Assembly: GCA_046756945.1 (NCBI GenBank)
Contig: JBHHXI010000002.1
Location: forward strand, 1 to 50,165
Length of the DNA stretch: 50,165 nucleotides
DNA from: Rhodospirillales bacterium
GTDB taxonomy: Bacteria > Pseudomonadota > Alphaproteobacteria > Rhodospirillales > 2-02-FULL-58-16
Direction of reading: 5' to 3'
Shown: one piece after another, positions 1 to 50,165 of the stretch
Layout of the letters: every line of letters starts with the position of its first letter
How positions within the stretch are numbered: position 1 is the first letter of the stretch
Notes under the pieces: model-generated
The model's database searches: none
What the model saw: only the letters and a program-made list of their open reading frames with translations
What the model was told of the DNA's origin: nothing
Made by a program: the position numbers and the translations under genes

Positions 1-68
1 CCGCGGCCTGCGACGCGGCCGACAGGCGGCCCCGCGACCCCGGCTGGCGCCTCGGCCAGACGACCCGG

Positions 69-1184
69 GTGGAGGAGAGCGTTTTCGCCCCCGGCGGCCG
101 ACCGGGGCGCCTCAGGCGCCTGTTCCGCCTGCCCTCGGGCGACGAGCTTCGCATGCGCCTTTTCTTTCCCGGCGGCCGGCTGCGCCGGGCCGGCGCCGAC
201 GTCTACCAGGCCATGGGCGGCGGCGGAACGCGCCCCGTCATGACGGCGGCGGCGGGCGGCGACTGCCGGATCGCCGGCGGCCGGCGCATCCTCTACGACC
301 GGGAGGGCCGGGCAACCGAGTTGGTCATTCTCGGCCCGGACCTGGAGGACACCGGGCAGAGAGAACCCCTGAACGCCCCCGTTCCGGCCGGCGCCGATCC
401 CGGCGGCGTGACCGTGGCCCATGTCGACAGCGGCATCAACTACACGATCCCCGCCCTCGCCGCGCGGCTGGCGCGCGACCCCGCCGGCCGGGCGCTGGGA
501 TACGACTACTGGGACATGGATGACCGCCCCTTCGACGCCGACACGCGCCGCTCTCCGTTCTTTCCCATCCGTCACGGCACCCGGGTGGCCGGCATCCTGG
601 TCCGCGAGGCGCCCGATGTGCGCCTCCTGCCCTACCGCTATCCGCGTCCCGCCATGGGGCGCATGGCCGACATGGTCGCCGACGCCGACGCCAACGGGGC
701 GCTCATCGTCGCCATGCCCCTGGGCAGCAACGATCCCGGCGCCTGGCGGCCGTTCGCCGGGGCCGCCGGCCTGCGGCCCCATATGCTGTTCGTCGTCTCG
801 GCCGGCAACGACGGCCGCGACATAGACGCCGAACCGGTCTATCCGGCGGCACTGGGGCTGGAAAACTTCCTCGTCGTCACGTCATCGGACGCCACCGGCC
901 GCCTGGCGCCGGGGTCGAACTGGGGCCCGGAGCACGTCGACGTCATGGTCGCCGCCGAGAACCTGGACACCATCGACGACCGGGGGGCGCGCACCAAGGC
1001 CTCGGGATCGAGCTTCGCCGTGCCGCGCATCGCCGCCCTCGCCGCGCGGCTGGCGAAAAAGCACCCCACGTGGCGGGCGGCGGAGTTGAAAAAGGCGATC
1101 CTGGCGCGCGCCCGGCCGTCGCCGTTCCACCGGACGCCGGTGATCCGCCACGGCTGGATCCCCTATCCGCAGGAGGACGGCTGA
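69..1184 (+). CDS. S8 family (subtilisin-like) serine peptidase; the 5' end may lie upstream of the window
   Basis: Asp/His/Ser triad contexts HVDSGINY, HGTRVAGIL and SGSSFAVPRIAALAA. The frame stays open back to nt 3, so the GTG-69 start is provisional. Confidence 0.8.
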   Translation: MEESVFAPGGRPGRLRRLFRLPSGDELRMRLFFPGGRLRRAGADVYQAMGGGGTRPVMTAAAGGDCRIAGGRRILYDREGRATELVILGPDLEDTGQREPLNAPVPAGADPGGVTVAHVDSGINYTIPALAARLARDPAGRALGYDYWDMDDRPFDADTRRSPFFPIRHGTRVAGILVREAPDVRLLPYRYPRPAMGRMADMVADADANGALIVAMPLGSNDPGAWRPFAGAAGLRPHMLFVVSAGNDGRDIDAEPVYPAALGLENFLVVTSSDATGRLAPGSNWGPEHVDVMVAAENLDTIDDRGARTKASGSSFAVPRIAALAARLAKKHPTWRAAELKKAILARARPSPFHRTPVIRHGWIPYPQEDG

Positions 1185-1199
1185 ACGCGCGCCCTGGTA

Positions 1200-2345
1200 T
1201 CAGCCCGGCGGGCCGGGAGGCGGGCGCTCGTCGGCGAGGAAGTCCCGCGCCCGCGGGGCGAGGTCCGGGTGGTGTTTTTCCAGGAGGGCGAGGGCGCGCC
1301 GGGCGAGATCCAGATCGCCGCCCCATTTGCCCACCTGGACGGCGAGGCGCAGAACCCGCCCGTCGGCCGGGAGAACGCCGAGCAACCAGGCAAGGTGGGG
1401 GACCGCCGCCCGGTAGCGGCGGGCGAAATCCAGCGTGATGGCGAGCCCGAGCCGGGAATTGATGGCGTTGGGGTCCTGTTCCAGGGCGCGCTCGAACATG
1501 GCGACGGAGTCGTCGAAGCGCCCGGCCCTGCCGAAAAACTGGCCGGCAAGGTCGAACAGCTGGCGGTTGCCGCTGGCCACGCACGACCCGGCGATGGCGT
1601 CGCCGGGCGCCGCCCCGGCCGGCCCCCGGCGGCGCCGTGCCTGCTCCAGCGCCTCGATGCATTTCCGGTAATGGGCGCCCAGCGCGCGGCTGGGGTCCGC
1701 ATACTCCGGTCCGCTGCGGGCGCTGAGAACGGCCAGTTGGGCGGCCCCGATGGCCTCGTGCAGCCCTTCGCCGCCGGAGGTGACGATGCCGACCAGCCGC
1801 CCGGCGCCGTCGACCAGGGCGCCGCCGCTGTTGCCGGGCTGGCTTTGGGCGGAGTGGTGCAGGCGGGCCAGGGGCTTGCCCCTGGCCGGTTGCAGGATGA
1901 TCCGTCCCGGCGCGTAGACGCGGACGCGCTCCCGGCCCACGTCGACGCCCACCGCATACAGATCGGCGCCGGCGTCCGCCGTCGCGACCTCCAGGGCCGG
2001 GCCGCCGTTCAGCCCCTCGGCCCTGAGCAGCACCAGGTCGCCCGGATAATCGGTGGCGACCACGCGGGCGCGGCGGACCGGCCCGCCGGGCGGGAAAACG
2101 TCCGCCCACGGGGTGTCGGCCACCACGTGGCGGTTGGTCACCAGGAGCCCGGGCCCGATCAGCACGGCGCTGGCCACCGGGTCGAACGACGCGATCCGGA
2201 AGACCCGCCCGCGCACCGCGCAAACCGGCTCCGGCGCCTGGCAGCGCTCCCCTCCTGTTTCTGCCGCCGCCCCACCGGCCAACAGGCCGAGCAGGCCGGC
2301 CACGGCGAGGGACGCCGCCACGCCACGCCCGAAGATTCGCGCCAT
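1200..2345 (-). CDS. Secreted trypsin-like (S1C/DegP-like) serine protease with a C-terminal TPR-like region
   Basis: [21 protein letters not shown] active-site serine motif and NRHVV histidine context. Trimmed to the internal ATG giving signal peptide [28 protein letters not shown]. The C-terminal helical repeats look TPR-like. Confidence 0.75.
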
Positions 2346-2478
2346 CCCATGCCCTCCGCTTCGAAATCCCGCCGCAGCTTGGCCCGCCCGGGCGCGCCGC
2401 GTCAATGGCAACCCGTGCCGCCCGGCCGGCCCATGAAAACCGCAACGCCTTGCCGGGGCGGGACTTTCGCCTTTTAAT

Positions 2479-2501
2479 CCCCCGGGGGCCGCGGGGGCGC
2501 C
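2479..2501 (-). repeat. Single reverse-orientation unit of a GC-rich repeat family (ggcgcccccgcggcccccggggg)
   Basis: The reverse complement of 2479..2501 matches the first unit of the element at 35219..35240. It lies in the intergenic space between the S1 protease and glmS. Confidence 0.5.
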
Positions 2502-2527
2502 ACGGTGAACTGGGAGGCAGGCCGACC

Positions 2528-3001
2528 ATGGGCACGGACAGCACGGACAGCACGAGCGGGGAGCGCCGGAGAACCCTGGTCACCGGGGTGATCGGCTCGG
2601 ACACCCACATCGTCGGCAACCGGATTCTCACCATGGCCCTGGAAAAAGCCGGCTACAAGGTCGTGGCGCTGGGCGCGCTGACGCCGGCGGACGAGTTCAT
2701 CAAGGCCGCCGTCGAGACCGCGGCCGACGCCATCATGGTGTCCTCGCTGTATGGCCAGGGGGAACTGGACTGCCGGGATTTCCGCGACCTCTGCATCGAG
2801 GCCGGGCTGGAGGACATCGTGCTCTACGTCGGCGGCAACCTTGTCGTGGGCAAGCAGCCCTGGGCCGAGGTGGAGCAGCGCTACCGGGACATGGGGTTCG
2901 ACCGCGCCTTTCCGCCCGGCACCCGCACCGACGCGGTGATCGCGGCGCTGGAAGACGATTTCCGGGCGCCGGGCGCGGGCGGAAAAAAGGCCGGCGAATG
3001 A
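2528..3001 (+). CDS. glmS: Methylaspartate (glutamate) mutase subunit S, B12-binding
   Basis: B12-binding motif context [15 protein letters not shown]...GYKVV.LG. GGGAGG Shine-Dalgarno lies before ATG-2528. ATGA overlap with the next gene. Confidence 0.85.
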
Positions 3002-4422
3002 GCGCCGCCGCCCTGTTGATCGATCTCGGCAGCACCTATACCAAGGTGCGCGCCATCGATCTGGAAAAGGCGCGCATCCTCGGCGCCGGCCAGGGGCCGT
3101 CCACGGTGACCACCGACGTCACCGTCGGGCTGGCCAAGGCCCTCGCCGATCTCGAGCGCGGCATGGGCGGGCGGCGCGAATTCACCTACCGGCTGGCCTC
3201 GAGCAGCGCCGCCGGGGGCCTGCGCATGGTGACCGTGGGTCTGGTCCGCGAGCTCACCGCCGCCGCCGCCCGCCAGGCGGCCCTCGGCGCCGGGGCCAGG
3301 CTGGTGGGCACCTTCGCCTACAAGCTCACCGCCGCCGACGTGGCGCGGATCGCCGACCTGGCGCCCGACATCGTGCTGCTCGCCGGCGGCACCGACGGCG
3401 GCAACGAGGACGTGATCCTGCACAACGCCGCCGGCCTGGCCGCCTGCTCCATCACCTGCCCGGTGGTCGTCGCCGGCAACCGCCAGGCCGCCGACGAGGC
3501 CGCCGCCCGCCTCGACGCCGGCGGCAGTCCGGTCACGGTGACCGACAACGTCATGCCCGAGTTCGGGGTCCTCGACGTGGAGCCGACGCGCGCCGCCATC
3601 CGCCGGATCTTCATCGACCGCATCGTCCACGCCAAGGGCATCGACCGGGCGGCGGAGATGCTCGACCGGGTGCTGATGCCGACCCCGGCCGCCGTCCTCG
3701 ACGGCGCCCGGCTGCTCGCCGACGGATGCGGCGGCCGCCCCGGCCTGGGCTCCCTGCTGGTGGTCGATGTCGGCGGCGCCACCACGGACGTCCATTCCGT
3801 GGCGGACGGCGGGCCGGCCCGGGCCGAGGTGGTCTACCGGGGCCTGCCCGAGCCCTATCTCAAACGGACCGTGGAGGGCGATCTGGGCATGCGGCACAAC
3901 GCCCGGGCCATCGTCCAGGCGGCGGGGCGCGAGGCCCTGGCCGGCGACGCCGGGCTTGCCCCGGAGCGCATCGAGGCCCTGGCCCGGCGGGCGTCCGAGG
4001 ACACCGGCCGGCTGCCCCGATCGGCGGAGGACCGGGCCTTCGACAAGGCGCTGGCGCGGGCCGCCGTCGGGCTGGCGGTCAAGCGCCACGCGGGCACGCT
4101 GGACACCGTCCATACGGCGACCGGTCCGGTGACCGTCCAATTCGGCAAGGACCTGAGCACGGTGGAAACGATCGTCGGCACCGGCGGCGCCCTGGTCCAC
4201 GGGCCGCAACCGGCGGCCATCCTGGAGACCGCGCTGGCCGACGACGCGGACCCTTTCTCGCTCCGGCCGCGGACCCCGCGGATGGTGCTGGACAGGGATT
4301 ACATCCTGTTCGCCTGCGGCCTGCTCGGGGCGGTCGAGCCGGACGCCGCCTTGACCTTGGGCCTTGCCCACATGCATCCTCTAGGGGATGGACCGGAAAA
4401 TGGGTGCACTTCGACGGCCTGA
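2998..4422 (+). CDS. glmL: Glutamate mutase accessory/reactivase-like protein GlmL (MutL)
   Basis: N-terminus [17 protein letters not shown] and the [13 protein letters not shown] actin-like ATPase motifs. It sits between the S and E subunits as in known glutamate mutase operons. Confidence 0.8.
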
Positions 4423-5899
4423 CACCGGGGAGTCGCCGCTGTCGGCGGCGCAGATCCCCGCAGACGTGTTCGCGGCCATGCGGCGGGAAAACCTGGCCCG
4501 GTGGCCGACCGGCGCCGAGGTCGACCTGGACGCGGCGGTGGACTTCCACAAAAGCCTGCCCGAGCACAAGCGGCTGCCGTCGGTCATGCGCCGCGCCGTC
4601 GCCGAGGGCCGGTGCCTGACCCAGCCGCGGGGCGGGTTCGGCACCCTCGAGCTGCAGAGGGAGCTGATGCGGACCCTGGACACCGACGGGTTCGCCGACA
4701 TCGTTCCCACCACCACCGACAGCTACACCCGCAACGAACACTTTTCCAGGGCCGAAAAGGGCATCGAGGAATCGAAGCGCCTCGGCCGCTCCATGCTGAA
4801 CGGCTTTCCCATGGTCAACTACGGGGTCGCCGCGGCCCGCACGCTGACCGAGGCCATCGACAAGCCCGCCATCGTGCTGTCCGGCACCTCCTTGCCCAAG
4901 CTCACGTCCGAGATCGGTTTCGCGGCCGGGTATTCCGGGTACCTGGGATCGGGGATCGCCTATACGGTATCGTATACCAAGGACATCTCCGTCGAAGACG
5001 GCATCCGCAACTACCAGTACCTGGACCGGCTGGCGGCGCTGTACGGGGAGCGCGGCGTCGAGCTGCACCGCCGCCAGCCGGGCTTCCTGACCGGCACCAA
5101 CATCCCGCCGTCCATCGCCATCATCACCGGGGTGCTGGACGCGCTGCTCGCCGCCGGCCAGGGGGTGCGCGACTACGGCCTGGAACTGGGCCAGACCCTG
5201 CATCTGGTCCAGGACGCGGCGGCCATCCAGGTGTGCGGCGAGCTGTGCCAGGAATACCTGCGCCAACACGGTTTCGACGACGTGTTCACGCCGGTGACGT
5301 CCCTGCACTGGATGGGCGCCTGGCCCCAGGATGCGGCCCAGTCCGCCGCCCTCATCGTCTACGGCGGCACCCTGGCGGCGGTCGGCGGCGCCGTCAGCGT
5401 GACGACGAAGAGCACCCACGAGGCCTTCGGCATCCCGACGCCGCAAGCCAACGCCGAGGGCCTGCGCATGACCCGCATGGCGATCTACCTGGCGCGCAAC
5501 ATCCGCCTCGACGCCATGCCCGAGTTCCAGCGGGAAAAGGAGCTGATCCGCAAGGAGGTGCGGGCGGTCGTCGACAAGGTCCTCGACATGGGCGACGGCG
5601 ACGCCGCCGTCGGCACCGTCAGGGCCTGCGAGGCGGGCGTCCTGGACATCCCCTGGTCGCCGAACCGGTTCCTCAAGAGCCGGGTGCTGCCGGCCCGGGA
5701 CTCAGAAGGCTACCTGCGCATCCTGGACGCCGCCGACATGCCGTTTCCCGGCGACGTGCTCGACTTCCACGAGGACCGCCTGCGCGAGCGCGCCGGGCGC
5801 GAGGGCGTGCCCTACGACCATGACCTGGCGGTGACCAGCGTCTACGAGATCTCCGAATCCCTGGACAAGCTGCTTCCCGGCATGCCGGCAGCCGGGTGA
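4388..5899 (+). CDS. glmE: Methylaspartate (glutamate) mutase subunit E
   Basis: About 500 aa with WPTGAEV and TTDSYTRNEHFSRAEKGIEESK stretches typical of GlmE. The start is ambiguous (ATG 4388 or 4400) and overlaps the glmL end. Confidence 0.85.
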   Translation: MDRKMGALRRPDTGESPLSAAQIPADVFAAMRRENLARWPTGAEVDLDAAVDFHKSLPEHKRLPSVMRRAVAEGRCLTQPRGGFGTLELQRELMRTLDTDGFADIVPTTTDSYTRNEHFSRAEKGIEESKRLGRSMLNGFPMVNYGVAAARTLTEAIDKPAIVLSGTSLPKLTSEIGFAAGYSGYLGSGIAYTVSYTKDISVEDGIRNYQYLDRLAALYGERGVELHRRQPGFLTGTNIPPSIAIITGVLDALLAAGQGVRDYGLELGQTLHLVQDAAAIQVCGELCQEYLRQHGFDDVFTPVTSLHWMGAWPQDAAQSAALIVYGGTLAAVGGAVSVTTKSTHEAFGIPTPQANAEGLRMTRMAIYLARNIRLDAMPEFQREKELIRKEVRAVVDKVLDMGDGDAAVGTVRACEAGVLDIPWSPNRFLKSRVLPARDSEGYLRILDAADMPFPGDVLDFHEDRLRERAGREGVPYDHDLAVTSVYEISESLDKLLPGMPAAG

Positions 5900-6059
5900 G
5901 GCCCGCCAAGGCCGGCGGCGGCGTGCGGCGCCGGGGGCGAATCGTGCTTGATTCCCGGGAATTTTAGGTATCAAACGGTGATCAGGTGGTGGATATTAGA
6001 GAATACGCATATCCGTCGACGCCCCATCGGCGGGTATGCCCACGAAGGAGACACCGGCC

Positions 6060-7067
6060 ATGCCACCCAAAAGGGGCTTGTGCGTCCTTGGCCTGATCGT
6101 CGCGATCGGCTTCGCCGGCCCGGCTTCGGCGGGGAAACTGCCGGACGCGATGGAAAGGCCGGGCGGCTTTCCCGACCGGCCGCTCCGCCTGATCGTGCCC
6201 TATGGATCGGGCGGCGGCTCGGCCCAGGTTTCCCGGGCCATGGCGCAGGCGGTGACCGGGCACACCGGCGTCGCCATCGAGCCGCAATACATACCCGGCG
6301 GCAGCGGCATGGTCGGCCTGAAGGCCTACATGGAGACGCCCGCCGACGGCTACACGGTGCTTGAGCACATCGACGACGCGACCAGCGCCTTCGCCAGCGG
6401 CAAGAGCGAGGTCCATCCGGGCCGGGACCTGGTGCCGCTGGTGATCGCGCAGATCACCTTCAGCCAGATCTACATTCGCGGCAACGAGACGCGGTTCTCC
6501 GACTGGGCGTCGTTCGTCAAGTACGCCATGGCCAGGGGCGGCAGGGCGACCATGGCCAACGTCTCGCGCCAGGGTTCCATGGAACGCATCAACATGAACC
6601 GCATCGCCCGACACTTCGGGTTCAGGATCCAGCAGATCAGCTTCGACAAACCCGGGCCGCGCTACATGGCCCTCAAGAGCGCCCGGGTGGACGCCCTGTT
6701 CGAGCAGCCGGGCGACGTCAAGAAATTCCTCGACAGCGGCGACTTCAAGCCGATCCTCACCCTCCTGCCCGAGCGTCCACGGGCCTTCGCCGGCGTGCCG
6801 TCGATGAAGGACGTCGGCCTCACCTTCACGCCGTTGATGCGTTTCCGCGGGTTTTACGTGAAGAAGGGGGTTCCCGCGGATCGCCTGAAGTGGCTCCAAT
6901 GGGCCTTCCAGAAGGGCTTCGCCCAACCCGGCTTCCAGGCGTTCAACAAGAAGAAGTTCATGGACCTCATCCCCAGCTTCCGCGACACCGACGGGGCGAT
7001 CGCGCTGATCGAGGAGACCATGGCCGTCTACCGGAAGACCTATAAGGAAATGGGGCTGATCGAATAG
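6060..7067 (+). CDS. Tripartite tricarboxylate transporter substrate-binding protein (TctC/Bug family)
   Basis: LIVPYGSGGGSAQVSRAMAQ motif. Signal peptide from the internal ATG-6060, which is preceded by AAGGAG at 6045..6050. Confidence 0.8.
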   Translation: MPPKRGLCVLGLIVAIGFAGPASAGKLPDAMERPGGFPDRPLRLIVPYGSGGGSAQVSRAMAQAVTGHTGVAIEPQYIPGGSGMVGLKAYMETPADGYTVLEHIDDATSAFASGKSEVHPGRDLVPLVIAQITFSQIYIRGNETRFSDWASFVKYAMARGGRATMANVSRQGSMERINMNRIARHFGFRIQQISFDKPGPRYMALKSARVDALFEQPGDVKKFLDSGDFKPILTLLPERPRAFAGVPSMKDVGLTFTPLMRFRGFYVKKGVPADRLKWLQWAFQKGFAQPGFQAFNKKKFMDLIPSFRDTDGAIALIEETMAVYRKTYKEMGLIE

Positions 7068-7098
7068 GCGCCGGCCGCCGTCGCCGCCCTCCCCTGGG

Positions 7099-8004
7099 TC
7101 AGCGCGAGCGCAGCCTCGGATCGAGGGCGTCGCGCATCGCGTCGCCGAACAGGTTGAACCCGAAAACGGCGATGCTGATGGCGATACCCGGCCACACCGC
7201 CATCCACGGCGCGCTCTCGGCATACTCCTCGGCGCCCCCCTGCAGCATCAGCCCCCAGGCCGGTGTCGGTTCCGTGACACCGAGGCCCAAATAACTCAAC
7301 GACGCCTCCAACAGGATGGCGTGGCCGACGAAGGTCGAGAACATGATCAGGAACGGCGCCATGACGTTCGGCGCCATGTGGCGGAGGATGATCCTGGCGT
7401 GGCCGAAGCCCAGCGCGCGCGCCGCATCCACATAAGGCAACTCGCGGATGGCCAGCGCGTTGGAACGCACCACCCGCGCGCACTGCGGGATGAAGGGAAT
7501 GGTGATGGCGATGATGACGTTTTCCAGCCCGGGCCCGAAAATGGAGACGATGGCCAGCGCCATGATGATCAGCGGGAAAGCCAGGAACACGTCCACGACG
7601 CGCTGGAACAACAGGTCGAAATAGCCGCCGAAGTAGGCGCTGGCGACGCCCAGGACCAGGCCGGCCACGGCGCCCATGGTCGCCGCCGCGAAACCGACCA
7701 GCAACGCCGTCCTGGCGCCATAGATGATCCGGGTCAGCACGTCGCGACCGAACTGGTCGGTGCCCATCCAATAGACGGAGTCGGGCGGCAGCAGCATATG
7801 CTCGAAATTGTTGAGAATTGGATCGTGGGGCGAAACCAGATCGGCCGAAGCGGCCATCAGGATCATCGCCAGGACGACACCGAGCCCGGCGGCGCCCAGG
7901 GGATACTTTTGCATCCAGGCGCGCGCGCGAACCGGCCACGGCTTGCGTGGAACGGCTGCGTCGATTTCAGCCTCGACGGGAGATTCCGATACGATGGCCA
8001 TCAT
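7099..8004 (-). CDS. ABC transporter permease, DppC/OppC type
   Basis: N-terminal OppC-like segment (WMGTDQFGRDVLTRIIYGAR) and an EAA-loop region (YVDAARALGFGHARIILRHMAPN). GAGGGAA Shine-Dalgarno before the start. Confidence 0.85.
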   Translation of the reverse strand: MMAIVSESPVEAEIDAAVPRKPWPVRARAWMQKYPLGAAGLGVVLAMILMAASADLVSPHDPILNNFEHMLLPPDSVYWMGTDQFGRDVLTRIIYGARTALLVGFAAATMGAVAGLVLGVASAYFGGYFDLLFQRVVDVFLAFPLIIMALAIVSIFGPGLENVIIAITIPFIPQCARVVRSNALAIRELPYVDAARALGFGHARIILRHMAPNVMAPFLIMFSTFVGHAILLEASLSYLGLGVTEPTPAWGLMLQGGAEEYAESAPWMAVWPGIAISIAVFGFNLFGDAMRDALDPRLRSR

Positions 8005-8120
8005 TAAATTCCCTCAACCCTGCCGATACGCGTCGCCATTCCCCTGAAAGCGGACATTTGGAAGGTGGTCGCCGCACATCTCCTTCCGACCGGGAGCGGG
8101 CTTCGCGTCCGGGGGGCGCA

Positions 8121-9263
8121 TTAGACCCCGAAGCCGTAAAGCCTGGCCGCATTGCCGCAGACGAGCTTGTGGCGTGTCGCCTCCGGCAGGTGGCCGAGTT
8201 CCTTTTGGATGAACGCCTGGGAATCCGGCCACACGCCGTCGGGATGGGGGAAATCCGACCCCCACATGACGTTGTCCTCGCCCAGGATGTCGAGGAGCCG
8301 GAGCCCGACCTCGTCGCTCTGATAGGTTGCCCGGCACTGGCGGTGCCAGTAATCGCTCGGCTTCATCCTCAGGGTCAGGTCTTTGTATTGTTCCTCCCAC
8401 TCCATGTCCATCCGGTCCAGGATATAGGGGATCCAGCCGATGCCGCTCTCGCCGATGACGACGCAGAGCGAGGGGTGGGTCTCGAGCACCCCGGAATAGA
8501 TGATCTCCATCAGGATGCGGGCCATGCCGAGCTGAAAGCCGGTGATGAAGACGGCGTGGGCCTGGCGCCCCTGCAATGGCGGCATGGACGCAAAATCCGG
8601 CCTCCTGGTGCCGACGGTATGGAAGTGCAGCGGCAGGCCGGACTCGCCGGCGGCCTTCCACAGCGGGTCCCAATCAGGATCGAACAGGGGCTTCATGTCC
8701 CAGCTGTTGGCGACCTCGAGGCCGCGAAGGGCGCCCCGCCTGACGACACGCTCGATCTCGGCGGTGGCGGCGGCGACGTCGTGGTTGGGGATCGACGCCA
8801 GGCCGGCGAAGCGCTCCGGGTGGGTGTCGCAGAAATCGGCCAGCCAGTCGTTGTAGATACGCATCATCTCGATCGCCGCCTCGTCGTCGTTCAGGCGCTG
8901 GCTGGCCCCGAGGATGCCGAACAGCACCTCCGCCTGGATGCCGTCCCGGTCCTGGTCCTTGATCCGCAGGTCCGGGTCGGTCAGGCGCCGGGTCCCGTTC
9001 CTGCCGTCCTCGTAAAGGCCCTCGTCGGCCATGCGGTCGGAGCGATGGATTTGGCCGGGGATGTATTCCCGCCCCGACGAGCCCATGCCGTTCTGGAGCC
9101 CGAAGCAGCCGCCGTTCCTGCTCACCCACACCGGGCCTTTCTCGCCGTCGGCGACATAGGGCATGCGGTCCTTCAACGCCTTGGACGCATTGGCGGTGAA
9201 CAAATCCGGCGGCAGCCACGGAAGGTCGATGTGGCAGTCGGCGGAAATCACGCGGTATTCCAT
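8121..9263 (-). CDS. Amidohydrolase family protein (amidohydrolase_2 / ACMSD-like metal-dependent hydrolase)
   Basis: N-terminal VISADCHIDLPW metal-binding motif and C-terminal GEDNVMWGSDFPHPDG motif. Confidence 0.75.
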   Translation of the reverse strand: MEYRVISADCHIDLPWLPPDLFTANASKALKDRMPYVADGEKGPVWVSRNGGCFGLQNGMGSSGREYIPGQIHRSDRMADEGLYEDGRNGTRRLTDPDLRIKDQDRDGIQAEVLFGILGASQRLNDDEAAIEMMRIYNDWLADFCDTHPERFAGLASIPNHDVAAATAEIERVVRRGALRGLEVANSWDMKPLFDPDWDPLWKAAGESGLPLHFHTVGTRRPDFASMPPLQGRQAHAVFITGFQLGMARILMEIIYSGVLETHPSLCVVIGESGIGWIPYILDRMDMEWEEQYKDLTLRMKPSDYWHRQCRATYQSDEVGLRLLDILGEDNVMWGSDFPHPDGVWPDSQAFIQKELGHLPEATRHKLVCGNAARLYGFGV

Positions 9264-9575
9264 ATCCCATCCCCGGTCCGGTCCCGGACTCGTGACCTGC
9301 TTCTACGAATGATACCACTTTTTAAGTCAGACCGGACACCAATGGAGGAAAGGGGCGATTCGGCCGTTGTCTCCCTGTAGCGGAAGCCGGATCGGAATGT
9401 CCGAAAAGCCGACAGTCGAGTCCGCTTCGCGCTTTCCGCCCATCGAATTTCACACCGAGACACCACCCCGCGTCGGCCTCGATTGTTGCGAAGGGGCCCA
9501 ATCGTCTATAATTTCCCGTCGGGCCGAGGGCCCCGGAGTTTTCCGCGGGCGGGCCAGGAAAACGGGAGGACGCCC

Positions 9576-11009
9576 ATGACGCAGCCGCTGAGCGCCGGCC
9601 GGCCGGCGCCGGGCGCGGACGACGCGCAAATCGTGGACGGCCTGGTCAAGAAGGCCAGGAGCGCCATGGCGGTCTTCGCCAACGCCGATCAGGCGCGGGT
9701 CGACGAGGCGGTGACGGCGCTGGCGTGGTCCATCTACCGGCCCGATCACGCCCGCGCCCTGGCCGAAGCGGCGGTCAGCGACACCGGGCTCGGCAACGTC
9801 GCCGACAAGACCGCCAAGAACCGGCGCAAGACCTTCGGCGCCCTGCGCGACCTGCTGCGCGTCAGGACCGTCGGCGTGATCGAAGAGGATGCGGCGCGGG
9901 GCATCGTCAAGTACGCCAAGCCGGTGGGCGTGGTCGGCGCCGTCGTCCCCTCGACCAATCCGGCGGCGACCCCGGTCAACAAGGCGATGATGGCGGTCAA
10001 GGGGCGCAACGCCATCATCCTGGCCCCGTCGCCGGCGGGGTCCAATACCACGGCGCTGACCGCCGGACACATGCGCGCCGAGCTGGAAAAGATCGGGCTG
10101 CCGGCGGACCTGGTGCAGGTGCTTCCGGCGCCGGTCACCAAGGCCCTCACCCAGGCCCTCATGGAGGCCTCGGACCTGGTCGTGGTGACGGGCTCGCAGA
10201 ACAACGTCCGCAACGCGTACCGGAGCGGCACGCCGGCCATCGGCGTCGGCGCCGGCAACGTGCCGGTGATCATCGATTCGAGCGCCGATCTGGCCGACGC
10301 CGCGGCGAAGATCCGCGACTCCAAGGTCTTCGACAACGCCACCTCGTGCTCGTCGGAGAACTCGGTGACCATCGTCGACGATGTGTACGACGCCGCCATG
10401 CGGGCGCTCGGGGACGCCGGCGGCTACCTGGCGACGGCCGAGGAAAAGCGCCTGATCGAGGACAAACTGTGGGTGGACGGCAGGCTCAACCGCACGCTCA
10501 TCGCCAAGGACGCGGACGTCTTCGCCCGCGACGTCGGCCTTTCCGAAGAGGCCGGGAAGGCCAGGTTCTTCATGGTCGCCGACGACGGCGCCGGCCCGGA
10601 CCACCCGTTCTCGGGCGAGAAGCTTTCCCTCGTCCTCACCGTCTACCGGGCCGCCGATTTCGACGCCGCGCTGAAGCGGGTGCGCGACGTCCTCCGCTAC
10701 CAGGGCATCGGCCATTCGGTGGGCCTGCACAGCGCCGACATGGACCACGCCCGCCGCCTCGCCGAGGAGCTCGACGTGGTCCGCGTGCTGGTCAACCAGG
10801 CCCATGCGTTCGGCAACGGGGGCAGCTTCGACAACGGGCTCGACTTCACCCTGAGCATGGGCTGCGGCACCTGGGCCGGCAACTCGATCAGCGAGAACCT
10901 GAACTACCGGCACTTCATCAACGTCACCCACCTGGTCACCGTGATCCCGGAGAACAAGCCCACCGAGGACGAGCTGTTCGGCGCCTACTGGGCGCGTTAC
11001 GGCAAGTGA
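9576..11009 (+). CDS. CoA-acylating aldehyde dehydrogenase (AdhE-N/EutE/SucD(Ck)/SauS-like)
   Basis: GVGAGNVPVIID...FDNATSCSSENS matches the acylating-ALDH catalytic Cys region (compare AdhE GVGAGNTPVVID...FDNGVICASEQS). GGGAGGA Shine-Dalgarno before ATG-9576. Confidence 0.8.
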   Translation: MTQPLSAGRPAPGADDAQIVDGLVKKARSAMAVFANADQARVDEAVTALAWSIYRPDHARALAEAAVSDTGLGNVADKTAKNRRKTFGALRDLLRVRTVGVIEEDAARGIVKYAKPVGVVGAVVPSTNPAATPVNKAMMAVKGRNAIILAPSPAGSNTTALTAGHMRAELEKIGLPADLVQVLPAPVTKALTQALMEASDLVVVTGSQNNVRNAYRSGTPAIGVGAGNVPVIIDSSADLADAAAKIRDSKVFDNATSCSSENSVTIVDDVYDAAMRALGDAGGYLATAEEKRLIEDKLWVDGRLNRTLIAKDADVFARDVGLSEEAGKARFFMVADDGAGPDHPFSGEKLSLVLTVYRAADFDAALKRVRDVLRYQGIGHSVGLHSADMDHARRLAEELDVVRVLVNQAHAFGNGGSFDNGLDFTLSMGCGTWAGNSISENLNYRHFINVTHLVTVIPENKPTEDELFGAYWARYGK

Positions 11010-11042
11010 CCCCAGTACTTCCTTGCATGTGAGAACTGACCG

Positions 11043-12167
11043 ATGAACTTCGAGGAACACGCGGCCAAGCCGCTGCTTGCCGCGGCCGGCATCGACGTGC
11101 CCCGGGGCCGCTGCGCCGCCACCGCGGACGAGGCCGCGGAGGCGGCCGGCGAACTGGGCCCGGTGGTCATCAAGGCCCAGGTGCCCGCCGGCAAGCGCGG
11201 CAAGGCCGGCGGCATCAGGCCCGCCGACGGCGCCGACGAAGCGCGGACCGCGGCGGCCGCCATCCTCGGCATGGACATCGGCGGCCACCGGGTCGAGCGC
11301 GTGCTGGTCGAGGAGCGCGCCCGGATCGCCGGCGAATACTACGCCGCCGTGCTCAACGACCCGCCGTCCAGGGGGCCGCTGGTGCTGTTCTCGACCCTCG
11401 GCGGCATGGACATCGAAGAGGCGGCCCGCACCGACCCCGCCCGCGTCCGCCGCGCCACCGTGGACATCCGCGCCGGGTTCGACCGGGCGGCGGCGCAACG
11501 CATGCTAAAGGGCCTCGACCTGGGCGACGAGGCGGCGGCCGTCGCCGATGTGCTGGTCCGGCTGTACGCGGCGTATCGCGGCAACGACGCCGAGCTGCTC
11601 GAGATCAACCCCCTCGCCGTCACCGAGGCGGGCCGCCTGGTGGCGCTCGACTGCAAGTTCACGCTCGACGATTCGGCGGTCAAGCGCCAGCCCGGCATCG
11701 CGCCCAGGGGCACGCCCGAGCGCCTCACCGGGCTGGAGGCCCGCGGCCAGGAGCTGGGGCTGCGCTACATCGAGCTCGACGGCAACGTCGGCGTGCTGGC
11801 CAACGGCGCCGGCCTCACCATGACCACCATGGACGTGGTCCGCCATCTGGGCGGCCGCCCGGCCAATTTCCTGGAGATCGGAGGCGAGGCCTATACCCAG
11901 GCCAGGCCGGCCCTGGAACTGGTGCTCTCCATTCCCGGGTTGAAAAGCATCGTCATCAACTTCTGCGGGGCGTTCGCCCGCACCGACGTCATGGTGGAAG
12001 GGGTCATCAACGCCGTGGAAGCGCTCAAGCCCACGGTCGCCATGTTCTTTTGCGTCCACGGCACCGGCGAGAAGGAAGCCGTCGCCATGCTTGAACGACG
12101 GCTCGGGGTCGAGCCCTTCGACACCATGGACGAGGCCATCGAAGCGGCGGTGGAGGCGGCCAGATGA
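11043..12167 (+). CDS. ADP-forming acid--CoA ligase, beta (ATP-grasp) subunit, SucC-like
   Basis: N-terminus MNFEEHAAKPLLAAAGIDVP...VIKAQVPAGKRGKAGGI parallels SucC. 33 nt after the ALDH gene. Confidence 0.8.
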   Translation: MNFEEHAAKPLLAAAGIDVPRGRCAATADEAAEAAGELGPVVIKAQVPAGKRGKAGGIRPADGADEARTAAAAILGMDIGGHRVERVLVEERARIAGEYYAAVLNDPPSRGPLVLFSTLGGMDIEEAARTDPARVRRATVDIRAGFDRAAAQRMLKGLDLGDEAAAVADVLVRLYAAYRGNDAELLEINPLAVTEAGRLVALDCKFTLDDSAVKRQPGIAPRGTPERLTGLEARGQELGLRYIELDGNVGVLANGAGLTMTTMDVVRHLGGRPANFLEIGGEAYTQARPALELVLSIPGLKSIVINFCGAFARTDVMVEGVINAVEALKPTVAMFFCVHGTGEKEAVAMLERRLGVEPFDTMDEAIEAAVEAAR

Positions 12168-13036
12168 TCGTGCGCGGCGACCAAAACGTCCTCGTCCAGG
12201 GCATCACCGGAAAGCAGGGCACCTTCTGGACCGAACGCATGCAGGAATACGGCACCCGCGTCGTCGGCGGGGTCAACCCGAAGAAGGCGGGCATCACCCA
12301 TTGCACGGTGCCGGTGTACGCCAGCGCCGGCGAGGCCATGGCCGACGGCGGCTTCGATGTCTCGGTGCTGTTCATCCCGCCGCTCGGCGTCCGCGAGGCG
12401 GCGCTGGACGCCATCGAGGCCGGGGCCAAGGGGCTGGTGATCCTCACCGAGCACATCCCGGTCCACGACGTGATGTACGTGCTCGCCGCGGCGCGCGAAA
12501 GCGGCACCCAGGTAGTCGGCCCCAACACGGCGGGGCTGGTGACGCCGGGCGAATGTTTCATCGGTTTCATGCCCGCCTTCACCAATTCCATCTTCCATGC
12601 GGGGCGCATCGGCGTGATTTCGCGCAGCGGCAGCCTGGGCACCCTGGTCTGCCTCAACCTGGTCCAGGCGGGCTTCGGCCAGTCCGCCTTCATCGGCATC
12701 GGCGGCGATCCCATCATCGGGACGACGACGCGCGACGCGCTGGAGACGCTGGACAGGGACCCGGGCACCGACGCCGTCGTCATCGTCGGCGAGATCGGCG
12801 GCTCCATGGAGGAAGACGCCGCGGCGTACGCCGCCACCATGACCAAGCCCGTCGCCGCCTTCATCGCCGGCGGCGCCTCGCCGGCGGGCCGGCGGATGGG
12901 CCATGCCGGGGCCATCGTCATGGGCGACAAGGGCAGCTACGCTTCGAAACACCGGGCGTTGAGCGAGGCCGGCGTCAGCGTGCTCGACACGCCGTCCGAC
13001 GTCGGAAAAGCCATGGCCCGGGCGTTGCGGCACTGA
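12164..13036 (+). CDS. ADP-forming acid--CoA ligase, alpha (CoA-binding) subunit, SucD-like
   Basis: VLVQGITGKQGTF, SRSGSLG and the phosphohistidine loop MGHAGAIV. ATGA overlap with the beta subunit gene. Confidence 0.85.
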   Translation: MIVRGDQNVLVQGITGKQGTFWTERMQEYGTRVVGGVNPKKAGITHCTVPVYASAGEAMADGGFDVSVLFIPPLGVREAALDAIEAGAKGLVILTEHIPVHDVMYVLAAARESGTQVVGPNTAGLVTPGECFIGFMPAFTNSIFHAGRIGVISRSGSLGTLVCLNLVQAGFGQSAFIGIGGDPIIGTTTRDALETLDRDPGTDAVVIVGEIGGSMEEDAAAYAATMTKPVAAFIAGGASPAGRRMGHAGAIVMGDKGSYASKHRALSEAGVSVLDTPSDVGKAMARALRH

Positions 13037-13058
13037 CAAAACCGGGAGGGGGGAAACC

Positions 13059-14057
13059 ATGCGGGCGATCCAGGTCACCGCGTACGGCGGATCGAAGGAA
13101 CTGACCCTCGCCCAGGTGCCGGTGCCCGATCCCGGCGACGGCGAGGTCCTGGTCAGGCTCGCCTACGCCGGGGTCAACTTCATCGACGTCTACATGCGCC
13201 AGGGCGTCTACAGGAATTTGCAGACCTACCGCAACACCCCGCCCTTTACCCTCGGCATGGAAGGGGCCGGCACGGTGGACGCCGTGGGCGCCGGCGTCGA
13301 CGGACTGGAGACCGGCGACCGGGTCGCCTATTGCCTGAGCCTGGGCAGTTACGCCGAATTCGCGGTGGTCCCCGCCTGGCGGCTGGTGCGCGTGCCCGAC
13401 GGCATCGATTTCCCCCTCGCCACCACCCTCATGCTGCAGGGGTGCACGGCCCATTACCTCACCCGGTCGCTGTTCCCGCTGGAGGCCGGACACACCTGCC
13501 TGGTGCACGCCGGCGCCGGCGGCGTCGGCCAGCTGGTGATCCAGCTCGCCCGCCACCGGGGCGCCCGGGTCCTGGCCACCGTGGGGACGGAGGAAAAGGC
13601 CGGGATCGCCCGCCGCCTCGGCGCCGACGCCGCCATCCTCTACACCCAGGTGGATTTCGCCGATGCCGTGTTGGAGGCGACCGGCGGCGAGGGCGTGGAC
13701 GTGGTCTATGATTCCGTCGGCCAGGCCACGTTCGCCGGCAGCCTGCGGTGTCTCCGGCGCCGGGGAACCTGCGCCCTGTTCGGCGGCAGCTCGGGGGCCG
13801 TGACCTCGGTCAACCCCCTGGATCTGGCCGAAGCCGGGTCGGTGTTCCTGACCCGGCCCCATCTCGCCGACTACACGGCGGACGCCGACGAGATCCGCCG
13901 CCGCGCCGCGGACCTCTTCGCCATGGTCGCCGACGGCCGTCTCAGGGTCGCCATCCACGGGGAACTTCCCCTCGCCGAGGCGGCCCGGGCCCATGAGGCC
14001 ATCGAGGGACGGCAGACCAAGGGCAAGCTTCTGCTGGTCGCCGGCGGACCCGGGTGA
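13059..14057 (+). CDS. NADPH:quinone oxidoreductase-like MDR (zeta-crystallin family)
   Basis: GVNFIDVYMRQGVY, PFTLGMEGAGTV and AGAGGVGQLVIQLA Rossmann motif. Confidence 0.8.
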   Translation: MRAIQVTAYGGSKELTLAQVPVPDPGDGEVLVRLAYAGVNFIDVYMRQGVYRNLQTYRNTPPFTLGMEGAGTVDAVGAGVDGLETGDRVAYCLSLGSYAEFAVVPAWRLVRVPDGIDFPLATTLMLQGCTAHYLTRSLFPLEAGHTCLVHAGAGGVGQLVIQLARHRGARVLATVGTEEKAGIARRLGADAAILYTQVDFADAVLEATGGEGVDVVYDSVGQATFAGSLRCLRRRGTCALFGGSSGAVTSVNPLDLAEAGSVFLTRPHLADYTADADEIRRRAADLFAMVADGRLRVAIHGELPLAEAARAHEAIEGRQTKGKLLLVAGGPG

Positions 14058-15283
14058 CGGCGCGGGCCACGGCCGTGGAGGCCGGCGCGCGCGACAGGGC
14101 GCGGGCGACGCTCGGCACCTGCGGCGCCGCCCACTTCCTCCACGACGGCTTTTCCGACGTCCTCTACGTCCTGCTTCCCCTGTGGGCCCAGGAGTTCGGC
14201 CTGTCGCTCACCCAGGTGGGACTGTTGAAGTCCCTGTACATGGGGGCGCTGTCGCTGTTCCAGCTACCGTCCGGGCTGCTCGCCGAACGGTGGGGCGAGC
14301 GGTTCCTGCTGGCGGCGGGCACGGCGGTGGCGGGCCTCGGGTTCGTCTTCCTCGGCCTGGCCGGCGGGTTCGCCGGCCTGATCGTGGTGCTGTTGTTCAT
14401 CGGGACGGCCTCGGCCACCCAGCATCCCCTGTCCTCGACCCTGGTCGCCCGGGCCTACGATACGGGCGGCCGGCGGGCGGCGCTCGGCATCTACAACTTC
14501 ACCGGCGACCTGGGCAAGGTGGCGATGCCGGCGCTCATCGCCTTGGGCGTCGCCGCCATCGGGTGGCGCGGCAGCGCCATGGCCTTCGGGGTTTTCGGGG
14601 CGCTGGGGGCGGCGGGGATTTTCCTCGCCCTGCGCACCCTCGGCGCCGGGGCGGCGCCCGCGGCGGCGCCCGAAAAAAGCCCCCGGCCGGCCGAAAACAA
14701 GGGTTGGGGGATTCACGACCGGCGGGGGTTCCAGGTGCTGTCCGCCATCACCGTCGTCGATTTTTCCACCCGCACCGCTTTCCTCACCCTGCTGCCGTTC
14801 CTTCTGATCGCCAAGGGGGCGGCGGTGGAGAACGTGGGTTTCGCCCTTGCCCTGGTGTTCGCCGGGGGCGCCGCGGGAAAGTTCCTGTGCGGCCTGCTGG
14901 CCGAGCGCTTCGGCATCATCCGCACCGTCGTGCTGACCGAGCTCGTCACCGGCGCCGGGGTCCTGGCGCTGCTGGCCCTGCCTCTCAACCCCGCCCTGGC
15001 CTTCCTGCCGGTGGTCGGGCTGGCGCTCAACGGCACGTCTTCGGTGCTCTACGGGACGGTCACGGAATTCGTCGTGCCGGAGCGCCAGCCCCGCGCCTTC
15101 GGGCTGTTCTACACCATCGGCACCGGCGCCGGCGCGGCCGGCCCGCTGGCGTACGGCCTGCTCAGCGATCTGACCAGCGTGCCGGTAGCCCTGGCGACCG
15201 TGGGATTGGTGGCGCTGACCACCATTCCGCTGAGCCGGTTGCTGGCGCCGTCCGTCAGGGAAGACGGTCGGGAACGGGCGTGA
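14054..15283 (+). CDS. MFS transporter
   Basis: About 12 predicted hydrophobic segments. GTGA overlap with the preceding gene. 409 aa. Confidence 0.7.
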   Translation: MTARATAVEAGARDRARATLGTCGAAHFLHDGFSDVLYVLLPLWAQEFGLSLTQVGLLKSLYMGALSLFQLPSGLLAERWGERFLLAAGTAVAGLGFVFLGLAGGFAGLIVVLLFIGTASATQHPLSSTLVARAYDTGGRRAALGIYNFTGDLGKVAMPALIALGVAAIGWRGSAMAFGVFGALGAAGIFLALRTLGAGAAPAAAPEKSPRPAENKGWGIHDRRGFQVLSAITVVDFSTRTAFLTLLPFLLIAKGAAVENVGFALALVFAGGAAGKFLCGLLAERFGIIRTVVLTELVTGAGVLALLALPLNPALAFLPVVGLALNGTSSVLYGTVTEFVVPERQPRAFGLFYTIGTGAGAAGPLAYGLLSDLTSVPVALATVGLVALTTIPLSRLLAPSVREDGRERA

Positions 15284-15383
15284 TCTGGAATCGTTTAAAC
15301 CGACGCGTGGCGCCGGGTCGGTGTTAGAATGGCCGGAAAGGGCTCAATATTTCTGCCCTGTGCGGCGACAACGGGAGGACCCC

Positions 15384-16643
15384 ATGGATACGAGCCAGAG
15401 GCCCGCCGTGGAAGTGAACGGCGTCACCTATCGCTGGCCGTCCCGGCCGGTGGTTGTGGTGTGCATCGACGGCGGCGATCCCCGGTATCTCGACCGGGGC
15501 CTGAAAGACGGCATCATCCCGAACGTCGGGCGATTCATGAAAGACGGCTTCAGCGCCATCGCCGACGGCGTCGTGCCCAGCTTCACCAATCCCAACAACA
15601 TCTCGATCATCACCGGGAGCCCGCCCGCGGTGCACGGTATCTCGGCCAATTTCTTCGTCGATCCCGAGACCGGCGCCGAGGTCATGATGAACGACCCCAA
15701 GTTCATATGGTCGGACACGGTCCTCGGCGAGTTCTCGAAGACGGGCAAGGTCGTCTCCATTACGGCGAAGGACAAGCTGCGCCGCGTGCTCGGCAAGGAC
15801 ATGGACTTTTCCCGCGGCAGCGTGAATTTCTCGTCGGAAAAGGCGGACGGCTGCACGGTGGCCGAAAACGGCATCGAAAACGTCCTCGACCTGGTCGGCC
15901 TGCCGCTGCCCGATGTGTATTCCGCCGACCTTTCGCTGTTCGCCATGGAGGCGGGGGTGAAACTGCTGGAGCGCGAGCGGCCGGACCTCATGTACCTGTC
16001 GCTCACCGACTACGTTCAGCACAAGTACGGGCCGGGCGAGCCGGTGTCCGACGGTTTCTACGCCGGGCTGGACGACGCCTTCGGGCGGCTCGAGGCGCTG
16101 GGCGCCGTCGTCGCGCTGATCGCCGACCACGGCATGAACGACAAGGCGAAGGCGGACGGATCGCCCAACGCCATTTTTCTCCAGGATATTCTCGACGCGG
16201 AATTCGGTCCGGGCACGACCAAGGTGCACCTGACAATCACCGATCCCTACGTGGTGCATCACGGCGCCCTGGGCGGCTTCGTCGGGGTCTATTGCAGCGG
16301 GGACGCGACCCCCGGCCAGGTGATGGATTTCGCCGGGGCGCTGCCCGGCGTCGAGGCGGTCTACGACAGGGACGCGGCCTGCGCCGCCTTCGCCCTGCCC
16401 GCCGAACGCCAGCCCGACGTCGCCGTGATCAGCGACGCGGCAACGGTCATCGGATCGTCGGCGGCCGCCCACGACCTCTCGGGCCTCGAGGGCCACCGCC
16501 TGCGCTCCCACGGCGGCATCGCCGAGCGCCGGGTGCCGTTCATCCTTTCGGCGCCGCTCAACGCCGACTACGCGGCACGCGCCGCGAAGGGCGGCCTCAA
16601 CAGCTACGAGATCTTCGACTACGCCGTCAACGGGACTGCGTAA
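15384..16643 (+). CDS. phnA: Phosphonoacetate hydrolase (alkaline-phosphatase superfamily)
   Basis: VVPSFTNPNNISIITGSPPAVHGISANFF, YSADLSLF, DLMYLSLTDYVQHK and ITDPYVVHHGALG closely track my recollection of the characterised PhnA. GGGAGGA Shine-Dalgarno before ATG-15384. Confidence 0.85.
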   Translation: MDTSQRPAVEVNGVTYRWPSRPVVVVCIDGGDPRYLDRGLKDGIIPNVGRFMKDGFSAIADGVVPSFTNPNNISIITGSPPAVHGISANFFVDPETGAEVMMNDPKFIWSDTVLGEFSKTGKVVSITAKDKLRRVLGKDMDFSRGSVNFSSEKADGCTVAENGIENVLDLVGLPLPDVYSADLSLFAMEAGVKLLERERPDLMYLSLTDYVQHKYGPGEPVSDGFYAGLDDAFGRLEALGAVVALIADHGMNDKAKADGSPNAIFLQDILDAEFGPGTTKVHLTITDPYVVHHGALGGFVGVYCSGDATPGQVMDFAGALPGVEAVYDRDAACAAFALPAERQPDVAVISDAATVIGSSAAAHDLSGLEGHRLRSHGGIAERRVPFILSAPLNADYAARAAKGGLNSYEIFDYAVNGTA

Positions 16644-16790
16644 CCCTCAGAACACGGCCCGGCGGATCAGGTTGAGCCCGATGACAAAGAGCGTGACCAG
16701 CAGGGCCTTGCGGAAGGTCTCCTGGTCGATCCGGCCGCGGATCTTCTGGCCCACCCACATGCCGGCAAGGCCGGGAACGCAGGCAAGCAG
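16644..16790. repeat. Direct repeat copy 1 (147 bp), homologous to the 3' end of the TauE/SafE gene
   Basis: Hand alignment with 17986..18132 shows 8 mismatches in 147 nt. Confidence 0.9.
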
Positions 16791-16844
16791 CCACACGGCT
16801 TCGCCCTCCATGTCACCGGCAGCAAGGCGCTCGTCGGCCCTCAT
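16647..16844 (-). pseudogene. Remnant 3' fragment of a TauE/SafE family gene
   Basis: The 65-aa ORF ends ...LACVPGLAGMWVGQKIRGRIDQETFRKALLVTLFVIGLNLIRRAVF, near-identical to the C-terminus of the intact 249-aa gene at 17989..18738. It has no matching N-terminal part. Confidence 0.8.
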
Positions 16845-16930
16845 GGCGGCGCAGGCGAGGGCGGACGGGAGGGGGCGGGCAATGGGGTGAACCGCGGGGT
16901 GAACCGCGGGCGTTTATTGGGCTGCGCCCG

Positions 16931-16954
16931 AAAAAAATCCGGCCGCGCGGCCGG
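16931..16954 (-). terminator. Intrinsic terminator downstream of the porin gene
   Basis: The minus strand reads CCGGCCGCGCGGCCGG (perfect 16-nt palindrome) followed by ATTTTTTT, 35 nt after the porin stop. Confidence 0.75.
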
Positions 16955-16988
16955 GGACATGTATTGCGGTGTTTTGTTTCCCCCGACC

Positions 16989-17909
16989 CTAGAACTTCAG
17001 GCGCACACCGAGCCCACCGAACGTACCCGTTGTACCCGTTGTCACGTCATCGTCCGCGGAGGTCGTGGAGTCGTCGAAGTCACCCAGGCTGAAGGCCACG
17101 AACAGTTCGGTGGTGTAGTCTTTGAATTTCTGTACCACGCTGAAACTCCAGGTCTTGGAAACGTCGTCGTTGGCGGCCAGGTCTTTCGTCCTCTGGTAAT
17201 CGACGAAAAAGTTGGTCGTTCCGGCATCGAAAATTTCCGCCTTGTAGCCCAGTTTGGCGTACCAAATCGCCGGATTGTTGCGGCCGATGTTCGATGTCCC
17301 CTTTAAATCCCGCGTACCCGCCGTAATCATCGCACTGAGGCCGCTGGGTTGAAGAATCGACGCCGAAACGTCGACCTCGGTGGCCGGCGACCCGCTTGGG
17401 GTGAAGCTGTTCAAATAGACGACGCGGGCTATCACCTTGGTTCCGGCAAGGCTGGCCGCATAGCGGGCCCCAAGGTCGAGGCCCTCGCCCTGGTTTTGGC
17501 CGGCCGAAAGCATGAGGCCGGGGAACGCGGGTGAATCGAACCACACCCGCTGCGTACGGTCGTCGAACCCGGTAAAGAGGACAGCCGGTCGAGGACCGGA
17601 GGGGGCGCCCGCTTGCGAATCTTGTGGCGATGTCCCGCCGAAACCGGCGCCCGCGGGACTCGAGGGATACGTGAGTATCGGCCCCGCGAGGTCGACCTCG
17701 ATGGGCCCGTTGCCCGTGTCTTCGCCTTTGCCCGCTGCGCCGTCGTCCAAGGAGCCGACCATTCGCCGGAGCTGGCCGGTAATGGCGATCCTCCCCCTGT
17801 CTTTGCTGGAGATGACGCTCTCGCCAGCCGAGGCGGGCGAAGCAAAAGGCGCGGTGAGGGCGAAAACCACACTCGCCGCAACGCATGTTCGCAGGGATTT
17901 TATGGACAC
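16989..17909 (-). CDS. Outer-membrane beta-barrel porin-like protein
   Basis: Signal peptide (V/M)SIKSLRTCVAASVVFALTAPFASPASA. Alternating beta-strand pattern. C-terminal ...GLGVRLKF with terminal Phe. The GTG-17909 start is preferred; the alternative ATG is at 17969. Confidence 0.65.
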   Translation of the reverse strand: MSIKSLRTCVAASVVFALTAPFASPASAGESVISSKDRGRIAITGQLRRMVGSLDDGAAGKGEDTGNGPIEVDLAGPILTYPSSPAGAGFGGTSPQDSQAGAPSGPRPAVLFTGFDDRTQRVWFDSPAFPGLMLSAGQNQGEGLDLGARYAASLAGTKVIARVVYLNSFTPSGSPATEVDVSASILQPSGLSAMITAGTRDLKGTSNIGRNNPAIWYAKLGYKAEIFDAGTTNFFVDYQRTKDLAANDDVSKTWSFSVVQKFKDYTTELFVAFSLGDFDDSTTSADDDVTTGTTGTFGGLGVRLKF

Positions 17910-17985
17910 TTCGTGTCTCAACTTTTCCCCGGACGTTGCAGGCCTCTCTTGTCCCAAAAAGGGCGCCACATTGCAACAATAAACG

Positions 17986-18132
17986 CCCTCAGAACACGGC
18001 GCGGCGGATCAGGTTGAGCCCGATGACAAACAGCGTGACCAGCAGCGCCTTGCGGAAGGTCTCCTGGTTGATACGGTCGCGGATCTTCTGGCCCACCCAC
18101 ATGCCGGCAACGCCGGGGACGCAGGCAAGCAG
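17986..18132. repeat. Direct repeat copy 2 (inside the intact TauE/SafE gene 3' end)
   Basis: See copy 1. Confidence 0.9.
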
Positions 18133-18738
18133 GGATAGGGGCGCGACCTCGGCCGTCAGGATGCCGTTGTCCACATAGGCGAGGACCAGCGGGATGGAAC
18201 CGGCGAACCAGACCAGCCCGATGGTGCGCACGAACATGTCCTTGGACAGGCGCAGCATGATGAAATACATCGTCATCGGCGGCCCCCATATGGTGGAGAC
18301 GCCGCCGAGCAGACCGCCCAGGGCGCCGGCCAGCGGTCCCGCCCATATTTCCGCCGGCGGCGGCACCCGCATCACGGGCCTGACGTAGTTGGTCGCCGTG
18401 AACAGCACCACGACGGCGCCGAGCAGGCCGAAGAGCGTGTCCGCGTCGAGGTTGACGACGATCCGCGCGCCGACCCAGATGAACCCCAGAAAACAGGCGA
18501 TCATCGGCCAGAAACGCCGCAACGGCGCCATCAGGTTGCCCGACTGCACCGCCAGCCACAGATTGGTCAGCACGATGGGCACCGTGACCAGCCCGAGCAC
18601 CAGCGGCGCCGGCAGGAAGCTGGACAGCACGGATATCGCGACGATGGGCAGGCCGATGCCCGTCACCCCCTTGACCACGCCGCCAAACGCGAAACCGACC
18701 AGGGCGACGGTCACGGTCATCGTGTCGAAAACGGGCAT
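17989..18738 (-). CDS. TauE/SafE (DUF81) family sulfite/sulfoacetate-type anion exporter
   Basis: 249 aa, about 7-8 hydrophobic segments, glycine-rich motifs GVVKGVTGIGLP and GALGGLLGG typical of DUF81. Confidence 0.75.
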   Translation of the reverse strand: MPVFDTMTVTVALVGFAFGGVVKGVTGIGLPIVAISVLSSFLPAPLVLGLVTVPIVLTNLWLAVQSGNLMAPLRRFWPMIACFLGFIWVGARIVVNLDADTLFGLLGAVVVLFTATNYVRPVMRVPPPAEIWAGPLAGALGGLLGGVSTIWGPPMTMYFIMLRLSKDMFVRTIGLVWFAGSIPLVLAYVDNGILTAEVAPLSLLACVPGVAGMWVGQKIRDRINQETFRKALLVTLFVIGLNLIRRAVF

Positions 18739-18916
18739 GGCCGTACTAATACCCTCTATCGAAATCGGATGGTACGGGTGATCCGGTATTGCCTCCCGGC
18801 GTTGAACGGTCCCTTCCGATCACTCCCCCGCACCGTGCCGGACGCCGCCGGTTTGATTTTCCGCGCGGATGGCCGGATAGTTGGCCCCCATTCGACCGCC
18901 ACCGGGGAGACCGCAC

Positions 18917-20164
18917 GTGCGCCTGAACGATCTGGAAAAGGCCATGCTGGCCGGCGAGATGGGGGAGCCCCGCCGCCTGGCGATCGAGCAGCAGATGGCG
19001 GTGGGCCGGTACTTCGACGCGGACGATTTCGTCGAGGTCGGCCAGGTCCACCTGATGGCCGACACCGAATCCCTGGGGCCCGCCGGCGTCGCCTTCCTGG
19101 AACGGATGGCGGCGTACCCGGAAGCGGAGCGGCGTGTCCGCGTACCCACGGTGACCGACCCCCGCGGGATCGACCTGGCGGCGTATAAGCGCCTCAAACA
19201 GGAGGAACGGTGGGCCGAGCTGGAGCGCCGGGCCATCGACGCCCTCGCCGCCATGGGCATCCTGATGACCAACACGTGCATCAACTACCAGACCATCCTG
19301 CCGCCGTCGTTCGGCGAGCATATCGCCTTCGGCGACACCGGGTCTTCGATCTACGCCAACAGCGTGTGCGGCGCGCGTACCAACTTCGAGGGCGGGCCGG
19401 CGGCGCTGTTCGCGGCGCTTACCGGCCGGGTGCCGCGCTATGGCTGCCACCTGGACGGCGGCCGGCGGGGCACCCTCGGCGTCGTCGTCGATCTCCGGCC
19501 GGACGACTTGAGCGACTGGGGGGCGCTGGGCGCCGTCGTCGGGCGGCTGTGCCGGTCCTATTGGCGGATCCCGGTGATCGAGGGAATCGCCGAGGTCCCC
19601 GCGTCGGACGCGTTCAAGCATTTCGGCGCCGCCCTGGCCAGTTACGGCTCGGTGCCGCTGTTCCACATGGCGGGCATCACGCCGGAGGCGGCGGACGCGG
19701 GTTCGCTGTTCGACGGGCCGCCGCCCGAGCCCCGCACCGTCGCCCGGTCCGACCTGGACGCGTTCTACGCCTCCTTCGGCGTCCATGAGGACAAGGTGGA
19801 CGTGGTGGTCTTCGCCGCCCCCCAGCTTTCGCTTGTCGAAATGAACGCCCTCGCCGACTTGATCAAGGGCCGGCGGGTCCATCCCGGGACCGACCTGATC
19901 GTCGCCACGTCGCCGGAGATCAAGCACGCCTGCGACCGCCTGGGCATCACCGAAACCCTGGAGACGGCGGGCGCGTGCGTGCTCGAGGGCGTGTGCTTCT
20001 ATCAGATGTATGCCCGCGAGACCGGCCGGGCCAACGGCTGGAGGCGCCTGATGAGCAACTCGGCGAAGCTGGTCAACATCATTTCGGGCTATGGGTACAC
20101 ACCGGTGCTGGCGACCATGGAGCGGTGCGTCGACGCCGCCGTGGCCGGGAGGATGGCACCGTGA
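18917..20164 (+). CDS. Aconitase X catalytic (large) subunit, DUF521
   Basis: N-terminus (V)RLNDLEKAMLAGEMGE..., plus HLMADTESLG and FGDTGSSIYANSVCGARTNFEGG. GGGGAGA Shine-Dalgarno before GTG-18917. Confidence 0.75.
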   Translation: MRLNDLEKAMLAGEMGEPRRLAIEQQMAVGRYFDADDFVEVGQVHLMADTESLGPAGVAFLERMAAYPEAERRVRVPTVTDPRGIDLAAYKRLKQEERWAELERRAIDALAAMGILMTNTCINYQTILPPSFGEHIAFGDTGSSIYANSVCGARTNFEGGPAALFAALTGRVPRYGCHLDGGRRGTLGVVVDLRPDDLSDWGALGAVVGRLCRSYWRIPVIEGIAEVPASDAFKHFGAALASYGSVPLFHMAGITPEAADAGSLFDGPPPEPRTVARSDLDAFYASFGVHEDKVDVVVFAAPQLSLVEMNALADLIKGRRVHPGTDLIVATSPEIKHACDRLGITETLETAGACVLEGVCFYQMYARETGRANGWRRLMSNSAKLVNIISGYGYTPVLATMERCVDAAVAGRMAP

Positions 20165-20571
20165 GCGAGCACCGCTATCAGGGCCACCCCGGCGTCGGCC
20201 CCAAGGTGACGGGCACCGCCCTGGTGGCGGCGGACGACTTCAGCGCCAGGTACGACCTGGACCGCGTCAACGGCGTATTCTGCCGGCCCGGCCATAAGCT
20301 CTGTGGGCAGAGCTACGTGGGCTGTATCCTGGTCCTCAACACGGCGAAAGGCGGGGTCGCCACGGCGTGGATGCTGCACGAAATGAAGTCCCGCCGCATG
20401 GCGCCGCTGGCCTTGCTGCTGAACGCCGCCAATCCGATCATGGCCCAGGGGGCGGCGTTCGCCGGGCTGCCGCTCATGGACCGCTTCGACGTGGACATCA
20501 CCCGGGTGATCAAGTCCGGCGACGAGGTTACCGTGGACCCGGCCGGGGGCCTGGTGGTGGTTCGCCGCTGA
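20161..20571 (+). CDS. Aconitase X swivel (small) subunit, DUF126
   Basis: 136 aa from GTG-20161 (GTGA overlap with the large subunit). GTALVAADDFSARYDLD and ILVLNTAKGGVATAW are typical of the swivel domain. Confidence 0.7.
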   Translation: MSEHRYQGHPGVGPKVTGTALVAADDFSARYDLDRVNGVFCRPGHKLCGQSYVGCILVLNTAKGGVATAWMLHEMKSRRMAPLALLLNAANPIMAQGAAFAGLPLMDRFDVDITRVIKSGDEVTVDPAGGLVVVRR

Positions 20572-22744
20572 CGGCCGCGGCGGCGCGGCCGAGCCCCGAT
20601 CGTTGCGGGGCCGCGGCCTGCTTCAGGACCTCCACGGTGCGCGCCGCGGTTTGATGCCAGGAGAAATCCCGGGAGCGGACCAGCGCTTTTTCGCCGAGGC
20701 CGCGGCACAGGTCCGCATCGTTCAGCAGGCCGTCCAGCACGCCGGCCATGTCCTTGATATCCGCGGGATCGAAATAGGCGGCGGCGTCGCCCAGGACCTC
20801 CGGCATGGCCGCGGTGTTCGAGCTGGCGATGGGCGCCCCGCAGGCCATGGCCTCGACCAGGGGATTGCCGAAGGTCTCGACGCTGGAGGGAAAAACGAAG
20901 ACGGCGCAGCGGCGGTACAACTCGACAAGGTCCTCCGGCGGGACGTACCCCAGGAACTCCACGCATTCCTCCAGCCCGTCGCGCCTGACGCGGCGCTTGA
21001 GGGACGCGAAGTAGTGGGCGTCGATGGGCCGGCCGGCGATCTTGAGGGTGATGTCCGGGTGGCTGGCGCGCAGCCCGGCCACCGCGTAGAGCAGGTTCTT
21101 CAGGTTCTTCTGCACGTAGATGTCCGACACCGAGAGCAGGAATTTCTCCCGCCGGGAGCCCCCCTCCGGCGGCGCGAAGATGGGGCTGACGCCATGGGGA
21201 ATGACGATGATGCGCCCCCCCACGAGGCGCAGCAGGCCGCCGGCCGAGCGCCGCGCGTAGTCCGAAACGGCGATGGCCCGCCGGCAGGCCATCAGGGAGA
21301 GCGCCGTGCCCAGGTACACCGCGGCCCAGTAGGCAAGCTTGACCGGGCGCCGTTCGACGAAGGCGACGCTGAGCGCGTTGCGCAGCAGAATGACGGAATT
21401 GGGCGCCGCCAGCGGCGCGTAGTTGGCCGGCGAGAAGGTGACGTGGGCGCCGATCCGGCGGGCCAGCCGGGGCACCTCGACCTGCTCGCGAAACTGGAGC
21501 CGCCAGAAACCCGATTTGAACGACAGGACATGGACGGACACGCCGCCCAGGTCGTCGGGCAGCAGGGTCCGCTGGTCCTCGTGCACGCACAGGTGCACCC
21601 TGATCTCCGGATCGCCGGCCAGCAGCGGCAGCACGTTGCGCAAATAGGTCACGCCGCCGCCCGTCTTGGCATGCAGCCCGTTGACCAGGACCCTGACCGG
21701 CCGCGGCGGGACCGGTTCGGCGACGGGCGCCCGCGCGATCCGTTCCGGCAGGATCCGTGCGGGATCGAAGAAGGCGCCGCCCCTCCGGTAAAGGACGATG
21801 CGCCCGGGCTCGACGCCGGCGGCGATGAGTTCGGCGCGCGCGCCATCGGAGACGGCGACGATCCGGTGCGCGTGACGCAGGCACACGGCCCGTTCCCTCG
21901 CGCCCAGGCGTCTGAATGACGGTCTCGGGTCCCCGGCACAGGAGCCGGCGGATTCCCTGTATTCGACGATCAGCGGCAGCCGCCTGAGGCGGGACAGGAC
22001 GACGCCGGCGACGGTCCCCGGAGCCAGGCGCTGGTAGATGAAGGCGTACCGGGCCGGCCGCAGCCGGCGGACGGCGGCGATCAGTTTCGCGTTATGCCGG
22101 TAGGAATTCAGCGCCCAGGAAAACACGTAGCCGTACAGGGGCTCCATCAGACGGATGCCCAGCCCCTTGCCGCGCGGCAGCCCCTCGGGAATCTTCGCCG
22201 TGGCGAAGTCCACGGCGCGGCCCCGTTGCATGAGCGCGCCTACCACGTCGCGCGTGTGCGCCGCCTGCGCCGCCGCCTGCGCGCCGGGCCAGGGGTCGGT
22301 CTCCAGGTAAAGGACGCACCCGGAATCGGTGTCATGCACCGCGATCCGCGGCGCCCGGAGAAGGACGCCGAGGCGGAGCCACTCGCCGACGAGCGCCACG
22401 CAGCCGCCAAGGACGCCAGCGCCAATTCGCAGGACATCGTACATGCAATCCACCGGCCCGAATTCCCAGACCAGGAAATCGGGGTTGACGACGAAACGTT
22501 TCCCGCCCCCGGCAAGAACGCAAAGACACTGCAACAACAGCAAATGGCCCCGGGCCGTCTCGTCGACGACGGGCACGTAGAGCGTGTCCGCCGCCAGCCC
22601 GCGGACATGCCTGATGGCGGCGACGGCCCCGCCGGCGTCGGCGACGACGACCTGTTCGAACGCGCACCCGAGGCGCTTGCGCAACCTGTCGGCATAGCGC
22701 GTGCTCAACGGGTCGTAGGTGACGACGCAATTCCGTCCGTCCAT
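20528..22744 (-). CDS. Fused glycosyltransferase: unknown N-terminal region, then a GT4-like N-domain, then a complete GT1/GT4 enzyme
   Basis: The C-terminal half has VFVFPSSVETFGNPLVEAMACGAPIASS (E-x7-E region). A second GT-like N-terminus, VRVLVNGLHAKTGGGVTYLRN, begins at about aa 350, in frame with no stop. Confidence 0.7.
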   Translation of the reverse strand: MDGRNCVVTYDPLSTRYADRLRKRLGCAFEQVVVADAGGAVAAIRHVRGLAADTLYVPVVDETARGHLLLLQCLCVLAGGGKRFVVNPDFLVWEFGPVDCMYDVLRIGAGVLGGCVALVGEWLRLGVLLRAPRIAVHDTDSGCVLYLETDPWPGAQAAAQAAHTRDVVGALMQRGRAVDFATAKIPEGLPRGKGLGIRLMEPLYGYVFSWALNSYRHNAKLIAAVRRLRPARYAFIYQRLAPGTVAGVVLSRLRRLPLIVEYRESAGSCAGDPRPSFRRLGARERAVCLRHAHRIVAVSDGARAELIAAGVEPGRIVLYRRGGAFFDPARILPERIARAPVAEPVPPRPVRVLVNGLHAKTGGGVTYLRNVLPLLAGDPEIRVHLCVHEDQRTLLPDDLGGVSVHVLSFKSGFWRLQFREQVEVPRLARRIGAHVTFSPANYAPLAAPNSVILLRNALSVAFVERRPVKLAYWAAVYLGTALSLMACRRAIAVSDYARRSAGGLLRLVGGRIIVIPHGVSPIFAPPEGGSRREKFLLSVSDIYVQKNLKNLLYAVAGLRASHPDITLKIAGRPIDAHYFASLKRRVRRDGLEECVEFLGYVPPEDLVELYRRCAVFVFPSSVETFGNPLVEAMACGAPIASSNTAAMPEVLGDAAAYFDPADIKDMAGVLDGLLNDADLCRGLGEKALVRSRDFSWHQTAARTVEVLKQAAAPQRSGLGRAAAAVSGEPPPGPRPGPR

Positions 22745-22842
22745 GGAACCGGTTATTTCGGATTTCCCCCCGGCGGTCTACCGGCAAAGGGGAAACCATC
22801 TGCCGGACCCCGTCAACAGGCCATTCGGGCGGACAGTTTCCG

Positions 22843-24054
22843 TCAGGCGCTTTCCACGCCTTCGCCCCAGCATTGGCGCCATTCGGTGTCCAGGGTCCGG
22901 GCGAACACGCCGTTTGCGTATTCCGCCCCGGCCATGGCGCGGGCGTTGGCGGCAAGGGTGTCCCGCAACGGGCGGTCGGTGACCACCTGGGTGATCCGTG
23001 CCGCGATCCCGGCGGCGTCGAAGCCGGTGAGGAAGCCGGTCACGCCGTCCGTGACATAGCCTTCCGGCCCCCCGCAGCGGGTGGAGATGATGGGCACGCC
23101 GGAGGCCGCCGCCTGCACGCCGGCGATGTTCAGCCCCTCCTGGCGCGACGGAATGACGAACACATCCAGGCCCTGGTAAAACGCCGGCAGGTCGGCCTCG
23201 TCCACGTGGCCGGGGAACGCCACCTGGTCGGCGAGGCCGATGCGTGCGGCGTAGGCGAGCAGCTCCGGCGGTCTCTCTCCGGCCAAGACGGCGGTGATGT
23301 CGTGCCCCTGGCGGCGGGCCAGCGCCACCGCGTCCAGGAGAAGGGTCGCGTTCTTCCGCGCATCCGACAGACGGCCGTTGAAACCGACGACGCCGGGCGC
23401 GGGCCGTATGTCAGGCGGGCGGAACCGCGCGCCGTCGACGGGGACCGGCAGGCGGACGATGGGCCGCGAGGAGTCCGGTGAAACCGCCCGCAGGCGCTCC
23501 ACCGTATAGGCGCTCACTCCCATGACCCGCCCGCGGCCGGCCAGGATCCTGCGCTCCAGGGCGGCCAGGAACGGGGCCACGCACACCCGGTCGTAGGCGC
23601 GGCGCCCGGGCGCCATCGCCCGGCGCCGGTCGATGCGGTCGCCGAGCATGTCGCTGGCGCACCAGATGAGATGGGGAACGCCCGCCGCCACCAGGGGGGC
23701 CGCCACCAGCGCCGTGCCGCCCACGGCGAGGTGCCGGTCGTGGGCCCCCACGAGGCGGCGCCACAGCCGGGAATCCAGGTAATAGGGGGTCTCGAGCTCG
23801 GGCAGCCAGCAGCCGACGGAGACGAAGGCGGTGCCGTCCCAGTCCCGGTAGCGCCGCGTGCCCGGCCGCCCGCCTCTCAACAGGCGGGGCAGCGAACCGG
23901 TCAATTCCCTCTCGGCGCTCAGGGTGGCGTAATGGGCGACGGTGACGGTGTGCCCCAGGGCGCCAAGGTGGTCCGCCATGGTGCGCGCCAGGGTCGCCGC
24001 CCCGCCGAAGATGGCCGGCGGCGCGGTGATGATGAGTGTCTTCCGGCCCGCCAT
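22843..24054 (-). CDS. Glycosyltransferase family 4 (GT-B)
   Basis: VFVIPSRQEGLNIAGVQAAASGVPIISTRCGGPEGYV motif. Confidence 0.8.
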   Translation of the reverse strand: MAGRKTLIITAPPAIFGGAATLARTMADHLGALGHTVTVAHYATLSAERELTGSLPRLLRGGRPGTRRYRDWDGTAFVSVGCWLPELETPYYLDSRLWRRLVGAHDRHLAVGGTALVAAPLVAAGVPHLIWCASDMLGDRIDRRRAMAPGRRAYDRVCVAPFLAALERRILAGRGRVMGVSAYTVERLRAVSPDSSRPIVRLPVPVDGARFRPPDIRPAPGVVGFNGRLSDARKNATLLLDAVALARRQGHDITAVLAGERPPELLAYAARIGLADQVAFPGHVDEADLPAFYQGLDVFVIPSRQEGLNIAGVQAAASGVPIISTRCGGPEGYVTDGVTGFLTGFDAAGIAARITQVVTDRPLRDTLAANARAMAGAEYANGVFARTLDTEWRQCWGEGVESA

Positions 24055-24060
24055 TTCCGT

Positions 24061-25239
24061 TCACGACGCAGACCGCGCCGGCGCGGCGGCGTCGTCCCGC
24101 TCCACGATTTGGCCGTAGGCGGTGATCGCCCGGTCCCGGTAGTGGCGCCACGTGAATGCCTCTTCGACGCGGGCCCGCGCCGCCGCCCCCATCCGGCGCC
24201 GCAGGTCCGCGTCGGCAACCAGCGCCGACAGGGCGTCGCGCAGGGCCGGCGCATCCCCGGGCGGAACCAGGAACCCTTCGCGCTCGGGCCGCACCAGCTC
24301 GATGCCGCCGGTCACGTCCGTCGCCACCACGGGCAGCTCCGCCGCCATCGCTTCCAGGAGCACGAGGCCAAACCCGTCCTCGATGGACGGCAGGCAGAAT
24401 ATGTCCGCCCCGGCGTAGGCCCGGGCCAGCCCTTCGCCGGCCAGGGGGCCGGCCATGGCGACACCTTCGGTGGGCTCGCCGGCCAGCACCGTCTCCATCC
24501 CGTTTTCCACCGGCCCGACGATCTCGAGCGCCGCGTGCCTGCCGAGGGTCGCGAATGCCCGGAGCAGCCAGGGGATGCCCTTGCGCAATCCCACCCGGCC
24601 GACGAACAGGATGCGCGGCGCGCGCCGGCCATCGGACGGCGGCCGTGGGGCGGGGAAGCGGGCCGGGTCGATGCCGTAGGGATTGACGTGGACCTTGGCG
24701 CGGGGGACTCCGTGGGCGAGGAACGTATCGGCGGCGTAGCGGGTGGGCACGGCCACGGCGTCGGCGTCTTCGTATTCCTCAAGCTCCCGCTCGATGATCG
24801 CCCGCGGCACCGGTACGGCGGCCAGGCCGAAACGCGCGTATTCGGTTTCCAGGATCTGGGCCTGATGCAGGATGTGGGTCGAGCCGCGTTCGATGACGAC
24901 GCGCATTCCCCGCCCATGGGCGACGGGGATCGCTTCGCGCGTCGCCCCACTCCACCCGGCCAGCAGGTCGGCGTCACCGGGAAGGGTGGCCGCGGCAAAC
25001 CGGCCGAAGGCTTCCGCCACGCCCGGATCGGGCGCTGGCACGAAGGGAACCCGCCCGTGCAGGCGGCGCCAGGCCTCCAGCCACGGCGCGGTCCTCAGGC
25101 GGATGGGGCGGGGCAGGAAGCGCCGCGCCGCGAACACGGGATAGGTCGTCGCCACCTGGGACAGACAGCCGCGTTCGTGCAGGCCGCGCGCCAGATCGAA
25201 GCCGTGGAAGCGGCCGTGGACGGCGACGGCGACCTTCAT
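24061..25239 (-). CDS. Glycosyltransferase family 4 (GT-B)
   Basis: Trimmed from the 807-aa track ORF to MKVAVAVHGRFHGFDLA.... IFCLPSIEDGFGLVLLEAMAAELPVVATDVTGG motif. ATGA overlap with the upstream gene. Confidence 0.8.
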   Translation of the reverse strand: MKVAVAVHGRFHGFDLARGLHERGCLSQVATTYPVFAARRFLPRPIRLRTAPWLEAWRRLHGRVPFVPAPDPGVAEAFGRFAAATLPGDADLLAGWSGATREAIPVAHGRGMRVVIERGSTHILHQAQILETEYARFGLAAVPVPRAIIERELEEYEDADAVAVPTRYAADTFLAHGVPRAKVHVNPYGIDPARFPAPRPPSDGRRAPRILFVGRVGLRKGIPWLLRAFATLGRHAALEIVGPVENGMETVLAGEPTEGVAMAGPLAGEGLARAYAGADIFCLPSIEDGFGLVLLEAMAAELPVVATDVTGGIELVRPEREGFLVPPGDAPALRDALSALVADADLRRRMGAAARARVEEAFTWRHYRDRAITAYGQIVERDDAAAPARSAS

Positions 25240-26540
25240 GCCGAGTACCCGGGGGGACACGGGGGGTGTCCCCCCGGCAACGATTTGCGGGGGACGCCCC
25301 CGCGGCCCCCGGCAACGGCCTTGCCCAGGACGTCCTCCAGGATGGCCGCCTGGGACTCCCACGAATAGCGAAGCAGGCGTTGGCGGACGATCCCCACCGG
25401 CGCCGGAGGGTCCCGCCACACCCGGTCCAGCGCCCGGCGGACATCTTCGGCGTCGCCGCACCCGTGCAGGGTTCCGCCCACATCGGCGACGATGGCGCGG
25501 GTCTCGTCGCCCGCCCCCGGCAGGCACAGGATGGGACGGTCGGCGCTGAGCAGTTCGAAGACCTTGTGGTGAAACAGCACCCGATCGCAGCGGATGAAGA
25601 TGTTCAGGCGCGCCCGGCGCAGGGCCGCGTGCAGCTCGGGCAACGGGCGGAAGCCGTGGGCGTCGACCCGGCACAGCCCGTTCAGGCGCCTGGCCAGGGT
25701 CGCCACACGCTCCCCGTCCGAGCCGAAATAGGCGAGCGTGATCCGCCGGCGCTGGTCCGCGGCAACGTCGTTCTCGATCCACGCGGCGAGGCCGGCGCCG
25801 AGGGCGTCCAGGTGTTCGGCGTCGTAGAGGCTGCCGGTCAGGGTCAACGAAAAGGTATTGTCGTCCGCGGCATCTCCGGCCGGGGCCGCCAGGTCCGCCG
25901 GCACGCCGCTGTAGACGACGGCGGGTCGGGCGGCGAACCATTGCCCCGCCTGCCCGGCATGGGCCGCGGAAAGGACCGTGAGCGCCGCCGCGTCGCCGTA
26001 GCGGCGCGCCACGGCACGGCGCAGCCCCGACGGTATGAACGCATCCCAACTGTCCTTGAGATCCATCACCCACGGGCAGCCGGCGCGCCGGGCGATGGTG
26101 CGCGCGATGGTCCACGCCCCGGTGTTGCCGAAGGTCCCCCAGGTGACATCGGGCCGGAAGAGGTCGGCGAGGAGCCGCCAGTAGGGCCGGCTGCCCGCCA
26201 CCCAGTCGCCGAAGACGCCGCCCCGCAGCACATAGAAGGCGGCGATGACCGCCTTGCGGGGCACGGCGGGGAACCGCCCCCGCCGGACCCCTTCGAGCAC
26301 GTGCGACCGGCGGGGCGGGCATCCAAGACGGTAGGGAACGGTCCAGTCGTGGCCTTCCAGTTCCCCCGAGACCCGCTCGGGATCGGGCGCCGGTCCGTCG
26401 CGGGCGAGGCTTTCGCTGAGCAGCACGACCCGATGCCCGCGGCCCGCCATCGCCCCGGCGAAGCAGCGCATGCGCATGGCGCACACGTGGGGCATGTCGG
26501 GATGGCAGTGGCCGACCATGACGATCCGCAAACCGCTCAT
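25236..26540 (-). CDS. Divergent GT-B fold glycosyltransferase-like protein
   Basis: N-terminus MSGLRIVMVGH... and overall GT4-like layout. Translationally coupled (ATGA) on both sides. The last ~25 codons are encoded by repeat copy A. Confidence 0.55.
   Translation of the reverse strand: MSGLRIVMVGHCHPDMPHVCAMRMRCFAGAMAGRGHRVVLLSESLARDGPAPDPERVSGELEGHDWTVPYRLGCPPRRSHVLEGVRRGRFPAVPRKAVIAAFYVLRGGVFGDWVAGSRPYWRLLADLFRPDVTWGTFGNTGAWTIARTIARRAGCPWVMDLKDSWDAFIPSGLRRAVARRYGDAAALTVLSAAHAGQAGQWFAARPAVVYSGVPADLAAPAGDAADDNTFSLTLTGSLYDAEHLDALGAGLAAWIENDVAADQRRRITLAYFGSDGERVATLARRLNGLCRVDAHGFRPLPELHAALRRARLNIFIRCDRVLFHHKVFELLSADRPILCLPGAGDETRAIVADVGGTLHGCGDAEDVRRALDRVWRDPPAPVGIVRQRLLRYSWESQAAILEDVLGKAVAGGRGGVPRKSLPGGHPPCPPGYSA
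25248..25312. repeat. GC-rich hairpin repeat element, copy A
   Basis: ccggggggacac-ggggg-gtgtccccccgg (12-bp stem) and cggggg-acg-cccccg hairpins followed by cggcccccgg. A core of about 60 nt is shared with 35239..35300. Confidence 0.75.
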
Positions 26541-27523
26541 CTCAGCAGCCTGGCCGTCGTCCGCACATAGGGGCCGAGGCCGCGCAGGTGCCGCGCCCGC
26601 GCCCGCAGGCAGGCTCGCCGCGCATACATCCGCGACGTGCGGCGCAAGGCGGGGGCGGCGCGGATGGCGTAGCGGTCGCCGAGGAACCCGGCCACCGCCG
26701 GACGCTCGAGAATCATCGCGGCGTGGTCGAAGAAGCCGTAGCCCATGGCGATGAAGGCCGCCTTCAGGAGCCTGCGTACGGCCGCGTCGTTGCCGTCCGC
26801 GATGGAGTCCGGGTCGACGAAACAGACGGCGTCCCCGTGCACGATCTGGCCGCGGGAGTAGCCCTCGCCGCCGCGGTCGACGTGCGGGTGGATGACGTAT
26901 CCCCGGCGCCGCCAGTGGGCGAAACCGGAATAGTCCATGAGGATGAAACCGTGGCCGCGCAGGAAGCGGTCGATGTCGGCGGCAAGCGGTTGCCCGGCAC
27001 AGAGCGGGATGAACGAGACCTCGGTCTTGATCGCCACCAGGGTGCCGAGCGCGGCCGGCGCCGCCTGCAGGATCTCGAGCTCCATGCCCTCCGCGTCGAG
27101 CTTGAGGAAATCGGGCGGGCCGGCGGCGGCCTCGTCCAGGGTCCGGGTATCCACGTCGATGGTGCGCTCGACGGTGAAAAACTGGGGCTTATCGAACCGT
27201 TCGCCAATCGCGGGGTCGCGGCGCAGAAGGCTTGCCGCCGCCGGGTCCGTCGTCACATGGAGCGGCCGCCTGCCGCTGGTCCCGCTGACCGCATAGGGCA
27301 GGTGCCTGAGGGACCGCCACGGGCCGGCGGCGGCCGCTGCGTTCGCGAGTCGCTTGTATTCCTCGGGATGGGGCTCGAAGGCGACGGCGTCGACGGCGAA
27401 GGCGAGGGCCACGAGATCCAGGTCCACGCCGCCCCGCGCGCCCACGTCATAGACGGTCACCGGCACGTCCGCCATGACCGGGGCGAAGGGGCTGCGCTCA
27501 AACAGATTCGTGGCTGCCATCAT
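26537..27523 (-). CDS. FkbM family methyltransferase
   Basis: VYDVGARGG and DFLKLDAEGMELEIL motifs. Confidence 0.8.
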   Translation of the reverse strand: MMAATNLFERSPFAPVMADVPVTVYDVGARGGVDLDLVALAFAVDAVAFEPHPEEYKRLANAAAAAGPWRSLRHLPYAVSGTSGRRPLHVTTDPAAASLLRRDPAIGERFDKPQFFTVERTIDVDTRTLDEAAAGPPDFLKLDAEGMELEILQAAPAALGTLVAIKTEVSFIPLCAGQPLAADIDRFLRGHGFILMDYSGFAHWRRRGYVIHPHVDRGGEGYSRGQIVHGDAVCFVDPDSIADGNDAAVRRLLKAAFIAMGYGFFDHAAMILERPAVAGFLGDRYAIRAAPALRRTSRMYARRACLRARARHLRGLGPYVRTTARLLR

Positions 27524-27587
27524 GCCACCAGACGTCGCCTTGGGCCGCCGGGACGGGAGGATCGGGAGGCGGCGGTGTATAACCGCT

Positions 27588-27622
27588 ACTGGATAGAAAC
27601 GCGGAACGGCGATATTTAAGGG
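27588..27622. promoter_or_regulatory. Conserved 35-nt motif ACTGGAT-N6-GCGGAACGGCGATATTTAAGGG, copy 1
   Basis: A 7-mer and an identical 22-mer with identical 6-nt spacing recur at 30392..30426. Both lie in divergent intergenic regions of the polysaccharide cluster. Confidence 0.6.
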
Positions 27623-27672
27623 AATTACCGCTTTGCGGACAACCGCCTTGTCAAGCTGATACAGGCCACCAG

Positions 27673-29622
27673 ATGTGCGGAATTGCCGGAATTATAGGCC
27701 TGGCGCGGGTGAATCCGCGAGCCGTCGAGGCCATGACCGAGCGCCTCGTCCACCGCGGGCCGGACAGCGACGGGCTGTGGACGGGCCTGGACGGCCGCGT
27801 CGTCCTTGGCCACCGCCGCCTCGCCGTCCTCGATCCGTCTCCCAGGGGCCGCCAGCCCATGTCCGATCCCGAGGGCCGGGCGGTCGTCAACTTCAACGGC
27901 GAGATCTACAACTACGTGGAGCTTGCGGCGCGGCTGCGCGCCGAGGGCGCCCGTTTCGAATCGGGCACGGACACCGAGGTCCTTTTGCAGGGCTACCTCC
28001 ACTGGGGCGACGACGTGCTCAAGGAACTCAACGGCATGTTCGCCTTCGCCCTGTTCGACGCCGCCAGGGGCCGGATGCTGTTCGCCCGCGACCGCTTCGC
28101 CGAGAAGCCCCTGCTCTTCGCCAGGGGCCGCGAATTCTTCGCCTTCGCGTCCGAGCACAAGGCGCTCCAGGCCCTGGCCGAGGTCTCCGGCGAAACCGAC
28201 GACGTTCGCATGATGCGCTTCCTCCACCAGCCGCGGCGCGGCCTGGACGACGAGCGGGCGACGGTGTTCTCCGACGTGCGCCAGCTCCTGGGCGGCGAGA
28301 AGCTGGTGCTGGACACCGACACGCTCGAGTTCCAGATCACCCCGTACTGGACGCCGGCCCCCGATGCGGACCTCGCCCGTCTCGGCGAAGAGGAGGCGGT
28401 GGAGCGGGTCCGCGAGCTTCTGGTCGATTCCGTGCGCCTGCGCCTGCGCAGCGACGTCGAGGTCGGCTCGTGCCTCTCCGGCGGCCTCGATTCGAGCGCG
28501 CTGGTGTGCATCGCCCGCGACCTGATCGGGGACGACCGGCCCTATCACGTGTTCTCAGGCCGCTTCCCGGGGACCGCCGCCGACGAGTGGCGGTTCGCCG
28601 AGCAGGTGGTGGACAAGACCCGCGCCGTCCCCCACGTCGTCGAGCCCCGGCCCGGCGACCTGCTCGGGCAGATCGAGACCTTCGTCTGGATGAACGAGCT
28701 GCCGGTCGGCAGCACCAGCCAGTACGCCCAGTGGTGCGTCTTCGAACGGGCCAGGGAGGAAAACGTGACCGTGCTCCTCGACGGCCAGGGCGGGGACGAG
28801 ATCCTCGGCGGCTACGAGCAGTACTTTTCCGACTACTTGGCCGCGTTGCGCCGATCCGGCCAGCACCGCCGGGCGTTCAAGGAGAGAAAGGCGATCCGGG
28901 CGCGCTACCCCCTGGCCCTGCCCGGCCTGGCGCAGACGGCGAAGCGCGCCATGCCGGGACGCGCGCGCGCCGCCGCCGCGCGCCTGCTCGGCGTGGGGAG
29001 CGACTTCGCCTTCGGCCTGACGGACGGGGAATTGGTGACCGGCGACACGCCCCCGGGGCGCACCCCCGACCCGTCGTACCATGGCCTGGCCAGGGCGCTG
29101 TGCGAGGATTCGTTCGTCGCCCATCTGCCCACCCTGCTGCGCTACGGCGACCGCAACTCCATGGCCCATTCGCGCGAGGTGCGGCTGCCCTTTTGCGACC
29201 ACCGGCTGGCCGAGCTCGTGCTGTCGCTGCCGCCCCAGTACCTTATGGGCGAGGCGCAGACGAAGCGTCTCCTGCGCCGGGCCATGGGCGGCATCGTTCC
29301 CGACGGCATCCTTTCGCGGTGGGGCAAACAGGGCTTCCTGCCGCCCCAGGACGCGTGGTTCCGCGAAGCCCTCCTCGCCCCGGTGAAGGACCTGGTCCAC
29401 GACCCGGTGTTCTCCAACCGGGGCTGGTGGAACGTGAAATGGTGGCGCAACGCGGTGCGGCGCTTCGAGAACGGGGAGTCGCACCTGGCCTGGGTCCTGT
29501 GGCGGCCCTTCATCGCCGAAGCCTGGTGGGAGCATTTCGTCAAGCCGATCCGCACCCTGCCCCGGGAACCCGTGCTCGCCCGCAGGTGGCTGCACCTGGC
29601 GCCGGTCAGGAGTGCGCGGTGA
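27673..29622 (+). CDS. Asparagine synthase (glutamine-hydrolysing) family amidotransferase
   Basis: MCGIAGI N-terminal nucleophile. SGGLDSS PP-loop. 649 aa. Confidence 0.85.
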   Translation: MCGIAGIIGLARVNPRAVEAMTERLVHRGPDSDGLWTGLDGRVVLGHRRLAVLDPSPRGRQPMSDPEGRAVVNFNGEIYNYVELAARLRAEGARFESGTDTEVLLQGYLHWGDDVLKELNGMFAFALFDAARGRMLFARDRFAEKPLLFARGREFFAFASEHKALQALAEVSGETDDVRMMRFLHQPRRGLDDERATVFSDVRQLLGGEKLVLDTDTLEFQITPYWTPAPDADLARLGEEEAVERVRELLVDSVRLRLRSDVEVGSCLSGGLDSSALVCIARDLIGDDRPYHVFSGRFPGTAADEWRFAEQVVDKTRAVPHVVEPRPGDLLGQIETFVWMNELPVGSTSQYAQWCVFERAREENVTVLLDGQGGDEILGGYEQYFSDYLAALRRSGQHRRAFKERKAIRARYPLALPGLAQTAKRAMPGRARAAAARLLGVGSDFAFGLTDGELVTGDTPPGRTPDPSYHGLARALCEDSFVAHLPTLLRYGDRNSMAHSREVRLPFCDHRLAELVLSLPPQYLMGEAQTKRLLRRAMGGIVPDGILSRWGKQGFLPPQDAWFREALLAPVKDLVHDPVFSNRGWWNVKWWRNAVRRFENGESHLAWVLWRPFIAEAWWEHFVKPIRTLPREPVLARRWLHLAPVRSAR

Positions 29623-30283
29623 TTTGCACCAGCATCCCCTGCTCGACGAAAAAGTTGGTCGGCGAGAAATCGACGAAATAGCGGACCGGCCCGCCGCACC
29701 GCCGGGCGGCCTCGACCAGCAGGGCCTCGGCGCGTCGGGAATCCCCGTCGGCAACGGTCATGTCCTTGTCCGAGTTGTCGAGGTAGATCCATCCCCCCGG
29801 ACGCAGCTTGGGCAACACGCCGGCCACGCACCCGGCGCGGTCGGTGCCGTCGACGAGGGCGAAGTCGAAATGGGCGTCCGGGTAACCGGTGAGGGCGGCG
29901 TAGGTTTCCGCATCCCGCATCTCGAGCCGCACATTGGCAAGACCGCGCCGGGCAAGCAGCGCCTGGACCTCGGCGAACCAACGGGGGTCGTCTTCGATAC
30001 TGAGCAAAAAGCCGCAGCGCCGGGCCAGCCACGGCGTCGACATGCCGGCGCCGAACTCGACGACGCGGCTTTCCCCGTCGAGCAGCGAAGCGATCACCTT
30101 CCGCGCCCGAAACGAGATGGTGGGGACCGCGGCCCGGTAGCCGAATGCCGTTCTCAGGACCGCCGTGGCCAGGGCCGCCGGCGCATGGACCATGCCGCCC
30201 GCGTCCACGAGATTGCCCTTTTCGTCATGGAACCGGGTCTTGCGCAGCGGGCTGCCGCGGAGAATCCTCGTCACCCCGCCCAT
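29606..30283 (-). CDS. Class I SAM-dependent methyltransferase
   Basis: VVEFGAGMSTPWLA motif I and FDFALVDG post-I acidic motif. Confidence 0.65.
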   Translation of the reverse strand: MGGVTRILRGSPLRKTRFHDEKGNLVDAGGMVHAPAALATAVLRTAFGYRAAVPTISFRARKVIASLLDGESRVVEFGAGMSTPWLARRCGFLLSIEDDPRWFAEVQALLARRGLANVRLEMRDAETYAALTGYPDAHFDFALVDGTDRAGCVAGVLPKLRPGGWIYLDNSDKDMTVADGDSRRAEALLVEAARRCGGPVRYFVDFSPTNFFVEQGMLVQITAHS

Positions 30284-30391
30284 GGCCTGATACCACCATT
30301 CCTTAGACCCGACGGCCGTCCGATGGCGGTCATTTAGTACCCCCTATCATCATGGGATGAAAGGCCGGGCGCCGGGCGCCCGGCACCGGCC

Positions 30392-30426
30392 ACTGGATGC
30401 GAAGGCGGAACGGCGATATTTAAGGG
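30392..30426. promoter_or_regulatory. Conserved 35-nt motif, copy 2
   Basis: See 27588..27622. Confidence 0.6.
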
Positions 30427-30450
30427 GACCGCAGATATCACCGGTCCCGC

Positions 30451-31599
30451 ATGCCCCTCCGCCTGCTCTACCTCGTCGACCATCCGATCCAGTACCAGGC
30501 GCCCCTTCTGCGCCTGATCGCCGGGCTTGGCGACATCGACCTGACGGTCGTCCACAGGGACGCGGGCGGCGCCGGCGGCCGCTTCGATGCGGGCTTCGGC
30601 CGGGCGGTGACGTGGGACGTTCCGCTGACCGACGGGTATGCCCACGAGATCGTGCCCGACGACACGCGGCTGGCCCGGTTCATCGGAGACTGCGACGTCG
30701 TCTGGCTGCACGGCTGGCGGGGCGCGCGGGCGTGGCGGGCGATGGACACCGCCCGGCGCCGGGGCGTCCCCGTCCTCATGCGCGGCGAGAACACGCTGGC
30801 CGCCATGCCCGACGGACGGGCCCTGCGCGGGGTCCTCAAGCGCCGGTACCTGAAGTGGATCTTCGAGCGCTGCCGGGCGTTCCTTTACGTCGGCGGCGCC
30901 AACCGGGACTACTACCGCGCCCACGGGGTCGGGCCCGGGCGGCTGTTCCCCATGCCCTATGCCGTCGACAACGACTTCTTCCGTTCCCGGGCGGCGGCGG
31001 CGGCCGGCGAGCGCGCCCAGTTCCGTTCCGCCCTCGGGCTCGATGGCGAGCGTCCCGTCATCCTGTTCGCCGGCAAGCTGCTGGCGCGCAAGAACCCCCT
31101 GGTGCTGGTCGACGCCTTCCGGGCGCTCGACCACGCCCAGCTCGGCCGTCCCTACCTGCTGTTCGTCGGCGACGGCGCGCTGCGCCCGGCACTGGAGAAG
31201 GCGGCCGCCGGCGACGACCGCGTGCGCGTCCTCGGCTTCCGCAACCAGACCGAAATGCCGGCGTTTTACGACCTGGCCGACGTCTTCGTTCTGGCGTCGC
31301 ACCGCGAGCCCTGGGGCCTGGCCGTGAACGAGGCGATGAACGGCCGGTGCGCCGTCGTCGTCTCCACCGAGTGCGGATGCGCCGAAGACCTGGTCGACGA
31401 CACCTGCGGCGCCGTGGTGCCGCCGGGAGACGCCGGCGCCCTCGGCCGGGCCCTGGCGCGAATCCTGTCCGACAGGGGCCGCTGCCGGGTGATGGGAGAG
31501 GCCGCCGCCGGACGGATCAGGGGCTGGAACTTCGACGCCGACGTGGACGGCCTGCGCCGGGCCCTGTCGGCGGTGTGCCAAGGGCCTCGGCAAGCATGA
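30451..31599 (+). CDS. Glycosyltransferase family 4 (GT-B)
   Basis: VFVLASHREPWGLAVNEAMNGRCAVVVSTECG motif. Confidence 0.8.
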   Translation: MPLRLLYLVDHPIQYQAPLLRLIAGLGDIDLTVVHRDAGGAGGRFDAGFGRAVTWDVPLTDGYAHEIVPDDTRLARFIGDCDVVWLHGWRGARAWRAMDTARRRGVPVLMRGENTLAAMPDGRALRGVLKRRYLKWIFERCRAFLYVGGANRDYYRAHGVGPGRLFPMPYAVDNDFFRSRAAAAAGERAQFRSALGLDGERPVILFAGKLLARKNPLVLVDAFRALDHAQLGRPYLLFVGDGALRPALEKAAAGDDRVRVLGFRNQTEMPAFYDLADVFVLASHREPWGLAVNEAMNGRCAVVVSTECGCAEDLVDDTCGAVVPPGDAGALGRALARILSDRGRCRVMGEAAAGRIRGWNFDADVDGLRRALSAVCQGPRQA

Positions 31600-32638
31600 A
31601 CCGCATGCGGCCGGTTTCGCTGTAGTCGCTGTCGAGACAGCGCCGGCGTCCGGCCTCGGCGATCGCGGCGCGTTCCGTTTCATGGGCCAGGTAATGGCGG
31701 ACCTTGGCGAGAAGCTCGTCCGGGGTGGCGAAGAACACGGCTTCGCGGTCCTCGGCGAACAGGCGCACATGCTCTTCGGACCGTTCGGCGAGAAGGAACC
31801 CGGCGCAGGCCGGGATTTCGACGCTGCGGTCCGTATGCCGGTCCCGGTTGAGCTTGCGCAGGAAGCCCAGGTTGATGCGCGTGGCGCAGATCGCCCTGGT
31901 GTAGCGCAGATCGGTCTCCGTGTTGACGACGGCGCGGCCCTCGATCCTCAGGTTGGGATGGCCCTCGGCGAGACTTTCCCAGCCGTTCCCCCACACCCGC
32001 ACGCGGACGCCGTTCCGCGCCAGGAACAGCAGGGACCGCGCCCGGTCCGCCTCGTAGGTGCCGATGAACCCGACGCCGCCGCCCAGTTCTTCCCGGTCCC
32101 GTTCGCCGACCTCGACCGGGTGGTGCTGGTGGGCGTCGAAGGCCTTGTCGACGACGACGACCCGGCGCGCGCCCAGGGCCGGCAGTTCGTGGGCATCGCG
32201 GTTCGGCGCCTTGGTGGTGAACACGCAGTCGTAGAACCCGAGGCCCTTGACGTAGGCGCGGGTCCGGTTGTGGTCGAGGAACATGTCGTCGTCGGAATAG
32301 GAGACGACCGGCACGCGCGGGTGGGTGGCCTTCACGTGCCGTAACGTGGACGGGCGGATCATCGTGCCCTTTTCGATCCACACCAGGTCCGGTGGGCGGG
32401 ATTTCAGGGCATCGCGCAATGTCCCGTTCGCCCGCTCGGTGTCCAGGTGGTAGCCCAGCCTGTGGGCCACCCGGTAGGCCAGGGAAAATTCGGGGTATCC
32501 CCGGTCTTCACCACCGATGCGGGTATGGGGGACGGTCCTCACCTCGGCCCCCAGGTCGGTGAGGGCGCGGGCCCGCGCGCGCCCCTTGGCGTACACGTTC
32601 ATATCCGCAATGCACAGGACCTTGAGCTGCTGATGCAT
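31517..32638 (-). CDS. CgeB-family / DUF3880-type glycosyltransferase-like protein
   Basis: Trimmed from the 743-aa track ORF to MHQQLKVLCIADMNVY... (the alternative ATG is 24 nt upstream). C-terminal ...HYLAHETERAAIAEAGRRRCLDSDYSETGRMRFML is typical of the Glyco_trans_1_2 end. Confidence 0.65.
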   Translation of the reverse strand: MHQQLKVLCIADMNVYAKGRARARALTDLGAEVRTVPHTRIGGEDRGYPEFSLAYRVAHRLGYHLDTERANGTLRDALKSRPPDLVWIEKGTMIRPSTLRHVKATHPRVPVVSYSDDDMFLDHNRTRAYVKGLGFYDCVFTTKAPNRDAHELPALGARRVVVVDKAFDAHQHHPVEVGERDREELGGGVGFIGTYEADRARSLLFLARNGVRVRVWGNGWESLAEGHPNLRIEGRAVVNTETDLRYTRAICATRINLGFLRKLNRDRHTDRSVEIPACAGFLLAERSEEHVRLFAEDREAVFFATPDELLAKVRHYLAHETERAAIAEAGRRRCLDSDYSETGRMRFMLAEALGTPPTGPGAGRPRRRRSSSP

Positions 32639-32809
32639 GGATGCCCGATCGGCCGGCGTCATGGCCCGGCGCGCTGTGGCATGGTCAAAAACTGGATCGA
32701 CGGACCCTGGGCGCGACCCATGATTCCCATTTCCCCCCGACGCATCCATCGCCCGGACACGGGGGAAAACGGCGTGGACAACCCCCGGTCCGTCGAATAC
32801 ACCTCTCGG

Positions 32810-33952
32810 ATGCGCCTGATCGTCAACGCAATTTCCGCCCACACCGGAGGCATCGTCACCTACACGACCAACGTTATCCATTACTTTTCCAAATTTGGCG
32901 AGCAGGGAACCATTTTCCTGCCCGAGTGGTTCTCGGCCCGGCCGGGCCGCGGCGAGGACTCGACGATCAAGCTGCGCAGCATGCGCGCCACCCATTACGG
33001 CGCGCTGCGCAGGTTTCTGTGGGAGCAGCTGATCTGGCGCCGCCTCGTCAAACAGAGCGGCGCCGAGATTCTGTTCTCGTCGGCCAACTATGGGTTGCTG
33101 CGCCCGCCCATCCACCAGGTCCTGCTGGTGCAGGGCGAGACCAGCTTCGATCCGTTGTACCAGCGCCACATTCTGCCCCGGCTCAGCCTTGCCGAGAGGC
33201 GGGCGTTCGCGCTCAGACGGCGGCTCGTCCTGTTGTCGGCGCGGAATTCCGATCTGGTGATTTTTCCGTCGCGCACGTCTCTCGAGTCCGTTTCCCGGTA
33301 TGACCCGTCGATCGCCGCCAAGTCGACGGTCAACTACCTGGGCGCCGATGACGATTTCTTCCCTGTCGTCCCGACGCGGCCGTGGCGCGGGGACGGGACC
33401 CTCAAGATCATTTACCTTTCCATTTACTATCCCCACAAGGACCCCCATACCCTGGCCAGGGCGACGGAACTCCTGAACCAAAAAGGGGTCGCGGCCCAGG
33501 CGCGGATCACCATGGAGCCCGAAGACTTCGCCATCTGGTCGACCGGGCACGAGGACATGGCCATCCTGCGCGAGGACCAACGGACCGGATACCTGACCCT
33601 GGGACGCCTTGCCCACACCGAGGTGGGGACGGCGTTGGCGGATCACGACGTTCTGGTGTTCCCGTCGCTGACGGAAACCTTCGGTTTTCCCCTGGTCGAA
33701 GCCATGGCCGTCGGCGTCCCGGTCGTCGCCGCGGACACCCCCATCCACCGGGAGATCTGCGGTGACGCGGCGCTATACTTCGAACCCGGAAATCCCGAAG
33801 ACGTGTGCGCGCGGCTCCTGGAACTGGACGCCGGCGCCGACCTCAGGGCCCGGTGCAGGGAACGCGGCAAGGCACGGGTCAAGGAGCGCTTCACCTGGGA
33901 ACGCCACATGCGCGCGCTCATCGACTGCTTCAAGACGGTGACGGAGAGTTGA
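32810..33952 (+). CDS. Glycosyltransferase family 1/4 (GT-B)
   Basis: Trimmed to MRLIVNAISAHTGGIVTY.... VLVFPSLTETFGFPLVEAMAVGVPVVAADTPIHREI motif. Confidence 0.8.
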   Translation: MRLIVNAISAHTGGIVTYTTNVIHYFSKFGEQGTIFLPEWFSARPGRGEDSTIKLRSMRATHYGALRRFLWEQLIWRRLVKQSGAEILFSSANYGLLRPPIHQVLLVQGETSFDPLYQRHILPRLSLAERRAFALRRRLVLLSARNSDLVIFPSRTSLESVSRYDPSIAAKSTVNYLGADDDFFPVVPTRPWRGDGTLKIIYLSIYYPHKDPHTLARATELLNQKGVAAQARITMEPEDFAIWSTGHEDMAILREDQRTGYLTLGRLAHTEVGTALADHDVLVFPSLTETFGFPLVEAMAVGVPVVAADTPIHREICGDAALYFEPGNPEDVCARLLELDAGADLRARCRERGKARVKERFTWERHMRALIDCFKTVTES

Positions 33953-34007
33953 TCGGAATACACGGCGTGATTGTAGCGGGAAATGTCGCGAAAGGCGGTG
34001 GACGGCA

Positions 34008-35306
34008 TTGGTCGATAGCCGCGGATTGAAGGCCGGCGCCACGGTGATGGTGAGCGGGCAGGTCATCCAGGCCCTGGTCGCGTTCGCGGCGAACCTGGTG
34101 CTCGTGCGCCATATCGCGCCGGCCGAGTTCGGGCGCTTCGCCGTCGTCTACGCCGGCGCGTCCCTGGTGCTGTCGATCGTTTCGCTGCGCGTCGGCACGC
34201 TCATCATACGCACCCCGGCCACGGCGTTCACGGTGACGGTCCAGGAGCGCTATTTCAACGTGTTGGCCATCGAGACCGTGCTCGCCCTGGTCCTCGGGCT
34301 GGCCTGGGTGGCCTATGCCTGGCCGACGGGATCGTGGTCCATGCTGCTCGTCGCCGTCATCTGCGGCCAGCACTGGATCGGCCACAACAAGGCGTTCTAC
34401 GAACGGAATATGCGCTACGTGAAGCTCGGGGTGGTGGAGACCTCGGGCATCATCGCCGCCCACCTGGTTTCCGTCGTCCTGGTGCTCAAGGGCAGCGGCG
34501 CCGCGGCACTCTACCTCCGCGAGCTGATGGCCCTGGTGGTGACGTTCTGCGGGCTTTGGGCGGTGGGCGGCGTGACGCTCAGGCGCTTCCGCCGCCTCGG
34601 CGTGGAGGAATGGCGGGGCGTGTTCCGCGAGGTGCGCGGCGTGTGGCTGGACAGTGCGCTCGAATCCGCCTACCAGCGGGTGCTCATCCTGGCCGCCGGC
34701 GTGCTCGGCGGCGACAGGGGCGCGGGATTCTTCTTTCAGGCCCAGCGCCTGGCCCTGCTTCCCAACCAGATCACGGCTCCCGTCGTCGCCCGCATGGTGC
34801 CGACATGGTTCGGCCAGGAGGACCGGGCCGTGGTACGCACCCGGGTGCGCAACCGCCTGCTCAGGATCCTCGCCGGGCCGCTGGCCCTCGGCGCCGTCGC
34901 GGCGGTCCTGTTCGCCGATCCGGTCGTGCCATGGATCTTCGGTTCCGCCTGGCACCCCACCGCCGGCCTGCTCGCCATGCTGTGGGGGCTGATCCTGTTC
35001 TCCAGCCTGTTCGAGGTGCTCAAGGGGTATTGCATCGTCACCTTCAGGACGCGAATCCTGCCGCTTGCCCGGGCCGCCCAGTACCTGGGCCTGGCGCTGC
35101 CGTTCGCCGTATTGTTCCTGTTCCCGGACCGGCCCGGCCTGACCTGGCTGGCCATCGGCGTCTCCGTCGGCTTCGCCGTCGCATTCTTCGCCGTGCTCGC
35201 CCAGCTGCGGCGCACAGAGGGGCGCCCCCGCGGCCCCCGGGGGGGAACGGGGGGTGTCCCCCCGGATACATTTGGCGGGGGACGCCCCCGCGGCCCCCGG
35301 GCATGA
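34008..35306 (+). CDS. Wzx-like oligosaccharide flippase / polysaccharide biosynthesis protein
   Basis: About 12 hydrophobic segments. N-terminal VSGQVIQALVAFAANLVLVRHIAPAEFG is typical of the Polysacc_synt family. The TTG-34008 start is provisional. The last ~30 codons are encoded by repeat copy B. Confidence 0.7.
   Translation: MVDSRGLKAGATVMVSGQVIQALVAFAANLVLVRHIAPAEFGRFAVVYAGASLVLSIVSLRVGTLIIRTPATAFTVTVQERYFNVLAIETVLALVLGLAWVAYAWPTGSWSMLLVAVICGQHWIGHNKAFYERNMRYVKLGVVETSGIIAAHLVSVVLVLKGSGAAALYLRELMALVVTFCGLWAVGGVTLRRFRRLGVEEWRGVFREVRGVWLDSALESAYQRVLILAAGVLGGDRGAGFFFQAQRLALLPNQITAPVVARMVPTWFGQEDRAVVRTRVRNRLLRILAGPLALGAVAAVLFADPVVPWIFGSAWHPTAGLLAMLWGLILFSSLFEVLKGYCIVTFRTRILPLARAAQYLGLALPFAVLFLFPDRPGLTWLAIGVSVGFAVAFFAVLAQLRRTEGRPRGPRGGTGGVPPDTFGGGRPRGPRA
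35218..35300. repeat. GC-rich hairpin repeat element, copy B (with an extra 5' unit)
   Basis: ggggcgcccccgcggcccccgg, then g7aacggggggtgtccccccgg, then atacatttgg, then cgggggacgcccccgcggcccccgg. Aligns with copy A. Confidence 0.75.
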
Positions 35307-35415
35307 CAGGCAGCGGCAAAATCATGTTACCATCGCCGCCGCCGAGGCATTCATTGCGAAAGCGCCGGTTGAACCGGTACCGGCGCCACGACAACAGCCA
35401 GGGGAGGACTGTTCC

Positions 35416-36111
35416 ATGAGCGGCAGGGAAATCACCATCACGGCGGCCGACGGCGGGGAGTTTATGGGCTATCTCGCGACCCCGGCCTCGGGCGGCGGTC
35501 CCGGAGTCGTGGTCATCCAGGAAATCTTCGGCGTCAACGCGGTCATGCGCTCCATCACCGACGGGCTGGCCGGCGAAGGGTTCATGGCGTTGTGTCCCGA
35601 TCTCTTCTGGCGCCAGGAGCCGGGCATCCAGATCACCGACCAGACCGACGAGGAGTGGGCCAGGGCGTTCGAGCTGTTCCAGGGCTTCGACCTGGAAAAA
35701 GGCGTCGCCGACCTCGACAGCACGATCGAAACCCTGCGCCGCCTCGAGGGCTGTTCGGGCAAGGTGGGCACGGTGGGGTTTTGCCTGGGCGGGCGGCTCG
35801 CCTATCTGACGGCGACGCGCACCCATGCGGACGCCGCGGTCGGCTATTACGGCGTCGCCCTGGATGAGCACGTGGACGAGACCATCACGAGCCCGCTGAT
35901 GCTGCACGTGGCGGGCGAGGACGAGTTCGCGTCGAAGGAAAGCCAGGCCACGGTGCGGGCGGCGCTGGAGGGCAACCCGAAGGTCACCATCCACGACTAC
36001 GAGGGCCATGGCCACGCCTTCGCCCGGGTCGGCGGCAAGCACTACGACAAGGCCACGGCCGACCTCGCCAACGGTCGGACGGTGGAGTTCCTGAAGGCCA
36101 ATCTGGGCTGA
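35416..36111 (+). CDS. Dienelactone hydrolase family protein (carboxymethylenebutenolidase-like)
   Basis: GVVVIQEIFGVN, GTVGFCLGG nucleophile elbow (Cys) and GHGHAF. GGGGAGGA Shine-Dalgarno before ATG-35416. Confidence 0.8.
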   Translation: MSGREITITAADGGEFMGYLATPASGGGPGVVVIQEIFGVNAVMRSITDGLAGEGFMALCPDLFWRQEPGIQITDQTDEEWARAFELFQGFDLEKGVADLDSTIETLRRLEGCSGKVGTVGFCLGGRLAYLTATRTHADAAVGYYGVALDEHVDETITSPLMLHVAGEDEFASKESQATVRAALEGNPKVTIHDYEGHGHAFARVGGKHYDKATADLANGRTVEFLKANLG

Positions 36112-36231
36112 GCCCGGGCCGGCCGAGGCACGCCACGGGCGTGGGGAGCATGGAAAAGGGACGCCCCCCGTGGTGACCAGAAAGAACCGGCCCCGGCCGG
36201 GACCGCGCACCCCATTCCGGGAGCGCCGTTC

Positions 36232-38562
36232 ATGAGCCTGGGTCATCTGTTCGGGTACGCGCGCACCCTGGCGCCCGGTGCCGCCGCCGTCCACGGCTGG
36301 CGGCTCGGACGGCGGCTGATAGTTGCGTACGGACGCCAGGCGGGGGCGTACTTCCGCTCCACCTACGAGCCGGTGAAGGACGGCCAGCCGCCGGCGCTCG
36401 GCGGCTACGCGCCGGAGATGGCGGCGGCGGTGCTCGCCCCTGAGTGGGAACCCATCGCCGCCGTCACCGGGCAGTACCTGGACCACCGCTTCGACCTGCT
36501 CGGCTCGGGCTGGGTGCGCATCGGGCACGGCATGCGGTGCCGTGGTTTCGAGGGGCACCGCTATCCGCCCGTCGCGCCGCCGGCCGGGGACGACGGCGGG
36601 GCGCCGGCCGCCGCCCGGGTGTCGCCGGGCAACCGCGCCCGGGCCCGGGCAATCCGGCGCCTTACGGACCCGGACTACCGGCCCATCGACTGGCAGATCG
36701 ACTTCAAATCCGGCTACCGCTGGTCGGCGCGCCGCTGGTCCGGAACCATCCGCTTCGGCCACGAGCCCGGCGTCGACGTCAAGGCGCCGTGGGAGCTGGC
36801 CCGCCTCCAGCACCTGGTCCAACTGGCCTGGGCCTACATCGGGGCCCGGGCCAGGGAGGCCGGCTTCGCGGCGCCGGAGACCTATGCGTCGGAGTTCCGC
36901 AACCAGGTCCTCGATTTTCTCGCCGCCAATCCGCCCCGGTTCGGGGTCAACTGGTACTCGACCATGGATGTGGCGATCCGCGCCGCCAACCTTCTGCTGG
37001 CGCTGGACCTGTTCCGGCGCCACGGCGCCCGCTTCGATGCCGCCTTCATGGGCGAATTCACCGCCGCGGTGGAGGCCCACGGGCGCCACATCGTGAACAA
37101 TCCGGAATGGAGCGAGGCGCACCGGGCGAACCACTATCTGGCCGGGATCGCGGGGCTGCTGTTCGTCGCCGCCTACCTGCCGCGCACCCCGGAAACCGAC
37201 CGCTGGCTCGCCTTCGCCGTGCGCCAGTTGATCGCCGAGGTGGAACGGCAGTTCACCCCCGACGGCGCCAACTTCGAGGCCTCCACCGGCTACCACCGTT
37301 TATCCGCCGAGATGGCGATCTATGCCACGGCCCTGGTCCTCGGCCTGCCCCGGGACAAGCGGGCGGCCCTGGCCGATTACGACAGCCGGCCCTGGCGCCA
37401 CCACCCGGCATTGCCCCCCGCCCCGGTGGACATGCACCGCCTGCCCGGGACCGCGGACGCGCCCGGCGCCGAGGCGCCGCGGTCGCCCTTCCCGCCCTGG
37501 TACTTCCAGCGCCTGGAGCGCATGGCCGAGTTCTCCATGCACGTGACCAAGCCCGACGGCCGGCCGGTCCAGATCGGAGACACCGACAGCGGCCGTTTCT
37601 TCAAGCTTTGCCCGCTTTACCGGCGGATGACGGCGGGCGAGGCGCGGCGGACCCTGGCCAACCTGGCGGAGTACCGCGATCTTTCGGACGACCAGCCCTA
37701 CTGGGACGAGGAGCCGCTGGATCACCGGGGCGTCGTCGGGGCCATCAACGGACTGTTCGCGAGGAGCGATTTCGCCGCCTTCGCCGGCCGGCGCGGGGCG
37801 GTGGAGACGGCGGTGGCGGCCGGCCTGGCGGGCGGGCGGACGATCGCCAGCTACCTGGGCGCGGGGGAGCCGCCCGCGGCCGGGGAAAGCCGCGTGGCCC
37901 GGGGCGGCGGAGCGGCGGCGGACAGCGGGCCGGCGGAGACGGTGCCAAGGCGCGAGATCGTCGTCGAGTTCCCCGACCCCTCCGTGCTCGACGGCCTGAC
38001 GGCCGTTGCCTATCCGGACTTCGGCCTGTTCATCTGGCGCTCGCCACGGCTGTTCCTGTCGGTGCGCTGCGGACCCATCGGCCAGAACGGGAACGGCGGC
38101 CACGCCCACCATGACCAGTTGGCCGTGGAACTGAACGTCGACGGCGTCGATTGGCTGGCCGACCCGGGAAGCTACGTCTACACGCCCTCGCCCCGGCGCC
38201 GCGAAGCCTACAGGTCCGTCCACGCCCACGCCGCGCCGCGTGCCGGGAACCGGGAACCGGCGCGGCGCGCACTGGGCCTGTTCCGGCTCGACGACACGGC
38301 GCAGGCAAAGTGCCTGCGCTTCGACGCCACGGGCTTCCACGGCGTCCATTCCGGGTTCGGCGGACCCGTGTACCGCACCGTGGCCGTCGACGGGGGGCGC
38401 ATCGTCATCGGCGACGGCCCCGGGACGGGCCCGGGGACCGGCGGCGCCGGTGCCGACCGCACCGTGGTCGGGACACCCGAGGCGTTGCGGGCGCTGTTTC
38501 CGGCCAGCGTCCCGTTTTCGCCCGGATACGGCAGGATCGTCGCCGCCGACGCGCGCCCCTGA
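36232..38562 (+). CDS. Heparinase II/III-like (alginate-lyase superfamily) protein
   Basis: WELARLQHL, NHYLAGIAGLLFVAAYL and GGHAHHDQLAVEL motifs. 776 aa. Confidence 0.7.
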   Translation: MSLGHLFGYARTLAPGAAAVHGWRLGRRLIVAYGRQAGAYFRSTYEPVKDGQPPALGGYAPEMAAAVLAPEWEPIAAVTGQYLDHRFDLLGSGWVRIGHGMRCRGFEGHRYPPVAPPAGDDGGAPAAARVSPGNRARARAIRRLTDPDYRPIDWQIDFKSGYRWSARRWSGTIRFGHEPGVDVKAPWELARLQHLVQLAWAYIGARAREAGFAAPETYASEFRNQVLDFLAANPPRFGVNWYSTMDVAIRAANLLLALDLFRRHGARFDAAFMGEFTAAVEAHGRHIVNNPEWSEAHRANHYLAGIAGLLFVAAYLPRTPETDRWLAFAVRQLIAEVERQFTPDGANFEASTGYHRLSAEMAIYATALVLGLPRDKRAALADYDSRPWRHHPALPPAPVDMHRLPGTADAPGAEAPRSPFPPWYFQRLERMAEFSMHVTKPDGRPVQIGDTDSGRFFKLCPLYRRMTAGEARRTLANLAEYRDLSDDQPYWDEEPLDHRGVVGAINGLFARSDFAAFAGRRGAVETAVAAGLAGGRTIASYLGAGEPPAAGESRVARGGGAAADSGPAETVPRREIVVEFPDPSVLDGLTAVAYPDFGLFIWRSPRLFLSVRCGPIGQNGNGGHAHHDQLAVELNVDGVDWLADPGSYVYTPSPRRREAYRSVHAHAAPRAGNREPARRALGLFRLDDTAQAKCLRFDATGFHGVHSGFGGPVYRTVAVDGGRIVIGDGPGTGPGTGGAGADRTVVGTPEALRALFPASVPFSPGYGRIVAADARP

Positions 38563-38580
38563 CCAACCTCCGGCGGCCCC

Positions 38581-38611
38581 GGAGGGCGGTGGGAGGGCGG
38601 TGGGAGGGCGG
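38581..38611 (+). repeat. 11-bp tandem repeat (ggagggcggtg x ~2.8) forming a G-quadruplex-type motif
   Basis: Five GGG tracts separated by loops of 1-4 nt on the + strand, between convergent stop codons (38562 and 38637). Confidence 0.8.
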
Positions 38612-38636
38612 CCCCGGGCATGACTCCGCCCGCGAT

Positions 38637-39254
38637 TCACTCGCGCCGCGCCCGGCCTTCGTAGTGATAGGTGAGGGGACGCGGACCCTTGAGCAGATAT
38701 CCGGTCTCCAGGCGGGTGATGCGGAAGCCCGCGGCGCGGATCAGCACGTCCATCCGGCGGTTCAGGTTGCACCCGCCGGCGCAGCGGTTCCACAGGGGGT
38801 TCAAGCGGTTCTGCCAGGCCTCGATGCGCGGCTCCGACGACAGCCCGTGCTCGATGAAGATCAACTCGCCGTCGGGCCTGAGGACGCGGCGCATTTCTCC
38901 CAGCGCCTTCGGCGCGTCGGCAATGGAACACAGCGACCAGGTGACGACCACGCTGTCGAAGGATTTGTCGTCGAACGGAATCTCCTCCGCCGGGCGGGAT
39001 ACCAGCTCGATGCCGAACGGCGCCTTCCGCGCCGCCTTCCGGGCCATGGCCAGGAGCCGCTCGGAAGGGTCCAGCGCGTACACCGCTTCCACCTCGGAAG
39101 AATAGAAGGGCAGGTTCAGGCCGGAGCCGATCCCCACCTCCAGCACCCGGCCGTGGGCCGCCGGGATGACCCGCTTTCGATACCGGGTCACCTCCCTGTT
39201 CTTCATGCCCAGGTGGATGACCCAGGGCAGGAGGTGCTTTTCGTAGAACCCCAT
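38637..39254 (-). CDS. Class I SAM-dependent methyltransferase (Methyltransf_11-like)
   Basis: VLEVGIGSGLNLPFY motif I. Trimmed to MGFYEKHLLPW.... Confidence 0.75.
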   Translation of the reverse strand: MGFYEKHLLPWVIHLGMKNREVTRYRKRVIPAAHGRVLEVGIGSGLNLPFYSSEVEAVYALDPSERLLAMARKAARKAPFGIELVSRPAEEIPFDDKSFDSVVVTWSLCSIADAPKALGEMRRVLRPDGELIFIEHGLSSEPRIEAWQNRLNPLWNRCAGGCNLNRRMDVLIRAAGFRITRLETGYLLKGPRPLTYHYEGRARRE

Positions 39255-39436
39255 CCCATCAGCCTGCCCCGAATGCGGCCGCCGCCGCAAGCGGGCATCC
39301 GGCGTCGCGGATGGACGGGCCCGGTTTTCTTTTGGCGCAAAGCGATTCCGTCAATAAAAATAAATAAACGAAAATTCTATTAAACATTTACGTTAATATA
39401 AATATCGTTATTTTCTCGTGGTTTATGTATTTTTAC

Positions 39437-39465
39437 TTGACGGGACAACTTTCCGCAATAATAAT
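39437..39465 (+). promoter_or_regulatory. Near-consensus sigma70-type promoter (TTGACG-N17-AATAAT)
   Basis: 5/6 matches at -35 and 5/6 at -10, with 17-nt spacing. It lies inside a ~25% G+C island (hand count, 39351..39470) and is about 40 nt upstream of a small ORF. Confidence 0.5.
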
Positions 39466-39507
39466 TATGCGGTTGCATTGGGCTGAATGCCCCAGAGAAA
39501 CGGGACG

Positions 39508-39651
39508 ATGCGAACGTTTGGCATGCTATCTGTATTTTTGACAGGATGGTTGCTCAATGTCGTGATCGACGTAAATTCCGTGCTCGGCATTGTCGACGCT
39601 TGGGTTCGCCACGGCTGGTTGGCGCCGTGGTACGACCTGATCGCGCAGTAA
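39508..39651 (+). CDS. Candidate unannotated 47-aa hydrophobic, Trp-rich small protein
   Basis: My translation is MRTFGMLSVFLTGWLLNVVIDVNSVLGIVDAWVRHGWLAPWYDLIAQ*. It is below the ORF-track length cutoff. A/T-ending codons are atypical for this window. The Shine-Dalgarno is weak. Confidence 0.3.
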   Translation: MRTFGMLSVFLTGWLLNVVIDVNSVLGIVDAWVRHGWLAPWYDLIAQ

Positions 39652-39730
39652 CAACCCATTCCTGCCGCCCAAAGGACCCGGTGGTGCCATCGGGAAGGAC
39701 GCCCGTGCGCCCGGCGGCCACCGATGGACA

Positions 39731-40177
39731 CTAGTCGTGCCTGACCGTGCCGTTGGCGGCTCCGAGGAGAAAGTTGATCGTCACCTGGTCGTCGCTGAGG
39801 GGCAGCAGGACGCTGCGAAAAAGCAGGGTTCCGCCATTGCAGAGGATCAGCTCTTCCTCGGTCAGGACCGGGGTGCGTTGGGCAAGCGCCTCGCGGTACT
39901 TGCGCACGGCCTTGTCGAGGAGCGTCAGCGTCCAATCGGCTTGTCCGCATAGGAGGACGCCGGCGTACCTGCCGAGGGCCGGTCCCAGGTAGTGGAAATA
40001 GGGAAAATTGTGGTTACTCGCGGTGTCGAGGATGAAACAGGAGGGCCAGATATCCCTGATCGCATCGCGGTCGATGTCGTCCAGGCACGGGAATTCCCGT
40101 TCCCCGCACTGCTGCCGCCAGTATAGCGTCAGACGCCGCACCAACCGGCGTTCCTTCGCCGGAAGAACTGAATTCAT
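39731..40177 (-). CDS. Small PAS (PAS_5-like) domain protein
   Basis: Trimmed to MNSVLPAKERRLVRRLTLYWRQQ.... FPCLDDIDRDAIRDIWPSCFILD and LLFRSVLLPLSDD are typical of alphaproteobacterial single-PAS proteins. Confidence 0.6.
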   Translation of the reverse strand: MNSVLPAKERRLVRRLTLYWRQQCGEREFPCLDDIDRDAIRDIWPSCFILDTASNHNFPYFHYLGPALGRYAGVLLCGQADWTLTLLDKAVRKYREALAQRTPVLTEEELILCNGGTLLFRSVLLPLSDDQVTINFLLGAANGTVRHD

Positions 40178-40380
40178 GGCACCCCTCCCCTGGAGCCCCA
40201 CCGCGTCGTGCCGATCTTGCATGCCGTACCGCCTCGTCACATCAACTCCCAAACCGGCCCCCCGGTTAGCACCCTTTTCCCTTCGCCGCCGGGGGGCGTT
40301 CGCAGGAACACCGGCGGGCGGTTCAAGTCTCCGGGGCCGGCGCGGCGGCCGTCCGAAAAGGGTATCCCGCCGAATCCCTG

Positions 40381-40510
40381 ACCTGTGTTTAATAAAATCA
40401 CTTTTCGCCTTGTAAGTCAATTAATAAGACAAATACAAAAGTATTTTTAATTGCATTATAAAATTATATATAAATTGTATACATTATATATACAAATAAA
40501 AGTGTTGATG
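40381..40510. other. Extreme AT-rich island (divergent promoter region)
   Basis: About 20% G+C over 130 nt and about 10% over 40441..40500 (hand counts). attatatata is repeated at 40463 and 40483 around GTATAC. Confidence 0.85.
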
Positions 40511-40651
40511 TTAACCGCCGTTATTGCCTACTTTATCCATCCACGCATCCCGATTGCCCGCCGGTGGCCCGGCGTGGGCGCGGGCGACACGGCACGGGGC
40601 GTACCCCTGCCGGAGCCGCCTGTCGGCGCCAACGCCCGGCCCTGAGGACGT

Positions 40652-41695
40652 ATGATCATGTTCCGATTCCAAACATTCCCGATGGCGGTTCTGGCGCTCG
40701 GCGTACTCGGGTGTTCGCCGACCCCCGTGGGGCAGCCGATGACCTCGCAGGAGACCATGCACACGGCCAGCCATTGGCAGGCGCTCGCCGCCGACACCGC
40801 CAAGCGGATAAGCGGCCTGCGCGACAGCGCGATCAACGAGTCGGCCAGGCTGGCGGAGATCGCCGGTGAACCGTTCACCGAGCCCGACTTCGCGCTCGCC
40901 GACAATGTTTCCTTCTATGTCGAACCGCTCGATCCGGCGATGCCGTTCGCGCGGGCGTTCCATGAGCTGCTGATGACGAATCTGCTGCAAAACGGCGCCG
41001 ACGTGGTCCTGCACAGGGAAGACGCCTACGTCGTCCACTACGCCGTCCAGCCGGTGCGCCATGACAAAACCGATACCCTGAACCTGGATGCCTTTTCCGA
41101 GGTCATGATCACGGTCTCCCTTCTCGACGGCGGCAAACTTCTGATGCGGCGGTCCCGGGTGTACTATGTCGATGACGACGAGTTCTTCCAGTACCTGGCG
41201 ACGGTACCCCCCCTGCCGATAAGCAGCTACGATTCCACCGCCCGGGTCTCGCTGCCGGTGCGGCCGTTCGCCGTGGTCGATGGCGAAACGGCGCTGGCGT
41301 ACAACCAGGCGGCGCCGGACTCCGTCAACCTGACGGTCCAGGCGGCGGCGCCGGCGGACGTCAAGGCCGGACCGTTCACCGTGTACTTCGCCTTCGACAG
41401 TGCCGACCTCGATGACGCGGCCGCCAAGATGGTGGCCGAGATCGCCGAAAGCCAGCGTCGAACCGGCGCCAGCGTCGTCATCGCCGCCGGACACGCCGAC
41501 CGCGCCGGGTCGCCGGGCTACAACACGGCGCTGTCGAGAAAGCGCGCCGAAGCGGTGGCCCGGGCCCTGAACGGGGCCGACGTATCGCGGGACAACATGG
41601 TGGTCGAGTACTTCGGCGAAAGCCGGCCCGCCGTCCCCACGGACGACGGCGAGCGCCGGCCGGAAAACCGCCGGGTCGAAATCTATTTGCGGTAG
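40652..41695 (+). CDS. OmpA-family lipoprotein (unknown N-terminal domain plus C-terminal OmpA-like peptidoglycan-binding domain)
   Basis: Lipobox LALGVLGC. C-terminal FAFDSADL...GHADRAGSPGYNTALSRKRAEAV...ENRRVEI. GAGGA Shine-Dalgarno. Confidence 0.8.
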   Translation: MIMFRFQTFPMAVLALGVLGCSPTPVGQPMTSQETMHTASHWQALAADTAKRISGLRDSAINESARLAEIAGEPFTEPDFALADNVSFYVEPLDPAMPFARAFHELLMTNLLQNGADVVLHREDAYVVHYAVQPVRHDKTDTLNLDAFSEVMITVSLLDGGKLLMRRSRVYYVDDDEFFQYLATVPPLPISSYDSTARVSLPVRPFAVVDGETALAYNQAAPDSVNLTVQAAAPADVKAGPFTVYFAFDSADLDDAAAKMVAEIAESQRRTGASVVIAAGHADRAGSPGYNTALSRKRAEAVARALNGADVSRDNMVVEYFGESRPAVPTDDGERRPENRRVEIYLR

Positions 41696-41739
41696 TGGAA
41701 ACAGAACCCCTTGGTTGGGACAAAGCTGGGAATCAGGAT

Positions 41740-42294
41740 ATGAAACGCGTAAAGGCAACTTTGGCCGTCGTGGCGCTGCTGGTTCTGCCGGCGTGCTCCA
41801 ACGCGCCGCCCCGGGTCGTCGAACCGACGGCCGCCAACAACATGATTTTCTCGAGCTATGCGGCCGCCGACCGTCTGGTGCAGACGCCCCAAGGCGGGCT
41901 GGACCGCACAAAGCCGGTCCTCGTCACGAGCCTGGTCAACATCAACCGGCTCGGAAGGTCTTCGGGACTGGGGCGGGTCATAGGCGAGCAGATCTCATCG
42001 CGGCTGGTGTCGTCGGGCTATTCGGTGGCCGAGCTGAAATTGCGCAGCTCGATCCTGATCGAGGAGGGCAAGGGCGAGTTCATCCTTTCCCGGGATGTGC
42101 GGGAAATCAGCCGCTCGCGGGGCGCCCAGGCGGTCATCGCCGGCACCTACGCCGTGGGCGCGGATTCGGTCTATGTGAACGTGCGCCTTATTCGGGCGTC
42201 CGACAGCAAGATCCTGTCGTCGTACGACTACGCCCTGCACATGGATGACAACATCCTGTACCTGGTCGGCGCCCGCTTCCGGGACATCCGGTAG
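41740..42294 (+). CDS. FlgO-family lipoprotein
   Basis: Lipobox LVLPAC. VLVTSLVNINRLGRSSGLGRVIGEQISSRLVSSGYSVAELKLR...AVIAGTYAVGADSVYVNVRLIRASDSKILSSYDY matches my recollection of the FlgO-family pattern. Confidence 0.65.
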   Translation: MKRVKATLAVVALLVLPACSNAPPRVVEPTAANNMIFSSYAAADRLVQTPQGGLDRTKPVLVTSLVNINRLGRSSGLGRVIGEQISSRLVSSGYSVAELKLRSSILIEEGKGEFILSRDVREISRSRGAQAVIAGTYAVGADSVYVNVRLIRASDSKILSSYDYALHMDDNILYLVGARFRDIR

Positions 42295-42748
42295 CGTTGA
42301 CATTCGCGGAGGCGGGAGCGCCGTCCCGCCCCTCCTCCGCGGGCATGAAGATGAGGGCCTGATACACCGTCAAGGCAGGATTGCGGAAGGCCGGAGGCTG
42401 TCGTTCGAGCCCGGTTTCCTGCCGGGCCTGGTCCCCGCAAGGGGCCGCCGCCAGACGCCTCTTCCTGCCGCCGGGTCGTTCCCGGCGATCGCGTTCCCGG
42501 CCCGGGCGGGCCTGCGCCGGACCGCAGACAAGGGGCGCGGCGAATTTTGAAGGCGTGGCGGGCCGAACGGGAGCGCCCGCCGCCGACGATCACGTGGCCC
42601 GAGGGGAGCCGAAATGGGGGCAGTGGATTTACCAGTTGGAAAGGTTACCAGGTCCATACTTCGGACCAGGCGTGATACCCACGGGGCCGCCGCCCGGACC
42701 CCCTTGGCGCGCGATCGCAGCGCCAGGCAAAAAGGACGCAGCCGTGTA

Positions 42749-44083
42749 ATGGGCACCGCAACAAGGCGACAGAAAAAATCGTTTTGGCGGGAACGCTCCC
42801 GCGATATCCTTCACCGCCTGTTCCCCGAACGGCAGCTTCTGCTGCGCACCGGGGGCCGGGCCTCCTTCATACGCTTCTCCCGCCGGACACAGATCATGCT
42901 GGTGGCCGTGCTCGTGCTGGCCGGCACGTGGTCGGCCTTCACCTCGGTCAGCTACGTGCTCCACCATCAGGTGCTCGCCCTCAAGGACAGCCAGATCACC
43001 CGCGGCCGCCTTGCGTACCGGAGCCTGCTCGACGAGGTTTCCGAGTATCAGAAGAAATTCGCCTCCATCACCCTGGATCTGGAGGAAAACCACGCCCTGA
43101 TGCTGAACCTGGTGGTGCGCAACGCGGCCCTTCAGCAAAATCTGAGGTCCGTGGAAGTCCAGCTCACCAAAACCGAGGACGAACGGGAACAGGTGATCGC
43201 CGTGCGCGAGAACCTGAATGGGCAGTTGCGCGAGATCGAAGACAGGATGAGCGCCCTGGCAAGCCGCAACTTCGCCCTCAAGGACAACCTGGGCGCGGTC
43301 GAGGGCGATCTGCAGACCGCGCTGGTCGAACGCAACCGGGCCCTGTTCGAAGGCAACCGGATGCGCCGCCACATCAAGGATCTGGAGGCCCGGCTCGGCG
43401 ACCTCCAGGAAGCGGAGCTGCGATCGGTGCAGAATCTGACCGACCGGGCCGTCGCCTACATCGATTCCATGGAACGGGTGGTCGCCCTCGCCGGGCTGGC
43501 GGTGGACCAGCTTCTCAAGGCGGACGGCGGCCTGCCCAAGGGACAAGGGGGACCCTTCATCGAGGCCGAGGCCGAGCCCGATGCCCTTCCCGCCGACCGC
43601 CTGAAAGCCAACCTCACGACCCTGGACGCCCGCCTCCAGCAGTCCAAGGCCCTGGAGTCGGTGATGCGCAAACTGCCCCTGACCGCGCCGCTCAATTCCT
43701 ATTACATCACCAGCAGCTTCGGCAAGCGGCGCGACCCCGTGAACAAGAGATGGGCCTCCCATTACGGGCTGGATATGGGCGGTACCCTGAAATCGCCGGT
43801 CTACGTCACGGCGCCCGGCGTGGTCACCTCCGTGGGCTGGAACGGCAAATACGGAAAGATGATCGAAATCGATCACGGGGCCGGGATCAAGACCCGCTAC
43901 GGGCATCTTCACAAGACCCTGGTCAAGAAGGGCCAGAAGGTGAAATACCGCCAGAAGATCGGCCTCCTCGGCAACACCGGCCGCAGCACCGGCGCCCACC
44001 TGCATTACGAGGTGCTGTTCAAGCGTAAGGCAAAGGACCCGATGAAGTTCATCCAGGCGGGACGCTATGTGTTCCAAGAGTAA
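42749..44083 (+). CDS. M23 family metallopeptidase with N-terminal TM segment and coiled-coil region
   Basis: HYGLDMGG, HGAGIKTRYGHL and GNTGRSTGAHLHYEV. Trimmed to MGTATRRQKK.... Confidence 0.85.
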   Translation: MGTATRRQKKSFWRERSRDILHRLFPERQLLLRTGGRASFIRFSRRTQIMLVAVLVLAGTWSAFTSVSYVLHHQVLALKDSQITRGRLAYRSLLDEVSEYQKKFASITLDLEENHALMLNLVVRNAALQQNLRSVEVQLTKTEDEREQVIAVRENLNGQLREIEDRMSALASRNFALKDNLGAVEGDLQTALVERNRALFEGNRMRRHIKDLEARLGDLQEAELRSVQNLTDRAVAYIDSMERVVALAGLAVDQLLKADGGLPKGQGGPFIEAEAEPDALPADRLKANLTTLDARLQQSKALESVMRKLPLTAPLNSYYITSSFGKRRDPVNKRWASHYGLDMGGTLKSPVYVTAPGVVTSVGWNGKYGKMIEIDHGAGIKTRYGHLHKTLVKKGQKVKYRQKIGLLGNTGRSTGAHLHYEVLFKRKAKDPMKFIQAGRYVFQE

Positions 44084-44132
44084 CACCGGGGTCCGCCGGC
44101 AAGATGGCGGTTCGCCCCCCCGCCCCCAGGAC

Positions 44133-44798
44133 ATGGCGCCGGTAGGCCGGGCGATGGCGAGCCGACGGGAATTCCTGACGGCCTGTGTGGCCCTGGCGCT
44201 CGCCGTTTCGGGGTTCCCCGCCCGGGCCGACGAATTCGCGGAGGGGGCGCAGCGTTTCATCGAGTCCCTCGCCGACCGGGCGATTGCCGCCCTGACGTTT
44301 CCCGGCCTTGCCAGGCCGCGGCGGGTGGCGCGCTTTCGCGCCCTTTTCAACGATCACTTTGCGGTGCAGGGCATCGCGCAATGGGTCCTCGGCCGCTACT
44401 GGCGGCAGGCGACGGTGGCCGAACGGGGCGAGTTCCTGGTCCTGTTCGAGGACCTCATGGTCGCCACCTACGTCGACCACTTCGCCAGGTACGCAGGCAG
44501 GGGCCTGTCGGTCACCAGGACGGTCGCCAAGGGAACCGGGGACGCCATCGTCTATTCGCAGATCATCGGCCGCGACGGCAAAGCCTCGTTGCCGGTTGAC
44601 TGGCGGGTGCGGGTCGACTGGCGGGAGCGCACCGGCGCCGGCCAGTACAAGATCACCGACGTGATGGTCAAAGGCGTGAGCATAAGCCAGACCCAGCGCT
44701 CGGAGTTCGCCTCGGTCATCCGCGAGAACGGCGGAAAGGTCGAAGGCCTCCTCGCCGTATTGCGCGAAAGAGTGAAAAAAGTGCGCCGCAACGCGTGA
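44133..44798 (+). CDS. MlaC/Ttg2D-family phospholipid-binding periplasmic protein
   Basis: SRREFL Tat-like signal. FDHFAVQGIAQWVLGRYWRQAT and YKITDVMVKGVSISQTQRSEF motifs. The start could be 44133 or 44154. Confidence 0.75.
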   Translation: MAPVGRAMASRREFLTACVALALAVSGFPARADEFAEGAQRFIESLADRAIAALTFPGLARPRRVARFRALFNDHFAVQGIAQWVLGRYWRQATVAERGEFLVLFEDLMVATYVDHFARYAGRGLSVTRTVAKGTGDAIVYSQIIGRDGKASLPVDWRVRVDWRERTGAGQYKITDVMVKGVSISQTQRSEFASVIRENGGKVEGLLAVLRERVKKVRRNA

Positions 44799-45125
44799 CT
44801 CCCGCGCCGCGGCATGGCTCCCTGGCGCCGCGTCCCCCACCGAAACCACACCCCTCCGTCACCGATGGAGAAAAGCCGCGGTCCCGTCCCGCGACGTTGC
44901 GCACAAGCGCGTCCCAAGGAAAGTATTCAGGTAAAAAACACCGGAGTATCTTATACCTTTGCATAATATACCTATGCCTATGCTCTGTTTATTATGCCGG
45001 TATTCCAAAAATACCCGCGTTAAACTTGAAATGCGTATCCAAAGGACTACGTTGAAAATGTCGGCGTGAACGCCGGGCCGGTTGCGGCCAGCGGCGGGAT
45101 CGGACAACACCCCCGCGGGAAAGCG

Positions 45126-45992
45126 ATGACCAAAAGAACGTTTGCCTACGCCATTCGGCCGGAGCCCTCGGCACCCGTCCGCCGCGGCGTGGTCAAGGCG
45201 AAAGACGAAAACGACGCGCGCCGGCTGCTGCGGCGCACGTTCGGCCTTGCCAGGCTGCCTCGAGGCACACGGATTTCCGAAAAGGCCAGGAGCAAACCCC
45301 GGCCACCCGCCAACAGGCGCACGTTCGCCTACGCCGTGTACCTGGGACCCGACACACCCCTCGGGCGGGGCGCGGTCGAAGCCGCGGACGAGAAGGACGC
45401 GCGCCGGATCCTGCGCGGCGTGTTCGGCTGTGCGCGGCTTCCCCGTGGCACACTGATCTTCGATCAGGCCGAGATCGACTCCGAAGAGGAGACCGCCCTG
45501 CTTCTGGAGACGTTCGCCCGCGCCGCCCAGGGTGGGGAGCCGCGCGGCGCAAAAAAGACCGGGACCGGGGGGCCGGGCGGGCGGCGCAAGTCGGCGAAGC
45601 TGCGCCATCTTCTGAAGGTTTTGTCCAGCCACCACGCATGGCTTAACGGCAACGGCGTCGGGCAGCGGGCCAACCTTACCGGGCTGAACCTGAGCAAGGT
45701 GAGCCTGAGCAACATGAACCTGAGCCACGCCGACATGACCGAGGCCGACCTTTCGGGCGCCGACCTGCGCAAGGTCAGGCTGGTGGGCGCCAACATGGTG
45801 CGCACGGTGCTCAGGAACGCGAACCTGCGCGGCGCCGATTTGCGCAATGCCGATCTTAGCGATGCGGATCTGCGCGAAGCCGTTCTCCTGGACGCGAAAC
45901 TGCGCGGCGCGGATCTGTGGCGGGCGAACCTGGACGGGTGCGTTATCGCGCCGACGGCGCTGCATGCGGCCTTCAACTGCAAGGCCAGGTGA
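45126..45992 (+). CDS. Pentapeptide-repeat protein with a tandemly duplicated ~51-aa N-terminal module
   Basis: C-terminal ANLTGLNLSKVSLSNMNLSHADMTEADLSGADLRKV...NANLRGADLRNADLSDADL. N-terminal modules at aa 4-54 and 65-115. Confidence 0.8.
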   Translation: MTKRTFAYAIRPEPSAPVRRGVVKAKDENDARRLLRRTFGLARLPRGTRISEKARSKPRPPANRRTFAYAVYLGPDTPLGRGAVEAADEKDARRILRGVFGCARLPRGTLIFDQAEIDSEEETALLLETFARAAQGGEPRGAKKTGTGGPGGRRKSAKLRHLLKVLSSHHAWLNGNGVGQRANLTGLNLSKVSLSNMNLSHADMTEADLSGADLRKVRLVGANMVRTVLRNANLRGADLRNADLSDADLREAVLLDAKLRGADLWRANLDGCVIAPTALHAAFNCKAR

Positions 45993-46064
45993 CAGGACCG
46001 CGCCCGGGTCCCCGCCGTTCAGGCAGGCCCGCGGTCGAGGGGACAGGGCGAACTGACGCCGATG

Positions 46065-46109
46065 CCGGCTTCTTAGTCCCGGGCCGGCTTCTTAGTCCCG
46101 GGCCGGCTT
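46065..46109. repeat. 19-bp tandem repeat (ccggcttcttagtcccggg, ~2.4 copies) spanning the cheW stop codon
   Basis: Units at 46065..46083 and 46084..46102, with a partial third unit. Confidence 0.85.
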
Positions 46110-46898
46110 GATATCCAGCAGGCGGCCCACGTCCAGCACCACCATCAACGCCGTTTCGAGCCGGTAGACGCCGAGGGCGAACTCCCGCCACGCCGTATCC
46201 AGGGTGCTGGGGTTGTCCTCGAAGAAGTCATCCGCCAGGCTGATGACGTCCCCCACCCTGTCCACGAGCAGGGTATAGAGCTCGTTCTCGTGCTCGACGG
46301 TGACGCACATGCCGTGCACGCCGGCGGCGTCGGTGTCTTCGTCCACCGGCGGGCCCGCGCCCTCGGCGGGACGGTTCTCATCGTCGGCGGGGCGCTCTCC
46401 GGCGTCCGCGGCGCCGTTCGCGTCTTCCGCGGCGCCGGCAGCGCCATCCGTGTCCACGGGAGCGCCCGCCGGGTCGGCCGCGCCATTGCCCTGCCCGGCC
46501 GGGCGGCCTGCCGCGTCCGGGCTCTCCTCTTGGGCCGGGTGGGCGTTCTCGTCCGCGGCACCGCTTCCGTCCACCGCCGGCCGGCTTGCCCCGCCCCGCC
46601 GGCGGATGCCCCTGGCCGCGCCGGCGGCTGTCTTGCCGGCGAGGCTTTCCTCCAGGCCCAAACGCACCCGGACGTCGACCACGGTGACGATGCGCCCGCG
46701 CAGATTGATGGAACCCCGGATCTCGGGCGGCGCCAGGGGAATGGGTGCTATTCGGTCGGGCGTCAGGATATCCTGGACCTTGAGCACCGGGATGCCGAAC
46801 ATCTGATTATCGATGAAGAAGGTGACGAAGTCCTCGAGGTCCTTGCTCCGCACGACATCCACATCCCCGGCGGCGCCGGTTGCCACAGCGTGTTCCAT
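46092..46898 (-). CDS. cheW: CheW-like coupling protein with a ~110-aa low-complexity insertion
   Basis: FVTFFIDNQMFGIPVLKVQDI...IRGSINLRGRIVTVVDVRVRLGL, then an A/G/D/P-rich insert, then LYTLLVDRVGDVISL. GGAGA Shine-Dalgarno before the start. Confidence 0.75.
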   Translation of the reverse strand: MEHAVATGAAGDVDVVRSKDLEDFVTFFIDNQMFGIPVLKVQDILTPDRIAPIPLAPPEIRGSINLRGRIVTVVDVRVRLGLEESLAGKTAAGAARGIRRRGGASRPAVDGSGAADENAHPAQEESPDAAGRPAGQGNGAADPAGAPVDTDGAAGAAEDANGAADAGERPADDENRPAEGAGPPVDEDTDAAGVHGMCVTVEHENELYTLLVDRVGDVISLADDFFEDNPSTLDTAWREFALGVYRLETALMVVLDVGRLLDIKPARD

Positions 46899-47206
46899 AG
46901 GTCGTCTCCACGGTGCAACGGTTCCTTCCCGCCGCGCGACACCATGCCGCGGACGATACCGCGCCCTGCAATCAGGGTGCTATTGGTTGCCCGATATGGG
47001 TTTCGAGACAATGACGCATACGCATAGGTGGTCTATACGGCGGCATAGGGCGGGCCGGGACCTCTTGCAATTCCCGCCCGCCATGGAGATCGTGGCGCCC
47101 ACCGCGGGCGCGTCGGGAAAGAATTGAGGGGGCGCCCCCAGGCGGGACGCGCCGCCGGGAAAAAGCTTCGCCACGGGGGCGCCCGGGGGTATCAAAGGGT
47201 GCCGCT

Positions 47207-48298
47207 TCACGGCGCCGCGGCGCTTCCCGCGCCGAGAAGCCGCCGGCGCAGCCGGCAGATCCGTTGCTGGTAATGGCGCACCGCTTCGAGCGCCTTGGCC
47301 TGATTGTAATGGCGATTGGTCGTCTCAAGGGATGCGTGGCCGAGCAGCGCGGCGGCGGTCCTGACATTCTCGGGGTCGTCGACGATCAGGCTCGTCGCCA
47401 GGCAGTCGCGGAACAGGTGCGGGTTGATGGCGACACCAAGCTCCCTCTCCGTCAGGTCCCGGACGCGCACGTAGAGGGACCCCGCCGTCATCGCCGTGCC
47501 CCTCTGCGTGATCCAGACCCGATCGCTCCACCCGCCCTTGAGAAGCACCGGGCGGTGCTCCAGCAGGTAGCGGTCGATGTACGGCGTCAGGGCGTCGGGC
47601 AACGGCACTTCGAACAGGCGCCCGCCCTTGGTGTCCCCGGCCTCGAACAGGGTCACATAGCGGTCGTGCAGCCGCTTCAGGTTGCGCCCGATGCCCATGC
47701 CGGCAAAGGTTCGCCGCCTGAGGGGGCGGGCGGCGAGGAAGGCGATCATCGCGCCGTCGCGGTAGCGCAGGGCCCGCCGGTTTGCGCTCGCGCGGGTGTC
47801 CCCTTCGGCCCGTTCCAAGAGCCCGACGCCGAGCCCGAAAAGCTCGGCGGAATTCCGTATCCTCTGCTCTTTGTCGCGCACCGGTTGGGCCGCCGCCGCC
47901 AGCCGGCGCTCGGCGCGGCGCAGCCAGCCCAGGTCGGCGTCGGGGGCAATGACCCGGAGCGTCTTTTTCAGGCCGCAAATCCGGCCGTGCACCGTGACCG
48001 GCGCGACGGTCGCCTGAAGCTCTTCGATATAGGCCCGCAACCGTTCCGGCAGGACGCGGTCCGCAGGCGCCGCGTCGGCGTCAAGGTCCCCTTGCCACTT
48101 GATATGGGTCAGCCACCGGCCGTAGGCGCTGGCCATCGTGCGGCGCGTGGCGTCGGACCAGCGGCAGGCCAGGCCGCCGTCGCCGAGGATATCGCCGCGA
48201 TCGAGCGCCGCGTTCCAGGCGGCCCGGTCGGGGTCCGGCCACTCCCGGACCGGCAGGCAGCGCCGGGCGGGGTCCTTCCCGGGATCAAGCGCCGCCAT
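47207..48298 (-). CDS. Tyrosine-type site-specific recombinase/integrase (~363 aa)
   Basis: R...K...HLFRD...LLGHASLETTNRHY catalytic signature. ATG-48298 is preferred and overlaps the upstream gene by 14 nt. Confidence 0.85.
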   Translation of the reverse strand: MAALDPGKDPARRCLPVREWPDPDRAAWNAALDRGDILGDGGLACRWSDATRRTMASAYGRWLTHIKWQGDLDADAAPADRVLPERLRAYIEELQATVAPVTVHGRICGLKKTLRVIAPDADLGWLRRAERRLAAAAQPVRDKEQRIRNSAELFGLGVGLLERAEGDTRASANRRALRYRDGAMIAFLAARPLRRRTFAGMGIGRNLKRLHDRYVTLFEAGDTKGGRLFEVPLPDALTPYIDRYLLEHRPVLLKGGWSDRVWITQRGTAMTAGSLYVRVRDLTERELGVAINPHLFRDCLATSLIVDDPENVRTAAALLGHASLETTNRHYNQAKALEAVRHYQQRICRLRRRLLGAGSAAAP

Positions 48299-50015
48299 CC
48301 GTCGACTCCCCGCACAGCCGGCCACGAAGCCGTAGGATCACCTGGTCGAAATGACGGGCCGCGGCGGCGGTCTCGAGGCCCGTGTAATGGCGTGTCGTCG
48401 TATCCATGCGACGGTGCGCAAGCACGCGGCGCACCACCTCGTAACCGCCCGGCTTCTCGTCCAGGTACAGCTTGGCATCGATGTGGCGGAACAGGTGGGC
48501 GTTGACGATCAGCCCGGTCCATTTGAAGACGGTCTTGCGGATCTGGCGGGTAAACCGGTCCGGCGACTTGTGCCGGCCCGGCCGGGCGCCGGGAAAAAGC
48601 CACCCGGACGGTCCCCTGGTCAAGAGGGGGCGGTACCGTTCCAGGTAAAGATCGAGAAGCGTGATGCTCTCCGGCGAGAGATCGAACGCCAGTTCCTCGC
48701 GGTTCTTGACCTCATGGGGCGGGATGACGATCAACACGCGCTCCCGTGTCGGCTCGCGCCGGCGAATGATGTGCCGGTCCATGCCGAGGCCGACGAGATT
48801 TTTCAGGCGCACCGGCATCATGATCAGGAGTTCCACGGCAAGCGCGGTCTGCATCAGCAATGCGTCTTTCCTCTGGGGCTGGCTTTTCCGTTCGACCTCA
48901 TCGAGAACGGCCTGGGGAAAACCGAGCAGCAGGGCCTTGTTGTGGTCGCTGTCGAACTGGCGCAACCGGGAACGGTTCTTTTCCGTAAGCCCTTCCTGTC
49001 GCGGCGTGACCTTGCGCTTCATGGCGCGCAGTTCCTCCAGGTGCCGGGCGTCGACCCGGACCCAGTGGCGGGCGATGGCGACCAGGGTCCCGGCGATGGC
49101 GGCCGTCTGGCTGGTCGGCGCGCCCCCGCTCCGGGCCAGGAAAAAGTGCAGAATCCGGCGCACGCGTTCGGGGTCGACCAGGTCCGCCAGCGCCGTGAGC
49201 GCGTCGAGGTCCTGGCCGCCGTGGACCAGCGCCGAGACGATCTGGCGGACCTGAAACCTGCGCGCCCTGATGGTCGCCGGACGCGCCGGCCGCGCCGGGG
49301 CGCCGTCTCCCAGGATGTCCGGATTGCGCAGGCCCTCCAGCCAAGCCTCGGCGTCCTGGCGCAGGGGGTCGGGCAGGCGGTCCCAGGCAACGCAGTATCC
49401 CCGGCGGTTCGCGGGAAGGGTGAGGCACACCTGCGGCCAACCGTCGATTGTATTGACCGCCTTGTTCCACAGTGTGAGCGTTCGGCGATACAGGGCTTCG
49501 GGCCGTTCGACGAAGGTCTCGTCGCGCAGGCAGGCGAGGAAATGGCGGCCGACCGCGTCGTCGACGCCGTCCGGCTCGACCCGGTGCGTGCTACAGAACT
49601 GCATGAACCGGGAAAGGCCGTAGCGGAACCCGTCGGTGCGCAGGCGGCCGCGCAGGGCATCCCAGGCCGGGCTCAACGCGGCCCGCCGCCCGGCCAGGCT
49701 GGATTGGCCCAGGTAGCGCCTGAGCACGAAGCCGATCTCCGAGCGGATGTTGCGGAACCTCTTCTCCCCCAAACCGGCGTGTTTTGGATGGAAGTCCTTG
49801 AGACGGCGGCGGAAATAGGCATGGCTGGCGGGCACGTCGGCGGCGGCCTCGCCAAAGGCCGCGCACAGGGTCCGGATCGCGGAGCATAGGTCCCGCTTCC
49901 GGGTCGCCGACACCTCCGGGTCGCGGCGGATGGTTTCGCTGAGGTCCTGCATGGTCGACTGCCCAGGGGAGGCGATCGGCGGGCCGACCCTGCCAAGGTC
50001 GCTCATCATGGTCAT
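48285..50015 (-). CDS. Tyrosine-type site-specific recombinase/integrase, long form (~576 aa)
   Basis: PVRLKNL, VKN, HLFRH and LAHRRMDTTTRHY signature. GGAGGGG Shine-Dalgarno before ATG-50015. Confidence 0.85.
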   Translation of the reverse strand: MTMMSDLGRVGPPIASPGQSTMQDLSETIRRDPEVSATRKRDLCSAIRTLCAAFGEAAADVPASHAYFRRRLKDFHPKHAGLGEKRFRNIRSEIGFVLRRYLGQSSLAGRRAALSPAWDALRGRLRTDGFRYGLSRFMQFCSTHRVEPDGVDDAVGRHFLACLRDETFVERPEALYRRTLTLWNKAVNTIDGWPQVCLTLPANRRGYCVAWDRLPDPLRQDAEAWLEGLRNPDILGDGAPARPARPATIRARRFQVRQIVSALVHGGQDLDALTALADLVDPERVRRILHFFLARSGGAPTSQTAAIAGTLVAIARHWVRVDARHLEELRAMKRKVTPRQEGLTEKNRSRLRQFDSDHNKALLLGFPQAVLDEVERKSQPQRKDALLMQTALAVELLIMMPVRLKNLVGLGMDRHIIRRREPTRERVLIVIPPHEVKNREELAFDLSPESITLLDLYLERYRPLLTRGPSGWLFPGARPGRHKSPDRFTRQIRKTVFKWTGLIVNAHLFRHIDAKLYLDEKPGGYEVVRRVLAHRRMDTTTRHYTGLETAAAARHFDQVILRLRGRLCGESTDGGA

Positions 50016-50165
50016 CGGACCCCTCCCCTCTGCGCGTCCGGTCCCGGGCACCGGTTGGACGGCCCGCCTTCGCCGAAGCGAAGCTCCGGCTTCGCGCAGG
50101 CAGGCGCGGCGGTGCGAAATCGGGAAACCGTGATGCAATTAAACATGCCGATGAACGTCATGCTG

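Follow-up and report, generated by a model that had tools for sequence, protein, structure and literature searches.

A sulfoacetate-type CoA-thioester module with an adjoining phosphonoacetate hydrolase gene in a Rhodospirillales bacterium

Gene content and organization of the locus

The window, by which we mean the whole 50,165-nucleotide stretch analysed (Rhodospirillales bacterium, contig JBHHXI010000002.1), contains the following genes and features.

2528–3001, + strand: MutS-like B12-binding subunit (tblastn, 78 % to the PF02310 gene of the related locus L083; DxHxxG motif present as SDTHIVG)
2998–4422, + strand: MutL/GlmL-like accessory protein, or reactivase (PF13941, 543 bits; NCBIfam GlmL, 578 bits, cut-off 475)
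4388–5899, + strand: MutE-like catalytic subunit of a B12-dependent radical enzyme (match to GlmE, PDB 1CB7/1CCW, residues 27–489, 392 bits)
6036–7067, + strand: TctC-type periplasmic binding protein, SauZ-like, orphaned (PF03401)
7099–9263, − strand: lone OppC-like permease gene and Amidohydro_2 gene in the place of tctBA (Pfam)
9576–11009, + strand: SauS, CoA-acylating sulfoacetaldehyde dehydrogenase (NCBIfam equivalog NF047625, 792.9 bits, cut-off 600; catalytic Cys258 present)
11043–12167, + strand: SauC, SucC-like ligase subunit (345.5 against a SucC cut-off of 370)
12164–13036, + strand: SauD, CoA-binding alpha subunit (335.1 against a SucD cut-off of 336; phosphohistidine motif GHAGA at residue 246)
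13059–14057, + strand: Qor-type MDR, zinc-free (zinc-ligand His absent, reads GMEGAG)
14054–15283, + strand: MFS transporter, candidate importer of sulfoacetate and/or phosphonoacetate (PF07690)
15384–16643, + strand: PhnA, phosphonoacetate hydrolase (TIGR02335, 560 bits, cut-off 407)
16647–16808, − strand: 3′ fragment of a TauE gene, about 50 codons (Pfam, 32.0 against a cut-off of 32.6)
16809–17985, no strand: 1.18-kb insert between two repeat arms (lower GC3; 28-nt imperfect inverted repeats near the ends)
17989–18738, − strand: complete TauE/SafE-family anion exporter, for sulfite or sulfonate (PF01925, 96.6 bits)

The five genes from sauS to the MFS gene had been described in the earlier note as a coupled block, and gene calls together with direct reading of the junctions bear out all of its genes, identities, spacings and overlaps. 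The aldehyde dehydrogenase and SucC-like genes are 33 nt apart, sauC and sauD share an ATGA overlap at 12164, qor follows sauD after 22 nt and shares a GTGA overlap with the MFS gene at 14054, and the ATG of phnA lies 100 nt past the MFS gene on the same strand, as had been reported. Ribosome-binding sites of the GGGAGG type precede sauS, qor and phnA, and GC3 is 0.87–0.93 across all six frames from sauS to phnA.

A DUF81 gene convergent to phnA had also been proposed, and this holds for the intact TauE gene, although the piece that abuts phnA, with the two stop codons 3 nt apart, is merely the 3′ fragment; the complete gene lies 1.35 kb beyond it. The fragment is one arm of a 165-nt direct repeat (16644–16808 and 17986–18150, 90 % identical), and the insert between the arms contains no recognizable gene. 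TauE orthologues occupy the same position in 22 related loci. Of the 36 loci with complete flanks, 11 have a TauE gene.

The SauS–SauCD module and its relatives

The reading of the aldehyde dehydrogenase as SauS-like, with the SucCD-like pair as its acid–CoA ligase partner, agrees with the SauS equivalog score and with SucC and SucD scores below their cut-offs. SauC adjoins SauS in 73 of 83 related loci and the SauS–SauC–SauD adjacency is repeated in 73–77 of them, subsets of which also hold Qor, TauE and MFS genes. In the SauC tree, where Xsc-linked and Mut-linked loci are intermixed, the window clade is sister to L088, its nearest outgroup, in which the gene order is xsc-pta-sauS-sauC-sauD; Xsc is confirmed there by TIGR03457 (896 bits, cut-off 676), and the L088 SauS scores 791.6 bits, equal to that of the window. 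Xsc lies no more than 10 kb away in eight SauC-anchored loci, and Azospirillum argentinense and Indioceanicola profundi have the order IclR-pta-tctCBA-sauS-sauCD-(Mo-enzyme, Soe-like)-xsc, genes of which appear in public records as ‘sucC’ and ‘CoA-binding protein’. Genes for importers (TTT or MFS) accompany the module, as do Xsc and Pta, but genes for the oxidation of taurine or isethionate do not, which speaks for the direction from sulfoacetate to sulfoacetaldehyde. The earlier assignment of the cluster to C2-sulfonate metabolism was right. No xsc, pta or soe gene is found within the 50-kb window itself, in agreement with the previous report that it holds neither Xsc nor PhnW; this counts against a sulfoacetate operon.

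The CoA route had been put forward as undescribed, but the module has already been characterized, as SauS/SauCD in Bilophila in 2023 (Liu et al., PMC10413351) and as SqwD/SqwKL, and the five-gene block is a version of this known sulfoacetate/sulfoacetaldehyde CoA-thioester module. The Bilophila wadsworthia sauS-sauCD-sauXYZ cluster likewise has an acylating aldehyde dehydrogenase adjoining a two-subunit ADP-forming SucCD-like ligase, a TctC-family binding protein or TTT transporter, and sulfoacetyl-CoA and sulfoacetaldehyde as intermediates. Its pathway goes on with TauF and the glycyl-radical enzyme IseG, whereas the window cluster has a Qor-type MDR, an MFS transporter, PhnA and TauE, with the B12-dependent MutSLE-like enzyme upstream. 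The SauS proteins of Bilophila and Cupriavidus necator share only 37 % identity, whereas the window SauS matches the NCBIfam model, which presumably represents the C. necator type. In C. necator H16 sauRSTU occurs with xsc and pta (Weinitschke et al., 2010); the likenesses are SauS, which is orthologous, an MFS importer encoded within the operon, which would be analogous to SauU, and the downstream Xsc and Pta used by relatives, while the ADP-forming SauCD takes the place of the AMP-forming SauT. The energy-conserving oxidative systems SqwD/SqwKL (a sulfo-transketolase variant) and HpfX/HpfYZ (3-sulfopropionate), summarized in PMC12890257, have an enzyme pair and thioester chemistry identical in kind to those of the window, and so the pair can work oxidatively with ATP gain and can take a C3 sulfonate; their hosts are anaerobic Firmicutes, Spirochaetes and Tenericutes, and the sulfoquinovose or DHPS pathways to which they belong have no genes here. 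Clusters of sauSCD with TTT are reported from proteobacterial symbionts (PMC12625764).

Predicted function and the association with phnA

We consider it probable (roughly 0.6) that the block is a sulfoacetate-handling operon in a larger organosulfonate island. From family membership, catalytic motifs, conserved gene order and co-localizations we infer substrates, activities and transporter sharing as follows; since the SauCD and SauS reactions are reversible, the direction of flux is likewise a prediction. Sulfoacetate would be taken up by the MFS transporter, whose specificity for sulfoacetate or phosphonoacetate is pure conjecture; SauCD would convert it with ATP to sulfoacetyl-CoA, releasing ADP and Pi, and SauS would reduce the thioester to sulfoacetaldehyde with NAD(P)H. 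Desulfonation would take place elsewhere, as by Xsc with Pta in the relatives, and sulfite would be exported by TauE. MFS orthologues (54–68 %) follow sauD or qor in four related loci (L010, L022, L029 and L080), which have no phnA. In L083 and L084 TctC-TctB-TctA lie immediately upstream of sauS, and L084, an 89 % identical relative, retains tctCBA where the window has the OppC-like and Amidohydro_2 genes; most likely an ancestral TctCBA has been broken in this genome.

The same enzymes could run oxidatively in the manner of SqwD/SqwKL, with SauS turning sulfoacetaldehyde, formed elsewhere from taurine, isethionate or sulfoquinovose, into sulfoacetyl-CoA, SauCD then yielding ATP and sulfoacetate leaving by a TauE/SafE-type exporter. 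Homologous enzymes are known to work in this direction, the sulfoacetate exporter SafE is a DUF81 protein, TauE is enriched beside the module (the 11 of 36 loci given above, and an odds ratio of 20 with Qor) and the window has no Xsc gene. We nevertheless think it unlikely: uptake systems flank the module (MFS, or TctCBA, a family homologue of the sulfoacetate-binding SauXYZ), the neighbourhoods examined showed no dehydrogenase or aminotransferase for taurine or isethionate, and the cultured relatives and L088 have the module, xsc and pta in one operon, an arrangement that is only sensible with sulfoacetate as the substrate. A set of succinyl-CoA synthetase, succinate-semialdehyde dehydrogenase and reductase for succinate or 4-hydroxybutyrate metabolism, which had rightly been treated as the weaker reading, would fit the nearest solved structures (Clostridium kluyveri SucD, 8CEI, 284 bits; Thermus succinyl-CoA synthetase beta subunit, 268 bits) and the public annotation. 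It is highly improbable, and we reject it, on the SauS-specific score of 793 bits, where the best structure gives 284 bits and the (non-acylating) succinate-semialdehyde dehydrogenase models 35–57 bits, on the SucC and SucD scores below the NCBI curated cut-offs, and on neighbours that are Xsc, Pta, TauE, TauD and TTT, with TCA-cycle and 4-hydroxybutyrate genes absent there; the alcohol dehydrogenase zinc site is also missing from Qor.

By its sequence PhnA is a genuine phosphonoacetate hydrolase: it aligns over nearly its full length with Pseudomonas fluorescens PhnA 1EI6 (413 bits), and the active-site motifs SFTNPNN, TAKDKLR, DYVQHK, ADHGMN and RSHGG are all found. The earlier note had linked it to the block through a phosphonoacetyl-CoA route, in which SauS- and SauCD-like enzymes would convert phosphonoacetaldehyde to phosphonoacetyl-CoA and then, with ATP gain, to phosphonoacetate for cleavage by PhnA. 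The position of phnA behind the operon on the same strand speaks for such a route, as do the lack of a PhnY-type aldehyde dehydrogenase in the window and the joint occurrence of phnA and sauSCD, seen independently in two or more lineages (L051, and the window clade together with L169); since phnA is otherwise rare, this co-localization looks like more than chance, which is a rough judgement and not a computed probability. More distant PhnA genes (68–69 % identical) are located in PhnA-ZnADH-ALDH units, which shows that PhnA is normally accompanied by an aldehyde-oxidizing partner. We still find the route quite improbable, and nothing specific supports it. An equal-scoring SauS and a 66–72 % identical SauC occur in xsc-pta operons, SauS, SauC and SauD of the phnA-bearing clade match the other family members at every position where these are at least 90 % conserved, and phnW, phnX or another source of phosphonoacetaldehyde is absent from the window and from L051. 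Among 80 ligase-gene-anchored loci phnA is present only in L004 and L005, of the window's lineage, and in L051, of a distant lineage; it is next to the module in only two or three lineages, missing from more than 95 % of related loci, and the expected co-occurrence of block and phnA largely breaks down.

Where phnA does occur it is tied to a transporter gene and not to the ligase in L169, ordered Qor(80 %)-LysR-MFS(69 %)-PhnA(73 %), and in L174, with a Sau-type TctA followed by PhnA(74 %). Since phnA thus stands behind an MFS or TctA gene of sulfoacetate type, the likeliest link is common uptake of the isosteres sulfoacetate and phosphonoacetate; in this lineage phnA is attached behind the transporter gene of a sulfoacetate operon. 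Phosphonoacetate, imported by the same transporter family, would be cleaved by PhnA to acetate and Pi with no need of the thioester enzymes. The arrangement in L051, with phnA about 4.5 kb upstream of sauSCD and genes for a PhyH-type dioxygenase and a PEP-mutase/ICL-family protein close by, hints at a tighter link than a common transporter. Among known phosphonoacetate units, phnA of P. fluorescens 23F is accompanied by genes for a LysR regulator and a transporter, and S. meliloti has phnWAY (structures 1EI6 and 3SZY). The LysR-MFS-PhnA layout of L169 resembles the former; in contrast to these units the window has no phnW or phnY and its transporter gene is translationally coupled to a sulfonate operon. 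Taken as a whole, the earlier interpretation is partly supported.

Qor and the upstream B12-dependent enzyme

The Qor-type protein is not accounted for by a simple sulfoacetate pathway, which counts against the sulfoacetate reading. Its nearest solved structures are Mycobacterium tuberculosis Qor, 2-haloacrylate reductase 1WLY and E. coli Qor, and it is probably an ene-reductase. It co-occurs with MutE (odds ratio 10) as well as with TauE, and would partner the upstream MutS/L/E-like enzyme in a further sulfonate-linked step.

Glutamate mutase (Clostridium 1CCW; E. coli, Ensifer and Gemmobacter clusters) shares with this set the three-gene GlmS/GlmL/GlmE make-up and the B12-binding motif; the MutS-like and MutL-like genes here overlap by ATGA. 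Canonical GlmE genes are 36–42 % identical to the MutE-like subunit (tblastn), which retains R66, R100, Y177, Y181, K326 and E330; with residue roles taken from PMC10947579, these include the adenosyl-ribose contacts K326 and E330 and the acrylate-site R100 and Y177. The substitutions R149L, H150S, E171L, G173S and F297W, however, occur without exception in 12 orthologues but in none of four canonical GlmE proteins, and R149 and E171, both Leu here, belong to the glycyl site. As judged from these residues, the acrylate-binding half of the site is kept and the glycyl-binding residues are lost, and by its active site the protein is not a glutamate mutase. The E. coli, Ensifer and Gemmobacter clusters include methylaspartate ammonia-lyase, whereas the Mut-like set has no adjacent methylaspartase and keeps different company: SauSCD, Qor, an MR/MLE enolase-superfamily gene, Xsc, TauE and TauD. 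The label ‘glutamate mutase’ is wrong for this unexpected element of the locus, and the conserved set at 2528–5899 probably forms a radical enzyme of organosulfonate metabolism that has yet to be described.

Organization of the block and its flanks

Gene calling by third-position G+C content (GC3) together with family scans confirms six co-directional genes between positions 9576 and 16643, and the junctions described for them in the earlier note are exact (a 33 nt gap, an ATGA overlap, a 22 nt gap, a GTGA overlap and a 100 nt gap). That note had also placed a convergent DUF81 exporter gene beyond phnA; an intact tauE gene is indeed present at 17989–18738, but the piece that abuts phnA is merely the last ~50 codons of such a gene.

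Genes of the block and neighbouring features in the window
2528–3001, MutS, B12 enzyme set upstream of the block
2998–4422, MutL, same set
4388–5899, MutE, same set
9576–11009, + strand, acylating ALDH (SauS), from family scan
11043–12167, + strand, SucC-like gene (SauC), Pfam ATP-grasp_2 and Ligase_CoA
12164–13036, + strand, SucD-like gene (SauD), Pfam CoA_binding and Ligase_CoA, GHAGA motif
13059–14057, + strand, zinc-free Qor-type MDR, from family scan
14054–15283, + strand, MFS transporter, from family scan
15384–16643, + strand, PhnA, TIGR02335
16647–16808, − strand, TauE 3′ fragment abutting phnA
17989–18738, − strand, complete TauE/SafE exporter gene, PF01925 (96.6 bits, gathering threshold 32.6)

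The abutting fragment covers profile positions 186–237 of PF01925 and scores 32.0 bits against the gathering threshold of 32.6. The 3′ end of tauE forms a 165 nt direct repeat (16644–16808 and 17986–18150, 90 % identical), and the 1.18 kb insert between the two copies has a lower GC3 and no recognizable gene; 28 nt imperfect inverted repeats are found in the insert region at 16892–16919 and 17977–18004. At the same junction in the related locus L004 there is a different insert, the phnA 3′ end is duplicated and tauE is truncated, and in locus L005 a DEAD-box helicase gene follows phnA. Since the DNA beyond phnA differs even among these 93 % relatives, the junction between phnA and tauE is recent and unstable. 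Neither the 1.18 kb insert nor that of L004 gave any Pfam match even at E=1, and the former could be what is left of a mobile element, or one of an unknown kind. A scan of 9200–19000 gave no promoter-like sites, and terminator-like sites occurred at chance level; the 100 nt spacer preceding phnA is as conserved as coding DNA when close relatives are compared.

Several features of the flanks are noted here for completeness. A lone OppC-like ABC permease gene and an Amidohydro_2 gene (7099–9263, − strand) lie where relatives carry tctB–tctA, leaving the TctC binding-protein gene of the window orphaned; tctCBA is intact at this place in the relative L084. Genes for an aconitase-X large subunit and swivel domain (18881–20571) lie beside the tauE gene, and a 72 % aconitase-X orthologue is found near the Sau cluster of locus L010 (4515–6268). 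Two further features lie within 20528–38562 and 47207–50138: a large glycosyltransferase/polysaccharide cluster, in which genes for an FkbM methyltransferase, an asparagine synthase, a heparinase II/III-like protein and a flippase-like product are present, and, near the window end, a phage-type integrase gene that adjoins an ORF of 617 aa with no Pfam match.

The SauS/SauCD module and its relatives

By family membership the ALDH is SauS, a predicted NADP-dependent acylating sulfoacetaldehyde dehydrogenase. It scores 792.9 bits over the whole protein with the NCBIfam equivalog model NF047625 (cut-off 600), closely matching the 791.6 bits obtained for SauS of the xsc–pta operon of locus L088, and has the catalytic cysteine of CoA-acylating ALDHs (Cys258 in NATSCSSEN); its best match among solved structures is the acylating SucD of Clostridium kluyveri (284 bits). 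The ligase has the matching two-subunit composition, an ATP-grasp β subunit and a CoA-binding α subunit with the phosphohistidine motif GHAGA. Metabolism of succinate, succinate semialdehyde or 4-hydroxybutyrate had been offered earlier as a plainer alternative, and the likeness to C. kluyveri SucD is of the kind that such a reading would predict. It is rejected, because SauC and SauD both fall below the NCBIfam equivalog cut-offs for bona fide SucCD (345.5 against 370 for SucC and, marginally, 335.1 against 336 for SucD), and SauS scores 793 bits with its own model as against 35–57 bits with the NCBI models for non-acylating succinate-semialdehyde dehydrogenases.

The claim that the route is undescribed did not hold. 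Use of this enzyme pair in the oxidative, ATP-yielding direction is represented by SqwD/SqwKL, with HpfX/HpfYZ as a C3 version (PMC12890257), and sauSCD clusters with a tripartite uptake system (TTT) are known from proteobacterial sponge symbionts (PMC12625764). The ALDH and ADP-forming ligase pair is thus already known, and the block is a variant of a known system.

When one genome per species was searched with the SucC-like protein, 80 loci were recovered, all from metagenome-assembled Proteobacteria; with a few other loci these make a set of 83, in 73–77 of which sauS, sauC and sauD are adjacent. Xsc is encoded within 10 kb in eight of the ligase-anchored loci, and the gene order in L088 is xsc–pta–sauS–sauC–sauD, with an Xsc that scores 896 bits against the TIGR03457 cut-off of 676. 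Linkage to xsc or pta is seen in L088, L043, L025 and L056 and in Azospirillum and Indioceanicola. The order iclR–pta–tctCBA–ALDH–'sucC'–CoA-binding–(Soe-like molybdoenzyme)–xsc occurs on chromids of two cultured species, Azospirillum argentinense and A. brasilense, and on a plasmid of Indioceanicola profundi, with ALDHs 67–70 % identical to that of the window. The sulfoacetate clusters of A. argentinense (NZ_CP032324.1) and I. profundi (NZ_CP030128.1) are complete and only generically annotated, and these two cultured organisms would be convenient for experiments.

No xsc, pta, phnW or phnX gene is found within the 50 kb window. The window lineage and L088 are sisters in the SauC tree, and the other Xsc-linked loci are scattered among the rest. 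To the extent that sequence can decide, comparative gene order and this tree settle the assignment to sulfoacetate/sulfoacetaldehyde, and the C2-sulfonate connection proposed earlier is borne out by the SauS model score and by the Xsc/Pta linkage in relatives. The catabolic direction is favoured, in which the substrate would be imported, activated, reduced and then passed to Xsc.

PhnA and the transporter genes

PhnA scores 560.3 bits with TIGR02335 (cut-off 407.55) and aligns over nearly its full length with the Pseudomonas fluorescens enzyme 1EI6 (413 bits). All of the motifs SFTNPNN, TAKDKLR, DYVQHK, ADHGMN and RSHGG are present in this alignment, and we take these to supply the threonine nucleophile, the zinc ligands and the carboxylate-binding lysines. 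Score and motifs together identify it as a genuine phosphonoacetate hydrolase.

Its role beside the module is a separate matter. Neither an aminotransferase nor a non-acylating ALDH of a phnWAY-type pathway was found within the 50 kb window, and no changes were seen in the SauS, SauC and SauD proteins of the phnA-bearing clade at sites with conservation of 90 % or more among the other family members, so that there is no sign of re-specialization toward phosphonates; the phosphonate thioester route that had been suggested is unsupported. The expected co-occurrence of the block with phnA is likewise restricted to three of the 80 ligase-anchored loci, namely L004, L005 and L051, and the link is narrow, though not unique. 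In L051, a distant gammaproteobacterium, phnA lies ~4.5 kb upstream of sauS. We note that this locus (JAKUQS010000025.1, 106–16865; a MAG) has sauS–sauC–sauD and PhnA (539 bits) together with genes for a PhyH-type dioxygenase, a trimethylamine-dehydrogenase-like flavoprotein, a PIG3-type MDR, DUF1989 and a PEP-mutase/ICL-family protein, and it could be an island that serves both phosphonates and sulfonates.

Elsewhere, PhnA relatives at 68–69 % identity lie in PhnA–ZnADH–ALDH units with transposases on the flanks. More informative are the settings of the closer relatives. Locus L169 has the order qor (80 % identical to that of the window)–lysR–MFS (69 %)–phnA (73 %)–arsR, and L174 has a tctA gene 68 % identical to that of the Sau clusters followed by phnA (74 %). 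In L010, L022, L029 and L080, members of this MFS family are encoded behind sauD or qor with no phnA, and the LysR regulator at the L029 MFS gene is 56 % identical to that of L169. The L169 and L174 layouts and the phnA-less MFS loci indicate that phnA attaches to sulfoacetate-type transporter genes. Joint import of the MFS gene and phnA as a two-gene cassette was not adopted as a reading. In the MFS tree the window MFS groups with those of the phnA-less, Sau-linked L010 and L022, and the MFS of L169, which is linked to phnA, branches off next. The only matches from a plasmid database search with the MFS protein were Burkholderia genes of 45 % identity with unrelated surroundings. The likeliest link between phnA and the module lies in the uptake of sulfoacetate and phosphonoacetate, which are isosteres, and the repeated placement of phnA behind sulfoacetate-type transporter genes suggests that isosteric C2 acids share uptake systems. 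A literature search for phosphonoacetate hydrolase together with sulfoacetate returned nothing relevant. The coupling of phnA to transporter genes is a repeated one, and is among the most interesting parts of the finding.

The upstream B12 enzyme and the wider island

The gene set that recurs around the module comprises azlCD, mutS–mutL–mutE, tctCBA, sauS–sauC–sauD–qor, SNF, tauE, a gene of the MR/MLE enolase superfamily and sdhBCD–tauE–fumAB–sdhA. Among 36 fully flanked loci qor is associated with mutE and tauE at odds ratios of 10 and 20, respectively, values that are rough because the loci share ancestry. A reciprocal metagenome scan with MutE gave 80 contigs, mostly short, in which neighbours were counted.

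Neighbours of mutE in 80 metagenome contigs
MR/MLE, 27
SauS, 22
Qor, 20
Sdh, 11
TauE, 11
Xsc, 7

In L125, one of these MutE-anchored loci, sauS (− strand) is followed by MR/MLE–qor–tctC–mutS–mutL–mutE–tctB–tctA, by tauE and xsc (both − strand) and by iclR; L114 has mutSLE–iclR–tauD–sauS–sauC–sauD. An unusual operon, sdhB–sdhC–sdhD–tauE–fumA(N)–fumA(C)–sdhA, recurs beside the island (L083/L006, 16375–21143; also L046, L053, L137 and L141); in it a TauE exporter gene lies inside a complex-II/class-I-fumarase set, and its substrate could be a succinate analogue that bears a sulfonate group.

The MutE-like protein passes the glutamate mutase model TIGR01503 (452.7 bits against 390.1), and public records name it 'methylaspartate mutase subunit E'. 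The residues that bind the substrate of glutamate mutase are R66, R149 and E171 for its glycyl moiety and R100 and Y177 for its acrylate moiety (PMC10947579; GlmE numbering, 1CB7/1CCW). All 12 MutE-like orthologues encoded next to sau genes keep R66, R100, Y177, Y181, K326 and E330 and carry the substitutions R149L, H150S/T, E171L, G173S and F297W, unlike four canonical GlmE proteins (Clostridium, E. coli, Ensifer and Gemmobacter, all encoded beside methylaspartate ammonia-lyase), which retain the canonical residues. No methylaspartate ammonia-lyase gene was recognized beside the MutE-like gene in the annotated loci. Judged by its active-site residues and neighbours, the MutE-like enzyme is not a glutamate mutase. 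Since the glycyl site is replaced, its substrate probably keeps the –CH2–CH2–COO− half, has no amino group and carries a different second anionic group; from the neighbouring genes we infer a sulfo-carboxylate.

The variant forms one tight family at 50 % clustering, its nearest other relatives being at most 44 % identical. Among ~120 full-length superfamily representatives (50 % identity level, P0361–P0510), aligned at low identity, the canonical glutamate-binding signature occurs in 32, and nearly all have R100, K326 and E330, which suggests that many uncharacterized B12 enzymes are hidden under the methylaspartate mutase name. More than 1800 close homologues in public data are so named although the glycyl-binding residues are missing from them, and the 120 best listed are all from metagenomes or MAGs, with no isolates. 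Many uncultured Proteobacteria have the MutS/MutL/MutE set in a conserved position beside sauSCD, qor, MR/MLE, xsc, tauE and tauD genes.

One role considered for MutSLE and Qor is replacement of Xsc, with a B12-dependent isethionate sulfite-lyase acting after a sulfoacetaldehyde reductase. MutE and Xsc do not occur together in the ligase-anchored set (0/8, not significant), and simple replacement is unlikely because both are encoded, in operons next to each other, at MutE-anchored metagenome loci such as L125, L167, L148 and L165. We propose, with a probability of perhaps one in four, an undescribed and oxygen-tolerant B12-radical step of organosulfonate catabolism that operates with Qor and SauCD–SauS(–Xsc), on an uptake chassis extended by PhnA. 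The MutS/L/E-like enzyme, with its acrylate half kept and its glycyl site remodelled, would isomerize or cleave a non-amino sulfo-carboxylate. In one coherent version it would convert 3-sulfopropanoate to the α-sulfo acid 2-sulfopropanoate, which SauCD, SauS and Xsc would handle as they do sulfoacetate; reduction of 2-sulfoacrylate would fall to Qor, a relative of 2-haloacrylate reductase, and the MR/MLE-family protein would be a C2 racemase. PhnA, added in the window clade, would let the same chassis serve the phosphonate isostere. Literature searches for B12 or a mutase with sulfonates, and for glutamate-mutase homologues with other functions, found nothing relevant.

The earlier note's observation is sound as a whole, and what is of most interest in the finding is the accessory part, made up of Qor and the B12 enzyme encoded upstream, together with the phnA–transporter coupling. 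The SauS/SauCD module is widespread in uncultured alpha-, beta- and gammaproteobacteria of marine, groundwater and soil origin and is also found in cultured Azospirillum; public labels for its genes are just 'aldehyde dehydrogenase' and 'sucC', and correcting these changes estimates of sulfoacetate consumers. Shared uptake, if true, would couple sulfur and phosphorus scavenging in these bacteria, and if the MutE-like enzymes do act on a sulfonate, organosulfonate metabolism would gain its first enzyme that depends on B12, a counterpart under aerobic conditions to the glycyl-radical sulfonate lyases.
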